A stretch of DNA of 64,000 nucleotides, taken from Candidatus Woesearchaeota archaeon. Lineage in GTDB: Archaea; Nanobdellota; Nanobdellia; Woesearchaeales; JAHWIC01. Shown piece after piece: positions 1 to 64,000 of the stretch (the stretch's first letter is position 1; each line of letters opens with the position of its first letter). The notes under the pieces are model-generated. The model did not search any database, was not told the origin of the DNA, and saw only the letters and a list, made by a program, of their open reading frames with translations. The position numbers were made by a program, and so were the translations under genes. Where the stretch lies: assembly GCA_019322485.1 (NCBI GenBank), contig JAHWIK010000027.1, forward strand, positions 9,871-73,870, given 5' to 3'.

Positions 1-1236
1 GTTAAAGCTGAATATGGCGGCTCAACAGTAGACAGCACAACTACCGATGGAACAGGGGCATATACATTAAGTGTAGTTGATAGCCAGACTTATGATGTAA
101 TTGCTTCAGAAACCGGATTTATCTCTGAAACCAAGCAGATTACAATGAGTGGAAATGGTGTGCTTGATTTTAACCTGACATCTGCACCAACAGACGGAAT
201 TGTTGAAGGATATGTCTTGAATTCAACCAGTGGTGCTGTTTTACCTGGCGCTACTATCAGGCTTATGTTTGGCGGCGGAACAGTTGACTCAGATACATCT
301 GATGGGACTGGATATTATTCAATAACTGCAGTTGGTGGAACATATGATATGGAAGCCTCATTAACTGGCTATAATTCTGATACTGAGAATGGCGTTGTAA
401 TCACAAATGGAGATACAACAGCTGTTAACTTTAGCTTAATAGAATCACCATCCTGCACAGATAGTGATGGAGACGGCTATTCAGTTGAGGGAGGCTTATG
501 CGGAGCAATAGACTGTGATGACAGCAACCCTTCTGCTTATCCTGGAGCAGCTGAGACGTGCAACGGAGTAAATGATGATTGTGATGGTTATGTTGATGAA
601 GGATGCAGCACTGGCGGCAATGGAGGTGATAGTGGCGATGATGACGATGATGATGGAAGCAACTATAGAAGAAGAACATCCAGCAGCCGTAATGGTTTCT
701 ACCAGGTTCCAGTAGACTATACTGCAGAATTCGATGAAAACGGAGAGATAGAGTATTTACTTCATAGGATAAGTAGATTAATATTTGAAATTGAGGATGA
801 AGAGCATGTTTTAGAAGTAGGCAATGTATATGTTGACAAGGTTACTTTGATGATTAGTTCAACTCCAATCTCATTTACCCTTGCTGCAGGAGAGACAAAG
901 GAATTTGACTTGACTGGTGACGGGGTGGAAGATGTAGCAGTTACTCTTATAGAGCGTATTTATTCAAGGATTAAGGTTAGACTAAAGCTTCTTGAACAAC
1001 CAGTCCAGCAACAGCAGTTTACAATAATAACACCTGCAGGGCAAGGAGAAACAGAGGGGCAAGGGGTCAACGTAGGGGTAATAACAACAGCTGCTGCAAC
1101 AATAGTTAGAGGAAACTTTGCTTCAGATTTAATCAAAGCAGCAAAGGGCGGCTTATTCCTGACCTTTGGTATTGTTTTAAGCGGCTTGGCTGTCTATTTT
1201 GCTTTCTTCAGGTCTAAGGTGCTTGCGGGATATTAA
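1..1236 (+). CDS. Cell-surface protein, 5'-truncated at window edge (CarboxypepD_reg-like beta-sandwich repeats, MopE-like Cys motif, poly-Asp linker, C-terminal TM anchor)
   Basis: Frame 1 is open from nt 1 (VKAEYGGSTVDSTTTDGTGAYTLSVVDSQTYDVIASETGF...), so the Met at 145 in the ORF track is internal and the gene starts upstream of the window. Repeats of the pattern TDG-TG-YY/YT...G-TYD-..AS-TG(Y/F) resemble carboxypeptidase-regulatory-like domains. DCDDSNPSAYPGAAETCNGVNDDCDGYVDEG resembles the MopE-type Cys motif. There is a poly-D stretch, and the C-terminal helix is LFLTFGIVLSGLAVYFAFF. Confidence 0.8.
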   Translation, partial: VKAEYGGSTVDSTTTDGTGAYTLSVVDSQTYDVIASETGFISETKQITMSGNGVLDFNLTSAPTDGIVEGYVLNSTSGAVLPGATIRLMFGGGTVDSDTSDGTGYYSITAVGGTYDMEASLTGYNSDTENGVVITNGDTTAVNFSLIESPSCTDSDGDGYSVEGGLCGAIDCDDSNPSAYPGAAETCNGVNDDCDGYVDEGCSTGGNGGDSGDDDDDDGSNYRRRTSSSRNGFYQVPVDYTAEFDENGEIEYLLHRISRLIFEIEDEEHVLEVGNVYVDKVTLMISSTPISFTLAAGETKEFDLTGDGVEDVAVTLIERIYSRIKVRLKLLEQPVQQQQFTIITPAGQGETEGQGVNVGVITTAAATIVRGNFASDLIKAAKGGLFLTFGIVLSGLAVYFAFFRSKVLAGY

Positions 1237-2491
1237 TCTTAATATCCACATTTAAATTTTTGATTTCTTTTTCAAGGCTTGACTTTAATTTGCTGATGTC
1301 TATCTTTTCAAGCTCCTGTTTTGAGTAGGCTATATCTTTATTTTTTGTTTCTATATCTGACTTTATTTTCTCTATCTTTTTGTTTGACTCCATTAATTTT
1401 TCTTCAGCCTTGTTGTTGTGCAGCTGGTTATTTATTTCATCAAATTTATTTTTTAGCTCAGCATATTTATCCAAGAAACTAATGAAGAAATCTTTGCTGA
1501 GTTCTCTTATTTCAGCAATTGTTTTATCTTTCTTTTTATCCTTGAGATCAAGTTTATCATTCCTGGCATTGTGTTCGAGTTTGTTTAGAATGCCAATAAT
1601 CCTCAATTCATTATCCTGTTCCAAGGCTGCTACTGGATTTTGTATGTAGCTCTCAATAAGCTTTTCATCTTCAAAAGCAATGCGCTGGAATTTTTTTAAT
1701 GCTCTCTCTAAAACAGCAAATGAATGAAGGAGTTGTTTTTTATGTTCTTCCAGATTTGCGGCTGCTTTCTCCTTTTCATTTTTTAATTTTTCGTAATCCA
1801 GAAATTCATTACTTTCTTTGAATTTTTTTATTTCTGCCTCACTTTCATCCTTTGAGTTTTTTAGGTCTTCAATATTCTTTTGAGCTTGTTTTACTTCAGA
1901 GTCATATTGTTTTTTTTGAGCAATTGTTCTCACTAAATGCTCGATGGCTTCTTTTATCTTTTCAACCCGGTCCAAACCAGCAGTTTTTATTGTTTCCCTA
2001 AGCTCTTTCATATGCTTGTCAAGGTTCTTGATGTTAAGCGCTACTTCTCTTGATTCGTTCCCGAAGAATTCCTGCAGGATATGATACGGCCTTGCAGTTG
2101 ATTTTCCAAAGCTCTGCAGTTCTTTATCAAAACTTGTGCAGTGGGAAAGAATCTCTTTGGGGCTGTTTGGCAATACTATCCTATCAACAAAGATATTAAC
2201 CCTCCTGGTATAAGCCTCGCGGTTGCCTTGCATAAATTGTTTCTCCCTTAAGGTTATGTTTGGATTTCTTAATTCTGCTGAAGCCAATTTTTTTAGGTTG
2301 TCTTTTGTTGATTCTATTTCCTGTTTTATCTTATTTTTTATCAGATTGAGCTTATCGTTCAATTCGCTGGAGATAGATTCAGATTTATTATAGACCCAGT
2401 TTGGAAGTTCATTTATTGATACTGTTTCTGGTTTTATTTCTTCTTTTGTTTCTTCCTTGAATATGCTTTTAATAAAGTCTAAAAATCCCAT
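1214..2491 (-). CDS. Coiled-coil protein, function unknown
   Basis: 425-aa ORF with an ATG start (cat at 2489-2491). K/E/L/N-rich with heptad-like periodicity throughout (e.g. KLNLIKNKIKQEIESTKDNLKKL) and no TM segment. It converges on the upstream gene and overlaps its 3' end by 23 nt. No family recognised. Confidence 0.7.
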   Translation of the reverse strand: MGFLDFIKSIFKEETKEEIKPETVSINELPNWVYNKSESISSELNDKLNLIKNKIKQEIESTKDNLKKLASAELRNPNITLREKQFMQGNREAYTRRVNIFVDRIVLPNSPKEILSHCTSFDKELQSFGKSTARPYHILQEFFGNESREVALNIKNLDKHMKELRETIKTAGLDRVEKIKEAIEHLVRTIAQKKQYDSEVKQAQKNIEDLKNSKDESEAEIKKFKESNEFLDYEKLKNEKEKAAANLEEHKKQLLHSFAVLERALKKFQRIAFEDEKLIESYIQNPVAALEQDNELRIIGILNKLEHNARNDKLDLKDKKKDKTIAEIRELSKDFFISFLDKYAELKNKFDEINNQLHNNKAEEKLMESNKKIEKIKSDIETKNKDIAYSKQELEKIDISKLKSSLEKEIKNLNVDIKINIPQAP

Positions 2492-2548
2492 TTTAATTGG
2501 AAATTAGAAAAAGACATAGTTTTAATACTTTTGTATGCTGTTTTCAAT

Positions 2549-2590
2549 CTAGTAGCAGAATAATGCATTATTACTAATGTCTGCTACTAG
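2549..2590. promoter_or_regulatory. Perfect 11-bp inverted repeat (CTAGTAGCAGA / TCTGCTACTAG) enclosing palindrome ATAATGCATTAT, in a divergent intergenic region
   Basis: Read directly: 2549-2559 and 2580-2590 are exact reverse complements, and 2560-2571 is self-complementary. The site lies between the starts of the coiled-coil gene (2491, -) and rnp4 (2641, +). Confidence 0.6.
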
Positions 2591-2640
2591 AAATTGAAAA
2601 GGTTATTAAAGATTTGTAATTTAAGTATATTATAATTAAA

Positions 2641-2967
2641 ATGAAGAAGAAATATATTAAACAATTAAAATCGCAGAAAAAAATAGCTAAAGAAAGGATT
2701 GCTATATTATTTGAGCAAGCTGAGAAGGCTTTCAAGAAAGAACCAAAGCTGTCAAACAGGTATATTAAGCTAGCAAGAACAATAGGGATGAAGTGCAAGG
2801 TTAGGATTCCTACTAAGCTAAAAAGAAGATTCTGCAAACATTGTTATTGTTACCTTGTTCCTGGAAAAAACTGCAGGGTTAGGACTCATGAAGGCAAGGT
2901 TGTTTATTACTGCTCTAATTGCAAGAAATATATGAGATTTCCCTATGTTGAAAAAAAGAGGGGATAA
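2641..2967 (+). CDS. rnp4: RNase P protein component 4 (Rpp21/Rpr2 family)
   Basis: 108-aa basic protein. An N-terminal helical part IAKERIAILFEQAEKAFKKEPKLSNRYIKLARTIGMKCKVRIP is followed by the zinc ribbon RRFCKHCYCYLVPGKNCRVRTHEGKVVYYCSNCKKYMRFPY (CxxC...CxxC). Motif order and spacing match archaeal Rpp21 as I remember it. Confidence 0.9.
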   Translation: MKKKYIKQLKSQKKIAKERIAILFEQAEKAFKKEPKLSNRYIKLARTIGMKCKVRIPTKLKRRFCKHCYCYLVPGKNCRVRTHEGKVVYYCSNCKKYMRFPYVEKKRG

Positions 2968-3004
2968 ATGTCAATATACTAATTTGTATATTAGTATCCT
3001 AAAA

Positions 3005-3019
3005 CGAAAGATTTAAATA
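3005..3019 (+). promoter_or_regulatory. BRE/TATA-like promoter element (CGAAAGATTTAAATA)
   Basis: Matches the CGAAAG-N-TTTA(T/A)ATA pattern that recurs before several genes in this window. It lies 34 nt upstream of the ATG at 3053, with a GAGGT ribosome-binding site in between. Confidence 0.55.
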
Positions 3020-3052
3020 GGGGTTATACAAGAGACTATTAAGAGGTTCGGA

Positions 3053-5656
3053 ATGAAAAAAGAGATGTTTATAGTGTTGATAGTCAGCTTTTCCTTATTA
3101 ATCCCTCTTATTTTTGCTGAGGTGGAAACACCAATAGGGCAATTTGTGGTTGGTAATGACCCGCCGCCAACACCATATGCTTGGACTCCAACAACTACTC
3201 ATGATAAAAACCAGAATTTCTCATGGACACAAGATCCTGATGGTAACGGTGATCCAATCCAAACCTATGTTTGTGTTACAAATGATACTGACACAGATGA
3301 TTGTTCTGTTGTGGATACCCTCAACAGCAATGATGTGTTTTGGTATGCTTTTGACCAAAGCGAGCAAAACTGGGATTATGCATGGGGGTCAGCCTCAAGG
3401 AATTATTATGTTAAATTAACTCCATACGATGGAAATGGTAATGGAACAGCAAATGATACAATCTCATTCACACTAACAGATGCTATTCCAACAATATCCG
3501 GCCAGACATCTGATGCAAGCAATGATGGTGACAAGGATGTTGGAGAAACAATTTCATTCTCAATGACTTCACATTCTGACACAGATGCAACTGATAATCA
3601 TTCAGTAAGGGTTTGCCAAACAGACTCAATCAACACAAGCGGCGAGTGCCCTGGCGGGGAGTATTGTAACGAGTATGGGGGCATATATAGTGATGATGCA
3701 AGTTTAGGTTGTAATTATGTTGCGCAGCAGTCAGATGGAACCAGCAATACAGCATATTTCTTTGTATGCGACTGTCCTCCAAATGATAATGACTGCCCAG
3801 GACAGTGTTCCTCAAGCTACAGCCATACATTCTATGTGAACCATGCTCCTTCAGCAAGCTCAGTTGATATAACTCCGAATAATCCAACATCTGCACAAAC
3901 ATTAACCTGCGGTTATAGTTTCTCTGATGCAACAGATGGCGACTCAGAAGGAACATCAACATTCAAATGGTATAACTGGAGTGGAAGTGTATGGATAGAA
4001 ACTGCATATACAGCTTCAACTTTGGCAGATTCTAATATCCACAAAGGAGAGACCTGGATGTGTGAGGTAACCCCTGTTGATGAACACAGCTTTGCCGGTG
4101 CACCAGTTAATTCAACAAATGAAACCATAGGAAATACAGCTCCTGACCAACCAACCACATTCAGGGCACAAGACGGAGCAGCAAGCTATGACAATACAGA
4201 CCCATGGGATACGCATGATGTAACCCCTTACATAGACTGGTCAACATCTGATAATGATGGGGATACTGTTACCACATATGTATGCATTGCAACAAGTGCT
4301 GCAAACAGAGATGCTGAAAATTGTGATGCAAGTTATACTGAGACTGTAACTGATTCTGTTGCTTCTGTTTCTGGTTTAGCTTATTCAGGAACAAGCAGAG
4401 TTTATCACATCAGATTAACTCCAGGTGATGGAACTGAGAATGGAACTGCTTTGGATACTAATATTACTCTAATCAATAACATTCCAAGCGCACCATCTGG
4501 TTTAAGCCCTATATCAACCCATGACCAAACACCAACACTAAGCTGGACTGCAACTGATGCAGATGACGGCAGTGTAGATGGCTGGCCAGCAGATAGCTTG
4601 ACTTATTATATAAGGGTTGGAACCAGTTATGGAGACGGCAGTTATGAAAATAACAATAATGCAAATAAGGATGGAGAGGTTGTTGACAGTGCAATTCCAT
4701 GGGGTGCTCCTGGAGAGGTATGGGCAAATAATACTGTTTATGTGATGACCTGGACCTCAGACGGCAATGGGCCTAATTCAACTTCTTATAATACAACATT
4801 CGTATTATATGATTATCTTCCAAATATAACAAATGTTGAAATGACTGATGCTGGTTCATCGTATTCAAGCTGTACATCTGCAAGCTGTGCTTTAAATCCT
4901 ATTGAGCATTCTAATGCGAGTGTTGCTGCAAGGGTCACCACAATAGATACTGATAATGATTGTGATGTGGCTGGCAGTAATACCTATCTCTACCTATGCC
5001 TTGACACTGGTTCTTGCAGCCCTTCAACAGGCGATTACAGCTGGGAGGTTGATTCTGTATCAAGGTCTGGTTCAACCTGCACATATATATTTACTTCAAA
5101 CAAAACAGCTGCAGACAACACACCAGAGTTTTTCAGACTTCCAGATTCAGGCTATAAGCTGTATGTAAATGCAACAAGCCAGGGAGGACAAAGAACAACT
5201 GACGCAGAAAGAACTGCAGATTGGACCTATGGAACTGTTAAAGCAGTAGATTATCCATCATTAGTCACTCTTGGAGACGGCACCCCCACTTTAGGGCAGT
5301 GGAATGATGGCACCAGCTTAGCAACAATGACTAACTGGGGAAATGATATTCTAAACCTAGTCTGGAATGCAACAGACCCGATCTCTGGTTCAGATGACTG
5401 GCCTTTGAACGGCACAGACTTCCAGATTGATGATGATAACTCATATTCAAGTGAAGCAGGAGGAGAGATTGCCCCTGTATTCCTAAACGGCACCCAAAGG
5501 ACCTTTGAGCCTGCATCAGGACTGCAGGTTTGCAGTGCATATGACTGCAATGATGCAGCATTAAACGAAACTTTAAGTACTTATTATCATATATTCCCTC
5601 CATTAGGGCTGACAGCAGGAACCTATAACACTACAATACTAATAACAATTTCATAA
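3053..5656 (+). CDS. Secreted Thr/Asp/Asn-rich repeat protein (surface glycoprotein candidate)
   Basis: Signal peptide MKKEMFIVLIVSFSLLIPLIFA. Internal repeats end in ...YYVKLTPYDGNGNGTANDTISFTL / ...YHIRLTPGDGTENGTALDTNITL. One ~100-aa unit (VDITPNNPTSAQTLTCGYSF...FKWYNW...GETWMCEVTPVDE) recurs twice in the giant at 6816 (about 10950-11530). Many N-x-S/T sequons and no C-terminal TM. Confidence 0.75.
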   Translation: MKKEMFIVLIVSFSLLIPLIFAEVETPIGQFVVGNDPPPTPYAWTPTTTHDKNQNFSWTQDPDGNGDPIQTYVCVTNDTDTDDCSVVDTLNSNDVFWYAFDQSEQNWDYAWGSASRNYYVKLTPYDGNGNGTANDTISFTLTDAIPTISGQTSDASNDGDKDVGETISFSMTSHSDTDATDNHSVRVCQTDSINTSGECPGGEYCNEYGGIYSDDASLGCNYVAQQSDGTSNTAYFFVCDCPPNDNDCPGQCSSSYSHTFYVNHAPSASSVDITPNNPTSAQTLTCGYSFSDATDGDSEGTSTFKWYNWSGSVWIETAYTASTLADSNIHKGETWMCEVTPVDEHSFAGAPVNSTNETIGNTAPDQPTTFRAQDGAASYDNTDPWDTHDVTPYIDWSTSDNDGDTVTTYVCIATSAANRDAENCDASYTETVTDSVASVSGLAYSGTSRVYHIRLTPGDGTENGTALDTNITLINNIPSAPSGLSPISTHDQTPTLSWTATDADDGSVDGWPADSLTYYIRVGTSYGDGSYENNNNANKDGEVVDSAIPWGAPGEVWANNTVYVMTWTSDGNGPNSTSYNTTFVLYDYLPNITNVEMTDAGSSYSSCTSASCALNPIEHSNASVAARVTTIDTDNDCDVAGSNTYLYLCLDTGSCSPSTGDYSWEVDSVSRSGSTCTYIFTSNKTAADNTPEFFRLPDSGYKLYVNATSQGGQRTTDAERTADWTYGTVKAVDYPSLVTLGDGTPTLGQWNDGTSLATMTNWGNDILNLVWNATDPISGSDDWPLNGTDFQIDDDNSYSSEAGGEIAPVFLNGTQRTFEPASGLQVCSAYDCNDAALNETLSTYYHIFPPLGLTAGTYNTTILITIS

Positions 5657-5657
5657 A

Positions 5658-6218
5658 ATGAGAAAAATAATATTATTAATGCTTGGAATGTTGATTATAT
5701 CACAAATAGCTTATGCAGGAGTTACAAATCCTCTGCCAACTGAATTAAATCTCTTTAAAGGAGAAAGCGGGAGATTTAAGTTTCAAATCCAGACAGTAGC
5801 AAGCAACAGGGAAGTGGAATGCAATTACAGGTTAGCTAAAGAATCTCCTTTGGTAGTAGAATTTGACCCAGCTGGAATAACTGTGCCGGCAGGCACTGTG
5901 AGAGAGGTTCGCGGTACTGTTAGTGTTCCTGAAGAAGTAGATTTTGGAACTTATGAGGAGAAATTCTGTATTTCCTGCAGACCAACTGCAGGCCAAACAG
6001 GCACATCAGTTGCAATAGATACCTGCGACCTGCCAATAAAGGTTAATGTTGTTTCTGAAAGAGCAAGAGATAATATGTTCGTTGCTCCAAAACCAAGTGT
6101 ATTTCCTTGGCAAGCAGCAGTAATGGTATTATTAGTGCTAGCGGTTATTATAGCGCTAGTCGTTGTTTACGTGTTTGGAAAAAGACGTCTATTAAGAAAG
6201 CTTGAAAAGAAACGCTAA
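5658..6218 (+). CDS. Small membrane-anchored beta-sandwich protein
   Basis: ATG lies 2 nt after the upstream stop. Signal peptide MRKIILLMLGMLIISQIAYA, a ~120-aa body, a C-terminal TM AAVMVLLVLAVIIALVVVYVF and a basic tail GKRRLLRKLEKKR. Confidence 0.7.
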   Translation: MRKIILLMLGMLIISQIAYAGVTNPLPTELNLFKGESGRFKFQIQTVASNREVECNYRLAKESPLVVEFDPAGITVPAGTVREVRGTVSVPEEVDFGTYEEKFCISCRPTAGQTGTSVAIDTCDLPIKVNVVSERARDNMFVAPKPSVFPWQAAVMVLLVLAVIIALVVVYVFGKRRLLRKLEKKR

Positions 6219-6333
6219 GATTTTTCTTTGGATTAATTATTCTTAAAATTAAGAACAACAATAGAAATAAAAAAATAAACAGGGATCAAAGATTCCTTAG
6301 TTGCGCTCGTTCCACTCGGCAACAATCTGAAAA

Positions 6334-6456
6334 TTCCTCTTTACCTTATGCTAAAGGAATTTTCATCCGCTTACCTTCCTTTAAGCTAGGGAAAAAAAGG
6401 AACTAAAGCGGATGATTTTTGCTTTAAGGGATGGAAGAAGGCAAAAATCAGATTTT
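6334..6456 (-). repeat. Three-hairpin intergenic element, copy A (inverted orientation)
   Basis: The reverse complement reads TGATTTTTGC(C)...GCAAAAATCA / CATCCGC..TTCCTTT...AAAGGAA..GCGGATG / GAAAATTCCT...AGGAATTTTC, bounded by AATCTGA...TCAGATT. This is the same order of stems as copies C and D. The flanking ATATCAAAAATAAAAAATCTG matches the ATATCAATAAAAA(N)AAATCTG flank of C and D. Confidence 0.8.
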
Positions 6457-6570
6457 TTATTTTTGATATTGATTATCTTCTAATGATTTTTCTTAATACT
6501 GATTTCTTTTTATTGATCCTTAATTTTGATTTTGACAAATTGATTTCTAATATTTTAGACTCTAGATTTC

Positions 6571-6585
6571 CGAAAGCTTTATATA
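6571..6585 (+). promoter_or_regulatory. BRE/TATA-like promoter element (CGAAAGCTTTATATA)
   Basis: Same consensus as the other promoters in the window, 67 nt upstream of the RHH gene start at 6652. Confidence 0.55.
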
Positions 6586-6611
6586 GTAATTTGTATACTG
6601 ATGTACATATC

Positions 6612-6652
6612 TGTAACAAATCATATTATATTTGTTACAAATTTGTAACAAA
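6612..6652. promoter_or_regulatory. Operator-like triple half-site: TGTAACAAA (6612-6620), TTTGTTACA (6631-6639), TGTAACAAA (6644-6652); 6631-6652 is a perfect 22-bp palindrome
   Basis: Read directly. TTTGTTACAAA|TTTGTAACAAA is self-complementary. The last half-site abuts the ATG (6652) of the RHH gene, and the whole site lies downstream of the TATA box. Confidence 0.65.
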
Positions 6653-6819
6653 TGGCTAAGAGAGTATCAATTTCACTTGATAGAGAACAGATTGAGTTAC
6701 TTAGTTCTGTGAAGGGTTTTGGCAGCAAAGATGCTGAGAAAGTAAAGAACATACTTATGGCATATCTATCTGAGAAGGGCTACTTAGAGGAATTCAATAA
6801 GAAAAAGGTGCGTAGATGA
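6652..6819 (+). CDS. Ribbon-helix-helix (CopG/MetJ-like) DNA-binding protein, 55 aa (not in the ORF track)
   Basis: Hand translation: MAKRVSISLDREQIELLSSVKGFGSKDAEKVKNILMAYLSEKGYLEEFNKKKVRR*. It has the N-terminal beta-strand pattern (RVSISLD) followed by two helices, typical of RHH proteins. The stop TGA (6817-6819) overlaps the ATG (6816-6818) of the 1977-aa gene. Confidence 0.7.
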   Translation: MAKRVSISLDREQIELLSSVKGFGSKDAEKVKNILMAYLSEKGYLEEFNKKKVRR

Positions 6820-9800
6820 AGAAGAAGGTAATGATTGGACTGCTTTGTATCATCTTTATAGCACTAATTGTACCTACCAAAGGTTTCAATATAATAACAG
6901 GTTCGCTTGTCCGCACATCAGGCGGTTCCTTTGATGTAGCTAATTTCCCGCCTGTAATTGAGGCTGATGAATTTATTGGAGATGCTGGTGACTTAGTAAC
7001 AATAAATGTTAATGCATATGATCCAAATGGAGGGAGCGTGACAGTTAATTTCACTTCTCCTTTGAACAGTTCTGGCCAATGGCAGTCTACAGTTAATGAC
7101 AGCGGTACCTCTTATACTGATATCTTTGCTTCAGATGGAACATTAGAATCAAACCTCACTGTGGCTATTAAATTAAGGCCGTATTGCGGGGACGGCAACT
7201 GCAGCAGTGGAGAAACATGCTCAACATGCGTCGTAGATTGTGGAACCTGCAATACCCCATCGGGTGGCGGAGGAGGCGGCAGGAGGCCTCAAATTATGTG
7301 CATAGAAGATTGGGTATGCACTGACTGGTTTGGGTGTGCTTTAAATGAAAGCCAAACAAGAAGGTGCACAGATAGAAGCGCATGTGGAACAACTGAATAC
7401 AAACCAGTGGAAATAAAGTCTTGTATATATGTATACCCAAAACTTAAGGAAGAGGTTACAGAAGAAGAAATTCCATTGGAAGAAGAGCCGAAGAAACTTA
7501 TTTCTGCTATAACAGAAAAGATTACTGGAGGGGCAGTAAGAAAGATTTCATTCAAGTCACCGCATTACTTGGTTCTAATAGCCTTATTATCAATGATACT
7601 CTGGGTGGTATTATTCCTCTCAAGAGAAGAACAAAGAAAAAAGAAGATGAAGGAAGTCATTATTATACTCCTAATAATATCCATCCTATTTGCAGGGATT
7701 TATTTCTTAGGCTCAGGATTGGTTGGCTTGTTTATTGCCAAAGAAGGGCTGATAATGTACGAGCAGGACGTAAGCTGGAAAATTAATGCTGACCAAGAGT
7801 TTGATTTTGTGATAACAGAGCATCCTGAGGTATTTAATTTGAGAACATTAAGGCTAAGCGGAAGTTATGTCGGAAATGGAATGTTCAGGGCTTATCTTAA
7901 AACCAAAGATGGAACAAAATATCTGATATTGGATGATGAAGCAGTAACAAAGCCAGGATTAGCTAAAATAACAGGATTGTTTGTGGAGGAATGTGATGAA
8001 GATGGATGTTCTATCAAAGAATCTAAAGAGAAAAAGCCTAAAGAGGCGAAAGTAAAAGTAGATGAGAAAGAGGAAGAGAAGGAAGAGAAGAAAGAAGAGA
8101 AAGAGGAGGAAAAAGAGGAAAAGAAAGAAGAGAAGAAAGCCAAGAGAAAGAAGGAAAATAAAGTTGAAGAAAAGATAATGAGGATTAAGTTGTTCGAAGA
8201 TGAATGTAAAGAGAATTGCTTGTTGCCTCCTGGATTAGATGATACTGAGTATAAGATTGCTTTTGAGGTTGAGTCGGGATTGTTAAGGATAGACGAGATT
8301 AACTATGTGTTAAAGGACTTAACAACAGCTGCAAATATGACTAATACCATGAGGATCTATACAAAGATAAATGATGATCCAAGCTTTGATGCAGTAATTG
8401 ATTCTGTTGTTTTGGAAGATGGTACTTTAACTGTTATACTACATCATGATTCTAGCCAAGAACAAGAGATTAATGTTGAGGGGCACATTAGCTATGAGCT
8501 AAGCCATGAAGAAGCTAAGGCCGGAGAAAAGGTTAGCTTGGTTGTTTATGGCTGGGACAATGATTACTTCAGGATAAAGATTGGCAGGGAAGAGATATTT
8601 GCATTTGGAATGCAGGAAGAATTTGGATTTAATCCTGAGATTAAGAATGCGAATAATGACCTTGTTGAATATGATATTGAATTTGAGGATGTTGATACCA
8701 GGGATATTGAGAAAACCAGGAAAATAAGAAAACCAACTGGCCTGGTGATTGCCTCTGCGCCAGGATTTAAGATTAAACAAGGGAAATATGACATTAAGGT
8801 CAAACCAAGAGAACATCCAATCAAATCAGTTGTTATTCATAAGGTTGATATTAGCTCGAACATAACTGAGTTTATTGGTGTTGATGATGCTCCTGAGACT
8901 GGCGAGTTTATTGAGGTCTATGCAATTGACCCAACCAGATTTAATTTCACCAAAGCAACTGTTACTGTAGTTGCTAAGGGAGATACCTTGTATAAATGCA
9001 AGGACTGGAACTTTGGAGCTCAGAGTTGCGGGGGAAGCTGGGAATTGTTCAAAACCGGATTAATTCCAGGAGAAGAATATACATTTGTGTTGACACCTGA
9101 TGACCCAGGTTTTGCTGAGATTAATGTGAGTGCTGTTGAAGATAGTTTTGTTAATGAAGGTTCTCCTACCACAAATTATGACGAAGACACCAATAGCCTG
9201 TCAGTCGGACGTTTAGGCGCAGCTGGAAATCGTCTTTGGACCTTTATCAAGTTCAGTACATCTGGCATTAATGGAGATTTTGTTGCCAATGCAACCCTTA
9301 GGCTGTATGCTGAGTCTATGGAAGGCTCATCATTTGCTGTTGAAGTCTATGAAGTGGGTGATGACAGCTGGAATGAGACTACCCTGATTGGGAATAACAT
9401 GCCTTCTTGCGGTAGTTTAGTAGCTAGCGCAACACCAACAGCAGGAAATTGGGCAGATTTTGATGTTTCTTCTTTTGTAAGCGAAACACTTGAAAACGAA
9501 TCTGATGACACAGTCAGCTTCTGCATAAAAGGAAATGCAGCAACAATAGGCTCAAGCAATTACTATAGATTCGAGGACCATGAAAACACAAGAGGAAGCG
9601 GCAATACTCCTGAACTAAACATTGTGACCGGAGCCATTGATATAAAGACTATCTGGCCAGCAAACAACAGCCAGCATGGAGATGGAAGTATAATAATTTC
9701 CTATAATGTAACTTCTGATAATGAGATTGACAGCTGCTCTTTGATTAATGCCAAGAACGGCGGCAATATTATAGATACAGATGATACCATCACTAGAAAT

Positions 9801-12749
9801 ATTCTCCAAACATTTGTGAATGAAATACAAAATGAAGGCAACTATAGCTTCTATATAAATTGCACAGACATATTTGGGAATTTAGAGACAAGTGAAACAA
9901 CTAGTTTCTATGTAAATGAATCTAAGGTTGATGTTTATGCAAAGATTAAGGACTCTAATTCTTCTGCTATAGATGTCAATATATCATTTTCACAAAGTGG
10001 CGAGGTAAAATATTCAAGCAGTGGAATCTTGCATATGCTAGTCATGGATGATGGACTTTATGATATCTCTGTTCTTTTATCAAGTCATCTTGTCCAAAGC
10101 ATTGATTTTATGGATGTAAATCTCACAACAAGCAGGATAAAGGTAGTGGATATTGATAATTTTGTAGATAATGATGGTTATGATGAACTTTATTCAATAG
10201 ACCCAACTGCAATCAGTTTCACAAATGCAACTGTCACAATTACTGCTGCTACTAATGATTGGCTGTATAAATGCAAGGATTGGAACTTTACAACCCAGAC
10301 ATGCTATGGCAACTGGAGTATTCTTAAAACAGACCTTGTTCCTGGACAGCCATATAACTTTACCATAACAGCTGATGACCCGGGATTTGCAGAACAGCCT
10401 GGCTCTGAGGGCAAGGATACACATATAAGGGGTGGCTACCCAAATAGGAATTACGGAGCTGAAGGAGAGATTCAAGTAAAAGGGGACCAAAGCCAAAGGA
10501 GCTTAATAGAATTCAATTTATCAGATATTCCTTCTTCATCACTAATAGAAAATGCTACTTTGGAATTGTATGTAACAGGTAAAGGTACTGGAAGTCCGGT
10601 AATTAACATTTATAGAATTAACAACAGCTGGACAGAAGGAACAGGAACTGGTGAGGTTACAGATGATGGAGCAACATGGAACAGCAGGAATGGAAGTGTG
10701 GATTGGGACGACCAAGGAGGAGATTATGATGAAACCATATGGGCTAATTACACACTCGTTGATAGATATATATGGGTCTCATTTAATATAACAGAACTTG
10801 TGCAAAAGTGGGTTAATGGCAGTTATCCAAACCAGGGACTTATGTTAAAAAGTGTTACATCAGGCACTAATATTTGGAAATTTGCATCAAGCGATAACAT
10901 AAACTCAACAATACGCCCAAAAATAGATATAAACTATATTGCGTCTATACCTCCAAATGTAACCTCTATTCAAATAACTCCTGCAACAGCTTACACTAAT
11001 GATAACCTAAACTGCTCATTTGTAGTTGTAGATGAAGATGCAGGGGATAATCTTAGTGTAAATTATACGTGGTATAATGGAACCTCTGCAATAATAACAG
11101 GAACATTAAATGTTACAAATGGAACTCAGGAATCAATAGTTCTCGGCAGCGGGAATACATCAAAGAATGATGTATGGAACTGCTCTGTGCTTCCTTATGA
11201 TGAAACAGTTTATGGAACTGAAAGAAAGGCAGCTAAAACAATACAAAACTCGCTGCCTACTGCGCCTGGGGTTGATGTACTGCCCAATTCGCCGGAAGAT
11301 GATGATGACTTGGTTGCAAGCATAACAACACCAAGCTCAGATGCTGATGATGATGCTATAACCTATTCCTATCAGTGGTATAAAGATGAGGTGCTGCAGC
11401 CAGGACAAACCACAAGCACATTGTCTAATTTATTAACATCTCCTGGAGAGGTATGGAAATGTGTCATTACTCCAAATGATGGTGAAGGGGAGGGTACAGC
11501 AGGAGAGGATAATGTAACAATCAATGGAGGTATTCCAGAACAAACATCATCTGTAAAATTAATCTCTCCCTCAAATGCTTCTACATGGACAACCTCAAAT
11601 ACTGTAACCTTCCAGTATAATGTATCTAATAATGTAACAAACTGTTCTTTGGTAATTAACAATGCTGTAGACCAGACAGACATAGATGTCACTCCAAATG
11701 CAACACAATCGTTTACAAAAACATTAAGCAATGGTGGTTATGGCTGGTCTGTGAACTGCACTAATCTCGATAATTCAACAAACAGCTCGGTAACATGGCA
11801 ATTAACAGTAGATTATGACAGCAGTGGAGGCACTCCAAGCAGCGGCGGTGGAGGAGGCGGAGGTGCTAGAAGACAATGCTATGACCGCTTAGACAATGAT
11901 GGTGATGGATTGATAGATTGGCCTGATGACCCTGGCTGTGTGAGCAGTTATGATGATGACGAAATAAACATTATTGAGGGATGTAGCGAGTATTGGATTT
12001 GCTCTGGATGGGGAGAGTGTGTAGACAGCGCACAGCTAAGAGTCTGCACAGATGTAAACAATTGCGGAACAATAGATAACAAACCATCAGAAACTAGAGG
12101 CTGTACTGTTGAAGAGATTCCTGAAACAGAGAATGTTACACAAATTCCCGAAGTCATTCCAAAGGTCACTGGAAAAACAATAGAGGTCCTTCCATATCAG
12201 CCTCCAAACCCAGTTTATTTTGTTCCAACAATACTGTTATTGGTAACCTTGATTGCAATAATAGCATTAAGGAAGACCAAGCTTCCTGACAAAATAAAGA
12301 ATTCAATTGCACTGCTCCATATCCTGCTTATTATTACGATTGTGATGCTTCTTTTAGTATCATTCCTAGGCACAACAATAACAGGGCTTGTTCCTCTGGA
12401 AGGCATAAACGCGACAAATGTAGGCGACATCACCATAGGCGACCCAATAAATACGTTTGTTGTGTTAGCAGCAGTAATTATTATTGTGATATCACTTATC
12501 TTATTTTCAAACAAAGTAATCAAAGGGTTTAAACCCAGCGAGTATAAATTATATGCTGGCTTAATTTTATATAAAATAACTAAAATGTTCAAGCATCGCG
12601 GGCATAAAATATCCTTTGCCCGGTTCTTAGATAAGATAATCAATAAGGTTGAGCATAACTTGTGCAAAATAGTTGAAAAATTTAAACAAGGCATATGTAA
12701 AAAAGGAAAAATAACCAAAAAAATTAAAAATCGGAGGAGTAAAAAATGA
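6816..12749 (+). CDS. Giant surface protein 1 (1977 aa), multi-module, membrane-anchored
   Basis: N-terminal part: signal peptide, Ig-like domain, CGDGNCSSGETCSTCVVDCGTC motif, W/C module at 7299-7424, and a TM hairpin with an in-frame Met at 7647. Middle part: the split membrane-proximal module shared with 12746/14659/20082, a K/E-rich insert (about 8020-8170), two copies of the YAIDPT...LYKCKDWNF...DPGFAE module, and two DNRLRE-like domains. C-terminal part: a second W/C module at 11984-12106, several C-terminal TM helices and a basic tail. Confidence 0.85.
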   Translation: MKKKVMIGLLCIIFIALIVPTKGFNIITGSLVRTSGGSFDVANFPPVIEADEFIGDAGDLVTINVNAYDPNGGSVTVNFTSPLNSSGQWQSTVNDSGTSYTDIFASDGTLESNLTVAIKLRPYCGDGNCSSGETCSTCVVDCGTCNTPSGGGGGGRRPQIMCIEDWVCTDWFGCALNESQTRRCTDRSACGTTEYKPVEIKSCIYVYPKLKEEVTEEEIPLEEEPKKLISAITEKITGGAVRKISFKSPHYLVLIALLSMILWVVLFLSREEQRKKKMKEVIIILLIISILFAGIYFLGSGLVGLFIAKEGLIMYEQDVSWKINADQEFDFVITEHPEVFNLRTLRLSGSYVGNGMFRAYLKTKDGTKYLILDDEAVTKPGLAKITGLFVEECDEDGCSIKESKEKKPKEAKVKVDEKEEEKEEKKEEKEEEKEEKKEEKKAKRKKENKVEEKIMRIKLFEDECKENCLLPPGLDDTEYKIAFEVESGLLRIDEINYVLKDLTTAANMTNTMRIYTKINDDPSFDAVIDSVVLEDGTLTVILHHDSSQEQEINVEGHISYELSHEEAKAGEKVSLVVYGWDNDYFRIKIGREEIFAFGMQEEFGFNPEIKNANNDLVEYDIEFEDVDTRDIEKTRKIRKPTGLVIASAPGFKIKQGKYDIKVKPREHPIKSVVIHKVDISSNITEFIGVDDAPETGEFIEVYAIDPTRFNFTKATVTVVAKGDTLYKCKDWNFGAQSCGGSWELFKTGLIPGEEYTFVLTPDDPGFAEINVSAVEDSFVNEGSPTTNYDEDTNSLSVGRLGAAGNRLWTFIKFSTSGINGDFVANATLRLYAESMEGSSFAVEVYEVGDDSWNETTLIGNNMPSCGSLVASATPTAGNWADFDVSSFVSETLENESDDTVSFCIKGNAATIGSSNYYRFEDHENTRGSGNTPELNIVTGAIDIKTIWPANNSQHGDGSIIISYNVTSDNEIDSCSLINAKNGGNIIDTDDTITRNILQTFVNEIQNEGNYSFYINCTDIFGNLETSETTSFYVNESKVDVYAKIKDSNSSAIDVNISFSQSGEVKYSSSGILHMLVMDDGLYDISVLLSSHLVQSIDFMDVNLTTSRIKVVDIDNFVDNDGYDELYSIDPTAISFTNATVTITAATNDWLYKCKDWNFTTQTCYGNWSILKTDLVPGQPYNFTITADDPGFAEQPGSEGKDTHIRGGYPNRNYGAEGEIQVKGDQSQRSLIEFNLSDIPSSSLIENATLELYVTGKGTGSPVINIYRINNSWTEGTGTGEVTDDGATWNSRNGSVDWDDQGGDYDETIWANYTLVDRYIWVSFNITELVQKWVNGSYPNQGLMLKSVTSGTNIWKFASSDNINSTIRPKIDINYIASIPPNVTSIQITPATAYTNDNLNCSFVVVDEDAGDNLSVNYTWYNGTSAIITGTLNVTNGTQESIVLGSGNTSKNDVWNCSVLPYDETVYGTERKAAKTIQNSLPTAPGVDVLPNSPEDDDDLVASITTPSSDADDDAITYSYQWYKDEVLQPGQTTSTLSNLLTSPGEVWKCVITPNDGEGEGTAGEDNVTINGGIPEQTSSVKLISPSNASTWTTSNTVTFQYNVSNNVTNCSLVINNAVDQTDIDVTPNATQSFTKTLSNGGYGWSVNCTNLDNSTNSSVTWQLTVDYDSSGGTPSSGGGGGGGARRQCYDRLDNDGDGLIDWPDDPGCVSSYDDDEINIIEGCSEYWICSGWGECVDSAQLRVCTDVNNCGTIDNKPSETRGCTVEEIPETENVTQIPEVIPKVTGKTIEVLPYQPPNPVYFVPTILLLVTLIAIIALRKTKLPDKIKNSIALLHILLIITIVMLLLVSFLGTTITGLVPLEGINATNVGDITIGDPINTFVVLAAVIIIVISLILFSNKVIKGFKPSEYKLYAGLILYKITKMFKHRGHKISFARFLDKIINKVEHNLCKIVEKFKQGICKKGKITKKIKNRRSKK

Positions 12750-13360
12750 AGGAAGTTAGTGCACATACATTTGCAAAAATCAAGATTGGTGTAGCTGTAA
12801 CCGCAGTTTTGGCTTTAAGTTTCTATCTATTCAGCAATCCAAATATCACTGGATACGTATCTATAGACTTTATTATGCAGGATTTGGATATTACCCTAAC
12901 CCAAAGCCAGGTCTTTACAATGGGTGCAACTAACCCCCAACCGTTTACCCTGACATCATTTAAGCTGTCAGGAGAGGTTATTGGAGACGGAAGAGTAGAA
13001 ATCTATCTGGAAAACCGTCAGGGCCAGCAGCTTCTGATTTACAGGAATATAAAATCAAAGGACAGGGGCATAAGTGCTATAACAGGGCTTGCTGTTGAAG
13101 GGGGAGAACCAACTGGGAAAGCAGAGGAAGGAACTTATTTTGTAATCACACCCGGCCAAGTAATACAAAATCCTGGATTAATGGAATTATCCGGAAAAGA
13201 GGAAACAATCAGCGGCCCTTTCAGCGATGAATGTGTCGATACATGCTTCATAAGGATGGAATTGTCCAGCAGCACAACATACGGCCTGGTCTTTAAGGTA
13301 GAGCCAGGCACAACGCTGAAGATTGACAGGATATTTTACACAATTGATACAGATGAATGA
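12746..13360 (+). CDS. Stand-alone copy of the membrane-proximal split module (204 aa, N-terminal TM)
   Basis: ATGA overlap with the upstream stop. TM IKIGVAVTAVLALSFYLF, followed by FKLSGEVIGDGRVEIYLENRQGQQLLIYRN ... FSDECVDTCFIRMELSSSTTYGLVFKVEPGTTLKIDRIFYTI. This is paralogous to the N-terminal regions of the three giants. Confidence 0.75.
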   Translation: MKEVSAHTFAKIKIGVAVTAVLALSFYLFSNPNITGYVSIDFIMQDLDITLTQSQVFTMGATNPQPFTLTSFKLSGEVIGDGRVEIYLENRQGQQLLIYRNIKSKDRGISAITGLAVEGGEPTGKAEEGTYFVITPGQVIQNPGLMELSGKEETISGPFSDECVDTCFIRMELSSSTTYGLVFKVEPGTTLKIDRIFYTIDTDE

Positions 13361-13417
13361 TAAAAATGGATAGCAAATGTTTATATACGCTGAAAACATA
13401 AATAGATGTGTGTTTAA

Positions 13418-14254
13418 ATGGTATTAGAGCTGTTAATCAACCCGAAAAAGGTCCAGGGAAAGCCTTGGGAGATGTTTTTCATAGGTTTTGTATACTCATT
13501 CATAGCTGTATTCCTAAGCATGTGGATATTCAAGGGGTATGCAAGCATAGTGATGGTAACCTTAACAGTTGTTGCCTCTGTGCCTTTTGTCCACAGGGTG
13601 ATTGAGCTAGAGGAGAAGAAGGATATTGCCATAAAAAAGGAGCGCAACTTATTGAAAGAGCACGGCAAGGCTATATCAATATTCATGTTTCTGTTCTTAG
13701 GGTTTGTTGCTTCCTTCTGCCTGTTGTATCTAATCCTTCCTGGGGAGACAATCCAGAATGTGTTTAGCGCTCAGATTGAGACAATAATCAGTGTTAATCC
13801 AAATTCACCTGTTGGGAATTTCATCGCCAGCTTTAATGCATTAAGCGCAATATTCTTCAATAACCTCAAGATATTGTTTTTCTGCATCGCGTTTTCCTTC
13901 TTTTATGGTGCAGGGGCGATATTTATCCTGACATGGAATGCTTCTGTGATGGCAACAGCAATTGGTTCATTTATAAAGAATAATCTGCTGGGTGTTGCAG
14001 GTGCAGCAGGCTATCTGCACGTAACTTCTTTAGGTTTGCTGCAGTACTTGATTCATGGCATCCCAGAGATAGTTGCTTATTTTATTGGCGGCTTAGCAAG
14101 CGGGATAATATCGTTTGCTGTCATAAATCATGATTTTATGGGCAAGAAGTTTAAGCATATCCTGCTTGATGCAAGCGACCTGATTTTGATTGCAATAGTT
14201 ATCTTGGTTATCGCAGCACTGCTGGAGGTATTTTTGGTTCCAATCATTGTATGA
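13418..14254 (+). CDS. Polytopic membrane protein, SpoIIM/DUF95-like
   Basis: 278 aa with about 6 TM segments. FFNNLKILFFCIAFSFFYGAGAIFILTWNASVMA and LIHGIPEIVAYFIGGLASG (HG-x-x-E) match my memory of the stage II sporulation protein M family. Confidence 0.5.
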   Translation: MVLELLINPKKVQGKPWEMFFIGFVYSFIAVFLSMWIFKGYASIVMVTLTVVASVPFVHRVIELEEKKDIAIKKERNLLKEHGKAISIFMFLFLGFVASFCLLYLILPGETIQNVFSAQIETIISVNPNSPVGNFIASFNALSAIFFNNLKILFFCIAFSFFYGAGAIFILTWNASVMATAIGSFIKNNLLGVAGAAGYLHVTSLGLLQYLIHGIPEIVAYFIGGLASGIISFAVINHDFMGKKFKHILLDASDLILIAIVILVIAALLEVFLVPIIV

Positions 14255-14317
14255 TTAATAATATTATAGTTGGTAGATTTCTTTTCTCAAGTTAAGTTTC
14301 TAACATCCTAAAAATCA

Positions 14318-14447
14318 ATCTGATTTTTGCTCAAAAAATCAATTTCAGAAAAATAATAAATATGATTTTTGCCTTATTCCTATCTATAAAGCAAAAATCA
14401 TCATCTGTTCTCCTTTATATCCTAGCTTAAAGGAAGGTATGCGGATA
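14318..14447 (+). repeat. Three-hairpin element, copy B (rearranged and 3'-truncated)
   Basis: AATCTGATTTTTGC at 14318-14331, then a second TGATTTTTGCC...AAGCAAAAATCA hairpin (14363-14400). The hairpin-2 remnant TCCTTTA...TAAAGGAAGGTATGCGGAT is nearly identical to copy A. Hairpin 3 is absent and the element runs straight into the TACTTACA array. Confidence 0.65.
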
Positions 14448-14644
14448 CTTACAATTAGGCAAAAATTTGTGCTTGAATACTTACATTAGAGTATAAATTA
14501 ACTTACAAAATACGACATTTACTCATAAAAATTAGAATATTACTTACATTATTGTTCCTATTTACTTACATTAAATGACGAATATACTTAAAAAATAGTA
14601 ATATTTATATATGATTACTTACATTTATGTATAGTATTACTTAA
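14446..14644 (+). repeat. Array of 8 direct TACTTACA(T)/TACTTAA motifs upstream of giant gene 2
   Basis: Motif starts read at 14446, 14478, 14500 (AACTTACA), 14541, 14563, 14585 (TACTTAA), 14616 and 14638 (TACTTAA). Spacings are 32, 22, 41, 22, 22, 31 and 22 nt. All copies are in the same orientation, and the last lies 21 nt before the ATG at 14659. Confidence 0.8.
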
Positions 14645-14658
14645 TTTTAAGAAGATTT

Positions 14659-17600
14659 ATGGAAAATAGGGATTTGAGAGTTAAAAAACCGCAGAAATCA
14701 AGAGAATTAACTAGTTCTAAATTTGTTCAAAAGGTAAAAGCTCCTCTTATTAATGTATTAATCTTGTTGGTTTTATTTGGGGGAATCTACTTCCTAGGGC
14801 CAGGCTTATCTGGTTTTTTTATCGCAGAGCCTGGTATAGTGAGCTATGAACAGGACATCAGTATAAGCGCTGTTGAAGACAAAACAGAGATATGGAGCTT
14901 AGAACAGTATCCTGAACAGTTTGAACTAAGAACAGTACAGCTTAGCGGAAATTATACTGGGGATGGAACATTTAAGGTTTATTTAGAGGGTGAAGAAGGA
15001 ACTAGATATTTGATTTTGGATAATTCTGCAATTGAAACAGAAACATTAGCTGGTGTTACTGGCTATGTGGTAGCAGTTAATGCTTCTGAAGAGGAAATTG
15101 AGGAGGAATTAGTTATAACTTTTGAAGCTGAAGAAGAAAATGAGACTGAGGAGCAGGGAGATGTAATATTTGGGGAGCCTGAGGAAGAAATAATTGAAGA
15201 GGTTAATGAAAGTGAAGAAGTTCTTGAAGAAGTAAACGTAACTGAAGAGATTAATGTTACAGAAGAAGAGGCTGAAGAGGAAGTAGAAGAGATTATTGAA
15301 GAGGAAATTGAGGAAGAGATAACAATTGATTTAGCTTATAATTCTGATACAAACTTTGACTCAAATAATGATGGTATTGAGGATGTTGACGGTGCTGTTG
15401 ACTTTAGTGTTGCTGGTTCTGGGTTTAACTGGGGTGTCGATAGTTCAAAGCTTTGCACAAGATGGCAGGTTTATCCTGTTGGAAGCGAAGAAGCAACCAT
15501 AGTTTGTTATGGCAATGAAGCCTGCTGCAATTTTGTTGGACTGCAGCCTTATATGGATGATTGGGATGACAGCTTTGTGTTGACTTATGCTGCTCATGGT
15601 TCTGATTATGATAACATCGTTTCTGCGCAGGTTATCTATGCTGATATCGATACTGCAGAGATTTATTATTCAAGTTGGGATGAATTGAGCGCCAGATTCA
15701 TATCTGAATTTGTTGCGTTTGAGGATGTTTGTGCTGAAACATGCTTATTGCCTTCTGGTTTGGATTCAACGAGTTATAAGCTTGTGTTTGAGGTTGATTC
15801 TGGTGTATTGAATATTGATAAGATTAGCTATGTTGCTAGAAACTTAACACAGGTCATTGAAGCAGAAGAGTTTGAATTTAATTCTGATATCAAGAATGCA
15901 GGGAATGAGTTAGTTGAGTATGATATTGAATTTGAAGATGTTGACACCAAACAGATTAAGAAAAGTGAACAAATAAGACAAGCAAAAGGCCTGGTAATTG
16001 CTTCTGCACCAGGATTAAGCATTAAAGAAGGAAAATACAACATCAGGATTAAACCAAGAGAACATCCAATCAAATCCATTGTTGTTCACGACGTTAACAT
16101 TAGCTCAAACATAACTGAGTTTATTGATATTGATGATGTTCCTGAATTTGGCGATTATGTTGAAGTCTATGCCATTGACCCAACCAGGTTTAATTTCACA
16201 AATGCAACTGTTACTGTAACAGCAACTGGAAATGAGTTGTACAAATGCAAAGACTGGGATTTCGAAGCACAAAACTGCCAAGGAAGCTGGGAATTGTTCA
16301 AAACAGATTTAGTCCCGGGACAGAATTATACATTTACATTAACTCCAGAGGATCCAGGATTTGCTGAGATTCTAATAACAAAAGCTATACACCTTGATGA
16401 AAATCAAAACTTGATTTCTGATATTTATGACGAAGTTTACCAACTTGATAATGTATGGTCAGAGCCAATCTATGAAAATGAATATGTAAGAGTTACTTTT
16501 GAAGAAGAGCTTGATTCTTCAAAAGATATAACCCTTTATGCAAGAAATAACCAGGGTTTGAATACTAATGTCGAGGTTTATTACTTTAACAGCACAGAGA
16601 AAATAACAGAATTCCCAGTAATAACAGATGAAGATTATTACAAGATTTATTTAACTGATATGCAAGGAAGCCAGGATACATTTGATTTAAAGATTGTCAA
16701 TACTGATTCTGAAACAGCTTATCTTGAATTTGAGCATATAATTGATCCAACAATTGTACAAAGATATTATCTTAGAGGAGCAGGTGGTTCTGGAGCTGGC
16801 CTTAAAGATAAATTAGAAACAACAATAGGGGGTGCGTCAGCTAGCTGGTCACCAACAGCTGATTTACAGACAGCCCTATTTGTTTTTGACACTGCTTATG
16901 CTCAAAATACAATTATAGAGAACCAATCATTTTATCTCTCTGTATGGTGTGATAAAACTGCAAGCCTTGGTGGGGATAATCCTGATATTAGTGCTTATAC
17001 TTTGTATGATTGTGATACAGATAATACCTGCACTTCCCCTGCTCCTGTTCAAATTTGTACAGCTACTGGACTAAGTCTAGATTGTGATTCTACTACAATT
17101 ATAGAGGCAACTTCATCTGCATGCATTAGGGCTACAAATTACACAATGCATCAAGGAGATTATTTAGCATTAGAACTTACAGTTGATTCTAACAAAGCAT
17201 CTTGGCCAAGAATATGGTATAATAGTTCATTATATCCCTCTTATATTAATATTACAGAATTTACAGAAGAAGCACCAGACACAGCAGCTCCTGCAACAGT
17301 AACAAACTTAGCTAATCAGTCTGCTGGCTACACATGGATTTACTGGAACTGGACAAATCCAAGCGATACTGACTTCAACCACACAGAGGTCTGGATAAAT
17401 GGAACATTCTATGCAAATGTCAGTGCCCCTGACAATTTCTATAATGCAACTGGTTTGACAACAGATACTTGGTATGAAATACAAACAAGAACTGTTGACA
17501 ATAATGGAAATATCAACACAACTTGGGTGAATGATAGTGCCAAGACATTAGCTGATACAACAGCTCCTACAACCACACAATTATACCCTCCAGCTGGTTA

Positions 17601-18600
17601 CTGGAATGGTAGTTCTGACCCTTATTCTATCACATTTAATTGTTCTGCAACTGACAATTACAACCTGACAAATATCAGCTTTTACATAACCAATAATCAA
17701 AACATTTCCTTTGCTCTAAACCAAACAACAGATGTTTCAGGAACATCAGCTTATGCAAACTGGACTTTAAGCTTAGCTAATGGAAATTATACCTGGAACT
17801 GTCTGGCTTATGATGCTAGTGGGTTATATGATTGGGGTGATAACAGAACTGTGTTGATTAATTACACAACACCTCCAATAACATTGAATATCACCTCAAT
17901 CCAAATAACCCCAGATGATGATGGAGTAACACCTGGAGCACAGATTAATCCATTAGAAGCGAGCAATGTAAGTGTAAACCTGATTGCTAATATAACAAAT
18001 TCTTCTGCAATGGATGCATGCAAAATAAGGATATGGAACGGCTCTGGAAGCTATACTGTTCCTACTCTTGCCATTGTTACAGGCGAGATACAGGAATTAG
18101 CAGGAGTTACAATATGTAATGCAACCTGGAACATGAGCTACTGGAGAAATCCAGGTGATTGGAATCTAAGTGTTGATGTTAATCAAACTGATGGAGCTAA
18201 GGACCAGGAGAATTCAAGCTATTATTACAATGTATTGACTTCGCATTCGATTAATGTCAGCTACATCAACTTCACTGGTGTGCCTGGGCAGACCATAAAC
18301 AGTTCTACTGCTTATCCATTATCAATCAAGAACACTGGAAACAAGGTCATCAACATCAGCATTAATGGAACAGACTTCATTGGTGTTCAATTCCCTTCCT
18401 ATAACTTCAGCGTTACTAACGCAAGCTATTCTGATACCGAACTTGGTGCTTACACTTCTATCACAACAGTTTATGTGCAAATTACTGACCTGGACAATCT
18501 AGCTCCTACTTCAACTGCCTACCTGTACTTTAGAGGCACGATTCCTGCTGGAACAAAATCACAAACCTATCAGAACACTATTAACATAAAAAGTGATTAA
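14659..18600 (+). CDS. Giant surface protein 2 (1313 aa), N-terminally anchored
   Basis: N-terminal TM LINVLILLVLFGGIYFLGPGLSGFF, then the split module with a long Glu-rich insert (about 15090-15330). A 492-nt segment (15880-16371) is collinear with 8631-9122 of giant 1. An FN3-like unit carries GYTWIYWNWTNPSDTDF (the PGF-pre-PGF-like motif known from methanogen and haloarchaeal surface proteins). At least 30 N-x-S/T sequons occur in the last ~430 aa. Confidence 0.85.
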   Translation: MENRDLRVKKPQKSRELTSSKFVQKVKAPLINVLILLVLFGGIYFLGPGLSGFFIAEPGIVSYEQDISISAVEDKTEIWSLEQYPEQFELRTVQLSGNYTGDGTFKVYLEGEEGTRYLILDNSAIETETLAGVTGYVVAVNASEEEIEEELVITFEAEEENETEEQGDVIFGEPEEEIIEEVNESEEVLEEVNVTEEINVTEEEAEEEVEEIIEEEIEEEITIDLAYNSDTNFDSNNDGIEDVDGAVDFSVAGSGFNWGVDSSKLCTRWQVYPVGSEEATIVCYGNEACCNFVGLQPYMDDWDDSFVLTYAAHGSDYDNIVSAQVIYADIDTAEIYYSSWDELSARFISEFVAFEDVCAETCLLPSGLDSTSYKLVFEVDSGVLNIDKISYVARNLTQVIEAEEFEFNSDIKNAGNELVEYDIEFEDVDTKQIKKSEQIRQAKGLVIASAPGLSIKEGKYNIRIKPREHPIKSIVVHDVNISSNITEFIDIDDVPEFGDYVEVYAIDPTRFNFTNATVTVTATGNELYKCKDWDFEAQNCQGSWELFKTDLVPGQNYTFTLTPEDPGFAEILITKAIHLDENQNLISDIYDEVYQLDNVWSEPIYENEYVRVTFEEELDSSKDITLYARNNQGLNTNVEVYYFNSTEKITEFPVITDEDYYKIYLTDMQGSQDTFDLKIVNTDSETAYLEFEHIIDPTIVQRYYLRGAGGSGAGLKDKLETTIGGASASWSPTADLQTALFVFDTAYAQNTIIENQSFYLSVWCDKTASLGGDNPDISAYTLYDCDTDNTCTSPAPVQICTATGLSLDCDSTTIIEATSSACIRATNYTMHQGDYLALELTVDSNKASWPRIWYNSSLYPSYINITEFTEEAPDTAAPATVTNLANQSAGYTWIYWNWTNPSDTDFNHTEVWINGTFYANVSAPDNFYNATGLTTDTWYEIQTRTVDNNGNINTTWVNDSAKTLADTTAPTTTQLYPPAGYWNGSSDPYSITFNCSATDNYNLTNISFYITNNQNISFALNQTTDVSGTSAYANWTLSLANGNYTWNCLAYDASGLYDWGDNRTVLINYTTPPITLNITSIQITPDDDGVTPGAQINPLEASNVSVNLIANITNSSAMDACKIRIWNGSGSYTVPTLAIVTGEIQELAGVTICNATWNMSYWRNPGDWNLSVDVNQTDGAKDQENSSYYYNVLTSHSINVSYINFTGVPGQTINSSTAYPLSIKNTGNKVINISINGTDFIGVQFPSYNFSVTNASYSDTELGAYTSITTVYVQITDLDNLAPTSTAYLYFRGTIPAGTKSQTYQNTINIKSD

Positions 18601-19128
18601 ATGAAAATAAAAAAGCGAACAAGGACAGAGAAAAAGGATCTGATTAGGTCCAAGTTTGCTAGAGATGAAGATGTACAGTTATTCAAGATAATCCTAAATA
18701 GATTAAAGAAGAAGTATGATGTTTCCTCAACAGAGGTTCTAAGTATAATCAGAGAGGAGATTATGATTCCAAGCACTATCTTTACAAAGATACTAAGTCC
18801 ATTAGAAACTGATGTCAAGTACCTAAAAGAGAACCTGGACCTTGATTATTCAACAATTGCAAAGCTGTTGAAGAGAAACAGAAGAGCAGTCTGGCAGGCT
18901 TATAAGAATGCTGTTAAGAAGTACTCAGAAAAGCTCAAGCCAGAAGAAACAGAATTCAATATCCCTGTCTCTGCACTTAAAGCTGAGTTAAGCATCCTTG
19001 AAGCAACTGTTGCTTATCTGAAAGATGAATACAGGCTTTCCTATCATGAGATTGGCGAGTTACTGCAGAGAGATGAGAGAACTATATGGACTGTTTACAG
19101 CAGGGCTATGAAGAAGTTAAGGAGGTGA
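18601..19128 (+). CDS. Tandem HTH protein (two sigma-70 region-4 / LuxR / HTH_10-like modules)
   Basis: ATG immediately follows the giant-2 stop (18598-18600). Two ~52-aa repeats: IPSTIFTKILSPLETDVKYLKENLDLDYSTIAKLLKRNRRAVWQAYKNAVKK and IPVSALKAELSILEATVAYLKDEYRLSYHEIGELLQRDERTIWTVYSRAMKK. The pattern LS-x-LE...YLKE..LS..EI..LL.R..RTIW..Y.RA.KK resembles region-4-type HTHs. Confidence 0.65.
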   Translation: MKIKKRTRTEKKDLIRSKFARDEDVQLFKIILNRLKKKYDVSSTEVLSIIREEIMIPSTIFTKILSPLETDVKYLKENLDLDYSTIAKLLKRNRRAVWQAYKNAVKKYSEKLKPEETEFNIPVSALKAELSILEATVAYLKDEYRLSYHEIGELLQRDERTIWTVYSRAMKKLRR

Positions 19129-19150
19129 GCCGCGTTTATTCGTTTTCTTA

Positions 19151-19463
19151 AATAATATGTATAAAATACTTACATAATGTGTTGAAATATCAATTCTAGT
19201 TTGTTTTATTCTTATATAATCTGTATAAATACTTACATAATGTGATTAGGATATTAATTCCAGTCTTTATCTGAGCTACATAATATGTATAAATACTTAA
19301 ATAGTGAGTATAAAATACTTACATAATATGTATAAATACTTATATTTATACTGAGATTTATTACATAATATGTATATTTACCTACATATCATGTCTATAG
19401 GTATACTAATCTGTATACTAGTTTCCAAATAAAGCGAAAGATTTATATAAATGCTACTTACTT
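19151..19463 (+). repeat. Iteron-like array of TACTTACAT cores within a ~21-22-nt unit (TACTTACATAATATGTATAAA)
   Basis: Core starts read at 19167, 19230, 19273 (GAGCTACAT), 19294 (TACTTAA), 19316, 19337 (TACTTATAT), 19359 (TATTACAT), 19379 (TACCTACAT) and 19455 (TACTTACT). Spacings are 63, 43, 21, 22, 21, 22, 20 and 76 nt. The unit contains the partial palindrome TACAT-AAT-ATGTA. Confidence 0.8.
19435..19449 (+). promoter_or_regulatory. BRE/TATA-like promoter element (CGAAAGATTTATATA)
   Basis: Consensus match 37 nt upstream of the ATG at 19486. The last TACTTAC copy (19455) sits between the TATA box and the start codon. Confidence 0.55.
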
Positions 19464-19485
19464 AGTATGTAATTAGTCTCACAAA

Positions 19486-20085
19486 ATGGGAAAAAGAGGC
19501 AAAAAAGAGGTTTCAGCAACAGATTTGACTACAGCACATACTGAATTCCTAAAGAGTTTTTTTGCTGGCAAAGGCAAATCAGAACTTCTTGATCTCTTTG
19601 TCAAACACCTCCGAGAAGAACATAAACTAAGTATCGAAGATGTAAATAGGTTGGTGGGGGGGAAGGAGAAGGACATCCTTCTGCCAATCTCTATCTTCGA
19701 TAACAAAAAGCTTAGTGCTTTGGAAGCCATTACAAAATATCTAAAGGAAAACAAAGAACTTAGTTTTCATCAAATTGGTGTTATTCTCAATAGAAACGAG
19801 AGATGCATCTGGACAACTAATAATAATTCTAAGAAAAAAATGAAAGAGGGTTTTGTGCTTAAGCCCTCAAGGTTCCTTATTCCTGCTGACATCTTCACTA
19901 ACCGCAAGCTGAGTGTGCTTGAGAACCTTGTAAAGTATATGAAAGAAAGTTTGGAGCTTAGCCTGCATGAGATTGCTGAACTGCTGCATAGGGATGATAG
20001 AACTATCTGGACTGTTTACAGCAGAGCCACGAGAAAGCAAAAGCTTTCTGGGGTTTCAAACAAGTCTGAAACAAAGAAAAAATGA
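19486..20085 (+). CDS. Tandem HTH protein, paralog of 18601..19128
   Basis: Two modules: LPISIFDNKKLSALEAITKYLKENKELSFHQIGVILNRNERCIWTT and IPADIFTNRKLSVLENLVKYMKESLELSLHEIAELLHRDDRTIWTVYSRATRK. The 3' end is closely similar at nucleotide level to the 3' end of 18601..19128. The stop overlaps the ATG of giant 3 (ATGA, 20082-20085). Confidence 0.65.
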   Translation: MGKRGKKEVSATDLTTAHTEFLKSFFAGKGKSELLDLFVKHLREEHKLSIEDVNRLVGGKEKDILLPISIFDNKKLSALEAITKYLKENKELSFHQIGVILNRNERCIWTTNNNSKKKMKEGFVLKPSRFLIPADIFTNRKLSVLENLVKYMKESLELSLHEIAELLHRDDRTIWTVYSRATRKQKLSGVSNKSETKKK

Positions 20086-23000
20086 CTAAAGGGTATTGGC
20101 TTAGGAGAACTGTATTTGTTTTGATAGCTTTGCTTATGTTTGCCGGCCTGGTTAAGCTAGGTTTGTCAACGATTGTAAAGTCCTCCAGGCCTGATGTTGA
20201 CTTTAACTTAGTTGTTGATAAAGATTCAAGCCTGATGCTGAAGTTTGAAAGAGAAGTCAGGCTAAAATCACTAAGGGTGAGCGGCTCTATTGCCGGGAAT
20301 GGAACAGCCAGGATTTATGTTGAAAATGATGGAAAGAAGTATTTGGTTCTTGACAGCGAAAGACTGGATGAAGCGAATAGCTTAGACATCAGTGATTTAG
20401 AATTTAATGATGGCGAGAATATTGTTGGAGCTGCAGTTAATGAGCTGCCAAAGAAAGATGAGGATAGTAAAGAATCTTTTGACTTATATGCCAGCCCTAC
20501 AATAAACGAAGCCTTGGACAGCTCTGATTTGAATTCTGCCTATGACAGAAGCGGTCATATTATAGAAGAGATGGATTCCAAGTCAAAAGGTTTTGCTGAG
20601 GATGCTGAGGCATCAATGCAGCCTAGTTGCAGTATTGAAGAATCAGCAGGAGATGTCTCCAAGAGTGTAGATAGCTCGGAAAGCGCAGTCTTGTTCAAGG
20701 AGGCGTGTATTGAAACATGCAGTTTGCAAGGATTTGGCAAGCATTCTTACAGGATGGTATTTGAAGTTGATAATGCTGTTATTAATATAGACAAAATAGA
20801 GTATGCTTTCAGAAGGATATGGGAAAAGGAAGAGATAAGACCAGAGCTTGATGTCAGAGACAGTGATGGAAAGACCATTACTTCTTCCATAAAAATCAAA
20901 GATAAAGATGGCATGGTTGTTTCAGAAGAATCTATAGAAAAAGGATTGTATGATGTTGATGTGGAACTATATGCTGGGCCTGTAAAGAGCATTAAGATTG
21001 AGAATATTGATTTGGATGAGAGTGTTACAGATTTTGTAAATGTAGATGATGTGCCTAAAGAAAAAGAAGGAAGATTTGTTGAGGTTTATGCGATTGACCC
21101 CACAGATGTTGAGTTTACACAGGCAACTGTAACTGTAACTGCAAAAGGAAGCTCGCTGTACAAGTGCAAAGGATGGAACTTTACTGAACAAAGATGCTAT
21201 GGTGAATGGGAACTTTTCAAAGCAGACCTTATTCCTGGAAAGGAATACAGCTTTATCCTAACCCCGGAAGACCCTGGTTTTGCTGAGATAAACATAATTG
21301 ATGCTGAACATCTTGATAAGAATAGGGACTTCATTTCCAATATATTTAATGAAACAAATGAACAAGATAATATCTGGTCAGAACAGATTAATCACAGAGA
21401 ATATATAAGGGCAACATTTGAAGAACCGCTGACAAATGGAAATGTAATCAATCTTTATTTAAGGAATACCCAGGGTTTGAATACATTTGTTGAGATATAT
21501 GAGCAAGATGGTTCTGTTGTTGTTGGTTCAACACCTGTAATAGGCTCAACTGGCATGTATAATATTGAATTGGCCGGGTTAAGCGGCTATAATGACATAT
21601 TTGACTTGAATGTAGTCAACCAACAAAACACGCCAAGTGCTTACTTAGAGTTTGATTATATACATGATGCTGCAGATAATGTCTCTCCAGTTATATCAGG
21701 ACTAAATATTAATCCTTCGTTAGAAATAAGCTTCTTTGGAAGCTATAACTTCACTGTAAATGTTACTGATAATAATACTATAGACTTAGTAAACTTAAGT
21801 TACAAAGGAATTAATGCTGAAGGAGGCTCTTGCTTCCAGTATTATGTAAATGGAAGCTGCGAAAATGATGAATATTATACAACAAATATGACTTTAGGGG
21901 ATGCGCCAGAGTATTATAAGAGGGATGTAAGGCCCGATATGATATACCCCCAAATAGAGTTTGCAGATGATGAAATTTATTGGTATAATAGCAGGAAAGG
22001 ACTTGACATATACAAAGACAAATATCACATATTCAAGTTTGTAAATAATTATACAATAAATGCAAACACAAGCTTCTGGATAGAGGTTGATGCTCTTGTC
22101 AAAAGCCAAACCACAAGGGGGCTTAGGGTTTATTTGTTTGACAGAACAACTACAATAACTGATTTCCAAAGCGACTGGACAAACAGCGCTAAAGGAGAAT
22201 TAGTTGCAGAGATAGACAACAATGCTGCAAAAAACCATGCACATACAGATGATAACTCAAGCCATCATTTAATTGCTCTTACAGCTAATTCTGATGGGAC
22301 AATTGGAACCAAGAATCTCAATTTGACTGACTCATTCTTTATTGCATTGTATAACTTAGAGGGCAATGTAAACAAAGCATGGAATATGAGTTATAGAAAT
22401 ACAAGCTTATGCAATACATCTAACTGGTGGCTTGGAGAGGATTCTGGATGGACTACCACACAACAAGAGGGATGTCCTGATACGCATGTACATCTAGCAA
22501 GGTATAATTTAAGCGGTTCAAGTGATGGTGTAAGTGCAACAAGCTGTGCAGAAGACAACTCAAGCAACAGCAACTGTACAACAATAAGCTCCTTCTTTGG
22601 AGCAATATCTAACTTAGCGCCTGTTTCAAATGCTATAAATGTTCCTGAGCCAAGTGGAGTTTATAAGTGCCCTATAAACATATCATGGAATGAGTTTAGT
22701 GATCCAAATGGGGATACAGTAACTTATAATGTTAGTTTGTTAAATGCTGACGAAACATTTAACCAAATAATAAATGATTCTGAATCAAGCACATATTATG
22801 TCTGGAGTTGCGGTTCTATCCCTGATGGAGAATACAGCTTAAAGGTAGAAGGAAGAGACCCTGACAACTTAAGCTCATATTCCACTTTAGGCGGGAACTT
22901 TAGCATAGACAACACACCACCAGCATGGTCAAATAACAACACCTACCCTGCATCAGGAATTCAATACGCTTCTGGGGTGGATTACCAGTTTAATATTACC

Positions 23001-26000
23001 TGGATTGATGCCAGGGCTGGTGTTGATGCAGTATTGTTTGAACATAACTTCACAGGAACATTGAATAATTATTCTTCTAGTGGAAACATAAGCAATGAAC
23101 ATTATTATAATTCCACTAACCTAAGTGCTGGAACTTATGTATGGAGAAGTTACGCAAACGACACACTTGGGTTCACTAATTACACAGAGCAATGGACATA
23201 CATTGTCCAGCCAGATTCAACAGCACCTTCAGTGATAAATGTTACAGCAACACCTTCTTCTATAAACCAGACGCAAACAACAAATATAACAGCAAACATA
23301 ACTGATAGTGGTGGATTAAGCGAGAACGATATTCTTGCGAGGATTGTAAACTCAAATAGCGATATTAATGAATACAATATGAATCAGGATGGAGATATAT
23401 GGTACTATGAGTTTACAACAACCAGCTCACACCCAGGCGGAGTTTATAATATAACCATAAGAGCCAGGGATACTAATAATAACTGGAATGAATCTGAGGG
23501 AACTACACTTACTGTTAATGATATAACGACTCCAAGTGTAACTAATGTACAGCCTGATAATGCTGTCCGTGACTTTGGGAGCGTTGTTGAGATAACTGCT
23601 AATGTAACAGATGAAACTGCTATCAGTGCTGTCAGGGCAAATGTAAGCTGGAGTGGTGTTTATAGCTTTGTTGATATGCATCTGCAGGAAGATAATGTAA
23701 CATATTCTGGGAACTTTTCTCTTACAAATTATATCGATACCTTCACTGTGCAGATACTCGCCAATGATACAAGCAATAACCTAAATAATTCAGAAACATC
23801 TACATTTAATGTTACTGACGAATCTGCGCCGGGATATTATAATATAACTGCCTGGCCTAGCTCTGCAGCATACAGCCCAGGGGCTGCGTACCAATTCAAT
23901 GTAACCTGGACAGATAATTATGCTGTTGATGTTGTTCTGATTGAGCACAATTTTACAGGAAGCTTGCAGAACTACAGCATGAACAACATAAGTTCCGAGT
24001 ATTATTATAATTACACTAACCTGGCTGTTGGCAGTTATGTGTGGAGAAGTTATGCTAATGATACCTCTGACAATAGAAACAAAACCACACAGCAGAGTTA
24101 TACTGTAGATAAGGTTAACTCAACATGCAGCCTTGTGTTCTCGCAAACATCACCGCAGGATTATGGAACAGCAATTAATGCAAGCTGCAGCTGCACAAAC
24201 CTGGAAGTAAGCGCTGTGCTGTACAGAAATGGAACAGATGCAAGTTCTGAGAACAACCAGCTTGTTATTTTAGCTGTTGGAGACCACCTGTATAACTGCA
24301 CAACCTCTGCTACGCAGAATTACACCTCTGCTCAGAATTCTTCAACATATACAATAAACAAGGTAACATCTACAGTAAACCTAACCTTGAATGGCTATGA
24401 CAGCAACATCACAATAAACCAGACTCAGTCAGTGACTATTAATGCAACCTTGGTGACCCCAAGCAGCGGATATATTGAGCTTTACCAGGACAGCGGGCTT
24501 ATCAACAGCGGCCAGTCACCATTAACAAACACAACAACCTATAATGATTACGGCACATTCAACATTACTGTTACTTATTCGGAAACTCAAAACTACAGCT
24601 CAAGCTTTGAAACGCATTTCATAAGTGTGCAGGATGTTATTTCTCCTGGTTCTGTAACAAACCTGGAGGAGACTGCAGTTGGTTATACATGGATATACTG
24701 GAACTGGACAAACCCAGGCGATACTGACTTTGATGAAGCTATCGTATATATAGATGGAGTCAATGAAGTGAACACATCAAACAGTTATTACAATGCAACT
24801 GGATTAACATCAAACACAAACCACACAATCTCTATAAGAACCAAAGATACCTCGGGGAATATAAACACCACATGGGTTAATGACACAGCAGCAACACTGG
24901 CTGATACTACAGTTCCACAGATAACGTCCTATGCAGTAACGCCGAGGGTAGTGATAATTGATAGGGATGTCTCAATAACAGCTAATGCAACTGATGATGT
25001 TGATACTCCTTCAACATACGCAAATATAACGCTGCCTAACAGCACAGTTCTTACTTTGGCATTGCAGTCAAATTACACTGCGCAGATATCAGGAAGGCAT
25101 AATGTAACAATAATAGCAAATGACTCGTCAGGAAATACAGCAACTGAAACTGATTACTTTATTGCTGCAGGACCTGTTAATTTCACAGTCTTTAGCGAAG
25201 GGCCTAACTCCAGCAGCCTGGAAATGAACCTAACCTTATTCTTCCCTGGAACAGATGAAGAGCTTAATGAGCATGTGATTACAGGCAACATGTCCAATGA
25301 ATACGCTGGCTATCTTTATGATTTGGAATTTGCAGCATTAAACAGAACAATTGTTGTAGAGTTGGGAAGCTCAAACCTGACAACAAACAACAATAAAACA
25401 ATGGGCTTTGACAAACTGCCAAGCCCTGTCAGCGGGTACTTGATATCTTATGGAATCTATTCAACATTTAGCTTTGGCAGCGCAGTTGTAACATTATCCT
25501 ATGAGGGTATAAACTATACTACTGAAAGTAATCTAAGGGTATTTAGATGTGATAATTGGGACTTCGATAACAGGGCATGCTCCAGTTCATTTGAGAGTAT
25601 TAGCGGTGTACAGAGCACCTCTGCAAACAAATTTACATTAACTGTATCCAGCTTCTCAGGATTTTCAATCAGAGAGGTTACGCCTGCAGCTGCAGCTGAG
25701 GAAGAAGAGGAGGGGGAAGAGGTGTGGAGAAGGTCAAGAGGTTGCTTCTTCAGCTGGGAATGCGGCAATTGGAGCGAGTGCTCTATAAACGAAACAGAGA
25801 GGAGGGACTGCACAAATGCAGGAACCTGCCCAGATACTTTCAAGGCTCCTGAAACAGAGAGGCCATGCAATTACACGCCTTCATGTGATGATGGTGTAAA
25901 GAATGGCGATGAAGAAGGCATTGACTGCGGTGGTTCTTGTGCAGAGTGTGTTGAGTGTATTAATGATACTGATTGTGAGGAAGATTATCAATGCATGGAA

Positions 26001-26732
26001 AATGTCTGTGTAGCTCCACAGCCAGCACCTGAAGAACCGATGCCTGAACCAGATGTCACGCAGATAGATGGTTATGTCCTTCTTTTAGCGCTCTTAGTTT
26101 TTATCCTGACTGTTTATCTAATATTCAGCTCTATAAAGTGGTATGCGACTAAATATATGATGGAGGAAGAGAAAGGAGAGGGGGCAGAGAAAGCAGCGAA
26201 ACCAAAGAAGAGAATGAGAATACTAAGGCACAGAAAAAAGATTGAACCAAAGGAAACTATCAAGAAGGAAATAAAAGAAAAAACTGAAGAAAGCAAAAAA
26301 GAGAGGCCGAAAACAGAAGAAAAGAAGGAAGAGGAGAAGAAAAAAGAAGAACAGCCGAAAACAGAGGAGAAGAAAGAAACAGCTCCTGCTCCAGAAAAAG
26401 AAAAAACCCCAAAAACCCCTGCTAAAAAGAAAAAAGAAAAAGTAATTGGAGGGTTAAAAGAGACCTACACCAATAGTGGAGATATATATGTTAACGCCTT
26501 CAGAAAAAGGCAGGAAGAAAATGAGTTGGCTAAGGAAGATGAAGAGACAGAGCCAATCAAAGGCATTAGGACCAATAAAGAAGATGTTCTCAATCAATTA
26601 AAGGATGCTTACAAATTAGACAGCTTAGGCCCAAAATCCAGTATCAGGATAGAGCCAAGGCAAAGTCTGCAAGATATTATTAAGGAAAAAACAGATGAAG
26701 ATGAATCAAAAAACAATGAGGTGTTCAAATGA
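20082..26732 (+). CDS. Giant surface protein 3 (2216 aa) with single C-terminal TM and ~225-aa K/E-rich cytoplasmic tail
   Basis: N-terminal TM, the split module (VRLKSLRVSGSIAGNGTARIYVENDGKKYLVLDSE ... FKEACIETCSLQGFGKHSYRMVFEVDNAVINIDKIEYAF) and the YAIDPT...LYKCKGWNF...DPGFAEI module (about 20955-21289). Also many Ig-like units delimited by D-x-T-x-P, an FN3-like GYTWIYWNWTNPGDTDF unit, a W/C module at 25744-25868, a CDDGVKNGDEEGIDCGGSCAEC motif, the TM YVLLLALLVFILTVYLIF and a Lys/Glu-rich tail. Confidence 0.85.
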   Translation: MTKGYWLRRTVFVLIALLMFAGLVKLGLSTIVKSSRPDVDFNLVVDKDSSLMLKFEREVRLKSLRVSGSIAGNGTARIYVENDGKKYLVLDSERLDEANSLDISDLEFNDGENIVGAAVNELPKKDEDSKESFDLYASPTINEALDSSDLNSAYDRSGHIIEEMDSKSKGFAEDAEASMQPSCSIEESAGDVSKSVDSSESAVLFKEACIETCSLQGFGKHSYRMVFEVDNAVINIDKIEYAFRRIWEKEEIRPELDVRDSDGKTITSSIKIKDKDGMVVSEESIEKGLYDVDVELYAGPVKSIKIENIDLDESVTDFVNVDDVPKEKEGRFVEVYAIDPTDVEFTQATVTVTAKGSSLYKCKGWNFTEQRCYGEWELFKADLIPGKEYSFILTPEDPGFAEINIIDAEHLDKNRDFISNIFNETNEQDNIWSEQINHREYIRATFEEPLTNGNVINLYLRNTQGLNTFVEIYEQDGSVVVGSTPVIGSTGMYNIELAGLSGYNDIFDLNVVNQQNTPSAYLEFDYIHDAADNVSPVISGLNINPSLEISFFGSYNFTVNVTDNNTIDLVNLSYKGINAEGGSCFQYYVNGSCENDEYYTTNMTLGDAPEYYKRDVRPDMIYPQIEFADDEIYWYNSRKGLDIYKDKYHIFKFVNNYTINANTSFWIEVDALVKSQTTRGLRVYLFDRTTTITDFQSDWTNSAKGELVAEIDNNAAKNHAHTDDNSSHHLIALTANSDGTIGTKNLNLTDSFFIALYNLEGNVNKAWNMSYRNTSLCNTSNWWLGEDSGWTTTQQEGCPDTHVHLARYNLSGSSDGVSATSCAEDNSSNSNCTTISSFFGAISNLAPVSNAINVPEPSGVYKCPINISWNEFSDPNGDTVTYNVSLLNADETFNQIINDSESSTYYVWSCGSIPDGEYSLKVEGRDPDNLSSYSTLGGNFSIDNTPPAWSNNNTYPASGIQYASGVDYQFNITWIDARAGVDAVLFEHNFTGTLNNYSSSGNISNEHYYNSTNLSAGTYVWRSYANDTLGFTNYTEQWTYIVQPDSTAPSVINVTATPSSINQTQTTNITANITDSGGLSENDILARIVNSNSDINEYNMNQDGDIWYYEFTTTSSHPGGVYNITIRARDTNNNWNESEGTTLTVNDITTPSVTNVQPDNAVRDFGSVVEITANVTDETAISAVRANVSWSGVYSFVDMHLQEDNVTYSGNFSLTNYIDTFTVQILANDTSNNLNNSETSTFNVTDESAPGYYNITAWPSSAAYSPGAAYQFNVTWTDNYAVDVVLIEHNFTGSLQNYSMNNISSEYYYNYTNLAVGSYVWRSYANDTSDNRNKTTQQSYTVDKVNSTCSLVFSQTSPQDYGTAINASCSCTNLEVSAVLYRNGTDASSENNQLVILAVGDHLYNCTTSATQNYTSAQNSSTYTINKVTSTVNLTLNGYDSNITINQTQSVTINATLVTPSSGYIELYQDSGLINSGQSPLTNTTTYNDYGTFNITVTYSETQNYSSSFETHFISVQDVISPGSVTNLEETAVGYTWIYWNWTNPGDTDFDEAIVYIDGVNEVNTSNSYYNATGLTSNTNHTISIRTKDTSGNINTTWVNDTAATLADTTVPQITSYAVTPRVVIIDRDVSITANATDDVDTPSTYANITLPNSTVLTLALQSNYTAQISGRHNVTIIANDSSGNTATETDYFIAAGPVNFTVFSEGPNSSSLEMNLTLFFPGTDEELNEHVITGNMSNEYAGYLYDLEFAALNRTIVVELGSSNLTTNNNKTMGFDKLPSPVSGYLISYGIYSTFSFGSAVVTLSYEGINYTTESNLRVFRCDNWDFDNRACSSSFESISGVQSTSANKFTLTVSSFSGFSIREVTPAAAAEEEEEGEEVWRRSRGCFFSWECGNWSECSINETERRDCTNAGTCPDTFKAPETERPCNYTPSCDDGVKNGDEEGIDCGGSCAECVECINDTDCEEDYQCMENVCVAPQPAPEEPMPEPDVTQIDGYVLLLALLVFILTVYLIFSSIKWYATKYMMEEEKGEGAEKAAKPKKRMRILRHRKKIEPKETIKKEIKEKTEESKKERPKTEEKKEEEKKKEEQPKTEEKKETAPAPEKEKTPKTPAKKKKEKVIGGLKETYTNSGDIYVNAFRKRQEENELAKEDEETEPIKGIRTNKEDVLNQLKDAYKLDSLGPKSSIRIEPRQSLQDIIKEKTDEDESKNNEVFK

Positions 26733-27535
26733 GCGGTAAAATTGTTGGTATAATAGCTATAAAAGGCGGTGTTGGCAAGACAACTACTGTATCAAACCTT
26801 GGAGCTGTTTTAGCTAAAGAATTTGGCAAAAAGGTTTTGCTTGTTGATGCGAATTACACTGCACCAAACCTGGGGCTGCATTTAGGGATTGTAAAGCCAG
26901 AGGTTACTCTGCACGATGTTATGCGCAATAAAGTGCCTGTCAGCCAGGCAATACATGAGCATGAGCTTGGTTTTCATATAATTCCCTCTGCACTTGCCGG
27001 AAGAAAGGTCAATGCGTTTAAGCTTAAGGAGAAGATATCACACTTAAAGGAACTCTATGATGTTATCCTGATAGATTCCTCTCCTGCGCTTAATGAGGAG
27101 ATACTTTCCACAATGATAGCCTCTGATGAACTGTTTGTTGTAAGCAGCCCAGACTATCCTACACTAAGCTGTACAATGCATGCTGTAAGAATTGCCAAGC
27201 GCAAAAGAACACCAATAACAGGAATTATACTCAACAAAAGCAGGAACAAAAAATTTGAATTAAATGTTGGTGAAATAGAGGATGCTACTGGGGTTCCTGT
27301 GCTGGCTACACTGCCTGATGATGTCAAGGTTTTGGAGGCCCTGTCAGAGATGAAACCTGCCTCGATAAGAAGCCCAAAGCGTGATGTCTCTGTCGAATAC
27401 AAGAAACTAGCTGCTTCACTGATTGGAGAGAAATACATTGACAAAAGGCTTAAAGCAAGAATCAAGAGATTCATCTTTGTGGAAGAGCCTGATAAGATGG
27501 ATATCAACCGGTTATTAGCACCAAAGGACAAGTAG
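26729..27535 (+). CDS. MinD/ParA-family P-loop ATPase
   Basis: Deviant Walker A AIKGGVGKTTTVSNLG, then VLLVDAN and VILIDSSPAL (Walker B-like). Length is 268 aa. The ATG overlaps the stop of giant 3 (ATGA at 26729-26732), preceded by GAGGTG. Confidence 0.85.
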   Translation: MSGKIVGIIAIKGGVGKTTTVSNLGAVLAKEFGKKVLLVDANYTAPNLGLHLGIVKPEVTLHDVMRNKVPVSQAIHEHELGFHIIPSALAGRKVNAFKLKEKISHLKELYDVILIDSSPALNEEILSTMIASDELFVVSSPDYPTLSCTMHAVRIAKRKRTPITGIILNKSRNKKFELNVGEIEDATGVPVLATLPDDVKVLEALSEMKPASIRSPKRDVSVEYKKLAASLIGEKYIDKRLKARIKRFIFVEEPDKMDINRLLAPKDK

Positions 27536-27583
27536 CCCCCTAAAATAACAATCTTTTTAATATTGTTTCATTAATTCTTTTGT

Positions 27584-28402
27584 ATGAAGGACAGAATAAT
27601 TGATTTACTCAGAAAACTCAGCAGCCACTCATCTATTGAGCTGACTTCCAGAGGGAATACTGCGATATTTGCTGCTTTGTACTGCGCCCGCAAACTGCAG
27701 CTTGATAAGAAAAACGTTCTGATTCCTGAGCAGGGAGGCTGGTTTACCTACAAGAAATACCCTAAAATGCTTGGGTTGAATCCGATTGAAATTAAAACTG
27801 ATTATGGTGTTATTGATGTTAGTGATTTGAAGAAGCAGTCCAAGAATGCAAATTGTCTGCTTTACTCGAGTCCAGCTGGTTATTTTGCTGAGCAGCCTGT
27901 TAAGGAGATTTATTCAGTCTGCAAGAGGAACAAGTGCATGGTTATTCTTGATATAACCGGCTCAATTGGCGCTAAAGATCATGGAAGGTTCTGTGATTTT
28001 ATTGTCTGCAGTTTTGGGGAATGGAAACCAATCAACCTTGGCTATGGCGGCTTTGTTTCTAGCCGCGAGAAAGAATTTTTTGAAAAACCAAAAGAGATAT
28101 TCAATACGACCAGTTTTGACGAGAAGTATAGTAAGGATTTAATCAATAAATTAGAATCATTAAAAAAAAGATACCAATTATTTGAAAAAATAAATAAAAA
28201 AATTAAAAAAGACTTGAAGGATTTTGAGATTTTGCATCCAGATAAAGATGGAATTAATGTTGTTGTAAGATTTGGTAATGATACAGAAAAGGAAAGAATT
28301 ATAAAGTATTGTAAGGAGAATAATTTAGAATTTACCTTATGCCCTCGGTACATAAGAGTTAATGAGAGGGCAGTTAGTATTGAGGTTAAGAGATTAGAGT
28401 GA
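27584..28402 (+). CDS. Short fold-type-I PLP-dependent enzyme-like protein (DegT / class V aminotransferase-like)
   Basis: GNTAIFAAL, VILDITGSIG (candidate Asp) and CSFGEWKPINLGYGGF (candidate PLP-Lys in an SF..K....GG context). At 272 aa it is shorter than typical family members. Assignment is tentative. Confidence 0.4.
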   Translation: MKDRIIDLLRKLSSHSSIELTSRGNTAIFAALYCARKLQLDKKNVLIPEQGGWFTYKKYPKMLGLNPIEIKTDYGVIDVSDLKKQSKNANCLLYSSPAGYFAEQPVKEIYSVCKRNKCMVILDITGSIGAKDHGRFCDFIVCSFGEWKPINLGYGGFVSSREKEFFEKPKEIFNTTSFDEKYSKDLINKLESLKKRYQLFEKINKKIKKDLKDFEILHPDKDGINVVVRFGNDTEKERIIKYCKENNLEFTLCPRYIRVNERAVSIEVKRLE

Positions 28403-28428
28403 AACTATTGAAAGGAAGGTGATTAATA

Positions 28429-28821
28429 ATGGCTTTACAAGAACCGCAATCAATGGATGAAATAATCTATTTCACAAGACGTGCTATCGGCAGCGGCAAG
28501 GTTATGGCCTGGGTTTACAGGAAAGAGTGCCCTAAATGCCACAAAGCCAAGATGGGCAAGCCTGTTGAAAAGGGCCATGTTAAGATTCGCGCTAAAGAGT
28601 TTAAATGTCCTGGATGCGGCTATACCGAAGAAAAGGCAGAGCATGAGGAAAGCCTTACACTTGAAGCAAAATATACCTGCCCTCATTGCGGCAAGGAAGG
28701 TGAATCAACTACACTCTACAAAAGAAAAACCTTTGAAGGCGTTCCCTCTTATGTTGTTGAATGCCAGCATTGCGGCCAAAAGATTGGCATAACAAAGAAG
28801 ATGAAGGAAGGTAAGAAATAG
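28429..28821 (+). CDS. Zinc-ribbon protein (four CxxC pairs)
   Basis: CPKCHK, CPGCGY, CPHCGK and CQHCGQ spaced as two zinc ribbons. RBS AAGGTGAT lies upstream. No family name recognised. Confidence 0.65.
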   Translation: MALQEPQSMDEIIYFTRRAIGSGKVMAWVYRKECPKCHKAKMGKPVEKGHVKIRAKEFKCPGCGYTEEKAEHEESLTLEAKYTCPHCGKEGESTTLYKRKTFEGVPSYVVECQHCGQKIGITKKMKEGKK

Positions 28822-28840
28822 TTATTTTTTTGTTTTTTCT
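28822..28840 (+). terminator. Oligo-T transcription terminator candidate
   Basis: TTATTTTTTTGTTTTTTCT lies directly after the stop at 28819-28821. Archaeal RNA polymerase terminates at T-runs. Confidence 0.5.
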
Positions 28841-28866
28841 GATTAGTTGTCAGGCTTAATTCTACA

Positions 28867-28880
28867 GCAACTTATATAAA
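28867..28880 (+). promoter_or_regulatory. TATA-like promoter element for metG (GCAACTTATATAAA)
   Basis: AT-rich TATA-like box ending 23 nt before the ATG at 28903, implying a leaderless or very short-leader transcript. Confidence 0.45.
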
Positions 28881-28902
28881 TACCAACTTCTGACTATGCC
28901 TT

Positions 28903-30972
28903 ATGACAAAAATACTAGTTACATCAGCACTGCCATATGCAAACGGCCCTATACATATTGGGCATTTGGTGGAGTATATACAGACTGACATATTTGTAAG
29001 ATTCTTAAGGTCGATTGGTGAGGATGTTATATATTGCTGTGCTGATGACACCCACGGAACTCCAATCGAGATAGCTAGCCAGAAAGAAGGGATAATTCCT
29101 GAGGAACTTATTGGAAAGTACCACAAAGAACATCTGCGTGACTTTACAAACTTTCACATTAAATTTGATTCTTATTATTCTACCAACAGCTCTGAGAACA
29201 AGCAGTTTAGTGATTTGATTTTTACAAAAGCCAAGGAGAAAGGTTTAATCTACCAGAAGGATGTTGAACTGACTTTTTGCGAGAAATGCAAGAGGTTTTT
29301 GCCAGACAGGTACATAAAGGGCAAATGTCCTAATCCTCAATGCGGCGCTGAAGACCAATATGGTGATGTCTGCGAGTTCTGCAATACAGCTTATAAGACA
29401 ACAGATTTGATTAATCCTTACTGCACAATATGCGGCAAACCGCCAGTTAGAAAGATTTCAAAGCATTATTTCTTCAAGCTTAGCTCAGTCTCTGATAAGC
29501 TGAAGAAGTGGCTTAATGGAAACAAGAGATTGCAGCCAGAGATTAAGAATTACGTCTTGAACTGGATAAAAGGGGGTCTGCAGGACTGGGATATCTCGCG
29601 TGATGGACCTTATTTCGGGTTTAAGATTCCTGGCGAAGAAAATCTGTATTACTATGTTTGGTTAGATGCTCCTATCGGGTATATTGCTTCTAACCAGAAT
29701 TACTGCAAAGAGAATAAATGCGATGCTCTTAAGGATTACTGGCAGAGTGATAAGTCTGAGATAATCCACTTTATTGGCAAGGACATTACCTATTTTCACT
29801 TTCTCTTCTGGCCTGCAATGCTGATGGCAGCCGACCTTAAGGTTCCTGACAATATTGTTGTGCATGGCTTCTTGACTGTAAACGGCGCAAAGATGAGCAA
29901 AAGCCGCGGAACATTCTTTACAGCAGAGGAGTTTGCAAGCAAGTATAATCCAGAGTATCTTCGTTTCTATTACAGCAAGGTCCTTAGCAAGAAAATGGCT
30001 GATATTGACCTTGACTTTAATGATTTCAAGGATACTGCAAATAATGAAATAGTTGGAAATCTAGGTAATTTTTGCTATAGGGTGCTTAGCTTCCTGAATA
30101 AGTTCTTTGATTCCAAGGTTGGTGGTGTGGAAGAGGATAATGAATTAATTGGCAAGATAAACAAGAAGATTGAGAAAGTAAGGGACGCTTACCTTAACTG
30201 CAACTCTAATGAGGCTGTTAAGGAGATAATGGCTATAAGTGATTTAGGAAATAGATATTTCCAGAACAATGAGCCATGGAAGCTTGTTAAAACTGATAAG
30301 GAAAAAGCCCACAAAGTCTTAGGTCTTTGTGCTAATATTGTTAAGAATTTGAGCATATTAATAGAGCCGGTTTTGCCTAAGTTTTCTGCTGGGATACAGA
30401 AGCAGCTTGGTGTGAATGAATTAGGATGGAAATATCTTGGTTATGGGTTTGCTAATAGCAAGATAAAACCAGCAAAGATAATAATTAATAAGCTTGAGGA
30501 AGTTGAAAAGAAAACATTTCCTCTTGACCTTAGGGTTGGCAAAGTAGTTTCAGTTAAAGAACATCCTGAAGCTGACAAGCTATATATACTTGAGGTTGAC
30601 CTTGACAGAGAAAAAAGACAGCTTGTTGCTGGGCTGCGTGAGTATTATAAAAAGGAAGAGTTAACTGGTAAGAAGGTAGTTGTTGTCTGCAATCTAAAGC
30701 AGGCAAAACTGCGCGGAGTAGTCAGCCAGGGGATGCTGCTTGCTGCTGAAAAAGGCAAGGAAGTAAAGATTCTGGAGGCTGATAAGTCAGCCCTTGGCAG
30801 CGCTGCTGTCTTTGAAGGTTTGGAAAGCTCCAGCACTGAGATAACAATTGACCAATTTAGTAAAATAAAGCTTAAGATTAAGGATAAAAAAGTGGTTTAT
30901 GATAAGCTAGTTCTCAGAACAGACAAGGAAGAGATTAAGGCAGATATAGGCAATGGTGCCGTAGTGGGATGA
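28903..30972 (+). CDS. metG: Methionyl-tRNA synthetase with C-terminal tRNA-binding (Trbp111/EMAPII-like) domain
   Basis: SALPYANGPIHIGHL (HIGH) and KMSKSRG (KMSKS). Zinc knuckles CEKCKRF...CPNPQCG...CEFCN...CTICG. C-terminal LDLRVGKVVSVKEHPEADKLYILEVDLD. Confidence 0.95.
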   Translation: MTKILVTSALPYANGPIHIGHLVEYIQTDIFVRFLRSIGEDVIYCCADDTHGTPIEIASQKEGIIPEELIGKYHKEHLRDFTNFHIKFDSYYSTNSSENKQFSDLIFTKAKEKGLIYQKDVELTFCEKCKRFLPDRYIKGKCPNPQCGAEDQYGDVCEFCNTAYKTTDLINPYCTICGKPPVRKISKHYFFKLSSVSDKLKKWLNGNKRLQPEIKNYVLNWIKGGLQDWDISRDGPYFGFKIPGEENLYYYVWLDAPIGYIASNQNYCKENKCDALKDYWQSDKSEIIHFIGKDITYFHFLFWPAMLMAADLKVPDNIVVHGFLTVNGAKMSKSRGTFFTAEEFASKYNPEYLRFYYSKVLSKKMADIDLDFNDFKDTANNEIVGNLGNFCYRVLSFLNKFFDSKVGGVEEDNELIGKINKKIEKVRDAYLNCNSNEAVKEIMAISDLGNRYFQNNEPWKLVKTDKEKAHKVLGLCANIVKNLSILIEPVLPKFSAGIQKQLGVNELGWKYLGYGFANSKIKPAKIIINKLEEVEKKTFPLDLRVGKVVSVKEHPEADKLYILEVDLDREKRQLVAGLREYYKKEELTGKKVVVVCNLKQAKLRGVVSQGMLLAAEKGKEVKILEADKSALGSAAVFEGLESSSTEITIDQFSKIKLKIKDKKVVYDKLVLRTDKEEIKADIGNGAVVG

Positions 30973-30987
30973 TTAATAAGCCAAAAT

Positions 30988-31003
30988 AGAAAAGTATTTA
31001 AAT
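30988..31003 (+). promoter_or_regulatory. BRE/TATA-like element (AGAAAAGTATTTAAAT) upstream of family A1 gene
   Basis: Purine-rich BRE-like run plus TATTTAAAT, 55 nt upstream of the ATG at 31058. Confidence 0.4.
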
Positions 31004-31057
31004 CAAAGTTATAAAAAAGAGTGTATACATAGTTATTAGTATAAAACAGTATAAAAA

Positions 31058-34000
31058 ATGGTGATTTTGATTAAATTTAAACACCTTCAGATGATTGCTA
31101 TTTTCCTTTGTACCTTAATAATAACTATACCTTTCTACACCAGCTCTGTTTATGCTGCAGTGAGCGGGCATATCAAAAGGTATCCAGTTGCTTATGGAAA
31201 CAGTGACGGATTCCCAGGTGCTGCAAGACAATATGATACTATCACTGTCGAAGCACTAGCCAGGATTGATGTAGATGGGGAGTCCCAGCCAGTAAGTGCA
31301 AACCAGGTAAAGCTCTATAATGAAGGCATGGATTTTGATTACTGCGACCCAGACGCAGGCGGGTATTATTTATGTTCGCTTGAGAACTATCCTTACCCTA
31401 CTGGGGGTTTCCAAGGTATAAAAAAATTTGATATAGGCCTTTACCATGAGGGCACCAGGATTGCCGTGGGCCGTGCAAGTGTTGTTCCTGATTTCAAGCC
31501 GCCAAGAATTGAGAGTTTAGCTATAACGCTGCCTAGCGAGGACGCTGTGAAAGGTATTTCAACAACAGGTACAGTCAGCGTGGATTATATTGTCAAAGAT
31601 TATGGCTATCTAAATAGCTGGAGAGACAAGGAATGTTCTGGGATATCTAAGGTTGAATTTTATCTTAACGGATTTACTGGCGGTCCTTTCAAGACTGAAA
31701 ATATAGATACTGGAGATTGTGACTATTCTGACAGTTTCAGTTTTAATGTTCCATCTAATATCATGGTGGGCACAGTAAAGGTCTGTGCAAAAGTCTATGA
31801 CAGGTTTAACCAAGCGTCTTCTGAAGAGGAAGCAAGCCCAAACTGCGTATCCTTTGGTATAGACAGGGAAGGCCCTGGCATCCAGGGAGGCAGCTTTAGG
31901 GTTGTTGATGAAGATGACAGAGATGTCTATTTCTACCACCCTAGAGGAAAGGATGTTGATGTCGTTTTTGTGATAGATGCTGAGGATTTAAACCTAGGCC
32001 AGGGATTAGGTTCAATTAGAATTGATTTAACTACCCTTGATTCTAGTAAGTTAACCAGCAGTAACCTTAACAGCGGCCAGTGCCTAAGGGCCCCAAATTC
32101 AAACCTAACTAATTGTGTAGTATCCATTAATCTTGATTCAGAGGGTGGACTTGTTACCATAACATCTACAGACAGGTATGATAATGTTGATGAGGAGTTT
32201 CTAACAGCAATCTTCACCCTTGATGAAACCGGACCGATTGTTGCGCAGTTTGTCTCTGATAGTATTTTTATGGATGGACTCTATGCCAAGCAATATGGAA
32301 ATAATTTTAGCGCCTTGATTAGCGACGGCGGCGGGATTGGTGTTGATTCTGATGATGTAAAACTGGTTTTCTATGATGGATTTTCTTATGACAGCTCACA
32401 AGACCTCAATGTAGTAACTAATTGTACTGGCACGCCTGGAGCTACAGCATGCCTTTGGGAGGGGGTTGATTTGAGTCCTGGTTCAGATATGGCTGTCAAA
32501 GCGCGAATTGAAGGAAATGACATGCTTGAGAATGCTATTGCTGCTAATGAATTTAATGTAACTGTTGATATAACACCCCCTTTGGTCACTGAGGCTGATA
32601 TCTCAATTGAAGCGCTAGGAAGTCTTACTGGAGACTTAACTAGCGGAGGCGGGATAAATATCACAGCCAGGATAAAAGATTTCACCCAGATATTTGCTCA
32701 TGCTGATCTTTCCAGGTTTATTACAGGTGGGGAGAGGGTTCCTGCTGACAGCTGCATTAAAGTTAGTGATGAATGGGCTGATGAAACTGAATGGGTATGT
32801 TCATGGCTCCGTATGATAGAAGCCCCTGGGCCTGATTCTGGCATAGATATGGATATTGAGTTTGAGGATGTTCCTGGCAATATAGTAACAGTGACAAAAA
32901 CAGGATTAGAGCTTTATGAGCGGGTTGTGGAGGAGGTTCCTGACTATTATGACCTAGATATCAGAGAGGATTTACTTGAGCTCATTCCCATTGATATGGA
33001 GGTTATTGAAAGCCTGACTACACAATTCTATTACCAACTTGTACCTTTTGAGTTATTATATAATGGCCGATGTTCTGGAGATGAGATTGAAATTACGAAT
33101 ATCAGGCTTTTTGGGTGCGAGGGGTATGCTTATCATGCTCCACGTTCCGATGACCCCAGGAGTTATACTGGCTTTATCCAGTTTGCATTAGACACAAATG
33201 AAATTATTAATTATGATGACTATGTAGAGATAGGGGTTGATTCAACCTGCCAGATAGAATTTAATGTGAAATGCCATCAAAAATCTTACTTGCAGCCTGA
33301 GCCAGAAGAGATAAGGCTCAACATACCTATAGTGGTTGGCGATGATGTTGGAGATGACCTAACAGACGATATAGAAGATTTGAAAGACTGGGCTGAAACA
33401 GATTTCTGGGCAATGTGGGAATTCATGGACCAAGTGGTGACTATACTGAAGAATATATGCAAGATAAGGCAGCATATATACCTGATAGCAACGACAATAG
33501 CGCTTATTGGAGCTATTTTCGCTAATTGTTGTGAAAAAGGTGCTGCAGCATCTGCATACTGCTGCCCAGCTGAGATTACTTCAAGCGGGATACATATAAC
33601 ATTTACTGAACCTCAGGAGGCTGGAGCACCAGGAACTACTTTTGAAGATAAGATGAAAAAACTTTGTGCCTTTGTTGGCTGCCAGAAAAAAGACGAGCCA
33701 GGCCTTAGAGCAGAAGACCTCCCTAGCGATACTGCTGGTGCCGGTGATGATGCTCCTGACCCAACACCTAGGGAACTACTTTGCAACAAGCTTGCAAAGC
33801 TAGGCAAAAATTGGATTACTGAATATGACTTTGGTAGTTCCGGCGCTGCACAAGGTGCGGAAACTTATGTAGATGCTGCATGGTCAACATCTGTCTTACA
33901 ATTATCAATGAAAAGCCTTATTTTTGCATCAATCTGCTTATGTCTTCCAGGGATAGTATATAATGTAAGGAAATATAGAGAGCTTGTATGCTGGAAAGCT

Positions 34001-34378
34001 ATCTGTTACAGAGACCTTGTTACACTTGGTCTGCCAAAAGATGAATGCGATAAACAGTATGAATACCATATGTGTGTTTATGTCCTAGGTGATGCTATTG
34101 GATGGCTGTTGTTTAATTTTATTGGAGCTGCGATACAGGCAATAGTACAAATGTTGATTAATCCTGTTGCAGCCCTGTGGGCATGGACTCGTACTGGGCT
34201 GCTTAGGAAGTGCCATACATCTCTTTCAAAAACAGTAAAATGGAGTACATGGTGCGCTGCGTATGCAGTCTGGCAATTGCTCACAAACATCGCAGAAATT
34301 GCAGAGCTTGAAGAGACCTATGAGAATATGAAGTGGGACCATGAAACAAACATGTGCGAAGAGCTTTTAGATGATTGA
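31058..34378 (+). CDS. Family A1: signal peptide + Ig-like array + Cys-rich polytopic C-terminal domain (1106 aa)
   Basis: Signal MIAIFLCTLIITIPFYTSSVYA. Units are delimited by DFKPPRI, DREGPGI, DETGPIV and DITPPLV. C-terminus: IYLIATTIALIGAIFANCC ... ICLCLPGIVYNVRKYRELVCWKAICY ... ECDKQYEYHMCVYVLGDAIGWLLFNFIGAAIQAIV. Paralogous to 43343 and 50680. Confidence 0.8.
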   Translation: MVILIKFKHLQMIAIFLCTLIITIPFYTSSVYAAVSGHIKRYPVAYGNSDGFPGAARQYDTITVEALARIDVDGESQPVSANQVKLYNEGMDFDYCDPDAGGYYLCSLENYPYPTGGFQGIKKFDIGLYHEGTRIAVGRASVVPDFKPPRIESLAITLPSEDAVKGISTTGTVSVDYIVKDYGYLNSWRDKECSGISKVEFYLNGFTGGPFKTENIDTGDCDYSDSFSFNVPSNIMVGTVKVCAKVYDRFNQASSEEEASPNCVSFGIDREGPGIQGGSFRVVDEDDRDVYFYHPRGKDVDVVFVIDAEDLNLGQGLGSIRIDLTTLDSSKLTSSNLNSGQCLRAPNSNLTNCVVSINLDSEGGLVTITSTDRYDNVDEEFLTAIFTLDETGPIVAQFVSDSIFMDGLYAKQYGNNFSALISDGGGIGVDSDDVKLVFYDGFSYDSSQDLNVVTNCTGTPGATACLWEGVDLSPGSDMAVKARIEGNDMLENAIAANEFNVTVDITPPLVTEADISIEALGSLTGDLTSGGGINITARIKDFTQIFAHADLSRFITGGERVPADSCIKVSDEWADETEWVCSWLRMIEAPGPDSGIDMDIEFEDVPGNIVTVTKTGLELYERVVEEVPDYYDLDIREDLLELIPIDMEVIESLTTQFYYQLVPFELLYNGRCSGDEIEITNIRLFGCEGYAYHAPRSDDPRSYTGFIQFALDTNEIINYDDYVEIGVDSTCQIEFNVKCHQKSYLQPEPEEIRLNIPIVVGDDVGDDLTDDIEDLKDWAETDFWAMWEFMDQVVTILKNICKIRQHIYLIATTIALIGAIFANCCEKGAAASAYCCPAEITSSGIHITFTEPQEAGAPGTTFEDKMKKLCAFVGCQKKDEPGLRAEDLPSDTAGAGDDAPDPTPRELLCNKLAKLGKNWITEYDFGSSGAAQGAETYVDAAWSTSVLQLSMKSLIFASICLCLPGIVYNVRKYRELVCWKAICYRDLVTLGLPKDECDKQYEYHMCVYVLGDAIGWLLFNFIGAAIQAIVQMLINPVAALWAWTRTGLLRKCHTSLSKTVKWSTWCAAYAVWQLLTNIAEIAELEETYENMKWDHETNMCEELLDD

Positions 34379-34421
34379 GGTGAATATTAAATATCAATAA
34401 AAACAAATCATTAAAAAAATA

Positions 34422-34546
34422 TGATTTTTGCTTGATGCAAACGTTAAAGCAAAAATCATCCGCAGTGTTCCTTTATGCCTCAGCCTAAAGGAAAGCAAGC
34501 GGATGAAAATTCCTTTATACTAAGGAAGAAGGGAATTTTCAGATTT
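34422..34546 (+). repeat. Three-hairpin intergenic element, copy C
   Basis: H1 is TGATTTTTGCTT/AAGCAAAAATCA (12 bp). H2 is CATCCGC/GCGGATG with inner TTCCTTTA/TAAAGGAA. H3 is GAAAATTCC/GGAATTTTC. All arms checked by hand as exact reverse complements. Confidence 0.85.
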
Positions 34547-34580
34547 GATTGTCATAATTAACAATAAATCAAGAACAAAA

Positions 34581-36224
34581 ATGTCAGAACAATCAGCCAT
34601 ATCAAAAGTAACCTTTATCCTAGTGTTTGTTGTAATTGCTATGCTGACTGCCAGCTGGTCTGGCTTGAAGAATATGGGCAGTGCAGCAAGTATTACTGGT
34701 GCAGTAACTTATTCTGATGGAGATATAATGGTTGTAGGTTATGATGATGGTACTACCTTCACATATCAGTATGATGATGGAAATTGGTACGGCACTCATT
34801 CCGGGCCGGATGCCCCCCCAGCTAATATGGACGCAATAATAGACCGTGCTAGTGGACGTGATGACTTTGATGTTACATTGAATTCTGGTGGAGAAATAAC
34901 AAAAATGGACGATGATAGTGGAGCAGGAGATGATGGCGGCGCTGGAGGAGGAGATGACGGTGGTGGTGACGCAACAGCTGGAGCAGGAGATGCTGGAGGA
35001 GATAGTAGTGGCGCTGGAGGAGATACACCTGCTACACCAGACCCCTATGAAGTAGACACCGATGGGGATGGGTTTAGTGATGGACAGGAAGCTGAGCATC
35101 AGACTGACCCTAATAACCCGGATTCCCATGGTGAAGGTATGGGCGATATAGAAGCTATGAGTGATGATGACGAGGATGCAGAGGAGCAAGACGACGCAGC
35201 ATCCGATGCAGCTGACAGGGGATGGGGTGCAGCAGAACAAGCTTACGCAACAATGCATCCTGGTGCTGGTGACCTGGCATGGCAGGGATATTGGGAAGAT
35301 ATAGTTGGACAGGATTTGTCCTTTGTTAATGCTGAAGACCTGCCTGACTGGGCAGCTTATTCCTTAGAAGGGTATGAAGGCTATATATGCGAGCGGATGC
35401 TTGGTTTTGAAACATCAGATTATTTCGTACAGGATTATCCTGGGCATTACCAGGGGGGTGATTTCCCTTCTATTACTAATATTATCTATGCTACTGGTGA
35501 AAGGACGCATTATCCCGTACAACAATTTACAGAATGTACTGGGAATAGTGATTATTATGATGGAGAATGGTTCCCTAAGATTACTGCAACTGGTGCAACT
35601 GCCCCTACTGCTGCGGATGCACTAGGTTACTTGTATAAGTTTTCATGGTATGTTGGCCATCCTTTCAGCGAAGACCAGATTGATGAGATGCAGGGGTGGG
35701 AGATTGATGATGAAGGTCTTGACCACAATGGGAATCTGTCATATAAGATATACTTGTTTACTTATCAGTGTGATGACCCAGATGCGTTGGATGTAGACGT
35801 CCCTACACTATCTGATGGGGCAAAAGCTTATATCCTGCCTAGTGAGGCAACATCCTTTAAGGTGAACCCAGGAGCATATCATTCATATACTCATTCATTT
35901 TATGACAAAGCATATATTTATAAGATTTGCATTAGATTTGACAATGACTATGGATGGTCACATGATGGAGATATTGAGGGTTCATGGCCTCCAGAATGTA
36001 AACCAAGCGATATAGATGGTGATGGTGGGTTGGTAGTTGAGTCAACTTCAACTCTTAGCATGCCTCCTGGATTTAATTTCTTCCCGCCAGATACAACCAG
36101 CGCGGGAAGCACTGATGACGGGGTGACATCTACAACAACAAGCGGCAGTGATGGTGACCCTCAGGACTGCACTAGTTGTCCTGCCGGGTTGCAGGGCGGC
36201 GGCGATGTTTGGGAAACTGGATAA
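34581..36224 (+). CDS. Family B1: N-anchored acidic protein with TSP type-3-like Ca-binding repeat and shared C-terminal domain
   Basis: The track start at 34545 is a TTG inside the repeat element, and the first ATG is 34581 (MSEQSAISKVTFILVFVVIAMLTA...). D/G-rich region; DTDGDGFSDGQEAEHQTDPNNPDS resembles a thrombospondin type 3 / bacterial Ca-binding repeat. The C-terminal GYLYKFSWYV and YIYKICIRFDND match B2. Confidence 0.75.
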   Translation: MSEQSAISKVTFILVFVVIAMLTASWSGLKNMGSAASITGAVTYSDGDIMVVGYDDGTTFTYQYDDGNWYGTHSGPDAPPANMDAIIDRASGRDDFDVTLNSGGEITKMDDDSGAGDDGGAGGGDDGGGDATAGAGDAGGDSSGAGGDTPATPDPYEVDTDGDGFSDGQEAEHQTDPNNPDSHGEGMGDIEAMSDDDEDAEEQDDAASDAADRGWGAAEQAYATMHPGAGDLAWQGYWEDIVGQDLSFVNAEDLPDWAAYSLEGYEGYICERMLGFETSDYFVQDYPGHYQGGDFPSITNIIYATGERTHYPVQQFTECTGNSDYYDGEWFPKITATGATAPTAADALGYLYKFSWYVGHPFSEDQIDEMQGWEIDDEGLDHNGNLSYKIYLFTYQCDDPDALDVDVPTLSDGAKAYILPSEATSFKVNPGAYHSYTHSFYDKAYIYKICIRFDNDYGWSHDGDIEGSWPPECKPSDIDGDGGLVVESTSTLSMPPGFNFFPPDTTSAGSTDDGVTSTTTSGSDGDPQDCTSCPAGLQGGGDVWETG

Positions 36225-36242
36225 TTATCAATTAGAAAAAAA

Positions 36243-38609
36243 ATGAAAAAAAGAGGTGTAGCCTTTAAAAAAGGCCAGATAACTGTATTTATAATAATTG
36301 GGATTCTCTTATTAGTTTCTATTTCTACAGTGGTATATTTTAGAGGGAGGGCAGTCAAGGATATACCTATAGAAGAATTTGTTGAGGTGCCAGAGGTTGC
36401 AGCAGAGCTTGTGCCTATTGATTTGTTTGTGAAATCATGCATTAGAAGAAAGATTGAGGGGCCTGATGGTCCTCTTAAAGGCGCCCTTAGGATAGCTGAA
36501 GAGCATGGCGGCTATATCTACCAGGAAGAATTACAGCCCGATTATATGTCCCCAACAGAAGGCAATGCTATTGAGTATCTGCCTAACTCTGGTATACTAA
36601 TACCCTACTGGTATTATATGAAAAGCCCGAATTATTGCCAAAGTAACTGCAAATTTGACACAATGATGCCGCCATTATGCAAGCCTTCACCAAGAGAGTG
36701 TGTCAATGAAGGCCAGGGCTCAATTGAAGAGCAGCTGGAGCGGTATTTATTAGAAAATATTGATGAATGCTTGGCTGGTTTTGCGGAAACAGAGAAACAG
36801 GGCTTTGAGGTGACTGAGCTTGGTGAGCCCCAGGCTAATGTGATAATAAGGGACAGGGATGTGCTAGTCAGGCTTTACTATCCCTTAAGCATAGAAAAGG
36901 AAGGAGCTACTGGCGGGATAGATGATTTTGTAGTGACAATAAGAAGCGACATAAAAGAGCTGTATACAATGGCTTATGAGATGGCTAAATATGACATGAA
37001 TAACTGCTTTATTGGCAAACATATACAAAACCATATTTCATACTCTGCAGGGCTAGGGGCTGGTAAACTGCCTCCAATCTATGAGCTTACTATAGGAGAG
37101 CCTTCCATGCAAATATGGTCTTTAGAGAATGTCAAGCAGCTTTTGAAATATAGAATAGTTGGAGCTGTTCAGTTAATTGGCGTGTTTTACACAAAAGGGT
37201 TTACCTGGCCAACATACCATGACCCAAATGACCCATATTACTCAACAAGACAGGGAATCCTTGACAATCAGGTTTTCAGGCCATTTGATACCTTCCATGA
37301 TGCTACTGTGATTTTTAATTACCTTCCGTGGTGGGATATCTATCTTGACATAAAACCAAGCAGTGGCGGTGTACTAATGCCTTCTGACTTTGGCATGGAT
37401 GCAGGAAGTTTCGCTACATTAATAGGTACAATATCACAGACAAAGACCTACAAATTCTCTTATCAATACTCATTCCCTACAGTGGTTGATATAAGAAAAC
37501 TGGATTATAGGAATGATGAGCATGTTTTCAGGTTTGCGCTTGAGGCAAATGTCAGGGCTAACAGATGCTTCAGTCCAAACATTACCATGACTTACACCAG
37601 GGATGCCTTTGCCACAGGATTATGCGATTATGTACAGGCTAGAAGGAATGCCACTATTAATGTAAAGGAGATTACGCGCGAATTTGGAAATTATGTCCAA
37701 CATCCAGTGGATGAGGTTAAGGTTACTTTCTTTGCAGGCACTACCTGCTTGCTAGGATTCACTGATGAAAATGGTATTATTGAAGCCAAATATCCAGCTG
37801 CTTATGGCGCGCAAATGAAATTTGCTAAAAGAGGCTATGCTGAAAAGATTGTAGATGTCTCTGATATTAGTGATGGTGCAACAGTCATCATAAATAAACT
37901 AAGAACATACAATGCAACAGTAAAGCACTTTAAGATGAACCGCGACAGAAGCTTGCCTCAATCAGGGGTAGACCTTGAGCCAGGGGAAACTGTGGTAATC
38001 ATGCTAAAGAAAGCTGACTACCCAGAAATACCGAGCCAAGTAGTGTCATTTGATGGCAGCTCTGAAACAAATATGACCTTAGATCTGATTGAGGGTAATT
38101 ATGAGATTAGCGCGCAGTATTTTAAGCGCAGCCCCTTTAGTTTACCTCCAATGTGCATCCATATATGTAATCATGGAACATTTTCACAGCCAAGCACTGA
38201 TTCATGGGATGCTGTAAACAACGTGCCAACAAGCAAGTGCTTTGATGATGATTGTACTCCCGGAGGGGATTGTTATGGATATAGCACTGAACTTATTGAT
38301 TTAGGTGCTTATGTCGAATGTTGCAATCAGGCCAATGAATGGATTCCTGAAGATCCAGTTAATATTTCACTCATGGGCGGGGCTAAATTTGACCAAGATT
38401 TAGGTTACTGGACACTAACTGAAGGGCATTATTATGACCCAAGGGGCACAATAGAATTTAATGTGCTAAGCCAACCAGACCCTGACTGCGTTTCGGCTGA
38501 TGATTGTGTTGTACCTGACTGCATAGGCTATAGTGATGACCTTAGTGCTTTGGGTACCTATTATGAAACACACTGGAGTACACTTAGGCCAAGTTTAGTT
38601 TTTGGATAA
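36243..38609 (+). CDS. Family C1: 788-aa protein with class III (type IV pilin-like) signal-peptide-like N-terminus
   Basis: MKKRGVAFKKGQITVFIIIGILLLVSISTVVYF. The shared core FVKSCIRRKIEG...GGYIYQ...PTEGNAIEY...IPYWYYM... aligns with C2 and C3. Confidence 0.8.
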   Translation: MKKRGVAFKKGQITVFIIIGILLLVSISTVVYFRGRAVKDIPIEEFVEVPEVAAELVPIDLFVKSCIRRKIEGPDGPLKGALRIAEEHGGYIYQEELQPDYMSPTEGNAIEYLPNSGILIPYWYYMKSPNYCQSNCKFDTMMPPLCKPSPRECVNEGQGSIEEQLERYLLENIDECLAGFAETEKQGFEVTELGEPQANVIIRDRDVLVRLYYPLSIEKEGATGGIDDFVVTIRSDIKELYTMAYEMAKYDMNNCFIGKHIQNHISYSAGLGAGKLPPIYELTIGEPSMQIWSLENVKQLLKYRIVGAVQLIGVFYTKGFTWPTYHDPNDPYYSTRQGILDNQVFRPFDTFHDATVIFNYLPWWDIYLDIKPSSGGVLMPSDFGMDAGSFATLIGTISQTKTYKFSYQYSFPTVVDIRKLDYRNDEHVFRFALEANVRANRCFSPNITMTYTRDAFATGLCDYVQARRNATINVKEITREFGNYVQHPVDEVKVTFFAGTTCLLGFTDENGIIEAKYPAAYGAQMKFAKRGYAEKIVDVSDISDGATVIINKLRTYNATVKHFKMNRDRSLPQSGVDLEPGETVVIMLKKADYPEIPSQVVSFDGSSETNMTLDLIEGNYEISAQYFKRSPFSLPPMCIHICNHGTFSQPSTDSWDAVNNVPTSKCFDDDCTPGGDCYGYSTELIDLGAYVECCNQANEWIPEDPVNISLMGGAKFDQDLGYWTLTEGHYYDPRGTIEFNVLSQPDPDCVSADDCVVPDCIGYSDDLSALGTYYETHWSTLRPSLVFG

Positions 38610-38613
38610 AGAG

Positions 38614-39423
38614 ATGACATTGTTAAACAAAAAAAGGCTAATGGAAGTAAAGAAATCCTTGTTCTTTAAGAGCTTTAAAGATATTGACTTAAAGTTATTG
38701 TATGCAATTCTAATAGATGCAGGGTATTATCTCCTGGTATTTGGCATTATAATGTTAACCTATTCCATGCTGCAATACAACTTTACAGCATTAGATAATG
38801 TAATGCCTGTGTTAGAGAAGATTCAAACCCTTTCTATTGATGGCCCTGGCTTCAAGGCAGAGGCAGAAGAGGCTGTTGGGATGCTGCGCATGATGTTTAT
38901 GAAAGGGGTATTGATAGCAGTTGGAGCAGTTATTGTTTTGGTTCTTGTATCAGCGGTTTTAAGAAGCCTGGTTTGGAGCCAAATCCTGAGGATAAAGGTA
39001 GATAAACACTATCTAAAAAGGTTTTTCCTGCTCAAGGTTTTGTGGAGCCTTGCATGGCTGCTAGTAATTGCGCTGGGTTTTTTGTTGTTTAAGCCTAAAG
39101 TCAGTGTATGGATTTTGATAGTAACGTCTGTGATTTATGTTCATTTTACAGTAATCCTGCACTCCTTGTTTGATAAAAGAAAAGCAAATTTGGGGCTAAT
39201 AAAGAGCGCATTCTTAATAGGACTAAAAAAGATTTATTTGCTCATTGTGCCATATATCGTGGCTGGGGCTGTTTTTTATTTCCTTGGCTCATCCTGCTAT
39301 CTGGCATACCTGCTGAAAAAAAAGGTTGTTTTAATGAGCATTTATGCTATCTTGTTCATAGTATTTTCAGGATGGGTAAGGCTGTACATATCAATGATAC
39401 TTAAAAAGGCAGAAAAAGCTTAA
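38614..39423 (+). CDS. Family D1: polytopic membrane protein (~269 aa)
   Basis: The track start at 38602 is TTG, and the first ATG is 38614, 5 nt after the C1 stop. It has 5-6 hydrophobic helices. LIKSAFLIGLKKIYLLIVPYIV aligns with ILRKALMLGAKKAHIILLVYLI of D2. Confidence 0.7.
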   Translation: MTLLNKKRLMEVKKSLFFKSFKDIDLKLLYAILIDAGYYLLVFGIIMLTYSMLQYNFTALDNVMPVLEKIQTLSIDGPGFKAEAEEAVGMLRMMFMKGVLIAVGAVIVLVLVSAVLRSLVWSQILRIKVDKHYLKRFFLLKVLWSLAWLLVIALGFLLFKPKVSVWILIVTSVIYVHFTVILHSLFDKRKANLGLIKSAFLIGLKKIYLLIVPYIVAGAVFYFLGSSCYLAYLLKKKVVLMSIYAILFIVFSGWVRLYISMILKKAEKA

Positions 39424-40668
39424 TTATCCTCTAGGGCCAAGCTGCTGTAGTTCGTACAATTTTTCAAGCTGGTAGCAGTTCTGCTTAAGGAATGGCTGGG
39501 TTAGCTTATCACAAAGTTCGAATCTGCCAGCTGTTGCAAAGACCATATAACAATTATCGCGTATAGTGTCCTTTATAATCTTGGCGCACATGCCTGCGTC
39601 ATTAAGTTCCTTGGCAATACTCCTAATGCAGTTGTCTTCTGCTCGCTGATCCATAATGTCATCACAATATTGCTCATCAGTTGATGCCTGAGCAACCCTG
39701 CCATAACAGTCATCCCTGAATACCCTGTCTGTGATATCAGCGCATTGCTGGCCAGCTTTTGATGGGTTTGTGAATGCAGTTTGTTCTATATTGCTTAGCT
39801 TTTCCCATGTAGTCATAGTAGGGGTAATCGGTGCTGGTGGCGGCGGTGGAGGTGGTTTTGGGCAGTCATCTGAACATGTTGTATAAGTCTCTCCTGTCTC
39901 ACACTTCCCGTTACCGCAGCAGGGGATTATTGGCCTGGAAACACACTCATTTAACGCAAGAAAATCTGTAGTGCAAGGGTCGCCATCCTCACAAATAAGG
40001 TCTCCCTCCCTTTCTTCCTCTGTTGGAACCACAAATTCTTCCTCTCTAGGAATCTCTTCTTCCTCCTCAGGCAAGGTTGGCGGTGGGGTTGGTGCCTCAG
40101 CAACACTAAATGTTTCTACTGCAGTTGCAAGCTTTCCATTGTATCTTGCCAAAACCTTTAACTGGTAGTTTGCTGGCGCTAGGCTAGAAGGAATCCTTAT
40201 CTTGGCTTTTGTTGGAACCCCTGTTTCAATTGCTGCTGTTTCTTCCTTGTGTTGGACTACATTTTCATTTGCATCCATTATTAAATATCTCAGTGAAACA
40301 TCCTGCCTGCCAGCAGCTCCCAGGTCAAGCAGCTCTACATCAAATTCTAAATCATCACCCTGCATAGCTTCTGTTGTGGTTATGGTTGTCTCAAGGCCAA
40401 GAAGTTCTGCTGGTTCTCCTTTCATAAAGTTAAACGCCAGAATGCCTCCAAGGACAACAACAATAAAAACAGCAGTTAGCGCAATAATTGTTGTTGGAGA
40501 TATATGGACTGCAGGCTTGGCTGCCTGCGGCTGTGCATAAGCCTGCCTGATGGCTGCGTCAATTGCAGGCTGCTGATAGCCGTATTTAAGCAGCGCTGCT
40601 CGTATAGAATTGACATTATAGCCTGCTTTAAGCTGCTGCCTAATATAAGAAGCTAAATCCTGAGCCAT
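39424..40668 (-). CDS. Membrane-anchored Cys-repeat protein (414 aa)
   Basis: N-terminal LKAGYNVNSIRAALLKYGYQQPAIDAAI helix pair, TM TTIIALTAVFIVVVLGGILAF and a beta-sandwich-like region. Then a Glu/Pro linker, the CCGNGKCETGETYTTCSDDC motif, a poly-Pro run, and about 6 repeats of C-x(2)-I-x-D-x(3)-(R/E)D-x-CY-like units. Its stop codon abuts the D1 stop (TAATTA at 39421-39426). Confidence 0.75.
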   Translation of the reverse strand: MAQDLASYIRQQLKAGYNVNSIRAALLKYGYQQPAIDAAIRQAYAQPQAAKPAVHISPTTIIALTAVFIVVVLGGILAFNFMKGEPAELLGLETTITTTEAMQGDDLEFDVELLDLGAAGRQDVSLRYLIMDANENVVQHKEETAAIETGVPTKAKIRIPSSLAPANYQLKVLARYNGKLATAVETFSVAEAPTPPPTLPEEEEEIPREEEFVVPTEEEREGDLICEDGDPCTTDFLALNECVSRPIIPCCGNGKCETGETYTTCSDDCPKPPPPPPPAPITPTMTTWEKLSNIEQTAFTNPSKAGQQCADITDRVFRDDCYGRVAQASTDEQYCDDIMDQRAEDNCIRSIAKELNDAGMCAKIIKDTIRDNCYMVFATAGRFELCDKLTQPFLKQNCYQLEKLYELQQLGPRG

Positions 40669-40973
40669 TGGATTTATTTTAATTTGATATTATTTAAATG
40701 TTATTGTTTGCTGGATAGTCAATAAGAAAAAAATAATCACTAACTGCACAAACACTGTAGCCAACCAAAGGTTGGTTACTGTACAGAGTTTCACCTTATT
40801 TATTTTTAATTTGTTTTAATAATCTAAAATTAAAAAATATCAACACAACCATATGTACAACTAGTTCTGCATCTTTTTCTGCACCCAATGATAGATTCTT
40901 AGGGTGATAATTAAAATCAAGGTGCGCAAACAATTCTAATAAATTTTTTAGAAAGATTTAAATATATGCAAAG

Positions 40974-41065
40974 TTTAGTATAAATATAGTATATATAAAG
41001 TATAAAGTAGTCGACAAAAAAAGAGAAAGGTTTATATATTTATACATTATTTAGTATAAATATAG
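40974..41065 (+). promoter_or_regulatory. Two exact 16-nt direct repeats TTTAGTATAAATATAG (40974-40989, 41050-41065) bracketing the promoter of the second RHH operon
   Basis: Read directly. The two copies are 76 nt apart start to start and flank the BRE/TATA-like element at 41023-41037. Confidence 0.6.
41023..41037 (+). promoter_or_regulatory. BRE/TATA-like promoter element (AGAAAGGTTTATATA)
   Basis: Consensus match 47 nt upstream of the ATG at 41084. A second similar box, AGAAAGATTTAAATA, lies at 40950-40964. Confidence 0.5.
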
Positions 41066-41083
41066 GCTTAATTAAGCATAAAA

Positions 41084-41248
41084 ATGAGTGTACAGATACG
41101 AATTACAGTCTCTAAAGAGATAAACGAACTTCTCGAAAAGGTAGCTAAGAAACTCGGCAAAAAGAAGTCAATGCTAGCTAGAGAGCTGATGGAGCAGAAG
41201 CTATACGACTTAGAATTGATTCAAAAAAAATTTGGTGAGCTAAAATAA
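41084..41248 (+). CDS. Ribbon-helix-helix (CopG-like) protein, 54 aa (not in the ORF track)
   Basis: Hand translation: MSVQIRITVSKEINELLEKVAKKLGKKKSMLARELMEQKLYDLELIQKKFGELK*. It has a beta-strand (IRITVS) plus two helices. The stop TAA (41246-41248) overlaps the ATG (41248) of C2 as TAATG. Confidence 0.7.
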   Translation: MSVQIRITVSKEINELLEKVAKKLGKKKSMLARELMEQKLYDLELIQKKFGELK

Positions 41249-43341
41249 TGAATAAGAGAATGAACAAAAAATCCCAGATTACTTTGTTTATTATAATCGG
41301 AATAGTTATGCTAACCTCAGTTGGCACGTATATATACTTTAGAGCCTCTATCAGGAGGGCAGAGATAATGCCTGAACTTGTAGCTGCTGAGGAAGTGCCA
41401 AGGGCATTCAACCCAATACAGGTGTTCATAGAAAGCTGTGTGAGCAAGGTAGGTAAGGATGGGATGGAACTGCTTGGCAGCCAAGGGGGCTACATAAACA
41501 TTGAAAGAGCCGGTATTGGACCAGGCATAACACCTACTGAAGGAAATGCTGTAGCCTTTTCAAGAGGTTCTGGGTTAAATGTTCCCTACTGGTTCTATTT
41601 GGAGAGCGACAATAAATGCATTGGCAATTGTGTGTTTAGTACGCAAAAACCAGAACTGTACAAAGGCAGGCTGCTGTCAATCGAGGGGCAGCTTGAGGAG
41701 TATGTTAATGCCAATCTAAAGGAATGCTTTAATGAATTTAAGGTATTGAAAACAAGGGGCTACATAATTGAGGAGCTTGGAGATATTAATACAAAGGTTA
41801 GTGTAACAGAAGAAGAGGTTGTTGTTTTGGTAGAATACCCAATCAAGGCTAGGGCTCTTGATGCAGTGCTTGAGCTTGAAAGGTTTCCAGTGGTAATACA
41901 AGTTAATTTAAAGGACATTTATGAATTGGCTATGCTGATAACAAACCTCGAGGCTGAATACAGATATCTTGAAAAGGACGCGCTAAACCTCATAACCGGG
42001 TTTTCTGGCAAGGATATGGAAAAGCTGGCGCCAATGTCAGATGTTGGCCTGGAGTTTGGCAACAGACTTTACTGGAGAAGAGGCGCAATTATAGACAATC
42101 TAAAGGGCATGCTTTCAGCCTATATCCCTTTGCTGCAGGTAGAGGGTACGCGCAATTACAGGCCATTGAGCTTTCCTGGTGAAAGCCTGAAGGAATCATT
42201 ATACAATCAACAGATGCTGATTCCAAACAGTGAGCTGTATAACCTTGATGTTTACTTCACTTATCTTGGATGGGAGCCATGGTTTGACCTTAATTGCAGG
42301 GGGGAGATATGCCAGCCAGAATCTATTTCAAGCAGCATAATAACCCTGATGGGCTTGCAGCGATACAACTTTGTCTATGACCTTAGTTTCCCTGTGATGG
42401 TAGAGATACATGACCCAGACGCATTTAAGGGCCTAGGTTATGACTTTAGGTTTATGCTTGAGGCAAATATCCGAAATAACGAGCCTATGCCAGAGGTATT
42501 CAGCCCACTACAGGTTATTGAGCCACAGGTTTCTTTGCTGTGTGATTTAGAAAAGAGAAACAGCGGCTATATGGATATAGATATAACTGATATGATGACT
42601 GCTGAGCCAGTTGATGATGTGAGGGTTTCTTTCAGCTGCGCTGAGGAGAGCTGTTTTATGGGTATTGCGGAGGGAGGCAGCTTAGTAGAAAGATTCCCTG
42701 TTTGCCTTGGAGGGATTGTTTCCTTCCTTAAAGAAGGCTACCTGGGTTATTCTCAATTCCTGAACACAAAGCTTGACGAAAAAGCTGAGGTTAAGGTCAC
42801 CCTTAAACCATTGGTTGAGAAGCAGTTTATGATTAAGAAAAAGAGGGTTGTTAAAAATCCAGAAGGGTGGGTTTTCATTGATACTCCGTTTACACTTGGA
42901 AGAAAGGAAAGCGCATTCATAAGTCTTGTAAGAAAACCCGGCCCAGGCGAGGATGCATACCAGGCTGCTGCTGAATACAGCGGCGGTGTTGGAGAGATAA
43001 CCCTGGCGGATGGAGACTATGAGATTGATATACAGCTTTACACAAATGAAACAATTATTATTCCAGAAGAGGAGCGCTGCGAAGAGGTTGCGTTTATTGA
43101 GCAGTGCTATACAATTGAAGAGCTTAAGTTTAATGAAACCTTTCCAAATGGCGGCTTGAAGCTGAATCATACATTTACAGCTGATGACCTTAAGAGTGAT
43201 ATGATAACGTTTTATGTTGTAAATACCTACATAACAGGCATTCCTGAAGCTAACAGGGTTGTTGAAGACCTTGAGCAAATAGAAAAGGTAGAGGAATACT
43301 CTACAGCCCATGCTAATAGATTAAAACCAACAGTTGAATAA
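41248..43341 (+). CDS. Family C2: 697-aa protein with class III signal-peptide-like N-terminus
   Basis: MNKRMNKKSQITLFIIIGIVMLTSVGTYIYF. The core FIESCVSKVGKDGMELLGSQGGYINIE...PTEGNAVAF...VPYWFYL... is paralogous to C1 and C3. Confidence 0.8.
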   Translation: MNKRMNKKSQITLFIIIGIVMLTSVGTYIYFRASIRRAEIMPELVAAEEVPRAFNPIQVFIESCVSKVGKDGMELLGSQGGYINIERAGIGPGITPTEGNAVAFSRGSGLNVPYWFYLESDNKCIGNCVFSTQKPELYKGRLLSIEGQLEEYVNANLKECFNEFKVLKTRGYIIEELGDINTKVSVTEEEVVVLVEYPIKARALDAVLELERFPVVIQVNLKDIYELAMLITNLEAEYRYLEKDALNLITGFSGKDMEKLAPMSDVGLEFGNRLYWRRGAIIDNLKGMLSAYIPLLQVEGTRNYRPLSFPGESLKESLYNQQMLIPNSELYNLDVYFTYLGWEPWFDLNCRGEICQPESISSSIITLMGLQRYNFVYDLSFPVMVEIHDPDAFKGLGYDFRFMLEANIRNNEPMPEVFSPLQVIEPQVSLLCDLEKRNSGYMDIDITDMMTAEPVDDVRVSFSCAEESCFMGIAEGGSLVERFPVCLGGIVSFLKEGYLGYSQFLNTKLDEKAEVKVTLKPLVEKQFMIKKKRVVKNPEGWVFIDTPFTLGRKESAFISLVRKPGPGEDAYQAAAEYSGGVGEITLADGDYEIDIQLYTNETIIIPEEERCEEVAFIEQCYTIEELKFNETFPNGGLKLNHTFTADDLKSDMITFYVVNTYITGIPEANRVVEDLEQIEKVEEYSTAHANRLKPTVE

Positions 43342-43342
43342 G

Positions 43343-46300
43343 ATGTCAATCAAGCAATTAAAGTTAATCGCATTGTTCATGAGCAGCTTAATGATAATGA
43401 TACCTATGTATTCTGCTTCTATTCTTGCATATACCGGCATTAAGAGGATTGAGGCTAGCGGCCAGGATGGCATCGAGGGCTATATTAGAAATGAGGATGC
43501 TATTGACTTCAGGGTAATTGCTAATATTGATGATGATCTTGATGGGGTAACATCAGACCAGGTTAAGATTCCTGAGGCTGCTGTGGAGTTTAGCAGCTGC
43601 ATGCCTGGTTTGGAAGGCTATGAATGCGAACTCAGGCTTCCTGATACAGGAACCTGGACATACAGAGACCTAAACAGGATTCCAGTTCTATTATATGACG
43701 AAGGTGACAACCAGGTTGGCGGGCGCACTGCCACACTTGTTGTGGACAATAATGCCCCTGATGTCAGGTTTTTTAGTATCCTGCCTAAGCTGACTTCTTC
43801 GGGAGATATGACATTTACTTACTCTGTCGAGGATTATGCTTATAGAAAAGGTGATTCAAGCAGATGTGTCGGGCTTGACAGGATTGTATTTTATACCTTT
43901 GATTCATCCTTTGTCGAGCAGGTCAACATTGATACTGATGATTGCGATGTTTCAGGCAGTGTTTCAGTTGACAACAGTATCCTGCCTGAGGGAGGCAATG
44001 TGATTTATGTCAAGGCTGTTGACAAATTTGAGCAGGAATCAGAGCCTGAAGAGGATTCAATTGTTATTGACAGGACAGCGCCAGTAATAGGCAGCTTGAA
44101 GATTGTTGATACCAATGGAAACAGCATTGATTATATCGGCAGTGATACAATAAAAGGCGAGGTTATTGTTAACATAAGCGGGCCTGGCCTGGATACCAAC
44201 AGCGTGGCAGGTGATTTCTCTGAGCTGAACTATGAAAGGGGGAATTACAAAAACCTCAGAGCAGTTATATGCAATGTATTGCATGACACAGCCCTATGCA
44301 GCTGGTCTGTTGAGCTTAAGCTTGACAGCGGCGGTATGAAGTATATGACTATAAATGCATCTGATAATGTTGGGAATAAAGCAACAGTAAGCTTGTCCAA
44401 GGGATTTGTGTTTGATGATGCAGGGCCGGTTATAAACGGTATAACCACAGATAAAATACATGGCGGGATTAGCTATGCCTCTTCGCAGGACAATACATTT
44501 GTGGCTTCTATATCTGAGCCAGGTGTTGGAGTTGATGCAAGCAACGTATTCCTGCACATAGGATCTTTGTTCCTGCCAGCTGACAGCTGCGAGGCTGATG
44601 CCTGCTATTGGTATGAGGTTGGTATTGGCCAAGAGGGTAGTGTAAGAGTCTGGATTGGTGATGACACAACTGACAGGCTTGGAAATGCTGCAGAGGAATT
44701 TTCCACTGATATAATTGTTGATGCAACTAAGCCTGCATTAACTTCCCTGAATGTGAAAACAATCGGTGGTGTGCTGCCTGCTTACAGGTATGTAAAGACC
44801 TTTGACAGCCTGGAGATAACAGCTGAGATTGTTGAAGCAAATGTCATCACAGAAGCTTATGGTGATTTCTCATCAATAATTGACGGTGCTGATAAGGTTC
44901 TTGCTGATGAATGCACTAAAACAGACGGCACCTATACCTGCAAATGGACAACTGATCCAATAGATGTTGAGGGCTATATTGATAGTTCCATTGACTTTAG
45001 CTTTATTGATATATCAGGTAATGTCCTTACAGCAAGTGCTCCTGTTGAGGTTTACGAGCTAATCGATACTGAACTTGATTATTGGAAACATGATGTGAGT
45101 TGCTCGCCAGAGCTGATTGACAGGCAGACAACAGCACTTGTAAACCACAGGATTTACTGCCATATCGGCCTTTCAGGAAATGCTGAAACAATTGACATAA
45201 ATCTTGAGGGATGCGACGGACCTACTGAATATTTAGAAGAGGCGCCTGTGCTGTTTAATGATGAGATTGGCAGTACTGACCCTTACCTTAAGTTTACGCT
45301 CAGGGCTGAAGAGCTGACTATTAGTGAGCTGGAGTTTGACTGCAAGCTGAGGATTGTTTCAAAGATAAGTGAGCGCATAACAAGGTATCCAGAGGTGGAG
45401 AATGTTTCCATCCAAATCGGATTCTACAACCTGCCTCTTGGGGAGTATGGCGCTGGTGTTGACAAAAAGATCGAAGATGCCAAAGAGTTTGCGTGGTATA
45501 TTGGTGACTGGGTTGAGGATGTCAATGAGATACTGCACTATGGCCAGGCTATCTGCAATATGGCTAATTCGCTTATAAAGCTCTTTGGTGGTTTATCAGC
45601 AATTGGAAGTGCACTTTCCCTGCTTGGGACAACATCCAAAACAGCAGATGAGGTCAGGAAAGAGGTGCAGCGTGCACAACAAGGTGTGAGTGGACTGACT
45701 AAGGAGCAATGGGCTAAGAGCGAGGGTTTCAATAAATTCTGCAAATTCTTCTCATGCAGGCTTTACTATGATGATGCCTTCGAAGGTCCAACTGCCGAAG
45801 CAATAGGCAAGTGGCAGCGTACGGTTCTTGAGCGAGCTAACTGGGTATCTACTGGCGGCGGAAAGATTCGTGCAATAGAGGCATGGTCCAATAAAGAGAA
45901 CCGCAACAAGATGAACATCTACACTGGCAAGCTTAACCCCAAGGAAAGCATTGTGATTAGCACCCTGACATTATGCCTGCCTGGAATTGTTTACAATCTC
46001 AATAAGCTAAGGCAGATTCAATGCATGTATGTTGACTGCATGCAGACTTATGCTACACAAGGGCTTCCTTTGAAAGCCTGCGAAGACCAGAAGGAATACG
46101 CAACCTGCAAGTATTGGTGGGGGGAGATATTCCAGTTACTTCCATTTACTGGCTTGTGGAATGAGATGATTGGTATGGTTAAAAAAGCATTGTCAAGTCC
46201 ATTTGGTTTCATTGACATAGTTTTAGGCTATGTGTGCAGACCTCTGTATGAAAAAGACAAAATGGGAGGGCCAGCTGCTATATGCCTGATAAATGATATC

Positions 46301-46387
46301 GCTGGTCTGATTGCAGATGTTGCATCAGACCTTGAAGGTATTGGTGACCAGTGGGAAATAAAGGACGATTATTGTGATAATATTTGA
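43343..46387 (+). CDS. Family A2 (about 1014 aa)
   Basis: The track start at 43334 is TTG, and the first ATG is 43343, 1 nt after the C2 stop. Signal LIALFMSSLMIMIPMYSASILA. Units are delimited by DNNAPDV, DRTAPVI, DDAGPVI and DATKPAL. C-terminus: TLTLCLPGIVYNLNKLRQIQCMYVDC...ACEDQKEYATCKYWWGEIF. Confidence 0.8.
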   Translation: MSIKQLKLIALFMSSLMIMIPMYSASILAYTGIKRIEASGQDGIEGYIRNEDAIDFRVIANIDDDLDGVTSDQVKIPEAAVEFSSCMPGLEGYECELRLPDTGTWTYRDLNRIPVLLYDEGDNQVGGRTATLVVDNNAPDVRFFSILPKLTSSGDMTFTYSVEDYAYRKGDSSRCVGLDRIVFYTFDSSFVEQVNIDTDDCDVSGSVSVDNSILPEGGNVIYVKAVDKFEQESEPEEDSIVIDRTAPVIGSLKIVDTNGNSIDYIGSDTIKGEVIVNISGPGLDTNSVAGDFSELNYERGNYKNLRAVICNVLHDTALCSWSVELKLDSGGMKYMTINASDNVGNKATVSLSKGFVFDDAGPVINGITTDKIHGGISYASSQDNTFVASISEPGVGVDASNVFLHIGSLFLPADSCEADACYWYEVGIGQEGSVRVWIGDDTTDRLGNAAEEFSTDIIVDATKPALTSLNVKTIGGVLPAYRYVKTFDSLEITAEIVEANVITEAYGDFSSIIDGADKVLADECTKTDGTYTCKWTTDPIDVEGYIDSSIDFSFIDISGNVLTASAPVEVYELIDTELDYWKHDVSCSPELIDRQTTALVNHRIYCHIGLSGNAETIDINLEGCDGPTEYLEEAPVLFNDEIGSTDPYLKFTLRAEELTISELEFDCKLRIVSKISERITRYPEVENVSIQIGFYNLPLGEYGAGVDKKIEDAKEFAWYIGDWVEDVNEILHYGQAICNMANSLIKLFGGLSAIGSALSLLGTTSKTADEVRKEVQRAQQGVSGLTKEQWAKSEGFNKFCKFFSCRLYYDDAFEGPTAEAIGKWQRTVLERANWVSTGGGKIRAIEAWSNKENRNKMNIYTGKLNPKESIVISTLTLCLPGIVYNLNKLRQIQCMYVDCMQTYATQGLPLKACEDQKEYATCKYWWGEIFQLLPFTGLWNEMIGMVKKALSSPFGFIDIVLGYVCRPLYEKDKMGGPAAICLINDIAGLIADVASDLEGIGDQWEIKDDYCDNI

Positions 46388-46389
46388 AA

Positions 46390-48786
46390 ATGGATAAAGC
46401 AAGACTATTGAAGATTGGAATTTTGTTCGTGATAATTTTGGTAATCTGCAGTGGGATTGTTTATGCTGCTGATTCTACCACAAAGAAGGTCACTATAAAA
46501 GGTGTAGATTATTACTATTCTGAAGAAGACCGTGCGGCAAATAAGGGAACGAAATCAACTAGTGTATACCTTGACCCTAAGTTAGAGAATAAAGCAAAAA
46601 GCTGGATAAAAACAGATGGGTCATTTGAAAGGCAACCTGAAACTCCTGAAGAAAGTGCAGAGTGGGCCCAAGGCCAATATTATGTTAATCAATTCGGTAA
46701 AGCTGCAGAAAGCTTTGACCCGACCAAAGCAGAAACAGTTGTGACAGCAGCGCCTGCTGCGCCAGCAGCAGCTGAGCCGGCGGCGGCAGAACCTGCTGAA
46801 GAAGGTTTCAAGCGTGAGGGGCAGGTTGGTACAGGCAAGCCCAGCGGTACAGGAGCCACACCTTCTGGAAAGAAATATTATTTTGACACGAGTGGTGATG
46901 GCAGTGCATTCTATCTCTCAAAAGAAGCAGACCAAAACAAGGCTGATGGATTAGACCATTTAGAATCAGTCACGAAAGAACAATACGATGCAATCAGAGG
47001 AGCGCCCAAAGGCTCAACCTTTACTTATGATGACAGTAAACCAGATGATAAGATAGTTTCTATAACGCATGAATCAAAAGGTACTACAACAACAACCAGA
47101 GTAAGTGGAAGCGGAAGCAAAACCAAAGAGACCAAAATAACAAGAGAAGGGAAGTCTTTCACAACTACTACAGATGTAAAAGGAAAGACTGTAGCAGTAA
47201 AATATGAAGGGATGGAACTAAGCCCATCAACAGAATGGAAAGTAAACAAAGATGGCCAACTAACCTATGATGGCCAGGTTGCAGAAAGCAAGGGTGGCAC
47301 CCTAGGAGAAACATTTGTGCTTAAGGATGGAAGGATGATTATAGCTTACTCAGCAGACCCTGGAAAGGACGAGCCAGGTGCAACAGTCGAGATATCTGCT
47401 GATAAATCGAGTATAAATGTTGCAGTCCCAGGAAGGAAGGACCAGCCGATAACCACAGCGGACTGCAAAAGGGTATTAGGATTTAGCATGGAAACAATTC
47501 TCAAGATGGCAGATGCTGAACTGATTGCTGATGAACTCCATAGGGCAGGTATACTTACCAACATAGGCTCTGTTTTCGAAATCCTTGAAAATGAAGGAAT
47601 AGGCTTAAGTGATATCATCAGTGGAAACGTGAAAGATGGAGTTTATACTTCGGGGAATGTAAAGATTGAATTTAAACCAGACGGCACAGTAGAAATCCAA
47701 AGAGTAACCAGCCCTGGAGCAAGATTTGATGAGAAAGGAAAACTGCCAGAAGGAACCGAATATGAAAGGGTTATAAAAAATGATGATAAGAGGGTAACTG
47801 AGATAGTCACTGTAACTGCAGGCAAAGAAGGAGCAACTGAAGAAGATGAAGAAACAAGGGCTAAATGGAATTATGTAGAGGGAAAGACTACTGGAACTGC
47901 CACGATTCCTGGTGTGGGGGAGGATGTTGAATTTGAATATAATGAAAATACTGGAAACATCATCTGGTACAAAGTCGATGATAAATATTACAGAGTAGAA
48001 GATGGAAGATGGTTTGAGGATGACAAGTTCACAAAACCGTGCACAGAGGGCTGCCCAAGTGCAGAGGCAACAGGCGCTCTAAGAACTACAGATGATAAAA
48101 AAGCATCTGCAGAGAACAGGATTACATCAACTGGGAGGTACATCCAAAGGTTCTGGGGTGCCTTAGAAACAGCTGCCAGGGGCGGTATTGGGAGGTTCTT
48201 AAGCCTTTTCATGGACGATGAAGATCTTAGAGAATGGAGAGAGGGAGTTGACGATTTCCTCTGCTCAACAGTTATTGCTGGCGGCACTGAATGCTGGACT
48301 TCTGGGATATGCGGCAAATGGATTGATGACAGGTTTGGCGGCGGGATAGCATATGTGGAAATACCGGGTGGAATGCTCAATATTGCAGCTCATATTGAAG
48401 GAGAACGAACAGTGGTAGAGTCCCCAGAAAAAACACAATACCTGTATAAATTCACTTATGTTATAAACAACCCTCTCAAGGAAGGGCTTGGCTTTAATGT
48501 CTATTTTTATGGTGATAGAACAACTAGTTTATACAGCGAAGATATGAAATTAGAAAAAGGAGCATCTACCTCAAGGATAGGAAACTCTGCTGTTGTCCAA
48601 TATTCTGATTATTATTACACCAGGGCATGCATTGTATTTAACAGACCAATAAAGGTTGCTGGCGACACAATAACACAGTTATGCAACAAGATAACAGAGT
48701 ACCACGGCCCAGCACTTAGTATCAAATCAATTGGGGAGCGACAAGATAAACTGGAAGAGGAAGGAATAGTAGAAAACCAGATATAA
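46390..48786 (+). CDS. Family B2 (about 798 aa)
   Basis: The track start at 46384 is TTG, and the first ATG is 46390, 2 nt after the A2 stop. N-terminal anchor LLKIGILFVIILVICSGIVYA, an Ala/Pro linker, a Thr/Lys-rich region, and a C-terminal domain with QYLYKFTYVI and YYTRACIVFNRP. Confidence 0.75.
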   Translation: MDKARLLKIGILFVIILVICSGIVYAADSTTKKVTIKGVDYYYSEEDRAANKGTKSTSVYLDPKLENKAKSWIKTDGSFERQPETPEESAEWAQGQYYVNQFGKAAESFDPTKAETVVTAAPAAPAAAEPAAAEPAEEGFKREGQVGTGKPSGTGATPSGKKYYFDTSGDGSAFYLSKEADQNKADGLDHLESVTKEQYDAIRGAPKGSTFTYDDSKPDDKIVSITHESKGTTTTTRVSGSGSKTKETKITREGKSFTTTTDVKGKTVAVKYEGMELSPSTEWKVNKDGQLTYDGQVAESKGGTLGETFVLKDGRMIIAYSADPGKDEPGATVEISADKSSINVAVPGRKDQPITTADCKRVLGFSMETILKMADAELIADELHRAGILTNIGSVFEILENEGIGLSDIISGNVKDGVYTSGNVKIEFKPDGTVEIQRVTSPGARFDEKGKLPEGTEYERVIKNDDKRVTEIVTVTAGKEGATEEDEETRAKWNYVEGKTTGTATIPGVGEDVEFEYNENTGNIIWYKVDDKYYRVEDGRWFEDDKFTKPCTEGCPSAEATGALRTTDDKKASAENRITSTGRYIQRFWGALETAARGGIGRFLSLFMDDEDLREWREGVDDFLCSTVIAGGTECWTSGICGKWIDDRFGGGIAYVEIPGGMLNIAAHIEGERTVVESPEKTQYLYKFTYVINNPLKEGLGFNVYFYGDRTTSLYSEDMKLEKGASTSRIGNSAVVQYSDYYYTRACIVFNRPIKVAGDTITQLCNKITEYHGPALSIKSIGERQDKLEEEGIVENQI

Positions 48787-48787
48787 A

Positions 48788-50683
48788 ATGTTAATAAAAA
48801 AAGGGGTGAAAGTTAGAAAGAGAGGGCAGGTTACCTTATTTATAATACTGGGAATAGTTCTGCTCTCAGCCCTTGGGATGTATGTTTATTTTACGGTTGC
48901 TGCTCAAGAAGAAGCAGAGGTGATATCTGCAGAAGCTTCACCAGTTATAGTATTTGTAGAAAGCTGTATGATGGATATTGCAAGAGAGGGTATAACAACC
49001 TTGGGCTTTAATGGAGGGTATATAACCTTTCCTGCAAAGATAGAAAGGAATCCTATGACCTATCTAGCTGGTTCGCCGATAAAAGACCTAATGAATCCAT
49101 ACTGGTGGTATGACGGCATAGAAGCTATACCAACAGAGGGGTTCATAAAAATCCAGCTAGGAGACTATGTGTCAAGAGAGCTAAGAACATGCCTGAACAA
49201 TTTTGAGGATTTAAAGGATTATGAGATAAGAGAGCTTGGTCCTGTAAGCACTGTTGTCGAGCTTACTGTAGAGGATGTTGTGGTCAAGGTGGACTATCCA
49301 TTGGTTATCAAGAAGGGCGAGGATTTGATGAGGAAGGAGGACTTTAGGGTTGAGGTCCCAGTAAGACTGAAAAAAACCTATGAGCTTGCCAAAAGAATAA
49401 TGGAGCGCGAGAATAGAGATACATTCCTGGAAAAGAAAACAATTGACCTTATCTCAATGGACCCTGAAATACCAATCTCTGACATTGCATTTACATGCGA
49501 GCCAAGGAAATGGCTGCTAGAAGATGTCAAAGCCAAGATTCAGAGGCTGCTTAGGGTAAATCTTCCGTACATAAGGATTGAAGGGACAAGGTACGGCAAC
49601 ACATATGTCCCGAACCCGTATGGTGACAGATACAACACCTCCTACTATAACTACCATTATATCTGGGATGTTGAGGTTGAAGAGCTTGAAGACTTCAGGG
49701 TAAGCTTTACCTATGATGATAAATGGCCTATGGCTGTTTTTGCAAGACCAAGCAGAAATGGCATATTATCCAGCAATGCTGAGAAAGGCCAGGAGATGCT
49801 AGCATTTTTCTGCATGCATATCTGGCATTTTACTTATGATATTATCTACCCAGTTATGGTGGATATTGTTGATGAAAGAACAAGGGAGCATGACAGATTC
49901 AGGTTTAGGTTTCCTTTCAAGGTTTCTGTAAACCACAACCAGCCTTACAGGAAAAGATTCGGGCATATGCTTCTTGAAGGCAGTGAAAAGGCAGAGTCAG
50001 AGGAATACTGCACAGAAGCGCGCAATGAGGTAACGATTTACACCTCTGATAAAGCCACACAAGAGCCGGTTGCTGATGTGGACATAACATTGGTTTGCGG
50101 CAGGTTTAGATGTGACATTGGCAAAAGTGAATGGGTTGGTTATGGTGCAGGGGCTGGCCTTACAAAAAGGATGCCTTACTGCACACAAGCTCTTTTGATT
50201 GGAAGCAAGGAAGGTTATGCTGAAAGCAAGACATTCATACAGACTGACCTGCAGGGTAAAACCTATAATCTTGATATGGTTCCTATAAAAGAGATTGATG
50301 AGTATTATATAGAAAAACATCCATCATCGGTTCCTGCATTAGGAGATATTTTCAGAGAAGGTGAGAAAGCAGTGATTACAATAAGCGTGCCTGAGAAAAA
50401 TTTTGAAAGCTATGGTGTTTATCCAATAACAGGAAATGTTCCATTGAAATTCCTATCAAAGGAAGACAATACCTATAAGGTCTCTATCTATGTCACAAAA
50501 GGGGAGGACCTCCTTGGCGGTTATATAGGTGATTGGACTGTAACCAAAGAGCAGCTAGCTGGTGCTGAAAGGGCAGTATTCCATACAATTATAAGTGATG
50601 CAAAAACAGAGGATGAGAGATTCCTCTTCCTTAGCGGCTTAGAATCATATTCAGAACAAGTTCCAGGGCCTGAGTTAAGATGA
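48788..50683 (+). CDS. Family C3: 631-aa protein with class III signal-peptide-like N-terminus
   Basis: MLIKKGVKVRKRGQVTLFIILGIVLLSALGMYVYF; FVESCMMDIAREGITTLGFNGGYITF...NPYWWYD. ATG lies 1 nt after the B2 stop. Confidence 0.8.
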   Translation: MLIKKGVKVRKRGQVTLFIILGIVLLSALGMYVYFTVAAQEEAEVISAEASPVIVFVESCMMDIAREGITTLGFNGGYITFPAKIERNPMTYLAGSPIKDLMNPYWWYDGIEAIPTEGFIKIQLGDYVSRELRTCLNNFEDLKDYEIRELGPVSTVVELTVEDVVVKVDYPLVIKKGEDLMRKEDFRVEVPVRLKKTYELAKRIMERENRDTFLEKKTIDLISMDPEIPISDIAFTCEPRKWLLEDVKAKIQRLLRVNLPYIRIEGTRYGNTYVPNPYGDRYNTSYYNYHYIWDVEVEELEDFRVSFTYDDKWPMAVFARPSRNGILSSNAEKGQEMLAFFCMHIWHFTYDIIYPVMVDIVDERTREHDRFRFRFPFKVSVNHNQPYRKRFGHMLLEGSEKAESEEYCTEARNEVTIYTSDKATQEPVADVDITLVCGRFRCDIGKSEWVGYGAGAGLTKRMPYCTQALLIGSKEGYAESKTFIQTDLQGKTYNLDMVPIKEIDEYYIEKHPSSVPALGDIFREGEKAVITISVPEKNFESYGVYPITGNVPLKFLSKEDNTYKVSIYVTKGEDLLGGYIGDWTVTKEQLAGAERAVFHTIISDAKTEDERFLFLSGLESYSEQVPGPELR

Positions 50684-53600
50684 ACCACAATAAATTTATT
50701 GCTATGTTGTTGATTAAGCTAATCCTAGTTATGCCTCTATACACTGCTTTGGTATTTGCACAGCCCCAGCAGCAGGGGCCTTCTATAAGTGTGACTATAC
50801 CTAGGTATTACAATAAAAGGGTGATTGATATTACTGGCGGGGTAAGCCCTTATTCGATTGTTCGGCTTTATGTTGACAACAACCTCCTAATGAGCTTACC
50901 CCGCCCAGAAACTGAAGACAGCGTATTCGAGTTCAACAATATTAACCTTGGCAGCCACGGCACTACAAGGACAATAAAGATTGTTGCAGAAGACCAGGCA
51001 GGAAATACAAACGAAGAGGAATTTCTTATAACAGTTGATGAGGAAAAACCAGAGATTAGTGTCAGAGGCATACCGGAATATGCTTTCGAATCCAGGATAA
51101 GGCTCAATGGCTCTGTAAACAAGGAGGTAACAATAAATGCCTATGTTGTCCCAGCTGTAATTGACACAGTGGAACCAGCAAAGATTTATGGACTTGAGAA
51201 TAAGTCTGTGCGGCCAAACCTTGTAGAGCTTGGATGGCACCAGGCAAATGAAACAGATTTTGATAAGTATATTATTTACAGGAGTGATGTCGGGGTTATA
51301 GCAGCAGTATCTCCTGTTGATTATAATGCATACAATGATGTCTTGGTTAATTCAAATGAAACATACACTTATAGGGTTGCTGCTATGGACCTTGCAGGCA
51401 ACGTTGGCGGGCAGTCAGACCCATTAACAGTCACAGTTCCTCAGGGAGGCAGGACAGGCATCAAGAAACCAGAGGCAATAGACCCAAGCAAGGACAGAGG
51501 CCTGCAAAAAACCATCACTGCAACAGAAGATTTCAACTTTGAGATTGAGCTTGGTGAAGACGGACCTTATAATATAAGATTAGAGGCAACCGACGCTGCT
51601 GGAAACACACTAATAATTGAAAACCACACTATCCTTGATACAAAACCACCAGAATTTGAGGAGATACTGCCAAGAACAAGCACAAGGATATATGAAACCT
51701 ATGCAAAAGAGGTTGATATTGAGGGAAGGACAAAACCATTCACAAAGGTAAAAATCTATTTGAATGAGATTAGTGGTGTAGAAGATTTCTCAACAATCTC
51801 TGACTCAACTGGATTTTTTAGGTTAAATGATGTTGATATTACCTCTTACTTTAGAGGAAGCCTTATGCCAGAGCATGTTGGGGTTGGAGAGCTGGAAAGC
51901 AGGTATGGTGTTGTTGAAGAGGAATCAGGAAGGCATGCAAGAAAGGTAACGATTTACTTTGTTGCTGAGGACAGGTTTGGAAGAACAGCAGAGGCGACAG
52001 TCATATACAACATTGTAACATGCTGGGAAGGGAAGTTTGAGTGGAATGCAAGGCCACTGCTTGAATACCAAAGCCCATCGTGGTTAAGTGTTGAACGATT
52101 GGGGGAGGGAACTGAATCAATATACTTCTTCTTTAATTTCACTTATCTGGGAGAGGGCAGAGATGCAAGGATTGAAGGTATAAATTTCCAGAGAGCCTGT
52201 GATGACTACATCATGAAAGACCCAAGATACAATATAAGCTGCCAGATTATGCCAAGCTCCTGCACTGCAAAAGGAAATGATGACAATACAATGCAGTATG
52301 TTGCCTGTGACCTGGGGCAGTATGATGGATTTAATGATTTTGGCGAGGATGACTGGGTGGATTTCTTTGGAGCAATAAACAATGAGATGATATTCCCGTT
52401 CAGGGTAACGATAAGATACAGCCATATCATAGGCAATAACAGGACACGGGGGCATCAGACCTTTTGTGAGCCCGTAACCTTTGTTGTTGATTCAAGCAAA
52501 GTTGATTTTAGGGATGTCCTGCCTGACTGGCTGCTTTATGATGCAGTTGATTCAATAAATGAAACAATAACAACCCTAAATGAATGGCAGGAGCAGATAA
52601 AGAATGTGTTGGAATACCTGGGCATTGGCTGTGTGATTGCTTTTGGCCTCAAAACTGTTGCAACTATCTACCGAAGGTTTGTGTGCTATTGGGAAGGCTT
52701 CCAGGAAGAAACAAAGAAAATGTTTGACAAAGGGGTAGAGTCAGGAGAATATGAGGCAAAAGAGGGTGAGGAAGCGTGCAAGGCTAAACAGGATGAAAGA
52801 AACAAGCTTTCTGATGCGGACTTAGAGACAGACTGCACTCAATGTCATGGTGCATGGGACTTTGAGGAAAACCTTTACATTGCTTACAGGACTTTATGTG
52901 ACAGAGTTTTTTGCCATGATTCACCAGCAAGATGGACTGAGAATAAGCCGGATGCTGAGCTTTATGAAGCAGCTATTAAAGAGGTAAACCAATGCGGAGG
53001 TGATGACCGTGGCGTAAAGGGGCAGCCTTTAACACAAATATCATGCGCTCCATTAAGAAAGGCAGGTGCTCTTGACACACCTACAATAGACAAGAATAAT
53101 GCCGGAGATGAGTGCTACCAGGCCAGGGTGATGCTTCGTGATAAAATACCCGATATTGTGGTGTTTGTAAAAGAAAAAGATTCTGAAGAAGGTAAAACAG
53201 GAATTCATCATTTTACAAGCGTTTCTCTCCAGGCGCCCAGGGCTGGGTTCAAGCCAGACATCAATTTTTATGCTAAAGAGGTAGAAGGCTCTCTAAAGAA
53301 TTCTTATTATACTGCAAATGTAAAAACCTGTGAAGAGGTTTGCGGCAAGGAGTCAAAGCACCTGCGATGCATTCCATCAGAGCAGTGTCTTGCACTAAAT
53401 GCTCCTGAAAGTGAAGATAAAAAGAAAAAGATTAGGGAGATGAATATAGGCTTAGACCCTGATAAAGCGAAATACAGCAGCAAGCGTGCTGGCTATACAA
53501 GGGATTGTGTTTTTGGCAATCCAAGCGGATATTTACCTGACAAGATAAACTATATGAATGTTGAACCTGATACCGAATTCCCAGGAGATACTCTAAAAAA

Positions 53601-56475
53601 TACAAAAGAGTGCTGCTGTGTTTATGAAAGCGAGAAAGCGCCATCAAAGTTTTATATGGACGGGGACTATGGAATCAAAGCACATAAAGAAACAGGCTAT
53701 CCGGAATGGAGCTATAGGTATGACCAGATTAAGTTCAAAACAGGCCCTGACTCAGATGAGGCTAGAAAGCCTACGCACAGGGACCATACTGGATACAATC
53801 CAGACAGATACATAGCAGAGCGTGATTTTGCTGGCTGCTTTGGGCAGAATTATGTGCTTGACTTGAAAGGCACCAGTAAAATGAAGCTTGATCCTTTCAA
53901 GGATCACATTGCGACATTCCAATGCTTATGTGTGAGTGGGGTATACAACAGGCTGCAGTTAATCAAGAACATACTTACTGCTATGCAGAACTGCCTTGTT
54001 ACTGTAAGAACAACAGGTACTGCTGATACTGGTGTCTGTAAGGAATTGTTTTCGCAGTATGTTTGCTCATTAGTGTGGTACCTTATTTCTTTCCTGGAAA
54101 CTGGCTGCCTGCCATGGGGCGGAAAAGGAATTGACTTATCAAAATCAAACGATAATATATTAAATGCTGTCAAGGGCGGCACAAGTGCCATATTTGGAGG
54201 AATTGCAGAATCAGCAGCTGACTTAGCCTCAGATTATGGGAATGCACAGCTAAACAATTTGATTGGAGCTGGCGAAGGAGCAATTGTAAGGAAGATTTGC
54301 ATGGCTGCTTTTGGTTTTGACTGGGATTTTGATATTGAGGATTTGATGGATGTTGCTTACTCAACTCCTTATGCAACGTTGGTGCAGGCTGTAGCGCCAA
54401 GAAGGGAATATCTAACCTATGACCCAGTCAGTGGCCAGTCAAAATATGAGTACAGGGGCTCATGGATAATCAATCCTGGCTGTGATTTAGACAACTATAA
54501 TGTTTACCTAAGCTGTGTTTCAAGGAATGAGATGGACAAATACCCTGGAATTAACTGCGATGCTGTTAATGACCCTGAGGGAGTTAACTGCGACTGCTTA
54601 AATCTTAACAAAGAAGAAGTAAAGCTGTTCTATGACGGCAGGGGCTTAAAACAAAGTATTCTTGAAGATACTGACAAACATGACATCATAACATCAAGGA
54701 ACAGGTTTGACCATCTTAAGTTTGAACTAAAGCCAGCGCATGATATACCCCAGCGTACAAGGGAAAGGTGCTTCCCTGAGGGGCATGAAAATGGTGTATT
54801 CTATTTCCCAATAATGGATAAGACTGCAACTGATGTAGCCGCATGTTATGTTGATATTGCTACTGGCACATTTAACTGCCTTGTAGGGCTGCCTTTCTTC
54901 AAAGCCAAGGGAACTGGCTACTTTGTTGACTTAAAGCTAAACGAACAAAAAGCAGAAGACCTTAAACAGCTTCAGGTTGGTCAGCAGCTGGTCTTAACCC
55001 CAAGTGTATGGAAAGCTGCTGGGCCTGACCTTTGCCTTTATGTTGAATATCTAAGTTCAGGCAAATATAATGAGGAAGGCTCGCCATTTATTGTTCCTGT
55101 AGAGCAGCTTGGAACCAGAGAATACCCTCCAATTATAATTAGTGATGGTGTTTCTATGCGTGGTGTCCGGAGGTTCAACTTAAAGACCAGCAATCCTCCA
55201 GGAGGGGATATCATCCCAAGAACTCCTGAAATGGGGGCAAGGTTTGTTGCCGGAGAAACAATGGTCGTTCATTTCTATGACAAAGGCAAACAAGGAGGCG
55301 GGCAAGGAGCTGATGGTATAATAACAATAAACAGGAATAGCCTTGATGAGGTAATGGTTGAGAGGGTAGACGGAAGCCCAATTGCAATAAAAGACTCTGG
55401 TTACTTGGATAAGGATAAGAATAAGTTCGTACTCAAGAAAGGAGGGATTGTGTTCTTGGTTGATACTGTTACATTGCCGACTGTTGATGGGAAGAAGGTT
55501 GAGCAGGTTGCCTTCACAATAGCCTCAGAAGAAAGGACTGTTGCTGCAGAGCAGGAAACAAAAACATTAAAGGTTTCCCTGGTTTATCTAAAGGGGGATA
55601 ATTCAACAAAGTATATCGGTGCTCAAAACTGCAATACTGCTGATAAAGTAAAGTACCAAGGAAAAACGCAGGAAAGGGAATACAGGATTACTGTAAAAAC
55701 AGAGGTTGAGAGCGGGGTATGTCATTTTAACAGCACTGCTCCTGTTCCAAGGGCCTGTAAATGCGACGCCAGCACAAATAACTGCGGTTTAGATGCTGAC
55801 TATAGATACTGCTATGCTAAAGAGGGAGAAGATAAAAGAAGCTGCCGTGCGTATCCAAAATGCCCGGATGAAGTAAAAGGACTGAGTATTGCCTGTGACT
55901 GTGATGGAGACGGCGCAATAAACAATATCACTGCCCTGGCAGAGATAAAGAAGATGAACAACACCTGCGAAGGGGGGCCTGCGGAAAATAAATATTGTTG
56001 GAGTAAAGGTGGCGGGAAAAAGGGATGTCATGCAGATGCTAGTGGAGCTGCTCCTCCTGCGCCAGCTGCTGTGGGAGCTGCTGCTGGACCTGGTGCTGAG
56101 CCTCCTCCTGAACCTCCTGTTGTGGAAGTGTATACTTTCAGAAATGAACTTGTAGACAAAAATCTGCGTTGGCGCAGGGACGGAAGCAATGAGTATGTAG
56201 GAACTTTTAGTAAAAAGGATGATTCAGTTAATATTGAACTTTATGAGGGATTTATGCAAAGAGTTAAACCCAGAACCCAGGAAATAAATGAGGATAATGC
56301 AAGGTCAATAATCTGCGATAGTGTGATACAGCTTCAGCATGAAGTGCATGGACTTACTAGTTATTATCCTGTTGTTTTATATGATAAGGGAGCTATTACT
56401 TATCCCACTCCAGGCCAACAAAAAGAGGCCTATAAGCATTTATGCGAACCAGGGGCAAGCGGTGGAGCAGATTAA
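50680..56475 (+). CDS. Family A3, expanded paralog (1931 aa)
   Basis: ATGA overlap with the C3 stop. Signal FIAMLLIKLILVMPLYTALVFA, Ig-like units (DEEKPEI, DTKPPEF) and an FN3-like unit. TM LGIGCVIAFGLKTVATIY, a ~430-aa Cys-rich insert, then the family core FQCLCVSGVYNRLQLIKNILTAMQNCL...VCKELFSQYVCSLVWYLISFLETGC. A further ~840 aa follows, including an Ala/Pro linker. Confidence 0.8.
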   Translation: MNHNKFIAMLLIKLILVMPLYTALVFAQPQQQGPSISVTIPRYYNKRVIDITGGVSPYSIVRLYVDNNLLMSLPRPETEDSVFEFNNINLGSHGTTRTIKIVAEDQAGNTNEEEFLITVDEEKPEISVRGIPEYAFESRIRLNGSVNKEVTINAYVVPAVIDTVEPAKIYGLENKSVRPNLVELGWHQANETDFDKYIIYRSDVGVIAAVSPVDYNAYNDVLVNSNETYTYRVAAMDLAGNVGGQSDPLTVTVPQGGRTGIKKPEAIDPSKDRGLQKTITATEDFNFEIELGEDGPYNIRLEATDAAGNTLIIENHTILDTKPPEFEEILPRTSTRIYETYAKEVDIEGRTKPFTKVKIYLNEISGVEDFSTISDSTGFFRLNDVDITSYFRGSLMPEHVGVGELESRYGVVEEESGRHARKVTIYFVAEDRFGRTAEATVIYNIVTCWEGKFEWNARPLLEYQSPSWLSVERLGEGTESIYFFFNFTYLGEGRDARIEGINFQRACDDYIMKDPRYNISCQIMPSSCTAKGNDDNTMQYVACDLGQYDGFNDFGEDDWVDFFGAINNEMIFPFRVTIRYSHIIGNNRTRGHQTFCEPVTFVVDSSKVDFRDVLPDWLLYDAVDSINETITTLNEWQEQIKNVLEYLGIGCVIAFGLKTVATIYRRFVCYWEGFQEETKKMFDKGVESGEYEAKEGEEACKAKQDERNKLSDADLETDCTQCHGAWDFEENLYIAYRTLCDRVFCHDSPARWTENKPDAELYEAAIKEVNQCGGDDRGVKGQPLTQISCAPLRKAGALDTPTIDKNNAGDECYQARVMLRDKIPDIVVFVKEKDSEEGKTGIHHFTSVSLQAPRAGFKPDINFYAKEVEGSLKNSYYTANVKTCEEVCGKESKHLRCIPSEQCLALNAPESEDKKKKIREMNIGLDPDKAKYSSKRAGYTRDCVFGNPSGYLPDKINYMNVEPDTEFPGDTLKNTKECCCVYESEKAPSKFYMDGDYGIKAHKETGYPEWSYRYDQIKFKTGPDSDEARKPTHRDHTGYNPDRYIAERDFAGCFGQNYVLDLKGTSKMKLDPFKDHIATFQCLCVSGVYNRLQLIKNILTAMQNCLVTVRTTGTADTGVCKELFSQYVCSLVWYLISFLETGCLPWGGKGIDLSKSNDNILNAVKGGTSAIFGGIAESAADLASDYGNAQLNNLIGAGEGAIVRKICMAAFGFDWDFDIEDLMDVAYSTPYATLVQAVAPRREYLTYDPVSGQSKYEYRGSWIINPGCDLDNYNVYLSCVSRNEMDKYPGINCDAVNDPEGVNCDCLNLNKEEVKLFYDGRGLKQSILEDTDKHDIITSRNRFDHLKFELKPAHDIPQRTRERCFPEGHENGVFYFPIMDKTATDVAACYVDIATGTFNCLVGLPFFKAKGTGYFVDLKLNEQKAEDLKQLQVGQQLVLTPSVWKAAGPDLCLYVEYLSSGKYNEEGSPFIVPVEQLGTREYPPIIISDGVSMRGVRRFNLKTSNPPGGDIIPRTPEMGARFVAGETMVVHFYDKGKQGGGQGADGIITINRNSLDEVMVERVDGSPIAIKDSGYLDKDKNKFVLKKGGIVFLVDTVTLPTVDGKKVEQVAFTIASEERTVAAEQETKTLKVSLVYLKGDNSTKYIGAQNCNTADKVKYQGKTQEREYRITVKTEVESGVCHFNSTAPVPRACKCDASTNNCGLDADYRYCYAKEGEDKRSCRAYPKCPDEVKGLSIACDCDGDGAINNITALAEIKKMNNTCEGGPAENKYCWSKGGGKKGCHADASGAAPPAPAAVGAAAGPGAEPPPEPPVVEVYTFRNELVDKNLRWRRDGSNEYVGTFSKKDDSVNIELYEGFMQRVKPRTQEINEDNARSIICDSVIQLQHEVHGLTSYYPVVLYDKGAITYPTPGQQKEAYKHLCEPGASGGAD

Positions 56476-56494
56476 GTAATTACTAAAATCCAAA

Positions 56495-57319
56495 ATGTCA
56501 AACCTAATAACAACTTCTCTAAAACAATCCTTTAAACTGGTAAAAAAACACAAAAGGATAGTTTTAGGATTATTAATCCTGCAGATAATATTTCTCAGCC
56601 TGATGATTGGCTTGCAGATGCATTATCAGATGAAGGCATTTGAGGTTGCTGAAGTGGTGATGGAATATCTCGACCAGCAGGACCTGAGTGATATTGAGGT
56701 TGCAAAAAACATTGTTACTGGCAGCAATATACTGGGGGATGACCCCTTGATGATTTACAGAAACTACAGAAAGATAGCTGGCTTTATGGTTAGATTAAGT
56801 ATTTACAGCCTTGTTGTTTATCTCGTTTTTGGAAGCCTGAACTGGGCCCTAACAGACCAGTTGATTTATGGGAAGAACAAAAAGAGATTCCTGGCTTATA
56901 TTGGGAAGTTCTGTTTGCTTGCCATGGGTTTTTTGGCATTAATTTTCCTGCTTGCATATTCCAGCCTTAAAGGGGTGATTGGAGGGCTTATTTTAGAAAC
57001 ATTAACTTCTGGGAATTTTGTTTATCTGATTTTGGGGTTAGCATTGCTCTATTTCATGTTTATCTCATTTGCATTGATATCAAGGATTAAATTCAAGGAG
57101 ATATTAAGAAAGGCATTAATGCTCGGAGCAAAGAAAGCGCATATAATTCTGCTTGTGTATTTGATTAATTTAGTAATTATAGTTTTACTTGTTAGGCTGG
57201 TGCATTTCCTGAGCACAAAAAGTATTTTCCTGTTATCACTAGCTTTATTATTGCTGCTCTTTAGTATTGTATGGACAAGAATATTCCTGGTTTTGGTCGT
57301 TGACAAGTTAAAGATTTAG
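56495..57319 (+). CDS. Family D2: polytopic membrane protein (274 aa)
   Basis: Same length class and hydropathy layout as D1, with the shared motif ILRKALMLGAKKAHIILLVYLI. It is the last gene of the operon. Confidence 0.7.
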   Translation: MSNLITTSLKQSFKLVKKHKRIVLGLLILQIIFLSLMIGLQMHYQMKAFEVAEVVMEYLDQQDLSDIEVAKNIVTGSNILGDDPLMIYRNYRKIAGFMVRLSIYSLVVYLVFGSLNWALTDQLIYGKNKKRFLAYIGKFCLLAMGFLALIFLLAYSSLKGVIGGLILETLTSGNFVYLILGLALLYFMFISFALISRIKFKEILRKALMLGAKKAHIILLVYLINLVIIVLLVRLVHFLSTKSIFLLSLALLLLLFSIVWTRIFLVLVVDKLKI

Positions 57320-57324
57320 TTTTG

Positions 57325-57873
57325 TTATTTTACAGGTTCTCCATAAGGAAACTCTGGTTCTTTACCATAGTTACTCCATCCACTGCGTTCATATTGCTTA
57401 AGGGATGTTTCAAGCTCTTCTTTAGAAAATTCTCCTCTAAAAGTGTCAGTGTCCATGTGCACCCAAACACCATCAGCAGAAGACTCACTTATTGTGGGAT
57501 CTGGAAAAGCTTTTTTGAACCCTTCTGAGGAGAATGAATCTATTGTAGGGTAAAGTGACCAAACACGATAATTTGTTGTATTTACGAGAGCATCCCTGTG
57601 CGATTGCCCACTTCTCCACCAATACATCAATACTTGTCCGCAAGCGTCCTCTAATGAAACATCGTTTGCTTCTGCAATATTCTTTACATATTCAACTGCT
57701 CCTTTTTCAACCTTATATTTTCCAATCTGTGAGTAATCTGAGTTAATTGGTCTAACTAGATTTGAATCATCTTCTGCTCCACGAAAACATCCACCTAGAA
57801 AGCGAAGTACTAGATATCCAGCTCCAGCTCTTGCAGAACTTCTTAAGAAATCTCTTCTTGATTCATCTATCAA
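57325..57873 (-). CDS. Putative Tat-exported lipoprotein, weak SCP/CAP-like C-terminal motif
   Basis: Start is TTG (57871-57873), preceded by GAGGT at suitable spacing. The twin-arginine motif SRRDFLR is followed by AGAGYLVLRFLGGC (lipobox-like LGGC). WWRSGQSHRDALVN is reminiscent of the CAP/YkwD W..S..HR.N motif (weak). Confidence 0.5.
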   Translation of the reverse strand: MIDESRRDFLRSSARAGAGYLVLRFLGGCFRGAEDDSNLVRPINSDYSQIGKYKVEKGAVEYVKNIAEANDVSLEDACGQVLMYWWRSGQSHRDALVNTTNYRVWSLYPTIDSFSSEGFKKAFPDPTISESSADGVWVHMDTDTFRGEFSKEELETSLKQYERSGWSNYGKEPEFPYGEPVK

Positions 57874-57898
57874 TTTAAAGTACCTCTTCTACTCCTCG

Positions 57899-59080
57899 TC
57901 ATTGCTCTCCATCAGCTTCTTCGCTGCCTGCATCAGGTTCAGCGCTTTCATCGTCAGCATCTGGTTCTTCTTCTGAGTTAGGTTCTCCTTCAGCATCAGC
58001 TTCGTCAGCATCTGGCTCCCCATCATCAGTTTCATTTGTTTTAGCATAATCAGCTTCTTTTTCTGACTCTTCTTTAAGCTCTTCTTCTACCATTGCTTTT
58101 GCATAATCAACAGCATCCTCATAATCAAGGCCTTCTTCCTCAATTGCTTGTCTGATATAGGCTTCTAATCTAGCACCCAAACTTTTAATAAAACCATAAT
58201 TTTCTCTAACCTCTCCAAGCCTTGTTTCAGCTATCCTAGCTAAATCAAGGTATAACTGGCGCTTAGATGACTCTGTTCTTGGAACAGTTAATGCGTGCCC
58301 CCTAGGCTCTTTCTCAGCAAGTTTTTTGAAGAATTCATGAATATGAGCCTCTAGCTCAGATTCGCTGTGAATCTTAAGCGCACCATGAGCAGCCATCTCA
58401 TGCGCCATAATAAAATACATATCAAGAGTCTCAGGGTCCATATCATAGTAATCTGCTAATGCTTTAATCATTGCAGTGTAATCTTTGTTAACAGCCAGGG
58501 TTTTTCCATCAGTGGTTATTGCAGCAATATCTTGACCTGGCATAACCTCTCCAGCGATTATATTGATTGCAATCTGCTCAATATTCAATTCTTTTCCTTT
58601 AGATAATGCCTTATACTCTTCTGTAGCCATATAATTCTTAATTTTTTGCCTTACAGTTTCAAGCATTGAGACTGCTTTTCCCACATCCTTAAGAGGAACA
58701 AGCATCAGCTCGTCATGGACATATTTGTTTAAGTAAGCAACAGCCAATCTCTGGTGCATAGTCTGGACAGCTCCAATAAAAGGCATTCGGTTATCAGTTT
58801 CAATTGCATGAGAGCCTTCAAGCCAGCCTTCAAGGCTGCGTTCAATCATAACTGTACGGTCAGCAAATAAGGCGTTATATCGGTCTAAATCAATACGCTG
58901 CTCTTGGTTATGCCTCTGCAAAGGGCTGGAAAGAACTGAAACTGATTTGCCATCAGCAATCCTGAAACTTCCCTGGTATACCCCTACTAAAGGAACGCTT
59001 ACTGGTTTTGGCATTTCATAGCCTGCTCTAGCTAAACCTTCAACAGTAGGATACACCTCTATATTGCATAACATAGTCAT
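57899..59080 (-). CDS. HExxH-motif protein with polyacidic C-terminal tail (putative metallopeptidase-like)
   Basis: 393 aa with an ATG start. Contains FIMAHEMAAHG (HExxH). The last ~50 aa are D/E-rich (EPDADEADAEGEPNSEEEPDADDESAEPDAGSEEADGEQ). No family recognised. Confidence 0.55.
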   Translation of the reverse strand: MTMLCNIEVYPTVEGLARAGYEMPKPVSVPLVGVYQGSFRIADGKSVSVLSSPLQRHNQEQRIDLDRYNALFADRTVMIERSLEGWLEGSHAIETDNRMPFIGAVQTMHQRLAVAYLNKYVHDELMLVPLKDVGKAVSMLETVRQKIKNYMATEEYKALSKGKELNIEQIAINIIAGEVMPGQDIAAITTDGKTLAVNKDYTAMIKALADYYDMDPETLDMYFIMAHEMAAHGALKIHSESELEAHIHEFFKKLAEKEPRGHALTVPRTESSKRQLYLDLARIAETRLGEVRENYGFIKSLGARLEAYIRQAIEEEGLDYEDAVDYAKAMVEEELKEESEKEADYAKTNETDDGEPDADEADAEGEPNSEEEPDADDESAEPDAGSEEADGEQ

Positions 59081-59110
59081 TTGTAACTATTAAAGAGTGG
59101 TAAAACTAGT

Positions 59111-59125
59111 ATATAAAGGTTTCGG
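59111..59125 (-). promoter_or_regulatory. BRE/TATA-like promoter element (minus strand CCGAAACCTTTATAT)
   Basis: The reverse complement of 59111-59125 matches the window's promoter consensus, about 30 nt upstream of the start at 59080. Confidence 0.5.
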
Positions 59126-59176
59126 TTTTTAAAGAGGAAATGCTAAGAACTTGCTAAATAAAATTATGAGAAAAAG

Positions 59177-59917
59177 CTATTCTTTGCTGTACTCTGTTTG
59201 CATATCTTTAAAGTTTTTAAAGTGCTTTTTGTTTAGAGTTACGTGTTCAGCTGTTTTTGCTGCGCCAGTCCAATTTGCTTCAACATGAGTTAAATAATCA
59301 TCGTTCTCTAGTCCTTTTGCCCACTCTGCTTTTGGATGAATAGCCTGGGCTTTCTTTTCTAAAGCACTCAGGTGCTCTTTATTATGGGTTATAGCTGAGC
59401 GATATTCACTCCTTATGTCTGTTGCTACGATCTCTCCACTTTTTTCTATTAAATCTTTCAGAGGTTTACTCTTATAGATATCCTCATAAGCATCCTCAGC
59501 AAGATGTTTTATTAATCCAAGACTATCTGCGCCAAGCGGTCTAAGATATTTGTCCAGGTAACTAAGAAGTACGTCTTCTGGCATACCTTCAACAGCCTTT
59601 TTTGTATGCCTCTTACCCACCACTGATTTTGCAATCTGTAAAACAATAGCTCTTGCATGATTGTAATTGCCTTTAAGGTCCTGTTTTCCGATAGAGAATT
59701 CAGCTGGCATGCCAGTATCTTCATCCTTGGCGTGGCCAAGGCCTTTCTTGCTTGTTAAATACTTATTAATGCCCGCTTTGATTTCATCTCCAAGGGTACT
59801 CCTTATACGATCCAGTTTCTTAGTCCCAGCCTGACCTGGAACTGAATAATTTCTTAATGATTTGAGAAGTGAAGTAAGATCTCTTTCATGCAATGATTTT
59901 TCGCCCTCGCCAGTCAT
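59177..59917 (-). CDS. Hypothetical protein (246 aa)
   Basis: Long ORF with an ATG start and its own upstream BRE/TATA-like box. It is soluble and Lys-rich, with no motif recognised. Confidence 0.6.
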   Translation of the reverse strand: MTGEGEKSLHERDLTSLLKSLRNYSVPGQAGTKKLDRIRSTLGDEIKAGINKYLTSKKGLGHAKDEDTGMPAEFSIGKQDLKGNYNHARAIVLQIAKSVVGKRHTKKAVEGMPEDVLLSYLDKYLRPLGADSLGLIKHLAEDAYEDIYKSKPLKDLIEKSGEIVATDIRSEYRSAITHNKEHLSALEKKAQAIHPKAEWAKGLENDDYLTHVEANWTGAAKTAEHVTLNKKHFKNFKDMQTEYSKE

Positions 59918-59950
59918 TTTTAATCAAAGACATTCCATGTAGCTCTCAAA

Positions 59951-59965
59951 TATAAACCTTTCGGT
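59951..59965 (-). promoter_or_regulatory. BRE/TATA-like promoter element (minus strand ACCGAAAGGTTTATA)
   Basis: The reverse complement matches the consensus, 34 nt upstream of the start at 59917. It is divergent from the + strand promoter at 59997-60012. Confidence 0.5.
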
Positions 59966-59996
59966 TTTCACTATGAAAGAATGGATATAAGTTTCA

Positions 59997-60012
59997 GCAA
60001 AAACTTTATATA
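59997..60012 (+). promoter_or_regulatory. BRE/TATA-like promoter element (GCAAAAACTTTATATA)
   Basis: Ends 27 nt before the ATG at 60039, implying a leaderless-type arrangement. Confidence 0.5.
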
Positions 60013-60038
60013 CTACGCAGATAACTTTTTGACTTAAG

Positions 60039-61895
60039 ATGGCTAATAAAGAAAAACAACCTAAAAAAGAGGAAAAACCTAAAGCTCCTGAAGGTGCAAA
60101 GGCAAAAGAACAGGAGATTCTTTCTAAGCTTCCAAAAGAAGCGCAGGAAAAGCTTAAAGAGATAAAGTCAAAGCTGGATAAATTCCAGAAAAGGGTAATT
60201 GAGAAGTTTGATAAGTATATTATGGGTATTGCTCTGCTGCCTCCACCAAAGCCAAAAAAGGAAGGTGAAAAGGTAGACAAGGACAAGATAAATGTTCTGG
60301 TGCTTGTTGATGATTCTGACAGTAAAAAGATGGGTAAGGGTGAGCTGAAGAAGAAGCTCCTTACAATTATAGACGGCATTGCAGTTGACATCGACAAAAA
60401 CATCTTTCCTGATGTTGTTCTATTATCTGATTTATGGCAGTCATGCTATGACGGTAAATATGATTTACTGCAGTTAATTGCCTTATCAGCCCCTATATTT
60501 GACAAGGGAATGCTTTCAGCAGTTAAGATAGCTGAAGTCCATAAGACTATGGTTCTAAAGAAGTTTGAGAAGTATATTGTGAGCTATGTTTTGGCAGGGA
60601 GCCTTGTACAAGGAAGGGCAACAAAAGAAAGTGACATTGATGTCTGGATTGTGATTGATGATACTGATGTCAAAAAGATGACAAGGGCTGAGCTAAAGGA
60701 TAAGCTAAGGGCAATTATCATAGGAATGGGCATTGAGGCTGGTGATATTACAGGAATAAGAAACAAGATAAACATACAAGTGTATATCCTAACTGACTTC
60801 TGGGACAGCCTGAAAGAAGCAAATCCAATTATCTTCACCTTGTTAAGGGATGGTGTTCCATTCTATGACAGGGGCGTATTTATGCCATGGAAACTGCTGC
60901 TAAAGATGGGAAAGATAAAGCCGTCTGCAGAGGCAATTGATATGTTCATGAGTTCTGGGGACCAGATGATGAAGAGGGTAGAGTTCAAATTAAAGGACAT
61001 AGGGATGGAAGACATCTATTATGCATTATTAACTCCATCACAGGCTGCATTAATGCTTTATGGTGTTGCACCGCCTTCGCCAAGGGAAACAGCAGAGCTT
61101 ATGAGGGATATCTTTGTTAAAAAGGAGAAATTGATGGAAGATAAATTCATTAAGATACTTGAGAATATTATACAGGTAAGGAAAGACATTGAGCATGGAA
61201 CCAAAAAAGGACTAACAGGAAAAGAGGTTGATGAGCTATTGGGTGATGCGGATAAATACCTAAAAAGGATAAAGAGGCTTTTCTCACAGATAGAAAAAAC
61301 AAGGGAAGAAGAAGACATGGTTCATATCTATGACAGTATTGTTACAATAATAAGGGATGTCCTAAGGATGGAAGGTGTTGAACGTGTAAGTGATGTTGAG
61401 GTAGTGAAAATTTTTGAGGACGAGCTTATTGCGCAGGGAAAGATACCAGCAAAGTTCTTAAGAAGCCTGAATGAGATAATAAAAGCAAAGAAAGACTATG
61501 ACGATAAAAAGCTAACAAAACAGGAAGTTGAGAAGGTAAAGCAGGAAGCTGGAGCATTCGTTAAATTCCTGGTTGAGCACATGCAAAGAAAACGAGGCAG
61601 GGAATTGGAAAGAGCAAAGATAAGGGTAAAGCATGGCAACAGGTTTGGAGAGGTTCTTTTGCTTGGAGATGTTGCTTTTATCATACATGATATTGACAAG
61701 GAAGAAAAGGAAATGAGCAAGGCAAAGATTAATCCTGACGGCAGCTTAGGAACAACACACACCAGCTCATTAGAGGAATTGGAAAAATCTCTTGCAAAGG
61801 TTGAGATTCCGCCAAAGGTATTCATCAAGGAACCAATCTTTGAGGACTTGAAGAAGATATTTGGGAAGGATGTTGAAGTTCTGGTTAATTATTAG
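60039..61895 (+). CDS. Nucleotidyltransferase (Pol-beta superfamily) domain protein, 618 aa
   Basis: GSLVQGRATKESDIDVWIVIDD is the G-S...D-x-D minimal nucleotidyltransferase motif. An upstream degenerate copy INVLVLVDDSD has the same downstream layout. The N-terminus is Lys-rich and the C-terminal half is helical. Confidence 0.65.
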   Translation: MANKEKQPKKEEKPKAPEGAKAKEQEILSKLPKEAQEKLKEIKSKLDKFQKRVIEKFDKYIMGIALLPPPKPKKEGEKVDKDKINVLVLVDDSDSKKMGKGELKKKLLTIIDGIAVDIDKNIFPDVVLLSDLWQSCYDGKYDLLQLIALSAPIFDKGMLSAVKIAEVHKTMVLKKFEKYIVSYVLAGSLVQGRATKESDIDVWIVIDDTDVKKMTRAELKDKLRAIIIGMGIEAGDITGIRNKINIQVYILTDFWDSLKEANPIIFTLLRDGVPFYDRGVFMPWKLLLKMGKIKPSAEAIDMFMSSGDQMMKRVEFKLKDIGMEDIYYALLTPSQAALMLYGVAPPSPRETAELMRDIFVKKEKLMEDKFIKILENIIQVRKDIEHGTKKGLTGKEVDELLGDADKYLKRIKRLFSQIEKTREEEDMVHIYDSIVTIIRDVLRMEGVERVSDVEVVKIFEDELIAQGKIPAKFLRSLNEIIKAKKDYDDKKLTKQEVEKVKQEAGAFVKFLVEHMQRKRGRELERAKIRVKHGNRFGEVLLLGDVAFIIHDIDKEEKEMSKAKINPDGSLGTTHTSSLEELEKSLAKVEIPPKVFIKEPIFEDLKKIFGKDVEVLVNY

Positions 61896-61914
61896 AAAAT
61901 ATCAATAAAAAATA

Positions 61915-62044
61915 AATCTGATTTTTGCTTAAGGAGTATGTTAAAGCAAAAATCATCCACTGCAGTCCATTATATTCTAACTTAAAGGGAAGTAAGTGGA
62001 TGAAAATTCCTTTATAGTGGTTGTGAAGGGAATTTTCAGATTTA
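61915..62044 (+). repeat. Three-hairpin intergenic element, copy D
   Basis: H1 is CTGATTTTTGCTT(A)/(T)AAGCAAAAATCA. H2 is CATCCAC/GTGGATG, a compensated change relative to copy C. H3 is GAAAATTCC/GGAATTTTC. Closing AAATCTG/CAGATTT. Confidence 0.85.
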
Positions 62045-62120
62045 ATTGTTTTAATTAATAATAAATCAAAACAATAAATTTATATAATGGTTAGAATTAA
62101 CTTTTTTCTGGGGTGGTTAG

Positions 62121-62675
62121 ATGAAGACTGGTTATAAAGTTCTTGATGCAATGACTACAAAGCCTGTTACTGCGCTGCCAGATACCATGCTGCAGGAATG
62201 CGCTAAGATTATGGCAAAGGAGCATGTTGGTGCTTTGATAATAAGAAAGGACGGTATTCTTCTTGGTGTAATAACTGAACAGGATGTTGTAAGAAAGCTT
62301 GTTGCAGAAGGTATCAACCCGGTAAATGAAAAGGTAGAGGATTATATGGAGAAAAACATAGAAACAATTGGCCCTGAAGTTGATATCTATGAAGCGTTAA
62401 TCAAGATGAGGGATTTGAACATAAGGCATCTTCCTGTTGTTGATTCTGGAGAGATGGTTGGTTTATTGACCCTGAAAGATATCCTTAAGATTGAACCGCA
62501 GCTTTTTGACTTTTTGGTTGAGAGGTTTGTAATAAAGGAAGAGACAAGAAAGCCAATACATGAGGTAGCTAAAGAAGGAATCTGCCAGGGCTGCGGCACA
62601 TTTTCAGAAGAATTAATAGAAGTTAGCGATACCTTGCTCTGCAAGGTTTGCGCCAAGGAACAGAAAAAAGTATAG
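62121..62675 (+). CDS. CBS-pair domain protein with C-terminal zinc ribbon
   Basis: Two CBS units (VLDAMTTKPVTALPDTMLQECAKIMAKEHVGALIIRKDGILLGVITEQDVVRKL; ...IKMRDLNIRHLPVVDSGEMVGLLTLKDILK), then CQGCG...CKVC. RBS GGGGTGGT lies upstream. Confidence 0.85.
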   Translation: MKTGYKVLDAMTTKPVTALPDTMLQECAKIMAKEHVGALIIRKDGILLGVITEQDVVRKLVAEGINPVNEKVEDYMEKNIETIGPEVDIYEALIKMRDLNIRHLPVVDSGEMVGLLTLKDILKIEPQLFDFLVERFVIKEETRKPIHEVAKEGICQGCGTFSEELIEVSDTLLCKVCAKEQKKV

Positions 62676-62696
62676 CTTTTTCTAATTCGACTAATT

Positions 62697-62711
62697 CGAA
62701 AACTTTATATA
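62697..62711 (+). promoter_or_regulatory. BRE/TATA-like promoter element (CGAAAACTTTATATA)
   Basis: Ends 25 nt before the ATG at 62736. Confidence 0.5.
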
Positions 62712-62735
62712 GTGACTTGTCAATAAATTTGAGTA

Positions 62736-63296
62736 ATGAAAGCGAAGGATGTGTATGGAGGTATGGATACCCCTACAGTTTACATCAGATACAAAGGAAT
62801 CTGGGATATGCAGGATTTGTATCAATCAATGGTTGATTACTTTAGGCGCAAAAAATACAAGTTCTATGAGAGGGTTTACAAGCATAAGCATCCAAGCCCT
62901 TTTGGTATTGAGCGCCAGTATATGTGGAGAGCTACAAGAAAGGAATCTGAATACCTGCAGTTCCAGATTGACATTTACTATCATACCTACGATGCTCATG
63001 ACATTGAGGTTGTAATGGCTGATAGCACAAAGAAGACATTCACAAAAGGCAGGATATGGATGGAGTTTACAGGCAAGGTTATCTATGACTGGGAAAAAAG
63101 GTGGCAGGATAATGTGTTTTATGCAGAATTAAAGAATTTCTTCGATAAGTATATAATAAGAAAAAAGATGGAGCACATGTGGTGGGACCAGCTTTGGTAC
63201 AGGGAAATCCATAAGCTGCATGAGATCGTAAAGGAGAAGCTGAAAATGGAATCGCAGGAATATGAACACAGGTTCTGGACAGGGGTGCATGAATAA
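62736..63296 (+). CDS. Trp/Tyr/Lys-rich protein of unknown family, tandem paralog 1 (186 aa)
   Basis: VYIRYKGIWDMQDLYQSMVDYFRRKKYKFYERVYKHKHPSPFGIERQYMWRA... is nearly colinear with the next gene. No family recognised. Confidence 0.7.
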   Translation: MKAKDVYGGMDTPTVYIRYKGIWDMQDLYQSMVDYFRRKKYKFYERVYKHKHPSPFGIERQYMWRATRKESEYLQFQIDIYYHTYDAHDIEVVMADSTKKTFTKGRIWMEFTGKVIYDWEKRWQDNVFYAELKNFFDKYIIRKKMEHMWWDQLWYREIHKLHEIVKEKLKMESQEYEHRFWTGVHE

Positions 63297-63865
63297 TGCC
63301 AATAACTGTTAAAGATATTTACGATAAACCAGGAACACCTACTGCTTATATAAGGTATAAAGGAATCTGGAATATGCAGGATTTGTATCAGGTTATGGTT
63401 GATTTCTTTCGCAGGAGAAAATTTAAGTTCTATGAGAGGATATACAAGCATAAGCATCCAAGCCCTTTTGGTATTGAGCGGCAGTATGTCTGGAGGGCAG
63501 AGAGAAAGGAATCAGAGTACAGGCAGTTGATTGTTGATGTCTATTATCATGTATATGACGCGTATAATGTTGATGTTGTTCTGCCAGACGGTAAAAAGAA
63601 AACCATGGTTAAGGGCAGGCTTTGGATGGAGTTCAAAGGGAATATACAGTATGACTGGGAAAAGAGATGGCAGGATAATGTTTTTTGGGCAGAACTTAAG
63701 AACTTTTTTAATAAATATATAATAAGGAAAAAATGGGAGCAGATATGGTTCCACCAGCTGTGGACCAGAGAGATACACGGAGTTATTGCTGTGGTTAGAG
63801 AAAAGCTGAAAATGGAATCAAAGGGCCATGAGTATCGTTATAAGACTGGTGTGCATAAGCAATAA
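63296..63865 (+). CDS. Tandem paralog 2 (189 aa)
   Basis: TAATG overlap with paralog 1. AYIRYKGIWNMQDLYQVMVDFFRRRKFKFYERIYKHKHPSPFGIERQYVWRA... The stretch TACAAGCATAAGCATCCAAGCCCTTTTGGTATTGAGCG is identical in both genes. Confidence 0.7.
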   Translation: MPITVKDIYDKPGTPTAYIRYKGIWNMQDLYQVMVDFFRRRKFKFYERIYKHKHPSPFGIERQYVWRAERKESEYRQLIVDVYYHVYDAYNVDVVLPDGKKKTMVKGRLWMEFKGNIQYDWEKRWQDNVFWAELKNFFNKYIIRKKWEQIWFHQLWTREIHGVIAVVREKLKMESKGHEYRYKTGVHKQ

Positions 63866-63915
63866 TAGGAAAAATAGAAAAGAATATAAGCTTATCATTC
63901 GTTAAATAAGATAAA

Positions 63916-64000
63916 ATGTCTGATTTAAGGATAATAGTTGACCATATACAATTTGAGTATTCTGGATTGTTTGACCTAAATAATCTTTTCAAGATGGTGG
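63916..64000 (+). CDS. Probable third, more divergent paralog, 3'-truncated by window end
   Basis: ATG at 63916, open to the window end: MSDLRIIVDHIQFEYSGLFDLNNLFKMV. The pattern (I/V)-x-(F/Y)-x-Y-x-G-(I/L)-(W/F)-D-(M/L)-x-(D/N)-L-(Y/F) parallels the N-termini of the two upstream genes. Confidence 0.45.
   Translation, partial: MSDLRIIVDHIQFEYSGLFDLNNLFKMV

What the first reader, a model, noticed from the sequence alone, without database searches (positions are those of the whole stretch)
34379..34580. Three-hairpin element sits exactly in the A1-B1 junction that is only 2 nt long in the paralogous operon
In the second module, A2 stop (46387) and B2 start (46390) are separated by 2 nt. In the first module the equivalent A1 stop (34378) and B1 ATG (34581) are separated by 202 nt. 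That gap consists almost entirely of element copy C plus its conserved flanks (ATATCAATAAAAA... upstream, CAGATTTGATTGTCATAATTAACAATAAATCAAGAACAA downstream, both shared with copy D). An occupied versus empty site comparison of this kind is the classic signature of insertion of a mobile (MITE-like) element. Alternatively it could reflect acquisition of an intercistronic processing or terminator structure that uncouples B1 from A1.
Basis: partly seen in the sequence, partly recalled or inferred. Interest (0 to 1): 0.7.

Follow-up and report, generated by a model that had tools for sequence, protein, structure and literature searches.

The report
Mobile three-hairpin repeat between two genes
The 202-base gap between two genes is one copy of a small non-coding repeat that is scattered through the intergenic DNA of a group of tiny-genome archaea; this is an ordinary kind of selfish DNA, though this family appears not to have been described before.

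Summary
A1 ends at 34378 and B1 starts at 34581. The 202-nt spacer is almost entirely a three-hairpin element (fold z = -6.6), and three more copies lie in the window (6321-6458 minus strand, 14355-14446, 61911-62045).

It is not a private feature of this operon. The same element occurs at 57 or more sites in a related Woesearchaeota MAG and on 60 metagenome contigs. Every copy examined is intergenic, and copies lie in either orientation relative to the flanking genes. No Rfam, phage or plasmid match was found.

Three orthologous intergenic sites are empty in one genome and filled in a relative, which shows gain or loss. I found no target-site duplication and no transposase.

The hairpin stems are nearly invariant, the loops differ in almost every copy, and a few stem changes are compensated.

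The A1-B1 versus A2-B2 comparison is weak evidence: B1 and B2 are not detectably homologous, gene order differs between the modules, and no A1-B1 orthologue exists to test.

Best reading: a MITE/BOX/BIME-like mosaic repeat inserted into a tight gene string. It probably acts as a structured transcript boundary and may give B1 its own promoter; both effects are inferred, not shown. This is a new member of a known kind, of modest interest.

The parts
31058..34378 (+). Gene A1 (1106 aa, signal/TM N-terminus, no Pfam, NCBIfam or PDB match); stop codon TGA at 34376-34378
34379..34420 (+). 5' flank of copy C: A-rich DNA with two ATCAWTA boxes (34393-34399, 34407-34413) and a degenerate 5' terminal inverted repeat (AAAAAATAT; family consensus AATAAATCY)
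   Evidence: In the window's intergenic DNA these boxes occur only beside element copies.
34421..34459 (+). Hairpin H1: ATGATTTTTGCTT / AAGCAAAAATCAT with a variable loop. The stem is invariant across the family apart from a compensated GAGTTTTGC/GCAAAACTC variant.
34460..34502 (+). Hairpin H2 (long form): outer stem CCGC/GCGG, inner stem TTCCTTTA/TAAAGGAA. This is the most variable module, and pairing is kept through compensatory changes.
34505..34540 (+). Hairpin H3: GAAAATTCCTTT / AAGGGAATTTTC with a variable loop and an invariant stem
34541..34580 (+). 3' module: the 3' terminal inverted repeat (AGATTTGA) followed by roughly the first 35 nt of the promoter/leader-like 'R1' module. It contains an AT-rich TATA-like stretch TCATAATTAAC (34552-34562) 20-29 nt upstream of the B1 ATG. 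No Shine-Dalgarno-like motif is present.
   Evidence: The promoter function is an inference.
34581..36224 (+). Gene B1 (547 aa): orphan with a TSP3 repeat, a Gly/Asp-rich repeat and an N-terminal hydrophobic segment
6321..6458 (-). Copy A: full three-hairpin core on the minus strand, in the 597-nt spacer 6219-6815. It is followed at 6247-6330 by a further repeat module (hairpin GTTGCCGAGTGGAACGAGCGCAAC).
14355..14446 (+). Copy B: H1 and H2 only, H3 missing. It is preceded by a mini-H1 remnant GATTTTTGCTCAAAAAATC at 14322-14340.
61911..62045 (+). Copy D: full core between the nucleotidyltransferase gene (stop at 61895) and the CBS-domain gene (ATG at 62121). The CBS gene keeps its own TATA box TTTATATAA downstream of the element.
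46385..46392 (+).

Best explanation
The A1-B1 spacer is copy C of a dispersed, modular, non-coding repeat family found in Woesearchaeales-type (DPANN) archaea.

Anatomy of a full unit:
- 1-4 ATCAWTA boxes in A-rich DNA;
- an 8-11 bp terminal inverted repeat (AATAAATCYGA ... TCRGATTTATT);
- three adjacent hairpins whose stems are almost invariant and whose loops differ in nearly every copy;
- a 3' module that, in its long form ('R1'), behaves like a promoter/leader cassette.

Origin (shown for the family, inferred for this copy): units are gained or lost as blocks of about 180-330 bp in intergenic DNA, in either orientation. They appear even between genes that in relatives are 4-50 nt apart. 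Copy C most likely arrived in this way, in a gene string whose other junctions are all 20 nt or less. The enzyme responsible is unknown.

Consequence at this locus (inferred): read-through RNA would fold into a -47 to -53 kcal/mol three-hairpin or four-way-junction structure carrying U-tracts. I think this most likely forms a 3'-end barrier or termination point for A1. B1 has no Shine-Dalgarno-like motif and sits 20-29 nt downstream of a TATA-like box carried by the element's 3' module. It is then expressed either by read-through or as a leaderless transcript from that box.
For: Family membership: four copies in the window; 57 or more distinct sites in Woesearchaeota MAG Yap2000.bin4.8; 60 metagenome contigs.

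Host identity: archaeal RNase P Rpr2 subunit; MetRS 79-81% identical to contigs from a Nanoarchaeota MAG (L078) and an SMTZ1 metagenome contig (L082).

Position: all 51 copies examined are intergenic, and orientation relative to neighbours is unbiased (17 same/same, 14 opposite/opposite, 7 between convergent genes, 5 between divergent genes).

Block gain or loss at orthologous sites:
- MetRS->A1 spacer is 85 nt (window) and 78 nt (L078) but carries an extra ~330-nt unit in L082.
- L076 has a 50-nt spacer where L110 has an extra 180 nt between co-directional genes.
- L048 has convergent genes 4 nt apart where L057 and L097 have an extra 266 nt.
- At copy D's site a relative with 93% and 84% identical flanking proteins carries a copy with a different loop, a different H2 form, an extra nested element and a compensated H1 stem.

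Structure: fold z = -6.6; 91.4% of cells paired against 37-61% when partners are slid; two H2 pairs with 6/22 double changes.

Tight junctions elsewhere in both gene strings.

R1 module: followed by an ORF start within 41-149 nt in 18/24 cases against 3/24 in the reverse direction. Copies C and D carry its first ~35 nt.
Against: No target-site duplication: flank direct repeats are no longer than in mismatched controls (8.5 against 8.4 nt, p = 0.35).

No transposase or multi-copy ORF was found in the 885 kb held or in the window.

Nearly every copy is unique (52 combinations among 53 copies). That is unlike a recent MITE burst and points to long-term constraint.

The orthologous A1-B1 junction could not be examined, so insertion at this particular site is inferred by analogy.

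The terminator and promoter effects have no transcript evidence. A bacterial-type terminator scan found nothing. Five copies lie between divergent genes, where a terminator is not needed.
Confidence: 0.7

Rival explanations
1. The element is a host-selected punctuation signal rather than merely selfish DNA. On this reading it is a bidirectional transcript boundary (terminator, insulator or mRNA 3'-end stabiliser), or a binding platform for a sequence-specific hairpin-binding protein, kept by selection at most intergenic sites where it sits. This overlaps with the best explanation; the difference is who benefits.
For: The H1 and H3 stems are invariant, while the loops and H2 differ in almost every copy (45, 51 and 46 distinct variants among 53 copies).

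Compensated stem variant GAGTTTTGC/GCAAAACTC occurs in 6 copies, including the orthologue of copy D.

H2 shows double changes.

The element sits next to the stop codon of the gene transcribed toward it, with gaps mostly 14-72 nt, in either orientation.

Both strands fold well and both offer T5 tracts.
Against: The distribution over co-directional, convergent and divergent spacers (31:7:5) shows no obvious enrichment at convergent gene ends; I did not compare it with the genome's own mix of spacer types. Five copies lie between divergent genes.

A related genome (CP070655.1) gave only one exact-pattern hit, and its orthologous sites are empty, so the element is dispensable.

Stem conservation can equally reflect selection for mobilisation competence.
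Confidence: 0.3
2. The element is mobilised as single-stranded DNA through its hairpins. It would then be a REP/RAYT-like element or an IS200/IS605-derived palindrome-associated element (PATE) rather than a classical TIR/DDE MITE.
For: No target-site duplication.

Conserved hairpins lie next to both ends and the element has strong polarity.

The named strand is mildly favoured: 42/64 copies fold better on it, and there are 25 G-T against 12 A-C mismatches in the stems.

The sequence just 5' of H1 is conserved (AATAAATCY).

The mosaic, nested organisation resembles BIMEs. A second small element inserts at one exact position in H3.
Against: The two end hairpins differ in sequence (GATTTTTGC against GAAAATTCC). 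The ends do form an inverted repeat (P1 is 79% paired).

No Y1/HUH transposase gene was seen near any copy.

There is no GTAG-type REP head.

The strand bias is weak (p about 0.05).
Confidence: 0.2
3. The element is a family of independently transcribed small RNAs, so copy C would be a small-RNA gene lying between A1 and B1.
For: Stable conserved structure with clear polarity.

Copy A lies on the strand opposite to both of its neighbours, in a long spacer.
Against: There is no conserved promoter at a fixed distance upstream: the ATCAAT boxes lie 18-29 nt from H1.

Orientation is random relative to neighbours.

Whole units, flanks included, are present or absent as blocks.

The variable loops match neighbouring sequence no better than loops taken from other copies.

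No Rfam match.
Confidence: 0.05
4. The 202-nt spacer is ancestral to the A-B junction, and the 2-nt A2-B2 junction is the derived state.
For: This cannot be excluded directly, because no orthologous A1-B1 junction is available.
Against: B1 and B2 are not homologous, so there is no shared A-B junction to be ancestral.

All other junctions in both gene strings are 20 nt or less.

The spacer is made of a repeat that is demonstrably gained or lost elsewhere.
Confidence: 0.08

Closest known systems
BOX elements (with RUP and SPRITE) of Streptococcus pneumoniae
   Same: Modular, non-coding intergenic repeats built from separable sub-units. They fold into stable stem-loops, cluster together and insert into one another (review PMC10969869). 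Here the parallels are modules that can be present or absent (boxes, H1-H3, R1, the R3 hairpin) and an 89-nt element nested in H3.
   Different: No sequence similarity. The host here is archaeal. The core is a fixed three-hairpin unit rather than an A-B(n)-C array. No candidate transposase is known.
Correia elements (CREE) of Neisseria
   Same: About 100-200 bp in size, with terminal inverted repeats, high copy number and mostly intergenic positions. They are often co-transcribed, can carry outward promoters, and their RNA is cleaved at the paired ends (PMC10969869). Here there is a promoter/leader-like 3' module and ends that can pair.
   Different: From my own knowledge, Correia elements have 26-bp TIRs, a TA duplication and an IHF site. 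Here the TIR is 8-11 bp, no duplication is detectable and three internal hairpins dominate.
REP/BIME elements of enterobacteria and pseudomonads
   Same: Extragenic hairpins with conserved stems and variable loops, assembled into mosaics with other motifs. They lie just after stop codons in either orientation and are themselves targets of other insertion elements (my own knowledge: IS1397 and IS621 target REPs). The nested element at a fixed H3 position is the parallel here.
   Different: REPs are 20-40 nt G+C-rich palindromes with a GTAG head, mobilised by RAYT. Here the hairpins are A+T-rich and 37-45 nt long, have no GTAG, and no RAYT was found.
Archaeal MITEs (Sulfolobus SM1-4, Halobacterium, Haloquadratum PATEs)
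   Same: Small non-autonomous repeats in archaeal intergenic DNA (PMC10969869). A bulk census already recorded very high MITE density, 105 per Mb, in 'a Woesearchaea genome' (PMC11602168).
   Different: Those families trace to known IS families with matching ends. This family has no identified parent IS, and its stems are conserved across genomes whose coding DNA differs by 15-28%.

Membership tests
MITE (miniature inverted-repeat transposable element) | Small (about 50-500 bp), non-coding, multi-copy and dispersed | tested here: met
   Core of 120-137 nt and units of 180-330 nt. Four copies in the window, 57 or more sites in one MAG and 60 metagenome contigs.
MITE (miniature inverted-repeat transposable element) | Terminal inverted repeats | tested here: met
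   AATAAATCYGA ... TCRGATTTATT. The P1 stem is 79% paired over 8 positions in 22 copies. In copy C only 5 of 8 positions pair.
MITE (miniature inverted-repeat transposable element) | Target-site duplication flanking each copy | tested here: inconclusive
   Longest flank direct repeats are no better than mismatched controls (8.5 against 8.4 nt, p = 0.35). One copy (L110) has a 16-nt repeat. A 2-4 bp duplication would be invisible in this A+T-rich DNA.
MITE (miniature inverted-repeat transposable element) | Presence/absence polymorphism at orthologous sites | tested here: met
   Three sites: MetRS-A1 (L082 against window and L078), L110 against L076, and L057/L097 against L048.
MITE (miniature inverted-repeat transposable element) | A parent insertion sequence or transposase with the same ends | tested here: inconclusive
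   None among 421 ORFs in element-bearing loci, none in the window, and no multi-copy ORF family. Whole genomes could not be scanned.
REP/BIME | 20-40 nt imperfect palindrome with a conserved GTAG head | tested here: not met
   The hairpins are 37-45 nt, A+T-rich and have no GTAG head.
REP/BIME | Associated RAYT (Y1/HUH) gene flanked by the repeats | not testable with these tools
   None seen in the held loci.
IS200/IS605-derived PATE | Subterminal hairpins, no TIR, no duplication, and a fixed short target 5' of the left end | tested here: inconclusive
   Hairpins at both ends and no duplication fit. However, the ends form an inverted repeat, and the conserved 5' neighbour is mirrored at the 3' end.
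Any Rfam RNA family (riboswitch, ribozyme, sRNA, C/D box) | Covariance-model match at or near the gathering score | tested here: not met
   No match in the window or in six related loci. The best sub-threshold hit scored 17 bits against a cut-off of 54.
Integron attC site | A single imperfect hairpin at the 3' end of co-oriented cassettes | tested here: not met
   The element has three hairpins, and the flanking genes lie in all relative orientations.
Bacterial-type intrinsic terminator | G+C-rich stem directly followed by a T-run | tested here: not met
   The scan of 34000-35000 found none. Archaeal oligo-T termination is not covered by that scan.

The most novel reading that the evidence does not exclude
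The family may not be mere junk but a DPANN-specific, REP-like punctuation system. On this reading, sequence-invariant hairpins are recognised by a dedicated protein (a RAYT-like enzyme or a host factor) and are kept because they delimit transcripts in both directions in a very compact genome. A second, young element that recognises hairpin H3 and inserts at one exact nucleotide would then point to an active hairpin-targeting, site-specific transposition mechanism in these archaea.
Probability: 0.2. Interest if true: 0.6.

Novelty: new member of a known kind. Interest (0 to 1): 0.35.

Why it matters
For this locus, the gap is explained. It is a repeat copy, not a bespoke regulatory invention, and the 'paralogous operon' comparison should not be over-read.

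More broadly, Woesearchaeales-type genomes are about 1 Mb with roughly 94% coding density. They nevertheless tolerate dozens of copies of a mosaic intergenic repeat that can split tight gene strings and carries promoter-like cassettes.

This matters in several practical ways:
- Operon calls in these genomes may be wrong where a copy interrupts a gene string.
- The repeats are likely to affect metagenome assembly.
- Insertion polymorphisms can serve as strain markers.
- The family is a possible source of natural promoter and terminator parts for organisms that have no genetic tools.

The nested element that always lands at the same base of hairpin 3 is the most promising lead to an actual mobilisation mechanism.

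Tried and rejected
- **Known RNA families:** Rfam at gathering and permissive thresholds on the window and six related loci gave nothing. tRNA/tmRNA scan gave nothing.
- **Motifs inspected by eye:** hammerhead, C/D-box/K-turn, BHB and attC resemblances were rejected because the defining cores or contexts are absent.
- **Orthologous A1-B1 junction:** B1 has no homologue. A1 has one, on a truncated palindromic contig. The window's own contig is not on record.
- **Transposase hunt:** ORF clustering and Pfam on flanking ORFs and on the rest of the window found only housekeeping genes.
- **Target-site duplication:** no signal.
- **Closing stem:** covariation at the Y/R position of P1 is absent (C/G 9, C/A 9, U/A 9, U/G 3; read).
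- **Variable loops as local guides:** no excess sense or antisense matches within 1.5 kb.
- **Other collections:** viral contigs, phage and plasmid collections gave no match.
- **Function of A1, B1 and their neighbours:** no Pfam, NCBIfam or PDB match of use.
- **Alignment A4:** it mixes both strands of each site, so I did not use it for pair counts.

Full report
**1. The observation**

A1 (31058-34378) ends with TGA and B1 starts with ATG at 34581, giving a 202-nt gap. A2 ends at 46387 and B2 starts at 46390.

The gap folds into three adjacent hairpins: H1 34421-34459, H2 34460-34502 and H3 34505-34540. The MFE is -53.5 kcal/mol, against -28.5 +/- 3.8 for shuffles (z = -6.6).

Repeat finding, alignment and a covariance model run without filters all agree on four sites in the window:
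- A, 6321-6458, minus strand;
- B, 14355-14446, lacking H3;
- C, 34414-34548;
- D, 61911-62045.

Each site scores much better on one strand than on the other, so the element has polarity. Copies C and D also share their flanks, with 77% identity over 170 nt.

**2. The paralogue argument**

A1 and A2 are real paralogues (26% identity over about 1000 residues, E = 2e-66). B1 and B2 are not detectably related.

The 36243-38609 family member lies after B1 in the first string but before A2 in the second. The two junctions are therefore not equivalent sites, and 'occupied versus empty' cannot be read from them.

One thing does hold. Every other junction in both gene strings is 20 nt or less, or an overlap. 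The 202-nt spacer is the only interruption.

**3. What the element is**

A scan of one genome per species with the H1 pattern found 77 stretches.
- About 40 are in a single MAG, Candidatus Woesearchaeota archaeon Yap2000.bin4.8.
- One is in CP070655.1 and one in a Methanosarcinales-labelled contig.
- The rest are an unrelated 30-nt hairpin family in Bacteroidales, or chance hits.

Profile searches raise the Yap MAG count to 57 distinct sites, 43 of them full length, in the roughly 300 kb held. A second pattern that avoids H1's 5' arm found 60 metagenome contigs and no viral contig. Plasmid, phage and Rfam searches are negative.

The window itself is from a related but different organism. Coding DNA is about 72% identical to the Yap MAG. 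MetRS is 79-81% identical to Nanoarchaeota/SMTZ contigs. An archaeal RNase P Rpr2 subunit is present.

**4. Anatomy of the family**

From 5' to 3', a unit consists of:
- A-rich DNA with one to several ATCAWTA boxes;
- a terminal inverted repeat AATAAATCYGA;
- H1 (GATTTTTGCTT / AAGCAAAAATC);
- H2, in a long form (as in the window) or a short form;
- H3 (GAAAATTCCTTT / AAAGGAATTTTC);
- the matching inverted repeat TCRGATTTATT;
- one of several 3' modules.

MFE folds of most copies give a four-way junction closed by the inverted repeats. In the window's intergenic DNA the ATCAWTA boxes occur only beside copies.

The commonest 3' module, R1, carries AT-rich boxes and the palindrome GTGCACAACTAATTGTGCAC. 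It is followed by an ORF start 41-149 nt downstream in 18 of 24 cases, against 3 of 24 in the opposite direction, so it behaves as a promoter/leader cassette. Copies C and D have only its first ~35 nt. The window has no full R1.

**5. Evolutionary behaviour**

*(a) Position.* All 51 copies examined are intergenic. Their orientation relative to neighbours is unbiased: 17 same/same, 14 opposite/opposite, 7 between convergent genes and 5 between divergent genes. The element usually begins 14-72 nt after the stop codon of the gene transcribed toward it. This argues against a strand-specific 5'-UTR or 3'-UTR RNA.

*(b) Gain and loss at orthologous sites.*
- The MetRS-A1 spacer is 85 nt in the window and 78 nt in L078. 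L082 (MetRS 81% identical) has an inverted unit of about 330 nt between the stop codon and the conserved A1 promoter region.
- L076 has a 50-nt spacer where L110 has 180 nt more, between co-directional genes. This is a direct analogue of A1-[C]-B1.
- L048 has convergent genes 4 nt apart where L057 and L097 have 266 nt more.
- At copy D's site, L135 (flanking proteins 93% and 84% identical) also has a copy in the same orientation. It differs in its H1 loop, has a compensated H1 stem (GAGTTTTGC/GCAAAACTC), a short H2, a nested 89-nt element and a full R1. The CBS gene keeps its own TATA box.

*(c) Diversity.* Nearly every copy is unique: 45 H1 loops, 51 H2 sequences and 46 H3 loops among 53 copies, giving 52 combinations. 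The H1 and H3 stems, by contrast, are essentially invariant. Part of that invariance comes from how the copies were fished, but it is still seen for the arms that the search patterns left free.

*(d) Pairing.* On 22 long-form copies, 91.4% of cells pair, against 37-61% when partners are slid. Two H2 pairs show double changes in 6/22 sequences. One-sided changes are mostly U-G.

*(e) Strand preference.* G-T mismatches outnumber A-C mismatches 25 to 12 in the hairpins, and 42 of 64 copies fold better on the named strand. This is a weak preference.

*(f) Missing hallmarks.* There is no target-site duplication beyond chance. No transposase or multi-copy ORF lies nearby.

**6. How it most likely works**

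*Shown:* it is a dispersed repeat that is gained and lost as a block in intergenic DNA, including inside tight gene strings.

*Inferred, mobility:* it is mobilised in trans by an unidentified enzyme that reads the conserved ends or stems. Conservation of stems with free loops fits selection for mobilisation competence as well as it fits host function.

*Inferred for this locus:* RNA read through from A1 would carry a very stable three-hairpin structure with U-tracts (T5 in H1, T4 and T3 at and after H3). I take this as a probable 3'-end barrier or termination point.

B1 lacks the GGTGAT-type Shine-Dalgarno motif seen before other genes here. Its ATG lies 20-29 nt downstream of the TATA-like TCATAATTAAC in the truncated R1, at the position where full R1 modules continue into their leader. 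A leaderless B1 transcript from an element-borne promoter is therefore plausible.

My estimates are: repeat-family membership about 0.97, origin by insertion about 0.8, the boundary-plus-promoter effect about 0.3.

**7. Comparison with known systems**

The element works like BOX/RUP/SPRITE, Correia, ERIC and REP/BIME elements. All are small, structured, modular intergenic repeats that nest, carry promoters or terminators, and are processed or stabilising in RNA (review PMC10969869).

As a MITE it meets the criteria of size, copy number, inverted repeats and site polymorphism. Duplication and a parent IS are unresolved. It fails the REP definition (no GTAG head, wrong size, no RAYT seen) and the attC definition.

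A bulk census recorded very high MITE density in 'a Woesearchaea genome' (PMC11602168). I found no description of this family or its architecture.

**8. Verdict**

The finding is real and explained. The spacer is a copy of a previously uncharacterised but conventional kind of mosaic interspersed repeat. It is a new member of a known kind, of modest interest. The more interesting open points are what enzyme moves it, why the stems are so rigidly conserved, and what inserts the nested element at one exact base of H3.

Noticed in passing
L072:3633-3721, L135:3045-3133, also L003, L019, L024, L036, L050, L066, L138: A near-identical 89-nt two-hairpin element (TAGTAAACGCAA...TTGCGTTTACTA, then TAGTAAGCGAAA...TTTCGCTTACTA) is inserted at exactly the same position of hairpin H3 (GATGAAAATT^CC). 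It occurs in at least 9 host copies that differ in their H2 and loop sequences. This suggests young, site-specific targeting of the hairpin. It is absent from the window.
   Followed up: partly
L072:3750-3850, L135:3160-3260, about 46 sites in the held loci: Conserved 'R1' intergenic module: AATTGTTATTAAAT...AAAGTGATAAAAAC, then the palindrome GTGCACAACTAATTGTGCAC, then CTGAAAGTAAACCTAGTGAT and TGAT boxes. It lies upstream of many unrelated genes and also occurs without the three-hairpin core. It looks like a shared promoter/leader or operator.
   Followed up: partly
L001, L002, L004, L007, L008, L016 and others (contigs CAYVWX01, BDTH01, JANTGU01): An unrelated repeat in Lentimicrobiaceae/Bacteroidales MAGs: GTTTTGGCGG-GATTTTTGCCGCATGGCAAGCAAAAATC-ATGACAAAAC, often followed by a second hairpin. 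It lies about 60-110 nt upstream of ATG codons and frequently near contig ends.
   Followed up: no
L048 (CP070655.1): This 1.14-Mb 'Candidatus Omnitrophota bacterium' chromosome aligns at 77-85% nucleotide identity over kilobases with the Woesearchaeota MAG, and it carries one copy of the element. The taxonomic label looks wrong.
   Followed up: no
L078 (JBHPFR010000015.1): The contig is an inverted duplication: MetRS and the A1 homologue are followed by the same genes mirrored. This is probably an assembly artefact, and it truncates the only A1 homologue.
   Followed up: no
window 14476-14650, 19147-19387, 40933-41082: Arrays of 'TACTTACAT / ATGTATAAATA' motifs spaced about 40-75 nt apart fill the long spacers upstream of the giant surface-protein genes (14659-18600 and 19486/20082-26732). 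They may be promoter or regulator binding arrays. A looser AT-rich 'TAGTATAAATATAG' repeat occupies part of the divergent spacer 40669-41247.
   Followed up: no
window 18601-19128 and 19486-20085: Two paralogous small proteins (38% identical). The first has a C-terminal HTH similar to sigma-70 region 4. They sit immediately next to the giant secreted-protein genes.
   Followed up: no
window 6816-12749, 14659-18600, 20082-26732: Three giant (1313-2216 aa) paralogous secreted proteins share a 73%-identical segment (DNA 8616-8915 against 15865-16164, 79%). The first carries CBM96 and disaggregatase-related repeats.
   Followed up: no
window 14322-14340; also left flanks in L040, L042, L058, L065, L075: Mini-H1 remnants (AATAAATCYGATTTTTGC-YC-AAAATCAAT) lie just upstream of full copies. 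They look like internally deleted units or footprints.
   Followed up: no
window 34919-35028: B1 contains a 12-nt-period Gly/Asp-rich tandem repeat next to a bacterial TSP3 (calcium-binding) repeat. Apart from that repeat the protein has no homologue in 5.8 billion sequences.
   Followed up: no

What the first reader, a model, noticed from the sequence alone, without database searches (positions are those of the whole stretch)
41248..43341. Family C proteins carry class III (type IV pilin-like) signal-peptide-like N-termini but are 631-788 aa long
The N-termini are: C1 MKKRGVAFKK-G-QITVFIIIGILLLVSISTVVYF; C2 MNKRMNKK-S-QITLFIIIGIVMLTSVGTYIYF; C3 MLIKKGVKVRKR-G-QVTLFIILGIVLLSALGMYVYF. Each has a basic n-region, a small residue (G/S), then Q at +1 and a ~22-residue hydrophobic stretch. 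This matches archaeal prepilin-type signals, and Gln at +1 is characteristic of the EppA-processed Methanococcus pilins (DUF361 type). Structural pilins are usually under 200 aa, so proteins this large would be tip adhesins or minor pilins, or the N-terminus is merely a signal anchor. Three diverged copies per locus would fit a heteromeric fibre or cap.
Basis: partly seen in the sequence, partly recalled or inferred. Interest (0 to 1): 0.65.

Follow-up and report, generated by a model that had tools for sequence, protein, structure and literature searches.

The report
Pilin-type signals on large surface proteins
Three related 631-788-residue surface proteins of a tiny uncultured (Woesearchaeota-type, DPANN) archaeon start with the same cleavage-site motif as this lineage's own pilus subunits. 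They are therefore most likely pilin-style anchored carriers for the giant secreted proteins encoded right behind them: a very large unnamed family carrying a known kind of signal.

Summary
C1 (36243-38609), C2 (41248-43341) and C3 (48788-50683) start exactly as quoted. The motif is conserved across the family: -2 K/R, -1 G/S/A, invariant Gln +1, Thr/Ser +3, Phe +5, Gly +9, then about 22 hydrophobic residues. The leader before it varies from 3 to 39 residues. Positions -3 to +9 are the most conserved stretch of the N-terminal module.

In five related genomes a type IV filament operon lies 6-10 kb from the family C gene. It holds a T2SSE ATPase, two T2SSF platform genes and small pilins. Those pilins carry [KR]-A|Q with Glu at +5, so the lineage's true pilins share the -2..+1 signature, as does RGQI of the EppA substrate EpdA.

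Family C is not a recognisable pilin. The first 240 residues give a confident model with no PDB match, followed by CnaB/transthyretin-like beta-sandwiches. PF04021 is not met and +5 is Phe, not Glu. Nearly every C-like gene directly precedes, often with overlap, a gene for a large Sec-signal protein.

Best reading (0.6): a class III signal, with a pilin-like N-terminal helix tethering a carrier for the downstream giant.

The parts
41248..43341 (+). C2, 697 aa: the family C protein of the finding
   Evidence: ORF and translation. More than 200 full-length homologues at 38-63% identity, all unnamed and carrying Woesearchaeota/Nanoarchaeota labels. AF2 pLDDT 90.6.
41248..41274 (+). C2 predicted leader MNKRMNKKS, ending in K-K-S before Gln +1
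   Evidence: Across the family, -2 is K/R and -1 is G/S/A.
41275..41340 (+). C2 predicted mature N-terminus QITLFIIIGIVMLTSVGTYIYF: a 22-residue hydrophobic helix with Q+1, T+3, F+5 and G+9
   Evidence: It is part of AF2 helix 7-39.
41248..41967 (+). C2 N-terminal module (residues 1-240): leader, helix, variable linker, then an alpha/beta domain with invariant C64, G81 and C160
   Evidence: Alignment A3 of 100 modules. AF2 pLDDT 91.5, pTM 0.82. No PDB fold match: best E 0.036. 9348 clusters at 50% identity in the public protein library.
41968..42552 (+). C2 central conserved alpha/beta region (residues about 241-435), including LPPMSD and F-x-LE-x-N-I-R-N-N
   Evidence: Alignments A1 and A2. 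Secondary structure. This motif was the pattern used.
42553..43227 (+). C2 beta-sandwich region (residues about 436-660), CnaB/transthyretin/CarboxypepD_reg-like
   Evidence: All-beta in the model. Foldseek hits to CnaB-type pilins, SlaB, transthyretin-like domains and viral beta-sandwich arrays.
36243..38609 (+). C1, 788 aa paralogue. Leader MKKRGVAFKKG (36243-36275), hydrophobic helix 36276-36341
   Evidence: 26% identical to C2.
48788..50683 (+). C3, 631 aa paralogue. Leader MLIKKGVKVRKRG (48788-48826), hydrophobic helix 48827-48892
   Evidence: 30% identical to C2. The C3-type orthologue is kept in relatives.
43334..46387 (+). A2, about 1017 aa, Sec-type signal peptide. Starts within a few bases of the C2 stop
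   Evidence: An A2 orthologue directly follows C2 in nearly all of about 80 loci.
50680..56475 (+). A3, 1931 aa, Sec-type signal peptide. Its ATG overlaps the C3 stop (ATGA)
   Evidence: The C3-A3 order is conserved.
31058..34378 (+). A1, 1106 aa, of the extra A1-B1-C1-D1 module
   Evidence: Relatives lack this extra module or hold only a short C-like gene at that place.
46384..48786 (+). B2, 800 aa, N-terminally anchored or secreted protein between A2 and C3
34545..36224 (+). B1, 559 aa, with a TSP3 repeat
38602..39423 (+). D1, 273 aa polytopic membrane protein
   Evidence: The family has one conserved Asp and no GxGD, so it is not an A24-type peptidase by motif.
56495..57319 (+). D2, 274 aa polytopic membrane protein
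41084..41248 (+). 54-aa ORF whose stop overlaps the C2 start (TAATG). It is conserved upstream of C2 in relatives
   Evidence: Homologues appear in L002 and L004. Its RHH nature was not tested here.
39424..40668 (-). 414-aa divergent membrane protein, a conserved upstream neighbour of the operon

Best explanation
Family C proteins are class III (type IV prepilin-like) signal-peptide proteins of a Woesearchaeota-type DPANN archaeon.

Inferred steps:
1. The short basic leader stays in the cytoplasm.
2. A class III signal peptidase cuts between the small residue (G/S/A) and the invariant Gln.
3. The 22-residue hydrophobic helix that begins with Gln stays in the membrane, or enters the base of an Epd-like (system 1) type IV filament assembly.
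4. A flexible linker of about 15-25 residues holds an acidic, disulfide-bonded ectodomain of about 600-750 residues outside the cell. The ectodomain is a new alpha/beta module followed by CnaB/transthyretin-like beta-sandwiches.
5. Each C protein works with the giant Sec-exported protein (family A) made from the next, translationally coupled gene. It tethers or presents that protein at the surface, much as minor pilins carry the non-pilin adhesin PilY1.

Shown here: the motif and its conservation, its sharing with true pilins of the lineage, the domain layout, and the C-A gene pairing.

Inferred only: cleavage, the peptidase, any polymerisation, and the C-A contact.
For: 1. Motif. -2 K/R in 95/105, -1 G/S/A in 96/105, +1 Q in 105/105, then an uncharged 22-residue stretch. 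Leader length runs from 3 to 39 residues, so the motif is placed relative to the helix and not to the start codon. The same holds in 142 of 143 further representatives.

2. Conservation. Positions -3..+9 have 1.3 bits of entropy. The folded ectodomain has 2.2, the leader 2.7 and the linker 2.95. Q10 is one of only four invariant columns among 100 modules at 21-56% identity. This is the pattern of prepilin cleavage sites, not of generic signal anchors.

3. True pilins of the lineage share the site. In five relatives (L039, L048, L050, L051, L055) the family C gene lies 6-10 kb from an operon. The operon holds a T2SSE ATPase (PF00437, E 1.4e-39), two T2SSF genes (PF00482) and small proteins starting MVTKRKA|QAAMEF, MARA|QASMEY and MRKA|QSSIEV.

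4. Literature. EppA needs Gln +1, with RGQI in EpdA (PMC4187195). System 1 has two platform genes and occurs in DPANN. Most DPANN genomes with T4F parts also have a signal peptidase. [quoted passage not shown]

5. Extracellular location. Invariant cysteines C64, C160, C432 and C469 and beta-sandwich domains point to an ectodomain outside the cell.

6. Gene pairing. All but about 5 of 89 C-like genes with a readable neighbour are followed at once by a large protein (median at least 1016 aa) with a Sec-type signal, by my reading of the listed N-termini; the strict test passed 75. 53 of the 89 overlap. The order RHH-C2-A2-B2-D-C3-A3 is kept in about 80 species.
Against: No class III signal peptidase was found. 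The window has none, nor do 1.26 Mb of related loci. The window's own genome could not be searched.

No T4F ATPase lies in the window. In most relatives none lies within 10 kb.

PF04021 and NCBIfam pilin models do not match.

+5 is Phe, whereas EppA substrates and the lineage's operon pilins have Glu.

The N-module is not a recognisable pilin fold: Foldseek best E is 0.036 and no pilin is in the top 50.

The helix is separated from the globular part by a variable, low-confidence linker and does not run into it as pilin alpha-1 does.

Every protein with the Q-x-T-x-F form proved homologous to family C beyond the helix. That exact form is therefore a family trait, not an independently recurring signal.

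One preprint states that T4P parts are missing in DPANN.
Confidence: 0.6

Rival explanations
1. Uncleaved signal anchor. The N-terminus is a type II membrane anchor (N-in, C-out) that is never processed. The conserved Q, T/S, F and G would serve helix-helix packing in the membrane with a partner such as the polytopic D protein or other subunits of the A-B-C-D envelope complex.
For: No peptidase was found. A variable linker follows the helix. The operon includes a conserved polytopic membrane protein D. The Q-x-T-x-F form is confined to one superfamily. PF04021 is not met.
Against: A plain anchor does not need a small residue at -1 (96/105) next to an invariant Gln, nor basic residues fixed at -2/-3 while the leader varies from 3 to 39 residues. 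The same -2..+1 site is used by unrelated small pilins in T4F operons of the lineage. The -3..+9 stretch is more conserved than the folded domain.
Confidence: 0.28
2. True filament subunits or cap. Family C proteins are built into an Epd-like pilus as tip or minor pilins. The lack of Glu +5 would mark them as the first (tip) subunit, as with GspK-type minor pseudopilins (the GspK parallel is from my own knowledge).
For: They share a class III site with operon pilins. The T4F operon lies close to the C gene in five relatives. Beta-sandwich adhesin-like domains are present. Large pilin-like adhesins are proposed in archaeal T4P loci (PMC4858521).
Against: The C genes sit in their own conserved operon, not in the T4F operon. 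There is no recognisable pilin head. A linker replaces a continuous alpha-1 helix. Two to four paralogues occur per genome, each paired with a different giant. No structural or genetic evidence for polymerisation exists.
Confidence: 0.2
3. Ordinary Sec signal peptide removed by signal peptidase I, releasing a soluble secreted protein.
For: The N-terminus has a basic n-region followed by a hydrophobic stretch.
Against: The conserved small residue lies before the hydrophobic stretch, not after it. No A-x-A-like site follows. The hydrophobic stretch is 22 residues and is followed by charged residues. The neighbouring A proteins show what Sec signals look like in these genomes (...IPFYTxSVYA), and family C differs.
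Confidence: 0.03

Closest known systems
EppA-processed Epd pilins of Methanococcus maripaludis (archaeal type IV filament system 1; Pfam PF04021 Class_IIIsignal / DUF361)
   Same: Short basic leader, K/R at -2, small residue at -1, Gln at +1 (EpdA RGQI versus KGQI, KSQI and RGQV here), Ser/Thr at +3, then a hydrophobic helix. The lineage has the matching machinery type: one ATPase plus two platform genes.
   Different: +5 is Phe, not Glu/Asp. PF04021 is not reached (7.1 bits against 23.7). The proteins are 631-788 aa instead of under 200. The globular part is a different, unmatched fold. The genes lie outside the pilus operon.
[quoted passage not shown]
   Same: Large non-pilin ectodomains carried on a class III signal and hydrophobic N-terminal helix. 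The genes are encoded away from the filament machinery, next to their functional partners (PMC13705601).
   Different: No substrate-binding-protein domain and no ABC transporter in the operon. The partner is a giant Sec-secreted protein. The Gln +1 site is of the EppA type, not the PibD type.
Minor pilin / PilY1 tip complexes of bacterial type IV pili, and GspK of type II secretion pseudopili
   Same: A pilin-like protein paired with a large non-pilin, Sec-exported adhesin. The lack of Glu +5 resembles GspK-type tip subunits (my own knowledge, not tested). PilY-like adhesins are proposed for archaeal loci (PMC4858521).
   Different: No sequence or fold relation was shown. No evidence that C is in a filament. 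C is itself far larger than minor pilins.
Modular type IV pilins (Streptococcus sanguinis PilB and PilC)
   Same: A conserved N-terminal module with variable C-terminal modules grafted on. Members range from 253 aa (module only) to 877 aa.
   Different: In modular pilins the N-module is a canonical pilin fold. Here it is not recognisable as one.
SlaB, the membrane stalk of the Sulfolobales S-layer
   Same: A membrane-anchored protein with tandem beta-sandwich domains that holds a large partner (SlaA). Foldseek hit 8qox_B, E 2e-5.
   Different: Low TM-score (0.12-0.18). SlaB is anchored by a C-terminal helix and has a Sec signal. The match covers only generic beta-sandwiches.

Membership tests
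Archaeal class III (prepilin-type) signal-peptide proteins | Basic residue (K/R) at -2 | tested here: met
   95/105 homologues, 140/142 further representatives. C1 K, C2 K, C3 R.
Archaeal class III (prepilin-type) signal-peptide proteins | Small residue (G/A, sometimes S) at -1, directly before the hydrophobic stretch | tested here: met
   G 39, S 32, A 25 of 105. 141/142. The strict FlaFind-type pattern (G/A only) fits 69/110. With S allowed it fits 102/110. C2 itself has S.
Archaeal class III (prepilin-type) signal-peptide proteins | Short leader followed by about 20 uncharged hydrophobic residues that stay on the mature protein | tested here: met
   Leaders of 3-39 residues, hydrophobic from +1 to +22. 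Predicted helix 7-39.
Archaeal class III (prepilin-type) signal-peptide proteins | Cleavage by a class III signal peptidase (PibD / FlaK / EppA) | not testable with these tools
   Needs N-terminal mass spectrometry or a co-expression assay.
Archaeal class III (prepilin-type) signal-peptide proteins | A24-type peptidase gene in the same genome | not tested
None is in the window or in 1.26 Mb of related loci. PMC13705601 reports a signal peptidase in most DPANN genomes that have T4F parts.
Archaeal class III (prepilin-type) signal-peptide proteins | Assembly ATPase and platform protein in the genome | tested here: inconclusive
   Not in the window. Present on the same contig as the family C gene in five relatives: PF00437 and two PF00482 genes.
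EppA-type / DUF361 pilins (Pfam PF04021) | Gln at +1 | tested here: met
   105/105 and 142/142. The requirement is described in PMC4187195.
EppA-type / DUF361 pilins (Pfam PF04021) | Acidic residue at +5 (Q-x-S-x-E) | tested here: not met
   +5 is F in 90/105 and F/Y in 138/142. The small pilins of the lineage's T4F operon do have E.
EppA-type / DUF361 pilins (Pfam PF04021) | Score above the Pfam gathering threshold | tested here: not met
   C1 scores 7.1 bits against 23.7. C2 and C3 give no hit.
Type IV pilin fold | Long N-terminal helix whose C-terminal half packs on an antiparallel beta-sheet head | tested here: not met
   N-module model pLDDT 91.5. Helix 7-40 is followed by a low-confidence linker. 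Foldseek against PDB gives best E 0.036 and no pilin or pseudopilin in the top 50. Coordinates could not be inspected.
Bindosome-type substrate-binding proteins | Substrate-binding-protein domain and a neighbouring ABC transporter | tested here: not met
   No Pfam family in any of 36 members. The operon neighbours are the A, B and D families.

The most novel reading that the evidence does not exclude
The Q-x-T-x-F N-module is a new pilin-like building block. On this reading it defines a separate surface organelle found across Woesearchaeota. The C proteins would be processed at K-G|Q and would then assemble through their conserved +1/+5/+9 helix face into a short stalk or raft. They might use the operon's own polytopic D protein as a platform instead of the Epd-type motor. 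Each C type would display a different giant A protein for contact with host cells.
Probability: 0.12. Interest if true: 0.8.

Novelty: new variant of a known kind. Interest (0 to 1): 0.5.

Why it matters
Woesearchaeota are among the most widespread uncultured DPANN archaea, and how they attach to partner cells is unknown.

This family has about 9,300 clusters at 50% identity and no Pfam or NCBIfam model. It sits in an operon kept in the same order in about 80 species.

If its N-terminus is a real class III signal, pilin-type processing in these archaea would serve mainly to mount giant surface proteins. That would extend the bindosome idea (a type IV filament base used as a display platform) to adhesin-like giants in symbiotic archaea. 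It would also give a concrete peptide motif (K/R-G/S/A|Q-x-T-x-F) to look for in metaproteomes.

Tried and rejected

2. The look-up of encoding contigs on P0001: not on record, so the window could not be extended.

3. D family as a hidden class III peptidase: rejected. It has one conserved Asp and no GxGD. There are no Pfam or NCBIfam hits.

4. A regex search for A24-like polytopic proteins in 1.26 Mb of loci gave two hits, neither plausible.

5. Sequence profiles against PDB, full length and N-module: nothing meaningful.

6. Foldseek of the full model against PDB and BFVD gave only generic beta-sandwich arrays. The N-module alone gave nothing.

7. PF04021 and NCBIfam pilin models on the N-termini: below threshold or absent.

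8. Testing whether the Q-x-T-x-F signal recurs on unrelated families: rejected. All such proteins (253-877 aa) are homologous to family C beyond the helix.

9. Family B as a second class III family: only 11 of 37 homologues carry K-G|hVSh, and the window's B1 and B2 do not.

10. Supplementary tables of PMC13705601 are not held. Szabo et al. 2007 is not held.
Full report
**Observation.** C1 is 36243-38609 (788 aa), C2 is 41248-43341 (697 aa) and C3 is 48788-50683 (631 aa). The leaders are MKKRGVAFKKG, MNKRMNKKS and MLIKKGVKVRKRG. Each is followed by Gln and a 22-residue uncharged stretch: QITVFIIIGILLLVSISTVVYF, QITLFIIIGIVMLTSVGTYIYF and QVTLFIILGIVLLSALGMYVYF. A six-frame scan of the window finds this motif at these three N-termini; the only other match lies 61 residues inside a minus-strand frame that ends 10 residues later. 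None of the three proteins matches Pfam or NCBIfam. None of 36 family members matches any Pfam family.

**Organism and family.** C2 has more than 200 full-length homologues of about 700 aa at 38-63% identity. All are unnamed. The labelled ones are Candidatus Woesearchaeota, Nanoarchaeota or Nanoarchaeia. A scan of one genome per species found 191 relatives, with the same labels plus some records titled 'uncultured Methanosarcinales'. The window is therefore from a Woesearchaeota-type DPANN archaeon.

**The motif across the family.** In 110 homologues:
- -3 is K/R in 83/105 and -2 is K/R in 95/105.
- -1 is G 39, S 32, A 25.
- +1 is Q in 105/105.
- +3 is T/S in 92, +5 is F in 90, +9 is G in 92.
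- Hydrophobic residues run to +22.

The leader before the motif varies from 3 to 39 residues. A strict FlaFind-type pattern fits 69/110, and 102/110 if Ser is allowed at -1.

In an alignment of 100 N-terminal modules at 21-56% identity, only Q10, C64, G81 and C160 are invariant. Positions -3..+9 are the most conserved segment, at 1.3 bits of entropy. The folded domain has 2.2, the leader 2.7 and the linker 2.95.

A profile of this module finds 9,348 clusters at 50% identity in 1.84 billion proteins. The module is always at the N-terminus of the protein. Of 143 new representatives, 142 carry K/R, G/A/S, Q and F/Y at +5; the remaining one has a truncated start.

A conserved cleavage-site-like core behind a free-running leader is what class III signals look like. 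A generic membrane anchor does not require it.

**Comparison with true pilins of the lineage.** In five related loci (L039, L048, L050, L051, L055) an operon lies on the other strand, 6-10 kb from the family C gene. Methionyl-tRNA synthetase, which is also the upstream neighbour in the window (28903-30972), separates them. The operon encodes:
- a 485-aa T2SSE ATPase (PF00437, E 1.4e-39);
- two T2SSF platform proteins (PF00482);
- small proteins that begin MVTKRKA|QAAMEFLMTYGW (175 aa), MARA|QASMEYLMVAG (147 aa), MRKA|QSSIEVTLLVG (142 aa) and ...MRKA|QTWSLDIMIA (151 aa);
- two with KG|YFFTLD- or KG|VFFTL-type starts.

One ATPase with two platform genes is the layout of archaeal type IV filament 'system 1' (the Epd type). 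Sivabalasarma and Albers report that type for DPANN. They find T4F parts in 2,942 DPANN genomes, 'most' of which encode the core components, a signal peptidase among them, and system-1 pilins in 1,990 (PMC13705601).

The review PMC4187195 states that EppA substrates need Gln at +1 (RGQI in EpdA) and carry an acidic residue at +5.

Family C thus shares the -2..+2 site with both EpdA and the lineage's own operon pilins. It differs at +5, which is Phe. PF04021 is not reached: 7.1 bits against 23.7 for C1, and nothing for C2 or C3.

**Structure.** With 110 sequences AlphaFold2 gives pLDDT 90.6 for C2. The model has:
- helix 7-39;
- a low-confidence segment at about 31-50;
- helix 52-78 and a mixed alpha/beta region to about 435;
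- an all-beta region from about 440 to 660;
- a C-terminal helix.

Foldseek against PDB and BFVD finds only CnaB-, transthyretin- and CarboxypepD_reg-like beta-sandwich arrays. These include Gram-positive pilins, SlaB and phage fibre proteins, all with low TM-scores.

The first 240 residues modelled alone give pLDDT 91.5 and pTM 0.82. They have no PDB match: best E is 0.036 and no pilin is in the top 50.

The invariant cysteines and the acidic composition fit an extracellular domain. The protein therefore has a pilin-like signal and helix but no recognisable pilin head. A variable linker separates the helix from the globular part.

**One superfamily.** Other proteins in the loci carry the Q-x-T/S-x-F start and are 253, 299, at least 518, 685, 756 and 877 aa long. 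All are homologous to family C over residues about 55-230, even with the first 60 residues removed (E 1e-9 to 1e-42). The conserved unit is the 240-residue N-module. The shortest members are that module alone, and longer ones add variable C-terminal domains. This also means the exact Q-x-T-x-F form is a family trait and not an independently recurring signal, which weakens one line of argument.

**Genomic context.** About 80 species keep the order MetRS, (optional extra C-like gene), a 400-aa divergent membrane protein, a 54-aa ORF, C2, A2, B2, D, C3, A3. The window has an additional A1-B1-C1-D1 module, and its D2 follows A3.

All but about 5 of 89 C-like genes with a readable downstream neighbour are followed at once by a gene for a large protein with a Sec-type signal (median at least 1016 aa, many cut by contig ends), by my reading of the listed N-termini. 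The script's strict hydrophobicity test passed 75 of the 89. 53 overlap the C stop. In the window C2/A2 and C3/A3 are coupled in this way. In L002 a module-only C-like protein precedes a secreted SLT-domain protein.

This points to cognate C-A pairs, not to a fibre made of C1, C2 and C3.

**Mechanism.** The best-supported reading is a class III signal. The leader would be cut at [KR][GSA]|Q by a class III signal peptidase. The Gln-first hydrophobic helix would remain as anchor in the membrane or at the base of a system-1 type IV filament assembly. The ectodomain would tether or present the co-translated giant A protein.

This works like the Sulfolobus bindosome proteins, which are large non-pilin proteins on class III signals encoded beside their partners. 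It also works like minor pilin/PilY1 pairs. I give it 0.6.

Cleavage, the peptidase and the C-A contact are inferences. The chief rival (0.28) is an uncleaved signal anchor whose conserved residues serve packing with a membrane partner such as D. D itself is not an A24-type peptidase by motif. A true tip or minor-pilin role (0.2, overlapping with the main reading) has no direct support.

**Limits.** No A24-like gene lies in the window or in 1.26 Mb of related loci, and no T4F ATPase is in the window. A 2020 preprint says T4P parts are missing in DPANN. The five loci above and PMC13705601 contradict that for this lineage.

**Earlier notes of this scan.** Four notes on orthologous loci in other genomes reach similar readings. 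I treat them as agreement, not as evidence.

**Novelty.** The kind is known: a class III signal on a large non-pilin surface protein. New here are the family, its N-module fold, the Gln+1/Phe+5 form of the signal, and the fixed pairing with Sec-secreted giants. I found none of these described in the papers searched. I rate it a new variant of a known kind, with interest 0.5.

Noticed in passing
L086 4803-15319 (GCA_018399355.1, JAGYOA010000001.1); also L039, L048, L050, L055 at about 1-6600: A complete-looking system-1 type IV filament operon in Woesearchaeota. It holds an HTH-containing 595-655 aa protein, a T2SSE ATPase, two T2SSF genes, four small Q+1 pilins (three with E at +5), a 441-aa VWA plus CarboxypepD_reg protein, and two KG|(Y/V)FFTL-type pilin-like proteins. 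No peptidase gene is in the operon. This contradicts the preprint statement that T4P parts are missing in DPANN.
   Followed up: partly
L002 6281-8396: A 253-aa protein consisting of the C-type N-module alone is followed directly by a secreted 450-aa protein with a lytic transglycosylase (SLT, PF01464) domain. This is a bacterial-wall-cutting enzyme in an archaeon, placed where the giant A protein usually sits.
   Followed up: no
Relatives, e.g. L002 15750-18884, L016 7865-11080, L030 15591-22022: In 11 of 37 family B homologues the N-terminus reads ...NKTAKG|LVSLITIIILLSSILA, a non-Gln class III-like site. The window's B1 and B2 lack it.
   Followed up: partly
window 43334-43440, 50680-50780; A-family genes in the loci: Family A signal peptides share a conserved ...(L/I)PFYxx(S/A)VYA ending in 26 of 79 homologues by a strict pattern. 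This is more conserved than Sec signals usually are.
   Followed up: no
window 28903-30972 and loci L013, L015, L019, L039 and others: Methionyl-tRNA synthetase is a conserved upstream neighbour of the C-A-B-D operon across many species. In one clade it separates that operon from the type IV filament operon.
   Followed up: partly
L006, L008, L014 and about 30 other loci: Many TPA assemblies that carry this Woesearchaeota-specific family are titled 'uncultured Methanosarcinales archaeon'. This looks like a labelling error in the records.
   Followed up: no
L002 20398-22154: The C3-type gene is split into a 73-aa piece (leader, helix and start of the module) and a 508+ aa piece, so it may be a frameshifted or broken copy in that MAG. 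Similar splits occur in L040, L062, L075 and L077.
   Followed up: no
window 145-1236: An ORF with a CarboxypepD_reg domain and a MopE-type metal-binding motif sits at the window's start. It belongs to a run of large surface-protein genes filling most of the first 27 kb.
   Followed up: no
window 39424-40668 (-); L050 5322-6902, L051 6212-6931, L055 5766-6917: Membrane proteins sharing an N-terminal cytoplasmic motif of about 45 aa (..Y(I/V)..(Q/N)L..G(Y/F)....I...L...G(Y/W)) lie divergently upstream of the C-A operon. In other genomes they lie upstream of the type IV filament operon.
   Followed up: no

What the first reader, a model, noticed from the sequence alone, without database searches (positions are those of the whole stretch)
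61896..62090. Family of ~125-nt three-hairpin elements: stems conserved, loops free, one compensated base-pair change
Copies C (34422-34546) and D (61915-62044) align end to end, including ~20 nt upstream (ATATCAATAAAAA) and ~40 nt downstream (CAGATTT(G/A)ATTGT..TAATTAA.AATAAATCAA.AACAA). All three stems are preserved while the loops differ. H1 loops are GATGCAAACGTTA versus AAGGAGTATGTTA, and H3 loops are CTAAGGAAGAA versus GTGGTTGTGAA. In H2 the pair CATCCGC/GCGGATG (copies A and C) becomes CATCCAC/GTGGATG in D, a double substitution that keeps pairing. Selection on structure rather than sequence points to a functional RNA or DNA hairpin cluster, such as a terminator or insulator, a processing site, a MITE with structured transcript, or a small RNA. 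I know of no named element matching it.
Basis: seen in the sequence. Interest (0 to 1): 0.65.

Follow-up and report, generated by a model that had tools for sequence, protein, structure and literature searches.

The report
Four-way-junction intergenic repeat of Woesearchaeota
The three-hairpin element is real: it is one copy of a previously undescribed, modular DNA repeat that litters the spaces between genes in a small group of marine-sediment DPANN archaea, comes and goes between close relatives, and most likely is selfish DNA recognised by an unknown factor, not an RNA gene.

Summary
The window has three full copies (6323-6455 minus strand, 34417-34546, 61914-62043), one truncated copy (14358-14446) and one solo 5' end.

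A covariance model built from them finds 92 copies, 73 of them unique. They lie in a related Woesearchaeota genome and in 68 marine or estuarine sediment contigs, and all are intergenic. No Rfam family, tRNA, plasmid, phage or viral contig matches.

- **Fold:** an 8-bp inverted repeat encloses the three hairpins, predicting a fully paired four-way junction on either strand.
- **Conservation:** the junction-side arms of hairpins 1 and 3 are invariant in sequence. Only hairpin 2 and the closing stem covary.
- **DNA-level behaviour:** hairpin 2 occurs in at least five unrelated versions and in flipped orientation, and modules reassort between copies.
- **Turnover:** two orthologous sites are filled in one species and empty in its relative.
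- **Strand:** G-U and A-C counts show no preferred strand, and the element has lower G+C than the genome.
- **Target:** another small repeat inserts precisely into hairpin 3.

Best reading (about 0.6): a REP/BIME/BOX-like interspersed mosaic repeat whose conserved junction an unknown factor recognises. A role as terminator or insulator is possible but untested. It is a new family of a known kind, of moderate interest.

The parts
61914..62043 (+). Copy D, four-way-junction core. Closing stem 61914-21 pairs with 62036-43. H1 is 61920-61954, H2 is 61955-62001 and H3 is 62002-62037.
   Evidence: Sequence, RNA and DNA folds, covariance-model hit of 140 bits, pattern hits.
61896..61913 (+). 5' flank of copy D. 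It starts right after the TAG stop of the upstream gene (61893-61895). It holds one ATCAAT box (61901-61906) followed by an A-run.
   Evidence: In the window's intergenic DNA, boxes occur only beside elements.
62044..62075 (+). 3' flank of copy D, shared with copy C (AATTGT..TAATTAA.AATAAATCAA.AACAA). The downstream gene's own TATA box (TTTATATAAT, 62079-62088) lies beyond it and is conserved in the orthologous locus L181.
   Evidence: Alignments.
34417..34546 (+). Copy C, four-way-junction core. It sits in the 202-nt spacer between genes 31058-34378 and 34581-36224.
   Evidence: Covariance-model hit of 145 bits. The paralogous gene 43334-46387 overlaps its downstream neighbour instead of having a spacer.
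6323..6455 (-). Copy A, four-way-junction core, in inverted orientation between two plus-strand genes.
   Evidence: Covariance-model hit of 129.6 bits.
6456..6545 (-). Box array (AATCAAT/AATCATT plus A-runs) 5' of copy A.
6275..6323 (-). Module X (GTTGCCGAGTGGAACGAGCGCAACTAAGGAATCTTTGATCCCTG..), joined to the closing stem of copy A. It recurs in 9 places; every one inspected abuts a closing-stem half.
14358..14446 (+). Copy B, truncated. H1 and H2 are present. H3 and the 3' closing arm are replaced by a TACTTACAT-rich promoter region.
   Evidence: Covariance-model hit of 62 bits.
14317..14332 (+). Solo 5' end (AATCTGATTTTTGCTC), 36 nt upstream of copy B. The same solo end lies 49-61 nt upstream of full copies in 7 other loci.

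Best explanation
The element is one member of a lineage-specific family of small, non-coding, interspersed mosaic repeats. It is an archaeal counterpart of the bacterial REP/BIME, BOX and Correia elements, found in a narrow clade of marine-sediment Woesearchaeota (DPANN).

**Shown:**
- The core is about 130 bp. An 8-bp inverted repeat encloses three hairpins, predicting a fully paired four-way junction on either DNA strand.
- The junction-side arms are invariant in sequence: TGATTTTTGC, GCAAAAATCATC, GATGAAAATTCC and GGAATTTTCAGA.
- Everything distal to the junction is exchangeable: loops, the inside of H2 and the orientation of H2.
- Copies are gained, lost or replaced at orthologous intergenic sites between species.
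- The core combines with other small modules: box arrays, modules X, Y and Z, and nested inserts.

**Inferred:**
- The invariant junction is the recognition site of a trans-acting factor, such as a transposase, recombinase or structure-specific DNA enzyme.
- Copies persist because only lineages with an intact junction are propagated or converted.
- The co-directional orientation bias reflects selection against polar effects. The reverse strand of the box array is rich in T-runs, which are archaeal termination signals.
- Any effect on neighbouring genes (termination, insulation, transcript stabilisation) is secondary.
For: **Family size and range**
- There are 92 non-overlapping covariance-model hits, 73 of them unique. 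They lie in the window, in 12 loci of Woesearchaeota MAG Yap2000.bin4.8 and in 68 sediment-metagenome contigs.
- All copies inspected are intergenic.

**Turnover at orthologous sites**
- The window spacer 30973-31057 (85 nt) is empty. The orthologous L120 site holds about 370 nt of boxes, core and module Y.
- The L141 spacer 3218-3233 is empty. L156 holds a copy there, flanked by a 15-nt direct repeat.
- Copy D's site is also occupied in L181, where the flanking protein is 92.7% identical. The occupant is a different variant: a G-C changed H1, a short H2, a nested insert and module Y.

**DNA-level signatures**
- G-U 72 against A-C 57, so no strand preference.
- The fold is equally good on both strands as DNA.
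- H2 occurs flipped.
- At least five unrelated H2 interiors combine with the same H1 and H3 loop types.

**Constraint**
- Paired columns are 87% identical and unpaired columns 53%.
- 19 of 43 pairs never vary. Covariation sits mainly in H2 and the closing stem.

**Target behaviour, as with REP/BIME**
- An 83-nt two-hairpin insert is 100% identical in 5 places. It always sits between GAAAATT and CCTTT of H3, without a target duplication.

**Context**
- Orientation is biased: 30 co-directional against 11 anti in tandem gene pairs. Convergent gene pairs are not enriched (7 convergent, 6 divergent).
- A published census reports a Woesearchaeal genome among the highest archaeal MITE densities, at 105 per Mb (PMC11602168).
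Against: - No transposase or other multi-copy protein appeared among 412 ORFs of the roughly 440 kb sampled.
- There is no general target-site duplication: flanking direct repeats are no longer than in permuted controls.
- No paralogous pair exceeds about 90% identity, so there is no sign of a recent burst.
- Because copies are not recent, the near-perfect conservation of the H1 and H3 arms across species may need selection at each site. That would favour a host function.
- The 2:1 to 2.7:1 orientation bias, and the placement flush with stop codons, would also suit a functional punctuation element.
- The element boundaries are fuzzy, because box number varies between copies.
Confidence: 0.6

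Rival explanations
1. The element is a host-selected 'gene punctuation' device acting in cis. In this reading it works as a bidirectional transcription terminator or insulator, or as a transcript-end stabiliser. It may have spread as mobile DNA but is now kept by selection at each site.

The T5 tract of H1 reads GATTTTTGC on both strands, and H3 carries a T4 tract. Both are archaeal oligo-T termination signals. The hairpins would protect 3' ends.
For: - Copies start within a few bases of the upstream stop codon. The distance from stop codon to core peaks at 42-49 nt.
- Orientation is biased, 30 co-directional against 11 anti.
- The T-tract-bearing arms are the invariant part.
- Paralogues are at most about 90% identical, yet their stems are intact, which hints at in-situ constraint.
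- The downstream genes keep their own TATA box beyond the element.
Against: - Orthologous sites differ in occupancy between close relatives, so no site needs the element.
- Convergent gene pairs are not enriched.
- Archaeal termination needs only a T-run, which the AT-rich spacers have anyway. That does not explain an invariant four-way junction.
- Copy C sits in a spacer directly after a gene whose paralogue overlaps its downstream neighbour.
- Flipping and swapping of H2 shows that most of the structure is dispensable.
Confidence: 0.2
2. Each copy is a small-RNA gene. Its product would be a cloverleaf-like RNA of about 130 nt with paired ends, whose variable loops act as guide or recognition sequences. 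It would be transcribed from a TATA-like TTTAAAAA box about 30 nt upstream and terminated at the T-rich 3' flank.
For: - A TTTAAAAA-type box lies about 31 nt before the closing stem in many copies, and a T-rich stretch follows the 3' arm.
- The RNA fold has z-scores of -4.8 to -5.8.
- Stems are kept while loops vary.
Against: - No strand asymmetry between G-U and A-C.
- The reverse strand folds equally well.
- H2 is inverted in some copies.
- Loop types reassort, and H3 tolerates 83-nt and 112-nt inserts.
- G+C is below the genome's.
- About a quarter of copies point against both neighbouring genes.
- Box number and spacing vary between copies.
- No Rfam family matches.
- No RNA run was available to support the idea.
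Confidence: 0.08
3. The element is a chromosomal binding array for a host DNA-binding protein, for example a nucleoid or recombination factor. The protein would read the AAATCA-type motif, which recurs in the boxes, the closing stem and the H1/H2 junction. In this reading the hairpins are a by-product of the palindromic arrangement of sites.
For: - The motif AAATC(A/T)(A/T/G) recurs in the boxes, in the 5' closing arm (AAATCTGA) and at the H1/H2 junction (AAAATCATC).
- In the window's intergenic DNA, boxes occur only beside elements.
- The junction arms are conserved as sequence.
Against: - H2 covaries, which a simple site array would not require.
- No candidate protein was identified.
- Presence or absence at orthologous sites argues against a positional role.
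Confidence: 0.07

Closest known systems
REP/BIME elements of enterobacteria (palindromic units combined into bacterial interspersed mosaic elements; mobilised by RAYT Y1 transposases)
   Same: - Short intergenic palindromes in many copies, combined with other small motifs into mosaics.
- Both orientations occur.
- Stems are conserved more than loops.
- They serve as specific insertion targets for other mobile elements. IS1397 and ISKpn1 insert into REP loops (my own knowledge). Here an 83-nt insert goes into H3.
- Possible side-effects on termination and mRNA stability.
   Different: - This is an archaeal (DPANN) host, and the element is AT-rich.
- Three different hairpins are closed by a fourth helix into a four-way junction. 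REPs are single G+C-rich hairpins or doublets.
- There is no conserved GTAG-type 5' tetranucleotide.
- No RAYT-like gene was found in the DNA sampled.
BOX elements of Streptococcus pneumoniae (boxA-boxB(n)-boxC), with RUP and SPRITE
   Same: - Modular build with exchangeable or repeated middle modules.
- About 100-200 nt, intergenic, and predicted to have stable secondary structure.
- No coding capacity and an unknown mobilising enzyme.
   Different: - No sequence similarity.
- BOX elements fold into one long stem-loop, not a four-way junction.
- The host is bacterial.
Correia elements (CREE/NEMIS) of Neisseria and other bacterial MITEs; archaeal MITEs such as Sulfolobus SM1-SM4
   Same: - Small non-autonomous repeats with terminal inverted repeats (here 8 bp).
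- Filled and empty orthologous sites.
- Placed next to promoters or terminators, where they can influence neighbouring genes.
   Different: - Correia elements and classic MITEs have clear TIRs derived from a known IS, a fixed target duplication (TA for Correia) and subfamilies more than 90% identical.
- Here no general target duplication is seen.
- No parent IS is known.
- Copies are at most about 90% identical.
PATEs (palindrome-associated transposable elements, IS200/IS605 derivatives) of haloarchaea
   Same: - Archaeal, hairpin-based and without a target duplication.
- The nested 83-nt insert has two similar hairpins and seamless site-specific insertion. That is the IS200/IS605-like pattern.
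   Different: For the three-hairpin element itself, the two outer hairpins (GATTTTTGC and GAAAATTCC) are unrelated to each other. IS200/IS605 ends have similar left and right hairpins. No TnpA gene was seen.

Membership tests
Any Rfam RNA family | Covariance-model score at or above the family's gathering threshold | tested here: not met
   There were no hits at gathering thresholds over the whole window. For copies C and D the best sub-threshold scores were 15-18 bits against thresholds of 43-630. Five related loci gave no hit at E <= 0.01.
tRNA / tmRNA (cloverleaf) | Recognised by ARAGORN, with tRNA arm dimensions | tested here: not met
   ARAGORN finds no gene in the window. The arms are 9-12 bp with 12-16-nt loops.
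MITE | Terminal inverted repeats | tested here: met
   The 8-bp repeat AAATCTGA/TCAGATTT is present in nearly all copies, and 91% of cells are paired. It is short, and the outer box arrays vary.
MITE | Target-site duplication of fixed length | tested here: inconclusive
   Flanking direct repeats are no longer than in permuted controls (mean 7.6 against 7.2 nt). One demonstrably recent copy, L156, has a 15-nt direct repeat.
MITE | Filled and empty orthologous sites | tested here: met
   Window site empty against L120 filled. L141 empty against L156 filled. L141 filled against a different sequence in L156.
MITE | A related autonomous IS with the same ends, encoding a transposase | tested here: inconclusive
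   No multi-copy or transposase-like ORF appeared among 412 ORFs of the sampled loci. Solo ends occur only 36-61 nt from full copies, never flanking a gene.
REP/BIME | Mosaic combination of palindromic units with other short motifs in intergenic DNA | tested here: met
   The core combines with box arrays and with modules X, Y and Z in varying order and orientation.
REP/BIME | Association with a RAYT (TnpA_REP) gene flanked by REPs, and a conserved 5' tetranucleotide | not testable with these tools
Archaeal intrinsic terminator | An oligo-T tract (five or more T) on the non-template strand, at which transcripts end | tested here: inconclusive
   A T5 tract is present on both strands within H1. 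Transcript 3' ends could not be examined, because no RNA run was found.
Structured RNA under selection for pairing | Compensatory changes above background, and tolerance of G-U on one strand only | tested here: inconclusive
   Covariation is above the shuffled background (64 cells, 0 of 500 shuffles). It lies mainly in H2 and the closing stem, and the alignment was fitted to the model. RNAalifold on its own predicts only H1 and H3. G-U 72 against A-C 57 gives no strand signal.

The most novel reading that the evidence does not exclude
The invariant, fully paired four-way junction has a 2-bp GA/TC core that could branch-migrate. It may be the substrate of an undescribed DNA enzyme in DPANN archaea that reads both sequence and structure. 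That would define a new kind of hairpin or junction-based mobile element. Its hairpin modules would be swapped and flipped at the junction, and its composites (boxes, junction, promoter/leader module Y) would be used by the hosts as portable gene-punctuation cassettes.
Probability: 0.2. Interest if true: 0.65.

Novelty: new variant of a known kind. Interest (0 to 1): 0.4.

Why it matters
DPANN archaea have some of the smallest and most compact cellular genomes. Even so, about a quarter of the intergenic DNA in this window consists of this one repeat family, and related genomes carry dozens of copies.

The family shows three things:
- Small structured repeats like the bacterial REP/BIME and BOX elements also exist in these archaea.
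- The spacers between their genes are rebuilt quickly from a small set of modules.
- An unidentified factor must read a conserved four-way-junction sequence.

Finding that factor could reveal a new mobilisation or recombination mechanism. It would also help to separate true regulatory RNAs from repeats when annotating DPANN genomes. On present evidence this is a new family of a familiar kind of element, not a new principle.

Tried and rejected
**Searches that found nothing**
- Rfam at gathering and permissive thresholds: only chance sub-threshold hits such as mir-315 and ceN80.
- ARAGORN: nothing.
- Plasmid and phage collections: no match.
- Viral contigs: no match to the core pattern. The six matches to an H3-only pattern were unrelated terminator-like hairpins. 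The nested insert had none.
- Literature search: no description of this family.

**RNA classes rejected by inspection of the sequence**
- Hammerhead ribozyme: no contiguous CUGAUGA core except in one copy.
- Hairpin ribozyme: no internal loops.
- H/ACA sRNA: no pseudouridylation pocket.

**Tests that came out negative or uninformative**
- Target-site duplication: no general signal.
- Autonomous partner: no multi-copy ORF in the sampled loci, and no distant pair of ends flanking a gene.
- Expression: no RNA run holds the stretch.
- Laying DNA contigs of three sediment runs showed only that the H3 part recruits many contigs. No clean empty allele appeared.
- The paralogous-operon argument for copy C holds only for the upstream gene (E = 2e-66). 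The downstream genes are not clearly homologous (E = 0.008).

**Limits of the searches**

Full report
**1. The observation**

- Copy D aligns with copy C (34413-34582) over 170 nt at 77% identity (family D6).
- The quoted loop sequences are correct, and so is the H2 change CATCCGC/GCGGATG to CATCCAC/GTGGATG.
- Copy A lies on the minus strand at 6323-6455.
- Copy B (14358-14446) has H1 and H2 but no H3.
- A solo 5' end sits at 14317-14332.
- The end motifs are far above chance: 3 matches against 0.21 expected, and 6 against 0.22.
- Every copy is intergenic.

**2. Anatomy**

AAATCTGA upstream of H1 pairs with TCAGATTT downstream of H3, which encloses the three hairpins.

The dinucleotides GA and TC sit at all four corners of the junction (..CTGA|TTTTTGC, GCAAAAA|TCATC, GATGA|AAATTCC, GGAATTT|TCAG..). 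As a result no base is left unpaired, and two alternative registers with equal numbers of pairs exist. The prediction is therefore a perfect four-way junction whose centre could migrate by 2 bp.

Both strands fold this way, as RNA (z -4.5 to -5.8) and as DNA (z about -6).

**3. The family**

No Rfam family, tRNA, plasmid or phage matches.

A pattern scan of one genome per species found true relatives only in Woesearchaeota MAG Yap2000.bin4.8, in 12 loci. One locus, L076, is syntenic with window 3042-6092 at about 80% nucleotide identity. The window therefore comes from a related Woesearchaeote.

A stricter pattern found 68 contigs in a few marine and estuarine sediment metagenomes, and none in viral contigs.

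A covariance model built from 13 copies finds 92 non-overlapping hits, 73 of them unique.

**4. What is conserved**

On 55 distinct full copies, 93.4% of cells pair.
- 12 pairs and 64 cells have changes on both sides, a level reached by 0 of 500 shuffles.
- Sliding the 3' partners drops pairing to 41-63%.

The signal is uneven.
- 19 of 43 pairs never vary, and 12 of these are among the 19 pairs of H1 and H3. The junction-side arms GATTTTTGC/GCAAAAATC and GAAAATTCC/GGAATTTTC are essentially invariant.
- The double changes lie in H2 (CCGC/GCGG, CCAC/GTGG, CTGC/GCAG, CATCAGC/GCTGATG, CTTA/TAAG), at three positions of the closing stem, and at two H1 positions. One of these is the variant GAGTTTTGC/GCAAAACTC.
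- RNAalifold, left to itself, predicts only H1 and H3.
- Paired columns are 87% identical between copies and unpaired columns 53%.

So 'stems conserved, loops free' is right. But for two of the three hairpins it is the sequence that is conserved, and this points to sequence-specific recognition of the junction.

**5. Evidence for DNA-level behaviour**

- G-U pairs (72) and A-C mismatches (57) are about equally common, so neither strand is favoured as an RNA.
- H2 exists in at least five unrelated interior versions. These combine freely with the same H1 and H3 loop types, so modules reassort.
- H2 is inverted relative to H1 and H3 in L176. The short H2 type occurs with its asymmetric GC bulge on either side, a flip/flop pattern.
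- The element's G+C (0.27-0.38) is below the window's (0.35-0.44). That is unlike stable RNAs in AT-rich genomes.

**6. Turnover**

| Site | State in one genome | State in its relative |
|---|---|---|
| Window 30973-31057 vs L120 (genes about 79-82% identical) | 85-nt spacer, empty | about 370 nt of boxes, core and module Y, beside a conserved proximal promoter |
| L141 3218-3233 vs L156 (about 82% identical) | empty | copy flanked by a 15-nt direct repeat |
| L141 2077-2201 vs L156 | copy present | unrelated sequence |
| Copy D site vs L181 (flanking protein 92.7% identical) | copy D | different variant: G-C changed H1, short H2, five boxes, nested insert, module Y |

At the copy D site both genomes keep the gene's own TATA box downstream of the element.

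Window copies are closer to copies in other genomes (80-86%) than to each other (77%). No paralogous pair exceeds about 90% identity, so there has been no recent burst.

**7. Mosaic context**

- The 5' side carries 1-6 AATCAAT/AATCATT boxes with A-runs. In the window's intergenic DNA these occur only beside elements and in the element's orientation.
- The 3' side carries one of several things: the same boxes inverted; module X (window 6275-6323, 9 places); module Z (8 places); or module Y (44 BLAST matches).
- Module Y is about 95 nt and looks like a promoter plus leader. It contains the palindrome TGCACAACTAATTGTGCA, and where a gene follows it ends a fixed distance before that gene's ribosome-binding site and start codon.
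- Solo 5' ends lie 36-61 nt upstream of eight full copies.
- An 83-nt two-hairpin insert is 100% identical in five places. It always lies between GAAAATT and CCTTT of H3, with no duplication. The element is thus itself a specific target for another, recently active repeat.

**8. Position and orientation**

In the element's own frame the counts are as follows.

| Gene arrangement | Copies |
|---|---|
| Tandem genes, element co-directional | 30 |
| Tandem genes, element anti | 11 |
| Convergent genes | 7 |
| Divergent genes | 6 |

- Convergent pairs are not enriched, which argues against a dedicated terminator.
- The co-directional bias fits selection against the anti orientation. In that orientation the T-rich reverse of the box array faces the incoming polymerase. 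This step is inference.
- The distance from the upstream stop codon to the core peaks at 42-49 nt, which means the box-bearing unit starts at the stop codon.

**9. What could not be done**

- No RNA run holds the stretch, so expression and 3' ends are unknown.
- DNA contigs from three sediment runs showed only that the H3 part recruits many contigs.
- No multi-copy or transposase-like ORF appeared among 412 ORFs in the sampled loci.
- There is no general target duplication.
I therefore could not measure the copy number in the window's own genome or look for a partner gene.

**10. Interpretation**

The best reading (about 0.6) is a lineage-specific, non-coding, interspersed mosaic repeat, working like REP/BIME, BOX or Correia elements.
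- The invariant four-way-junction arms would be the recognition site of an unknown trans-acting factor. Everything distal to them is free to drift, swap and flip.
- A birth-and-death process, in which only lineages with an intact junction propagate, explains saturated loops alongside pristine junction arms.
- The weak point is that no very recent copies were found. In-situ selection for a host function (terminator, insulator or transcript-end stabiliser) therefore stays a serious rival (about 0.2).
- An independent small-RNA gene (about 0.08) and a plain protein-binding array (about 0.07) are less likely.

**11. Novelty**

- The literature search found no description of this family.
- A 2024 census of prokaryotic MITEs notes that a Woesearchaeal genome has one of the highest archaeal MITE densities. 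The general phenomenon is therefore known at census level (PMC11602168).
- Earlier notes of this scan reach the same reading for copy C (e1-4808309) and for what appears to be the same family in a relative (e1-1117357). They also report several other hairpin-repeat families in Woesearchaeota. These are leads, not independent evidence.

I class the element as a new variant of a known kind, because of its unusual four-way-junction architecture and module shuffling. Interest is moderate.

Noticed in passing
L006:4696-4778, L076:4529-4609, L099:6763-6845, L170:4752-4834, L181:3045-3127: An 83-nt insert made of two similar hairpins (TAGTAAACGCAA..TTGCGTTTACTA and TAGTAAGCGAAA..TTTCGCTTACTA). It is 100% identical in five places. 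It always sits between GAAAATT and CCTTT of hairpin 3, with no target duplication. This looks like a recently active, site-specific, IS200/IS605-derived (PATE-like) element.
   Followed up: partly
L076:4624-4735 and L122:4552-4662: A G+C-rich insert of about 112 nt inside the loop of hairpin 3. The two copies are 85% identical, with what look like compensatory changes. No Rfam family matches. It could be a structured RNA or another repeat.
   Followed up: partly
window 40806-40873; 44 BLAST matches across the related loci, e.g. L022:182-272 and L099:6882-6971: Module Y is about 95 nt and follows many elements. It has an AT-rich TATA-like stretch, the palindrome TGCACAACTAATTGTGCA and repeated GTGATAAAA motifs. 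Where a gene follows, it ends a fixed distance before that gene's ribosome-binding site and ATG. It looks like a portable promoter or leader, or a shared operator region.
   Followed up: partly
window 6275-6323; L165:156-203; L166:9495-9543 and 6 more: Module X (GTTGCCGAGTGGAACGAGCGCAACTAAGGAATCTTTGATCCCTG) is a second repeat. In every copy inspected it is joined to one half of the element's closing stem, on either side.
   Followed up: partly
L167:2095-2155, L142:3383-3443, L123:1207-1267 and 5 more: Module Z is a 61-nt two-hairpin repeat (GTGTATAAATTATGAAATAATTTACTACAC TAGAAAAATGCGTTAGCATTTTTC). Its copies are 97-100% identical, and all eight BLAST matches begin at the 3' closing arm of an element.
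   Followed up: no
window 14440-14650 and 19208-19387: Arrays of (A/T)TACTTACAT motifs lie upstream of the giant-protein genes at 14659 and 19486. Copy B of the element is truncated exactly where the first array starts.
   Followed up: no
L183:1904-2042 versus L163:1316-1450: Two contigs have an identical 110-nt left flank. Their element copies differ by about 13%, and their right flanks differ. This could mean the element evolves much faster than its flank, a rearrangement at the element, or an assembly join at a repeat.
   Followed up: no
window 61974-62055 (runs X1-X3): The hairpin 3 part recruits 5-10 times more metagenome contig depth than the flanking single-copy gene. The sequences in front of it are varied, so hairpin 3 also circulates as a solo module, as at L089:78-176 upstream of a ribosomal protein gene.
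   Followed up: partly
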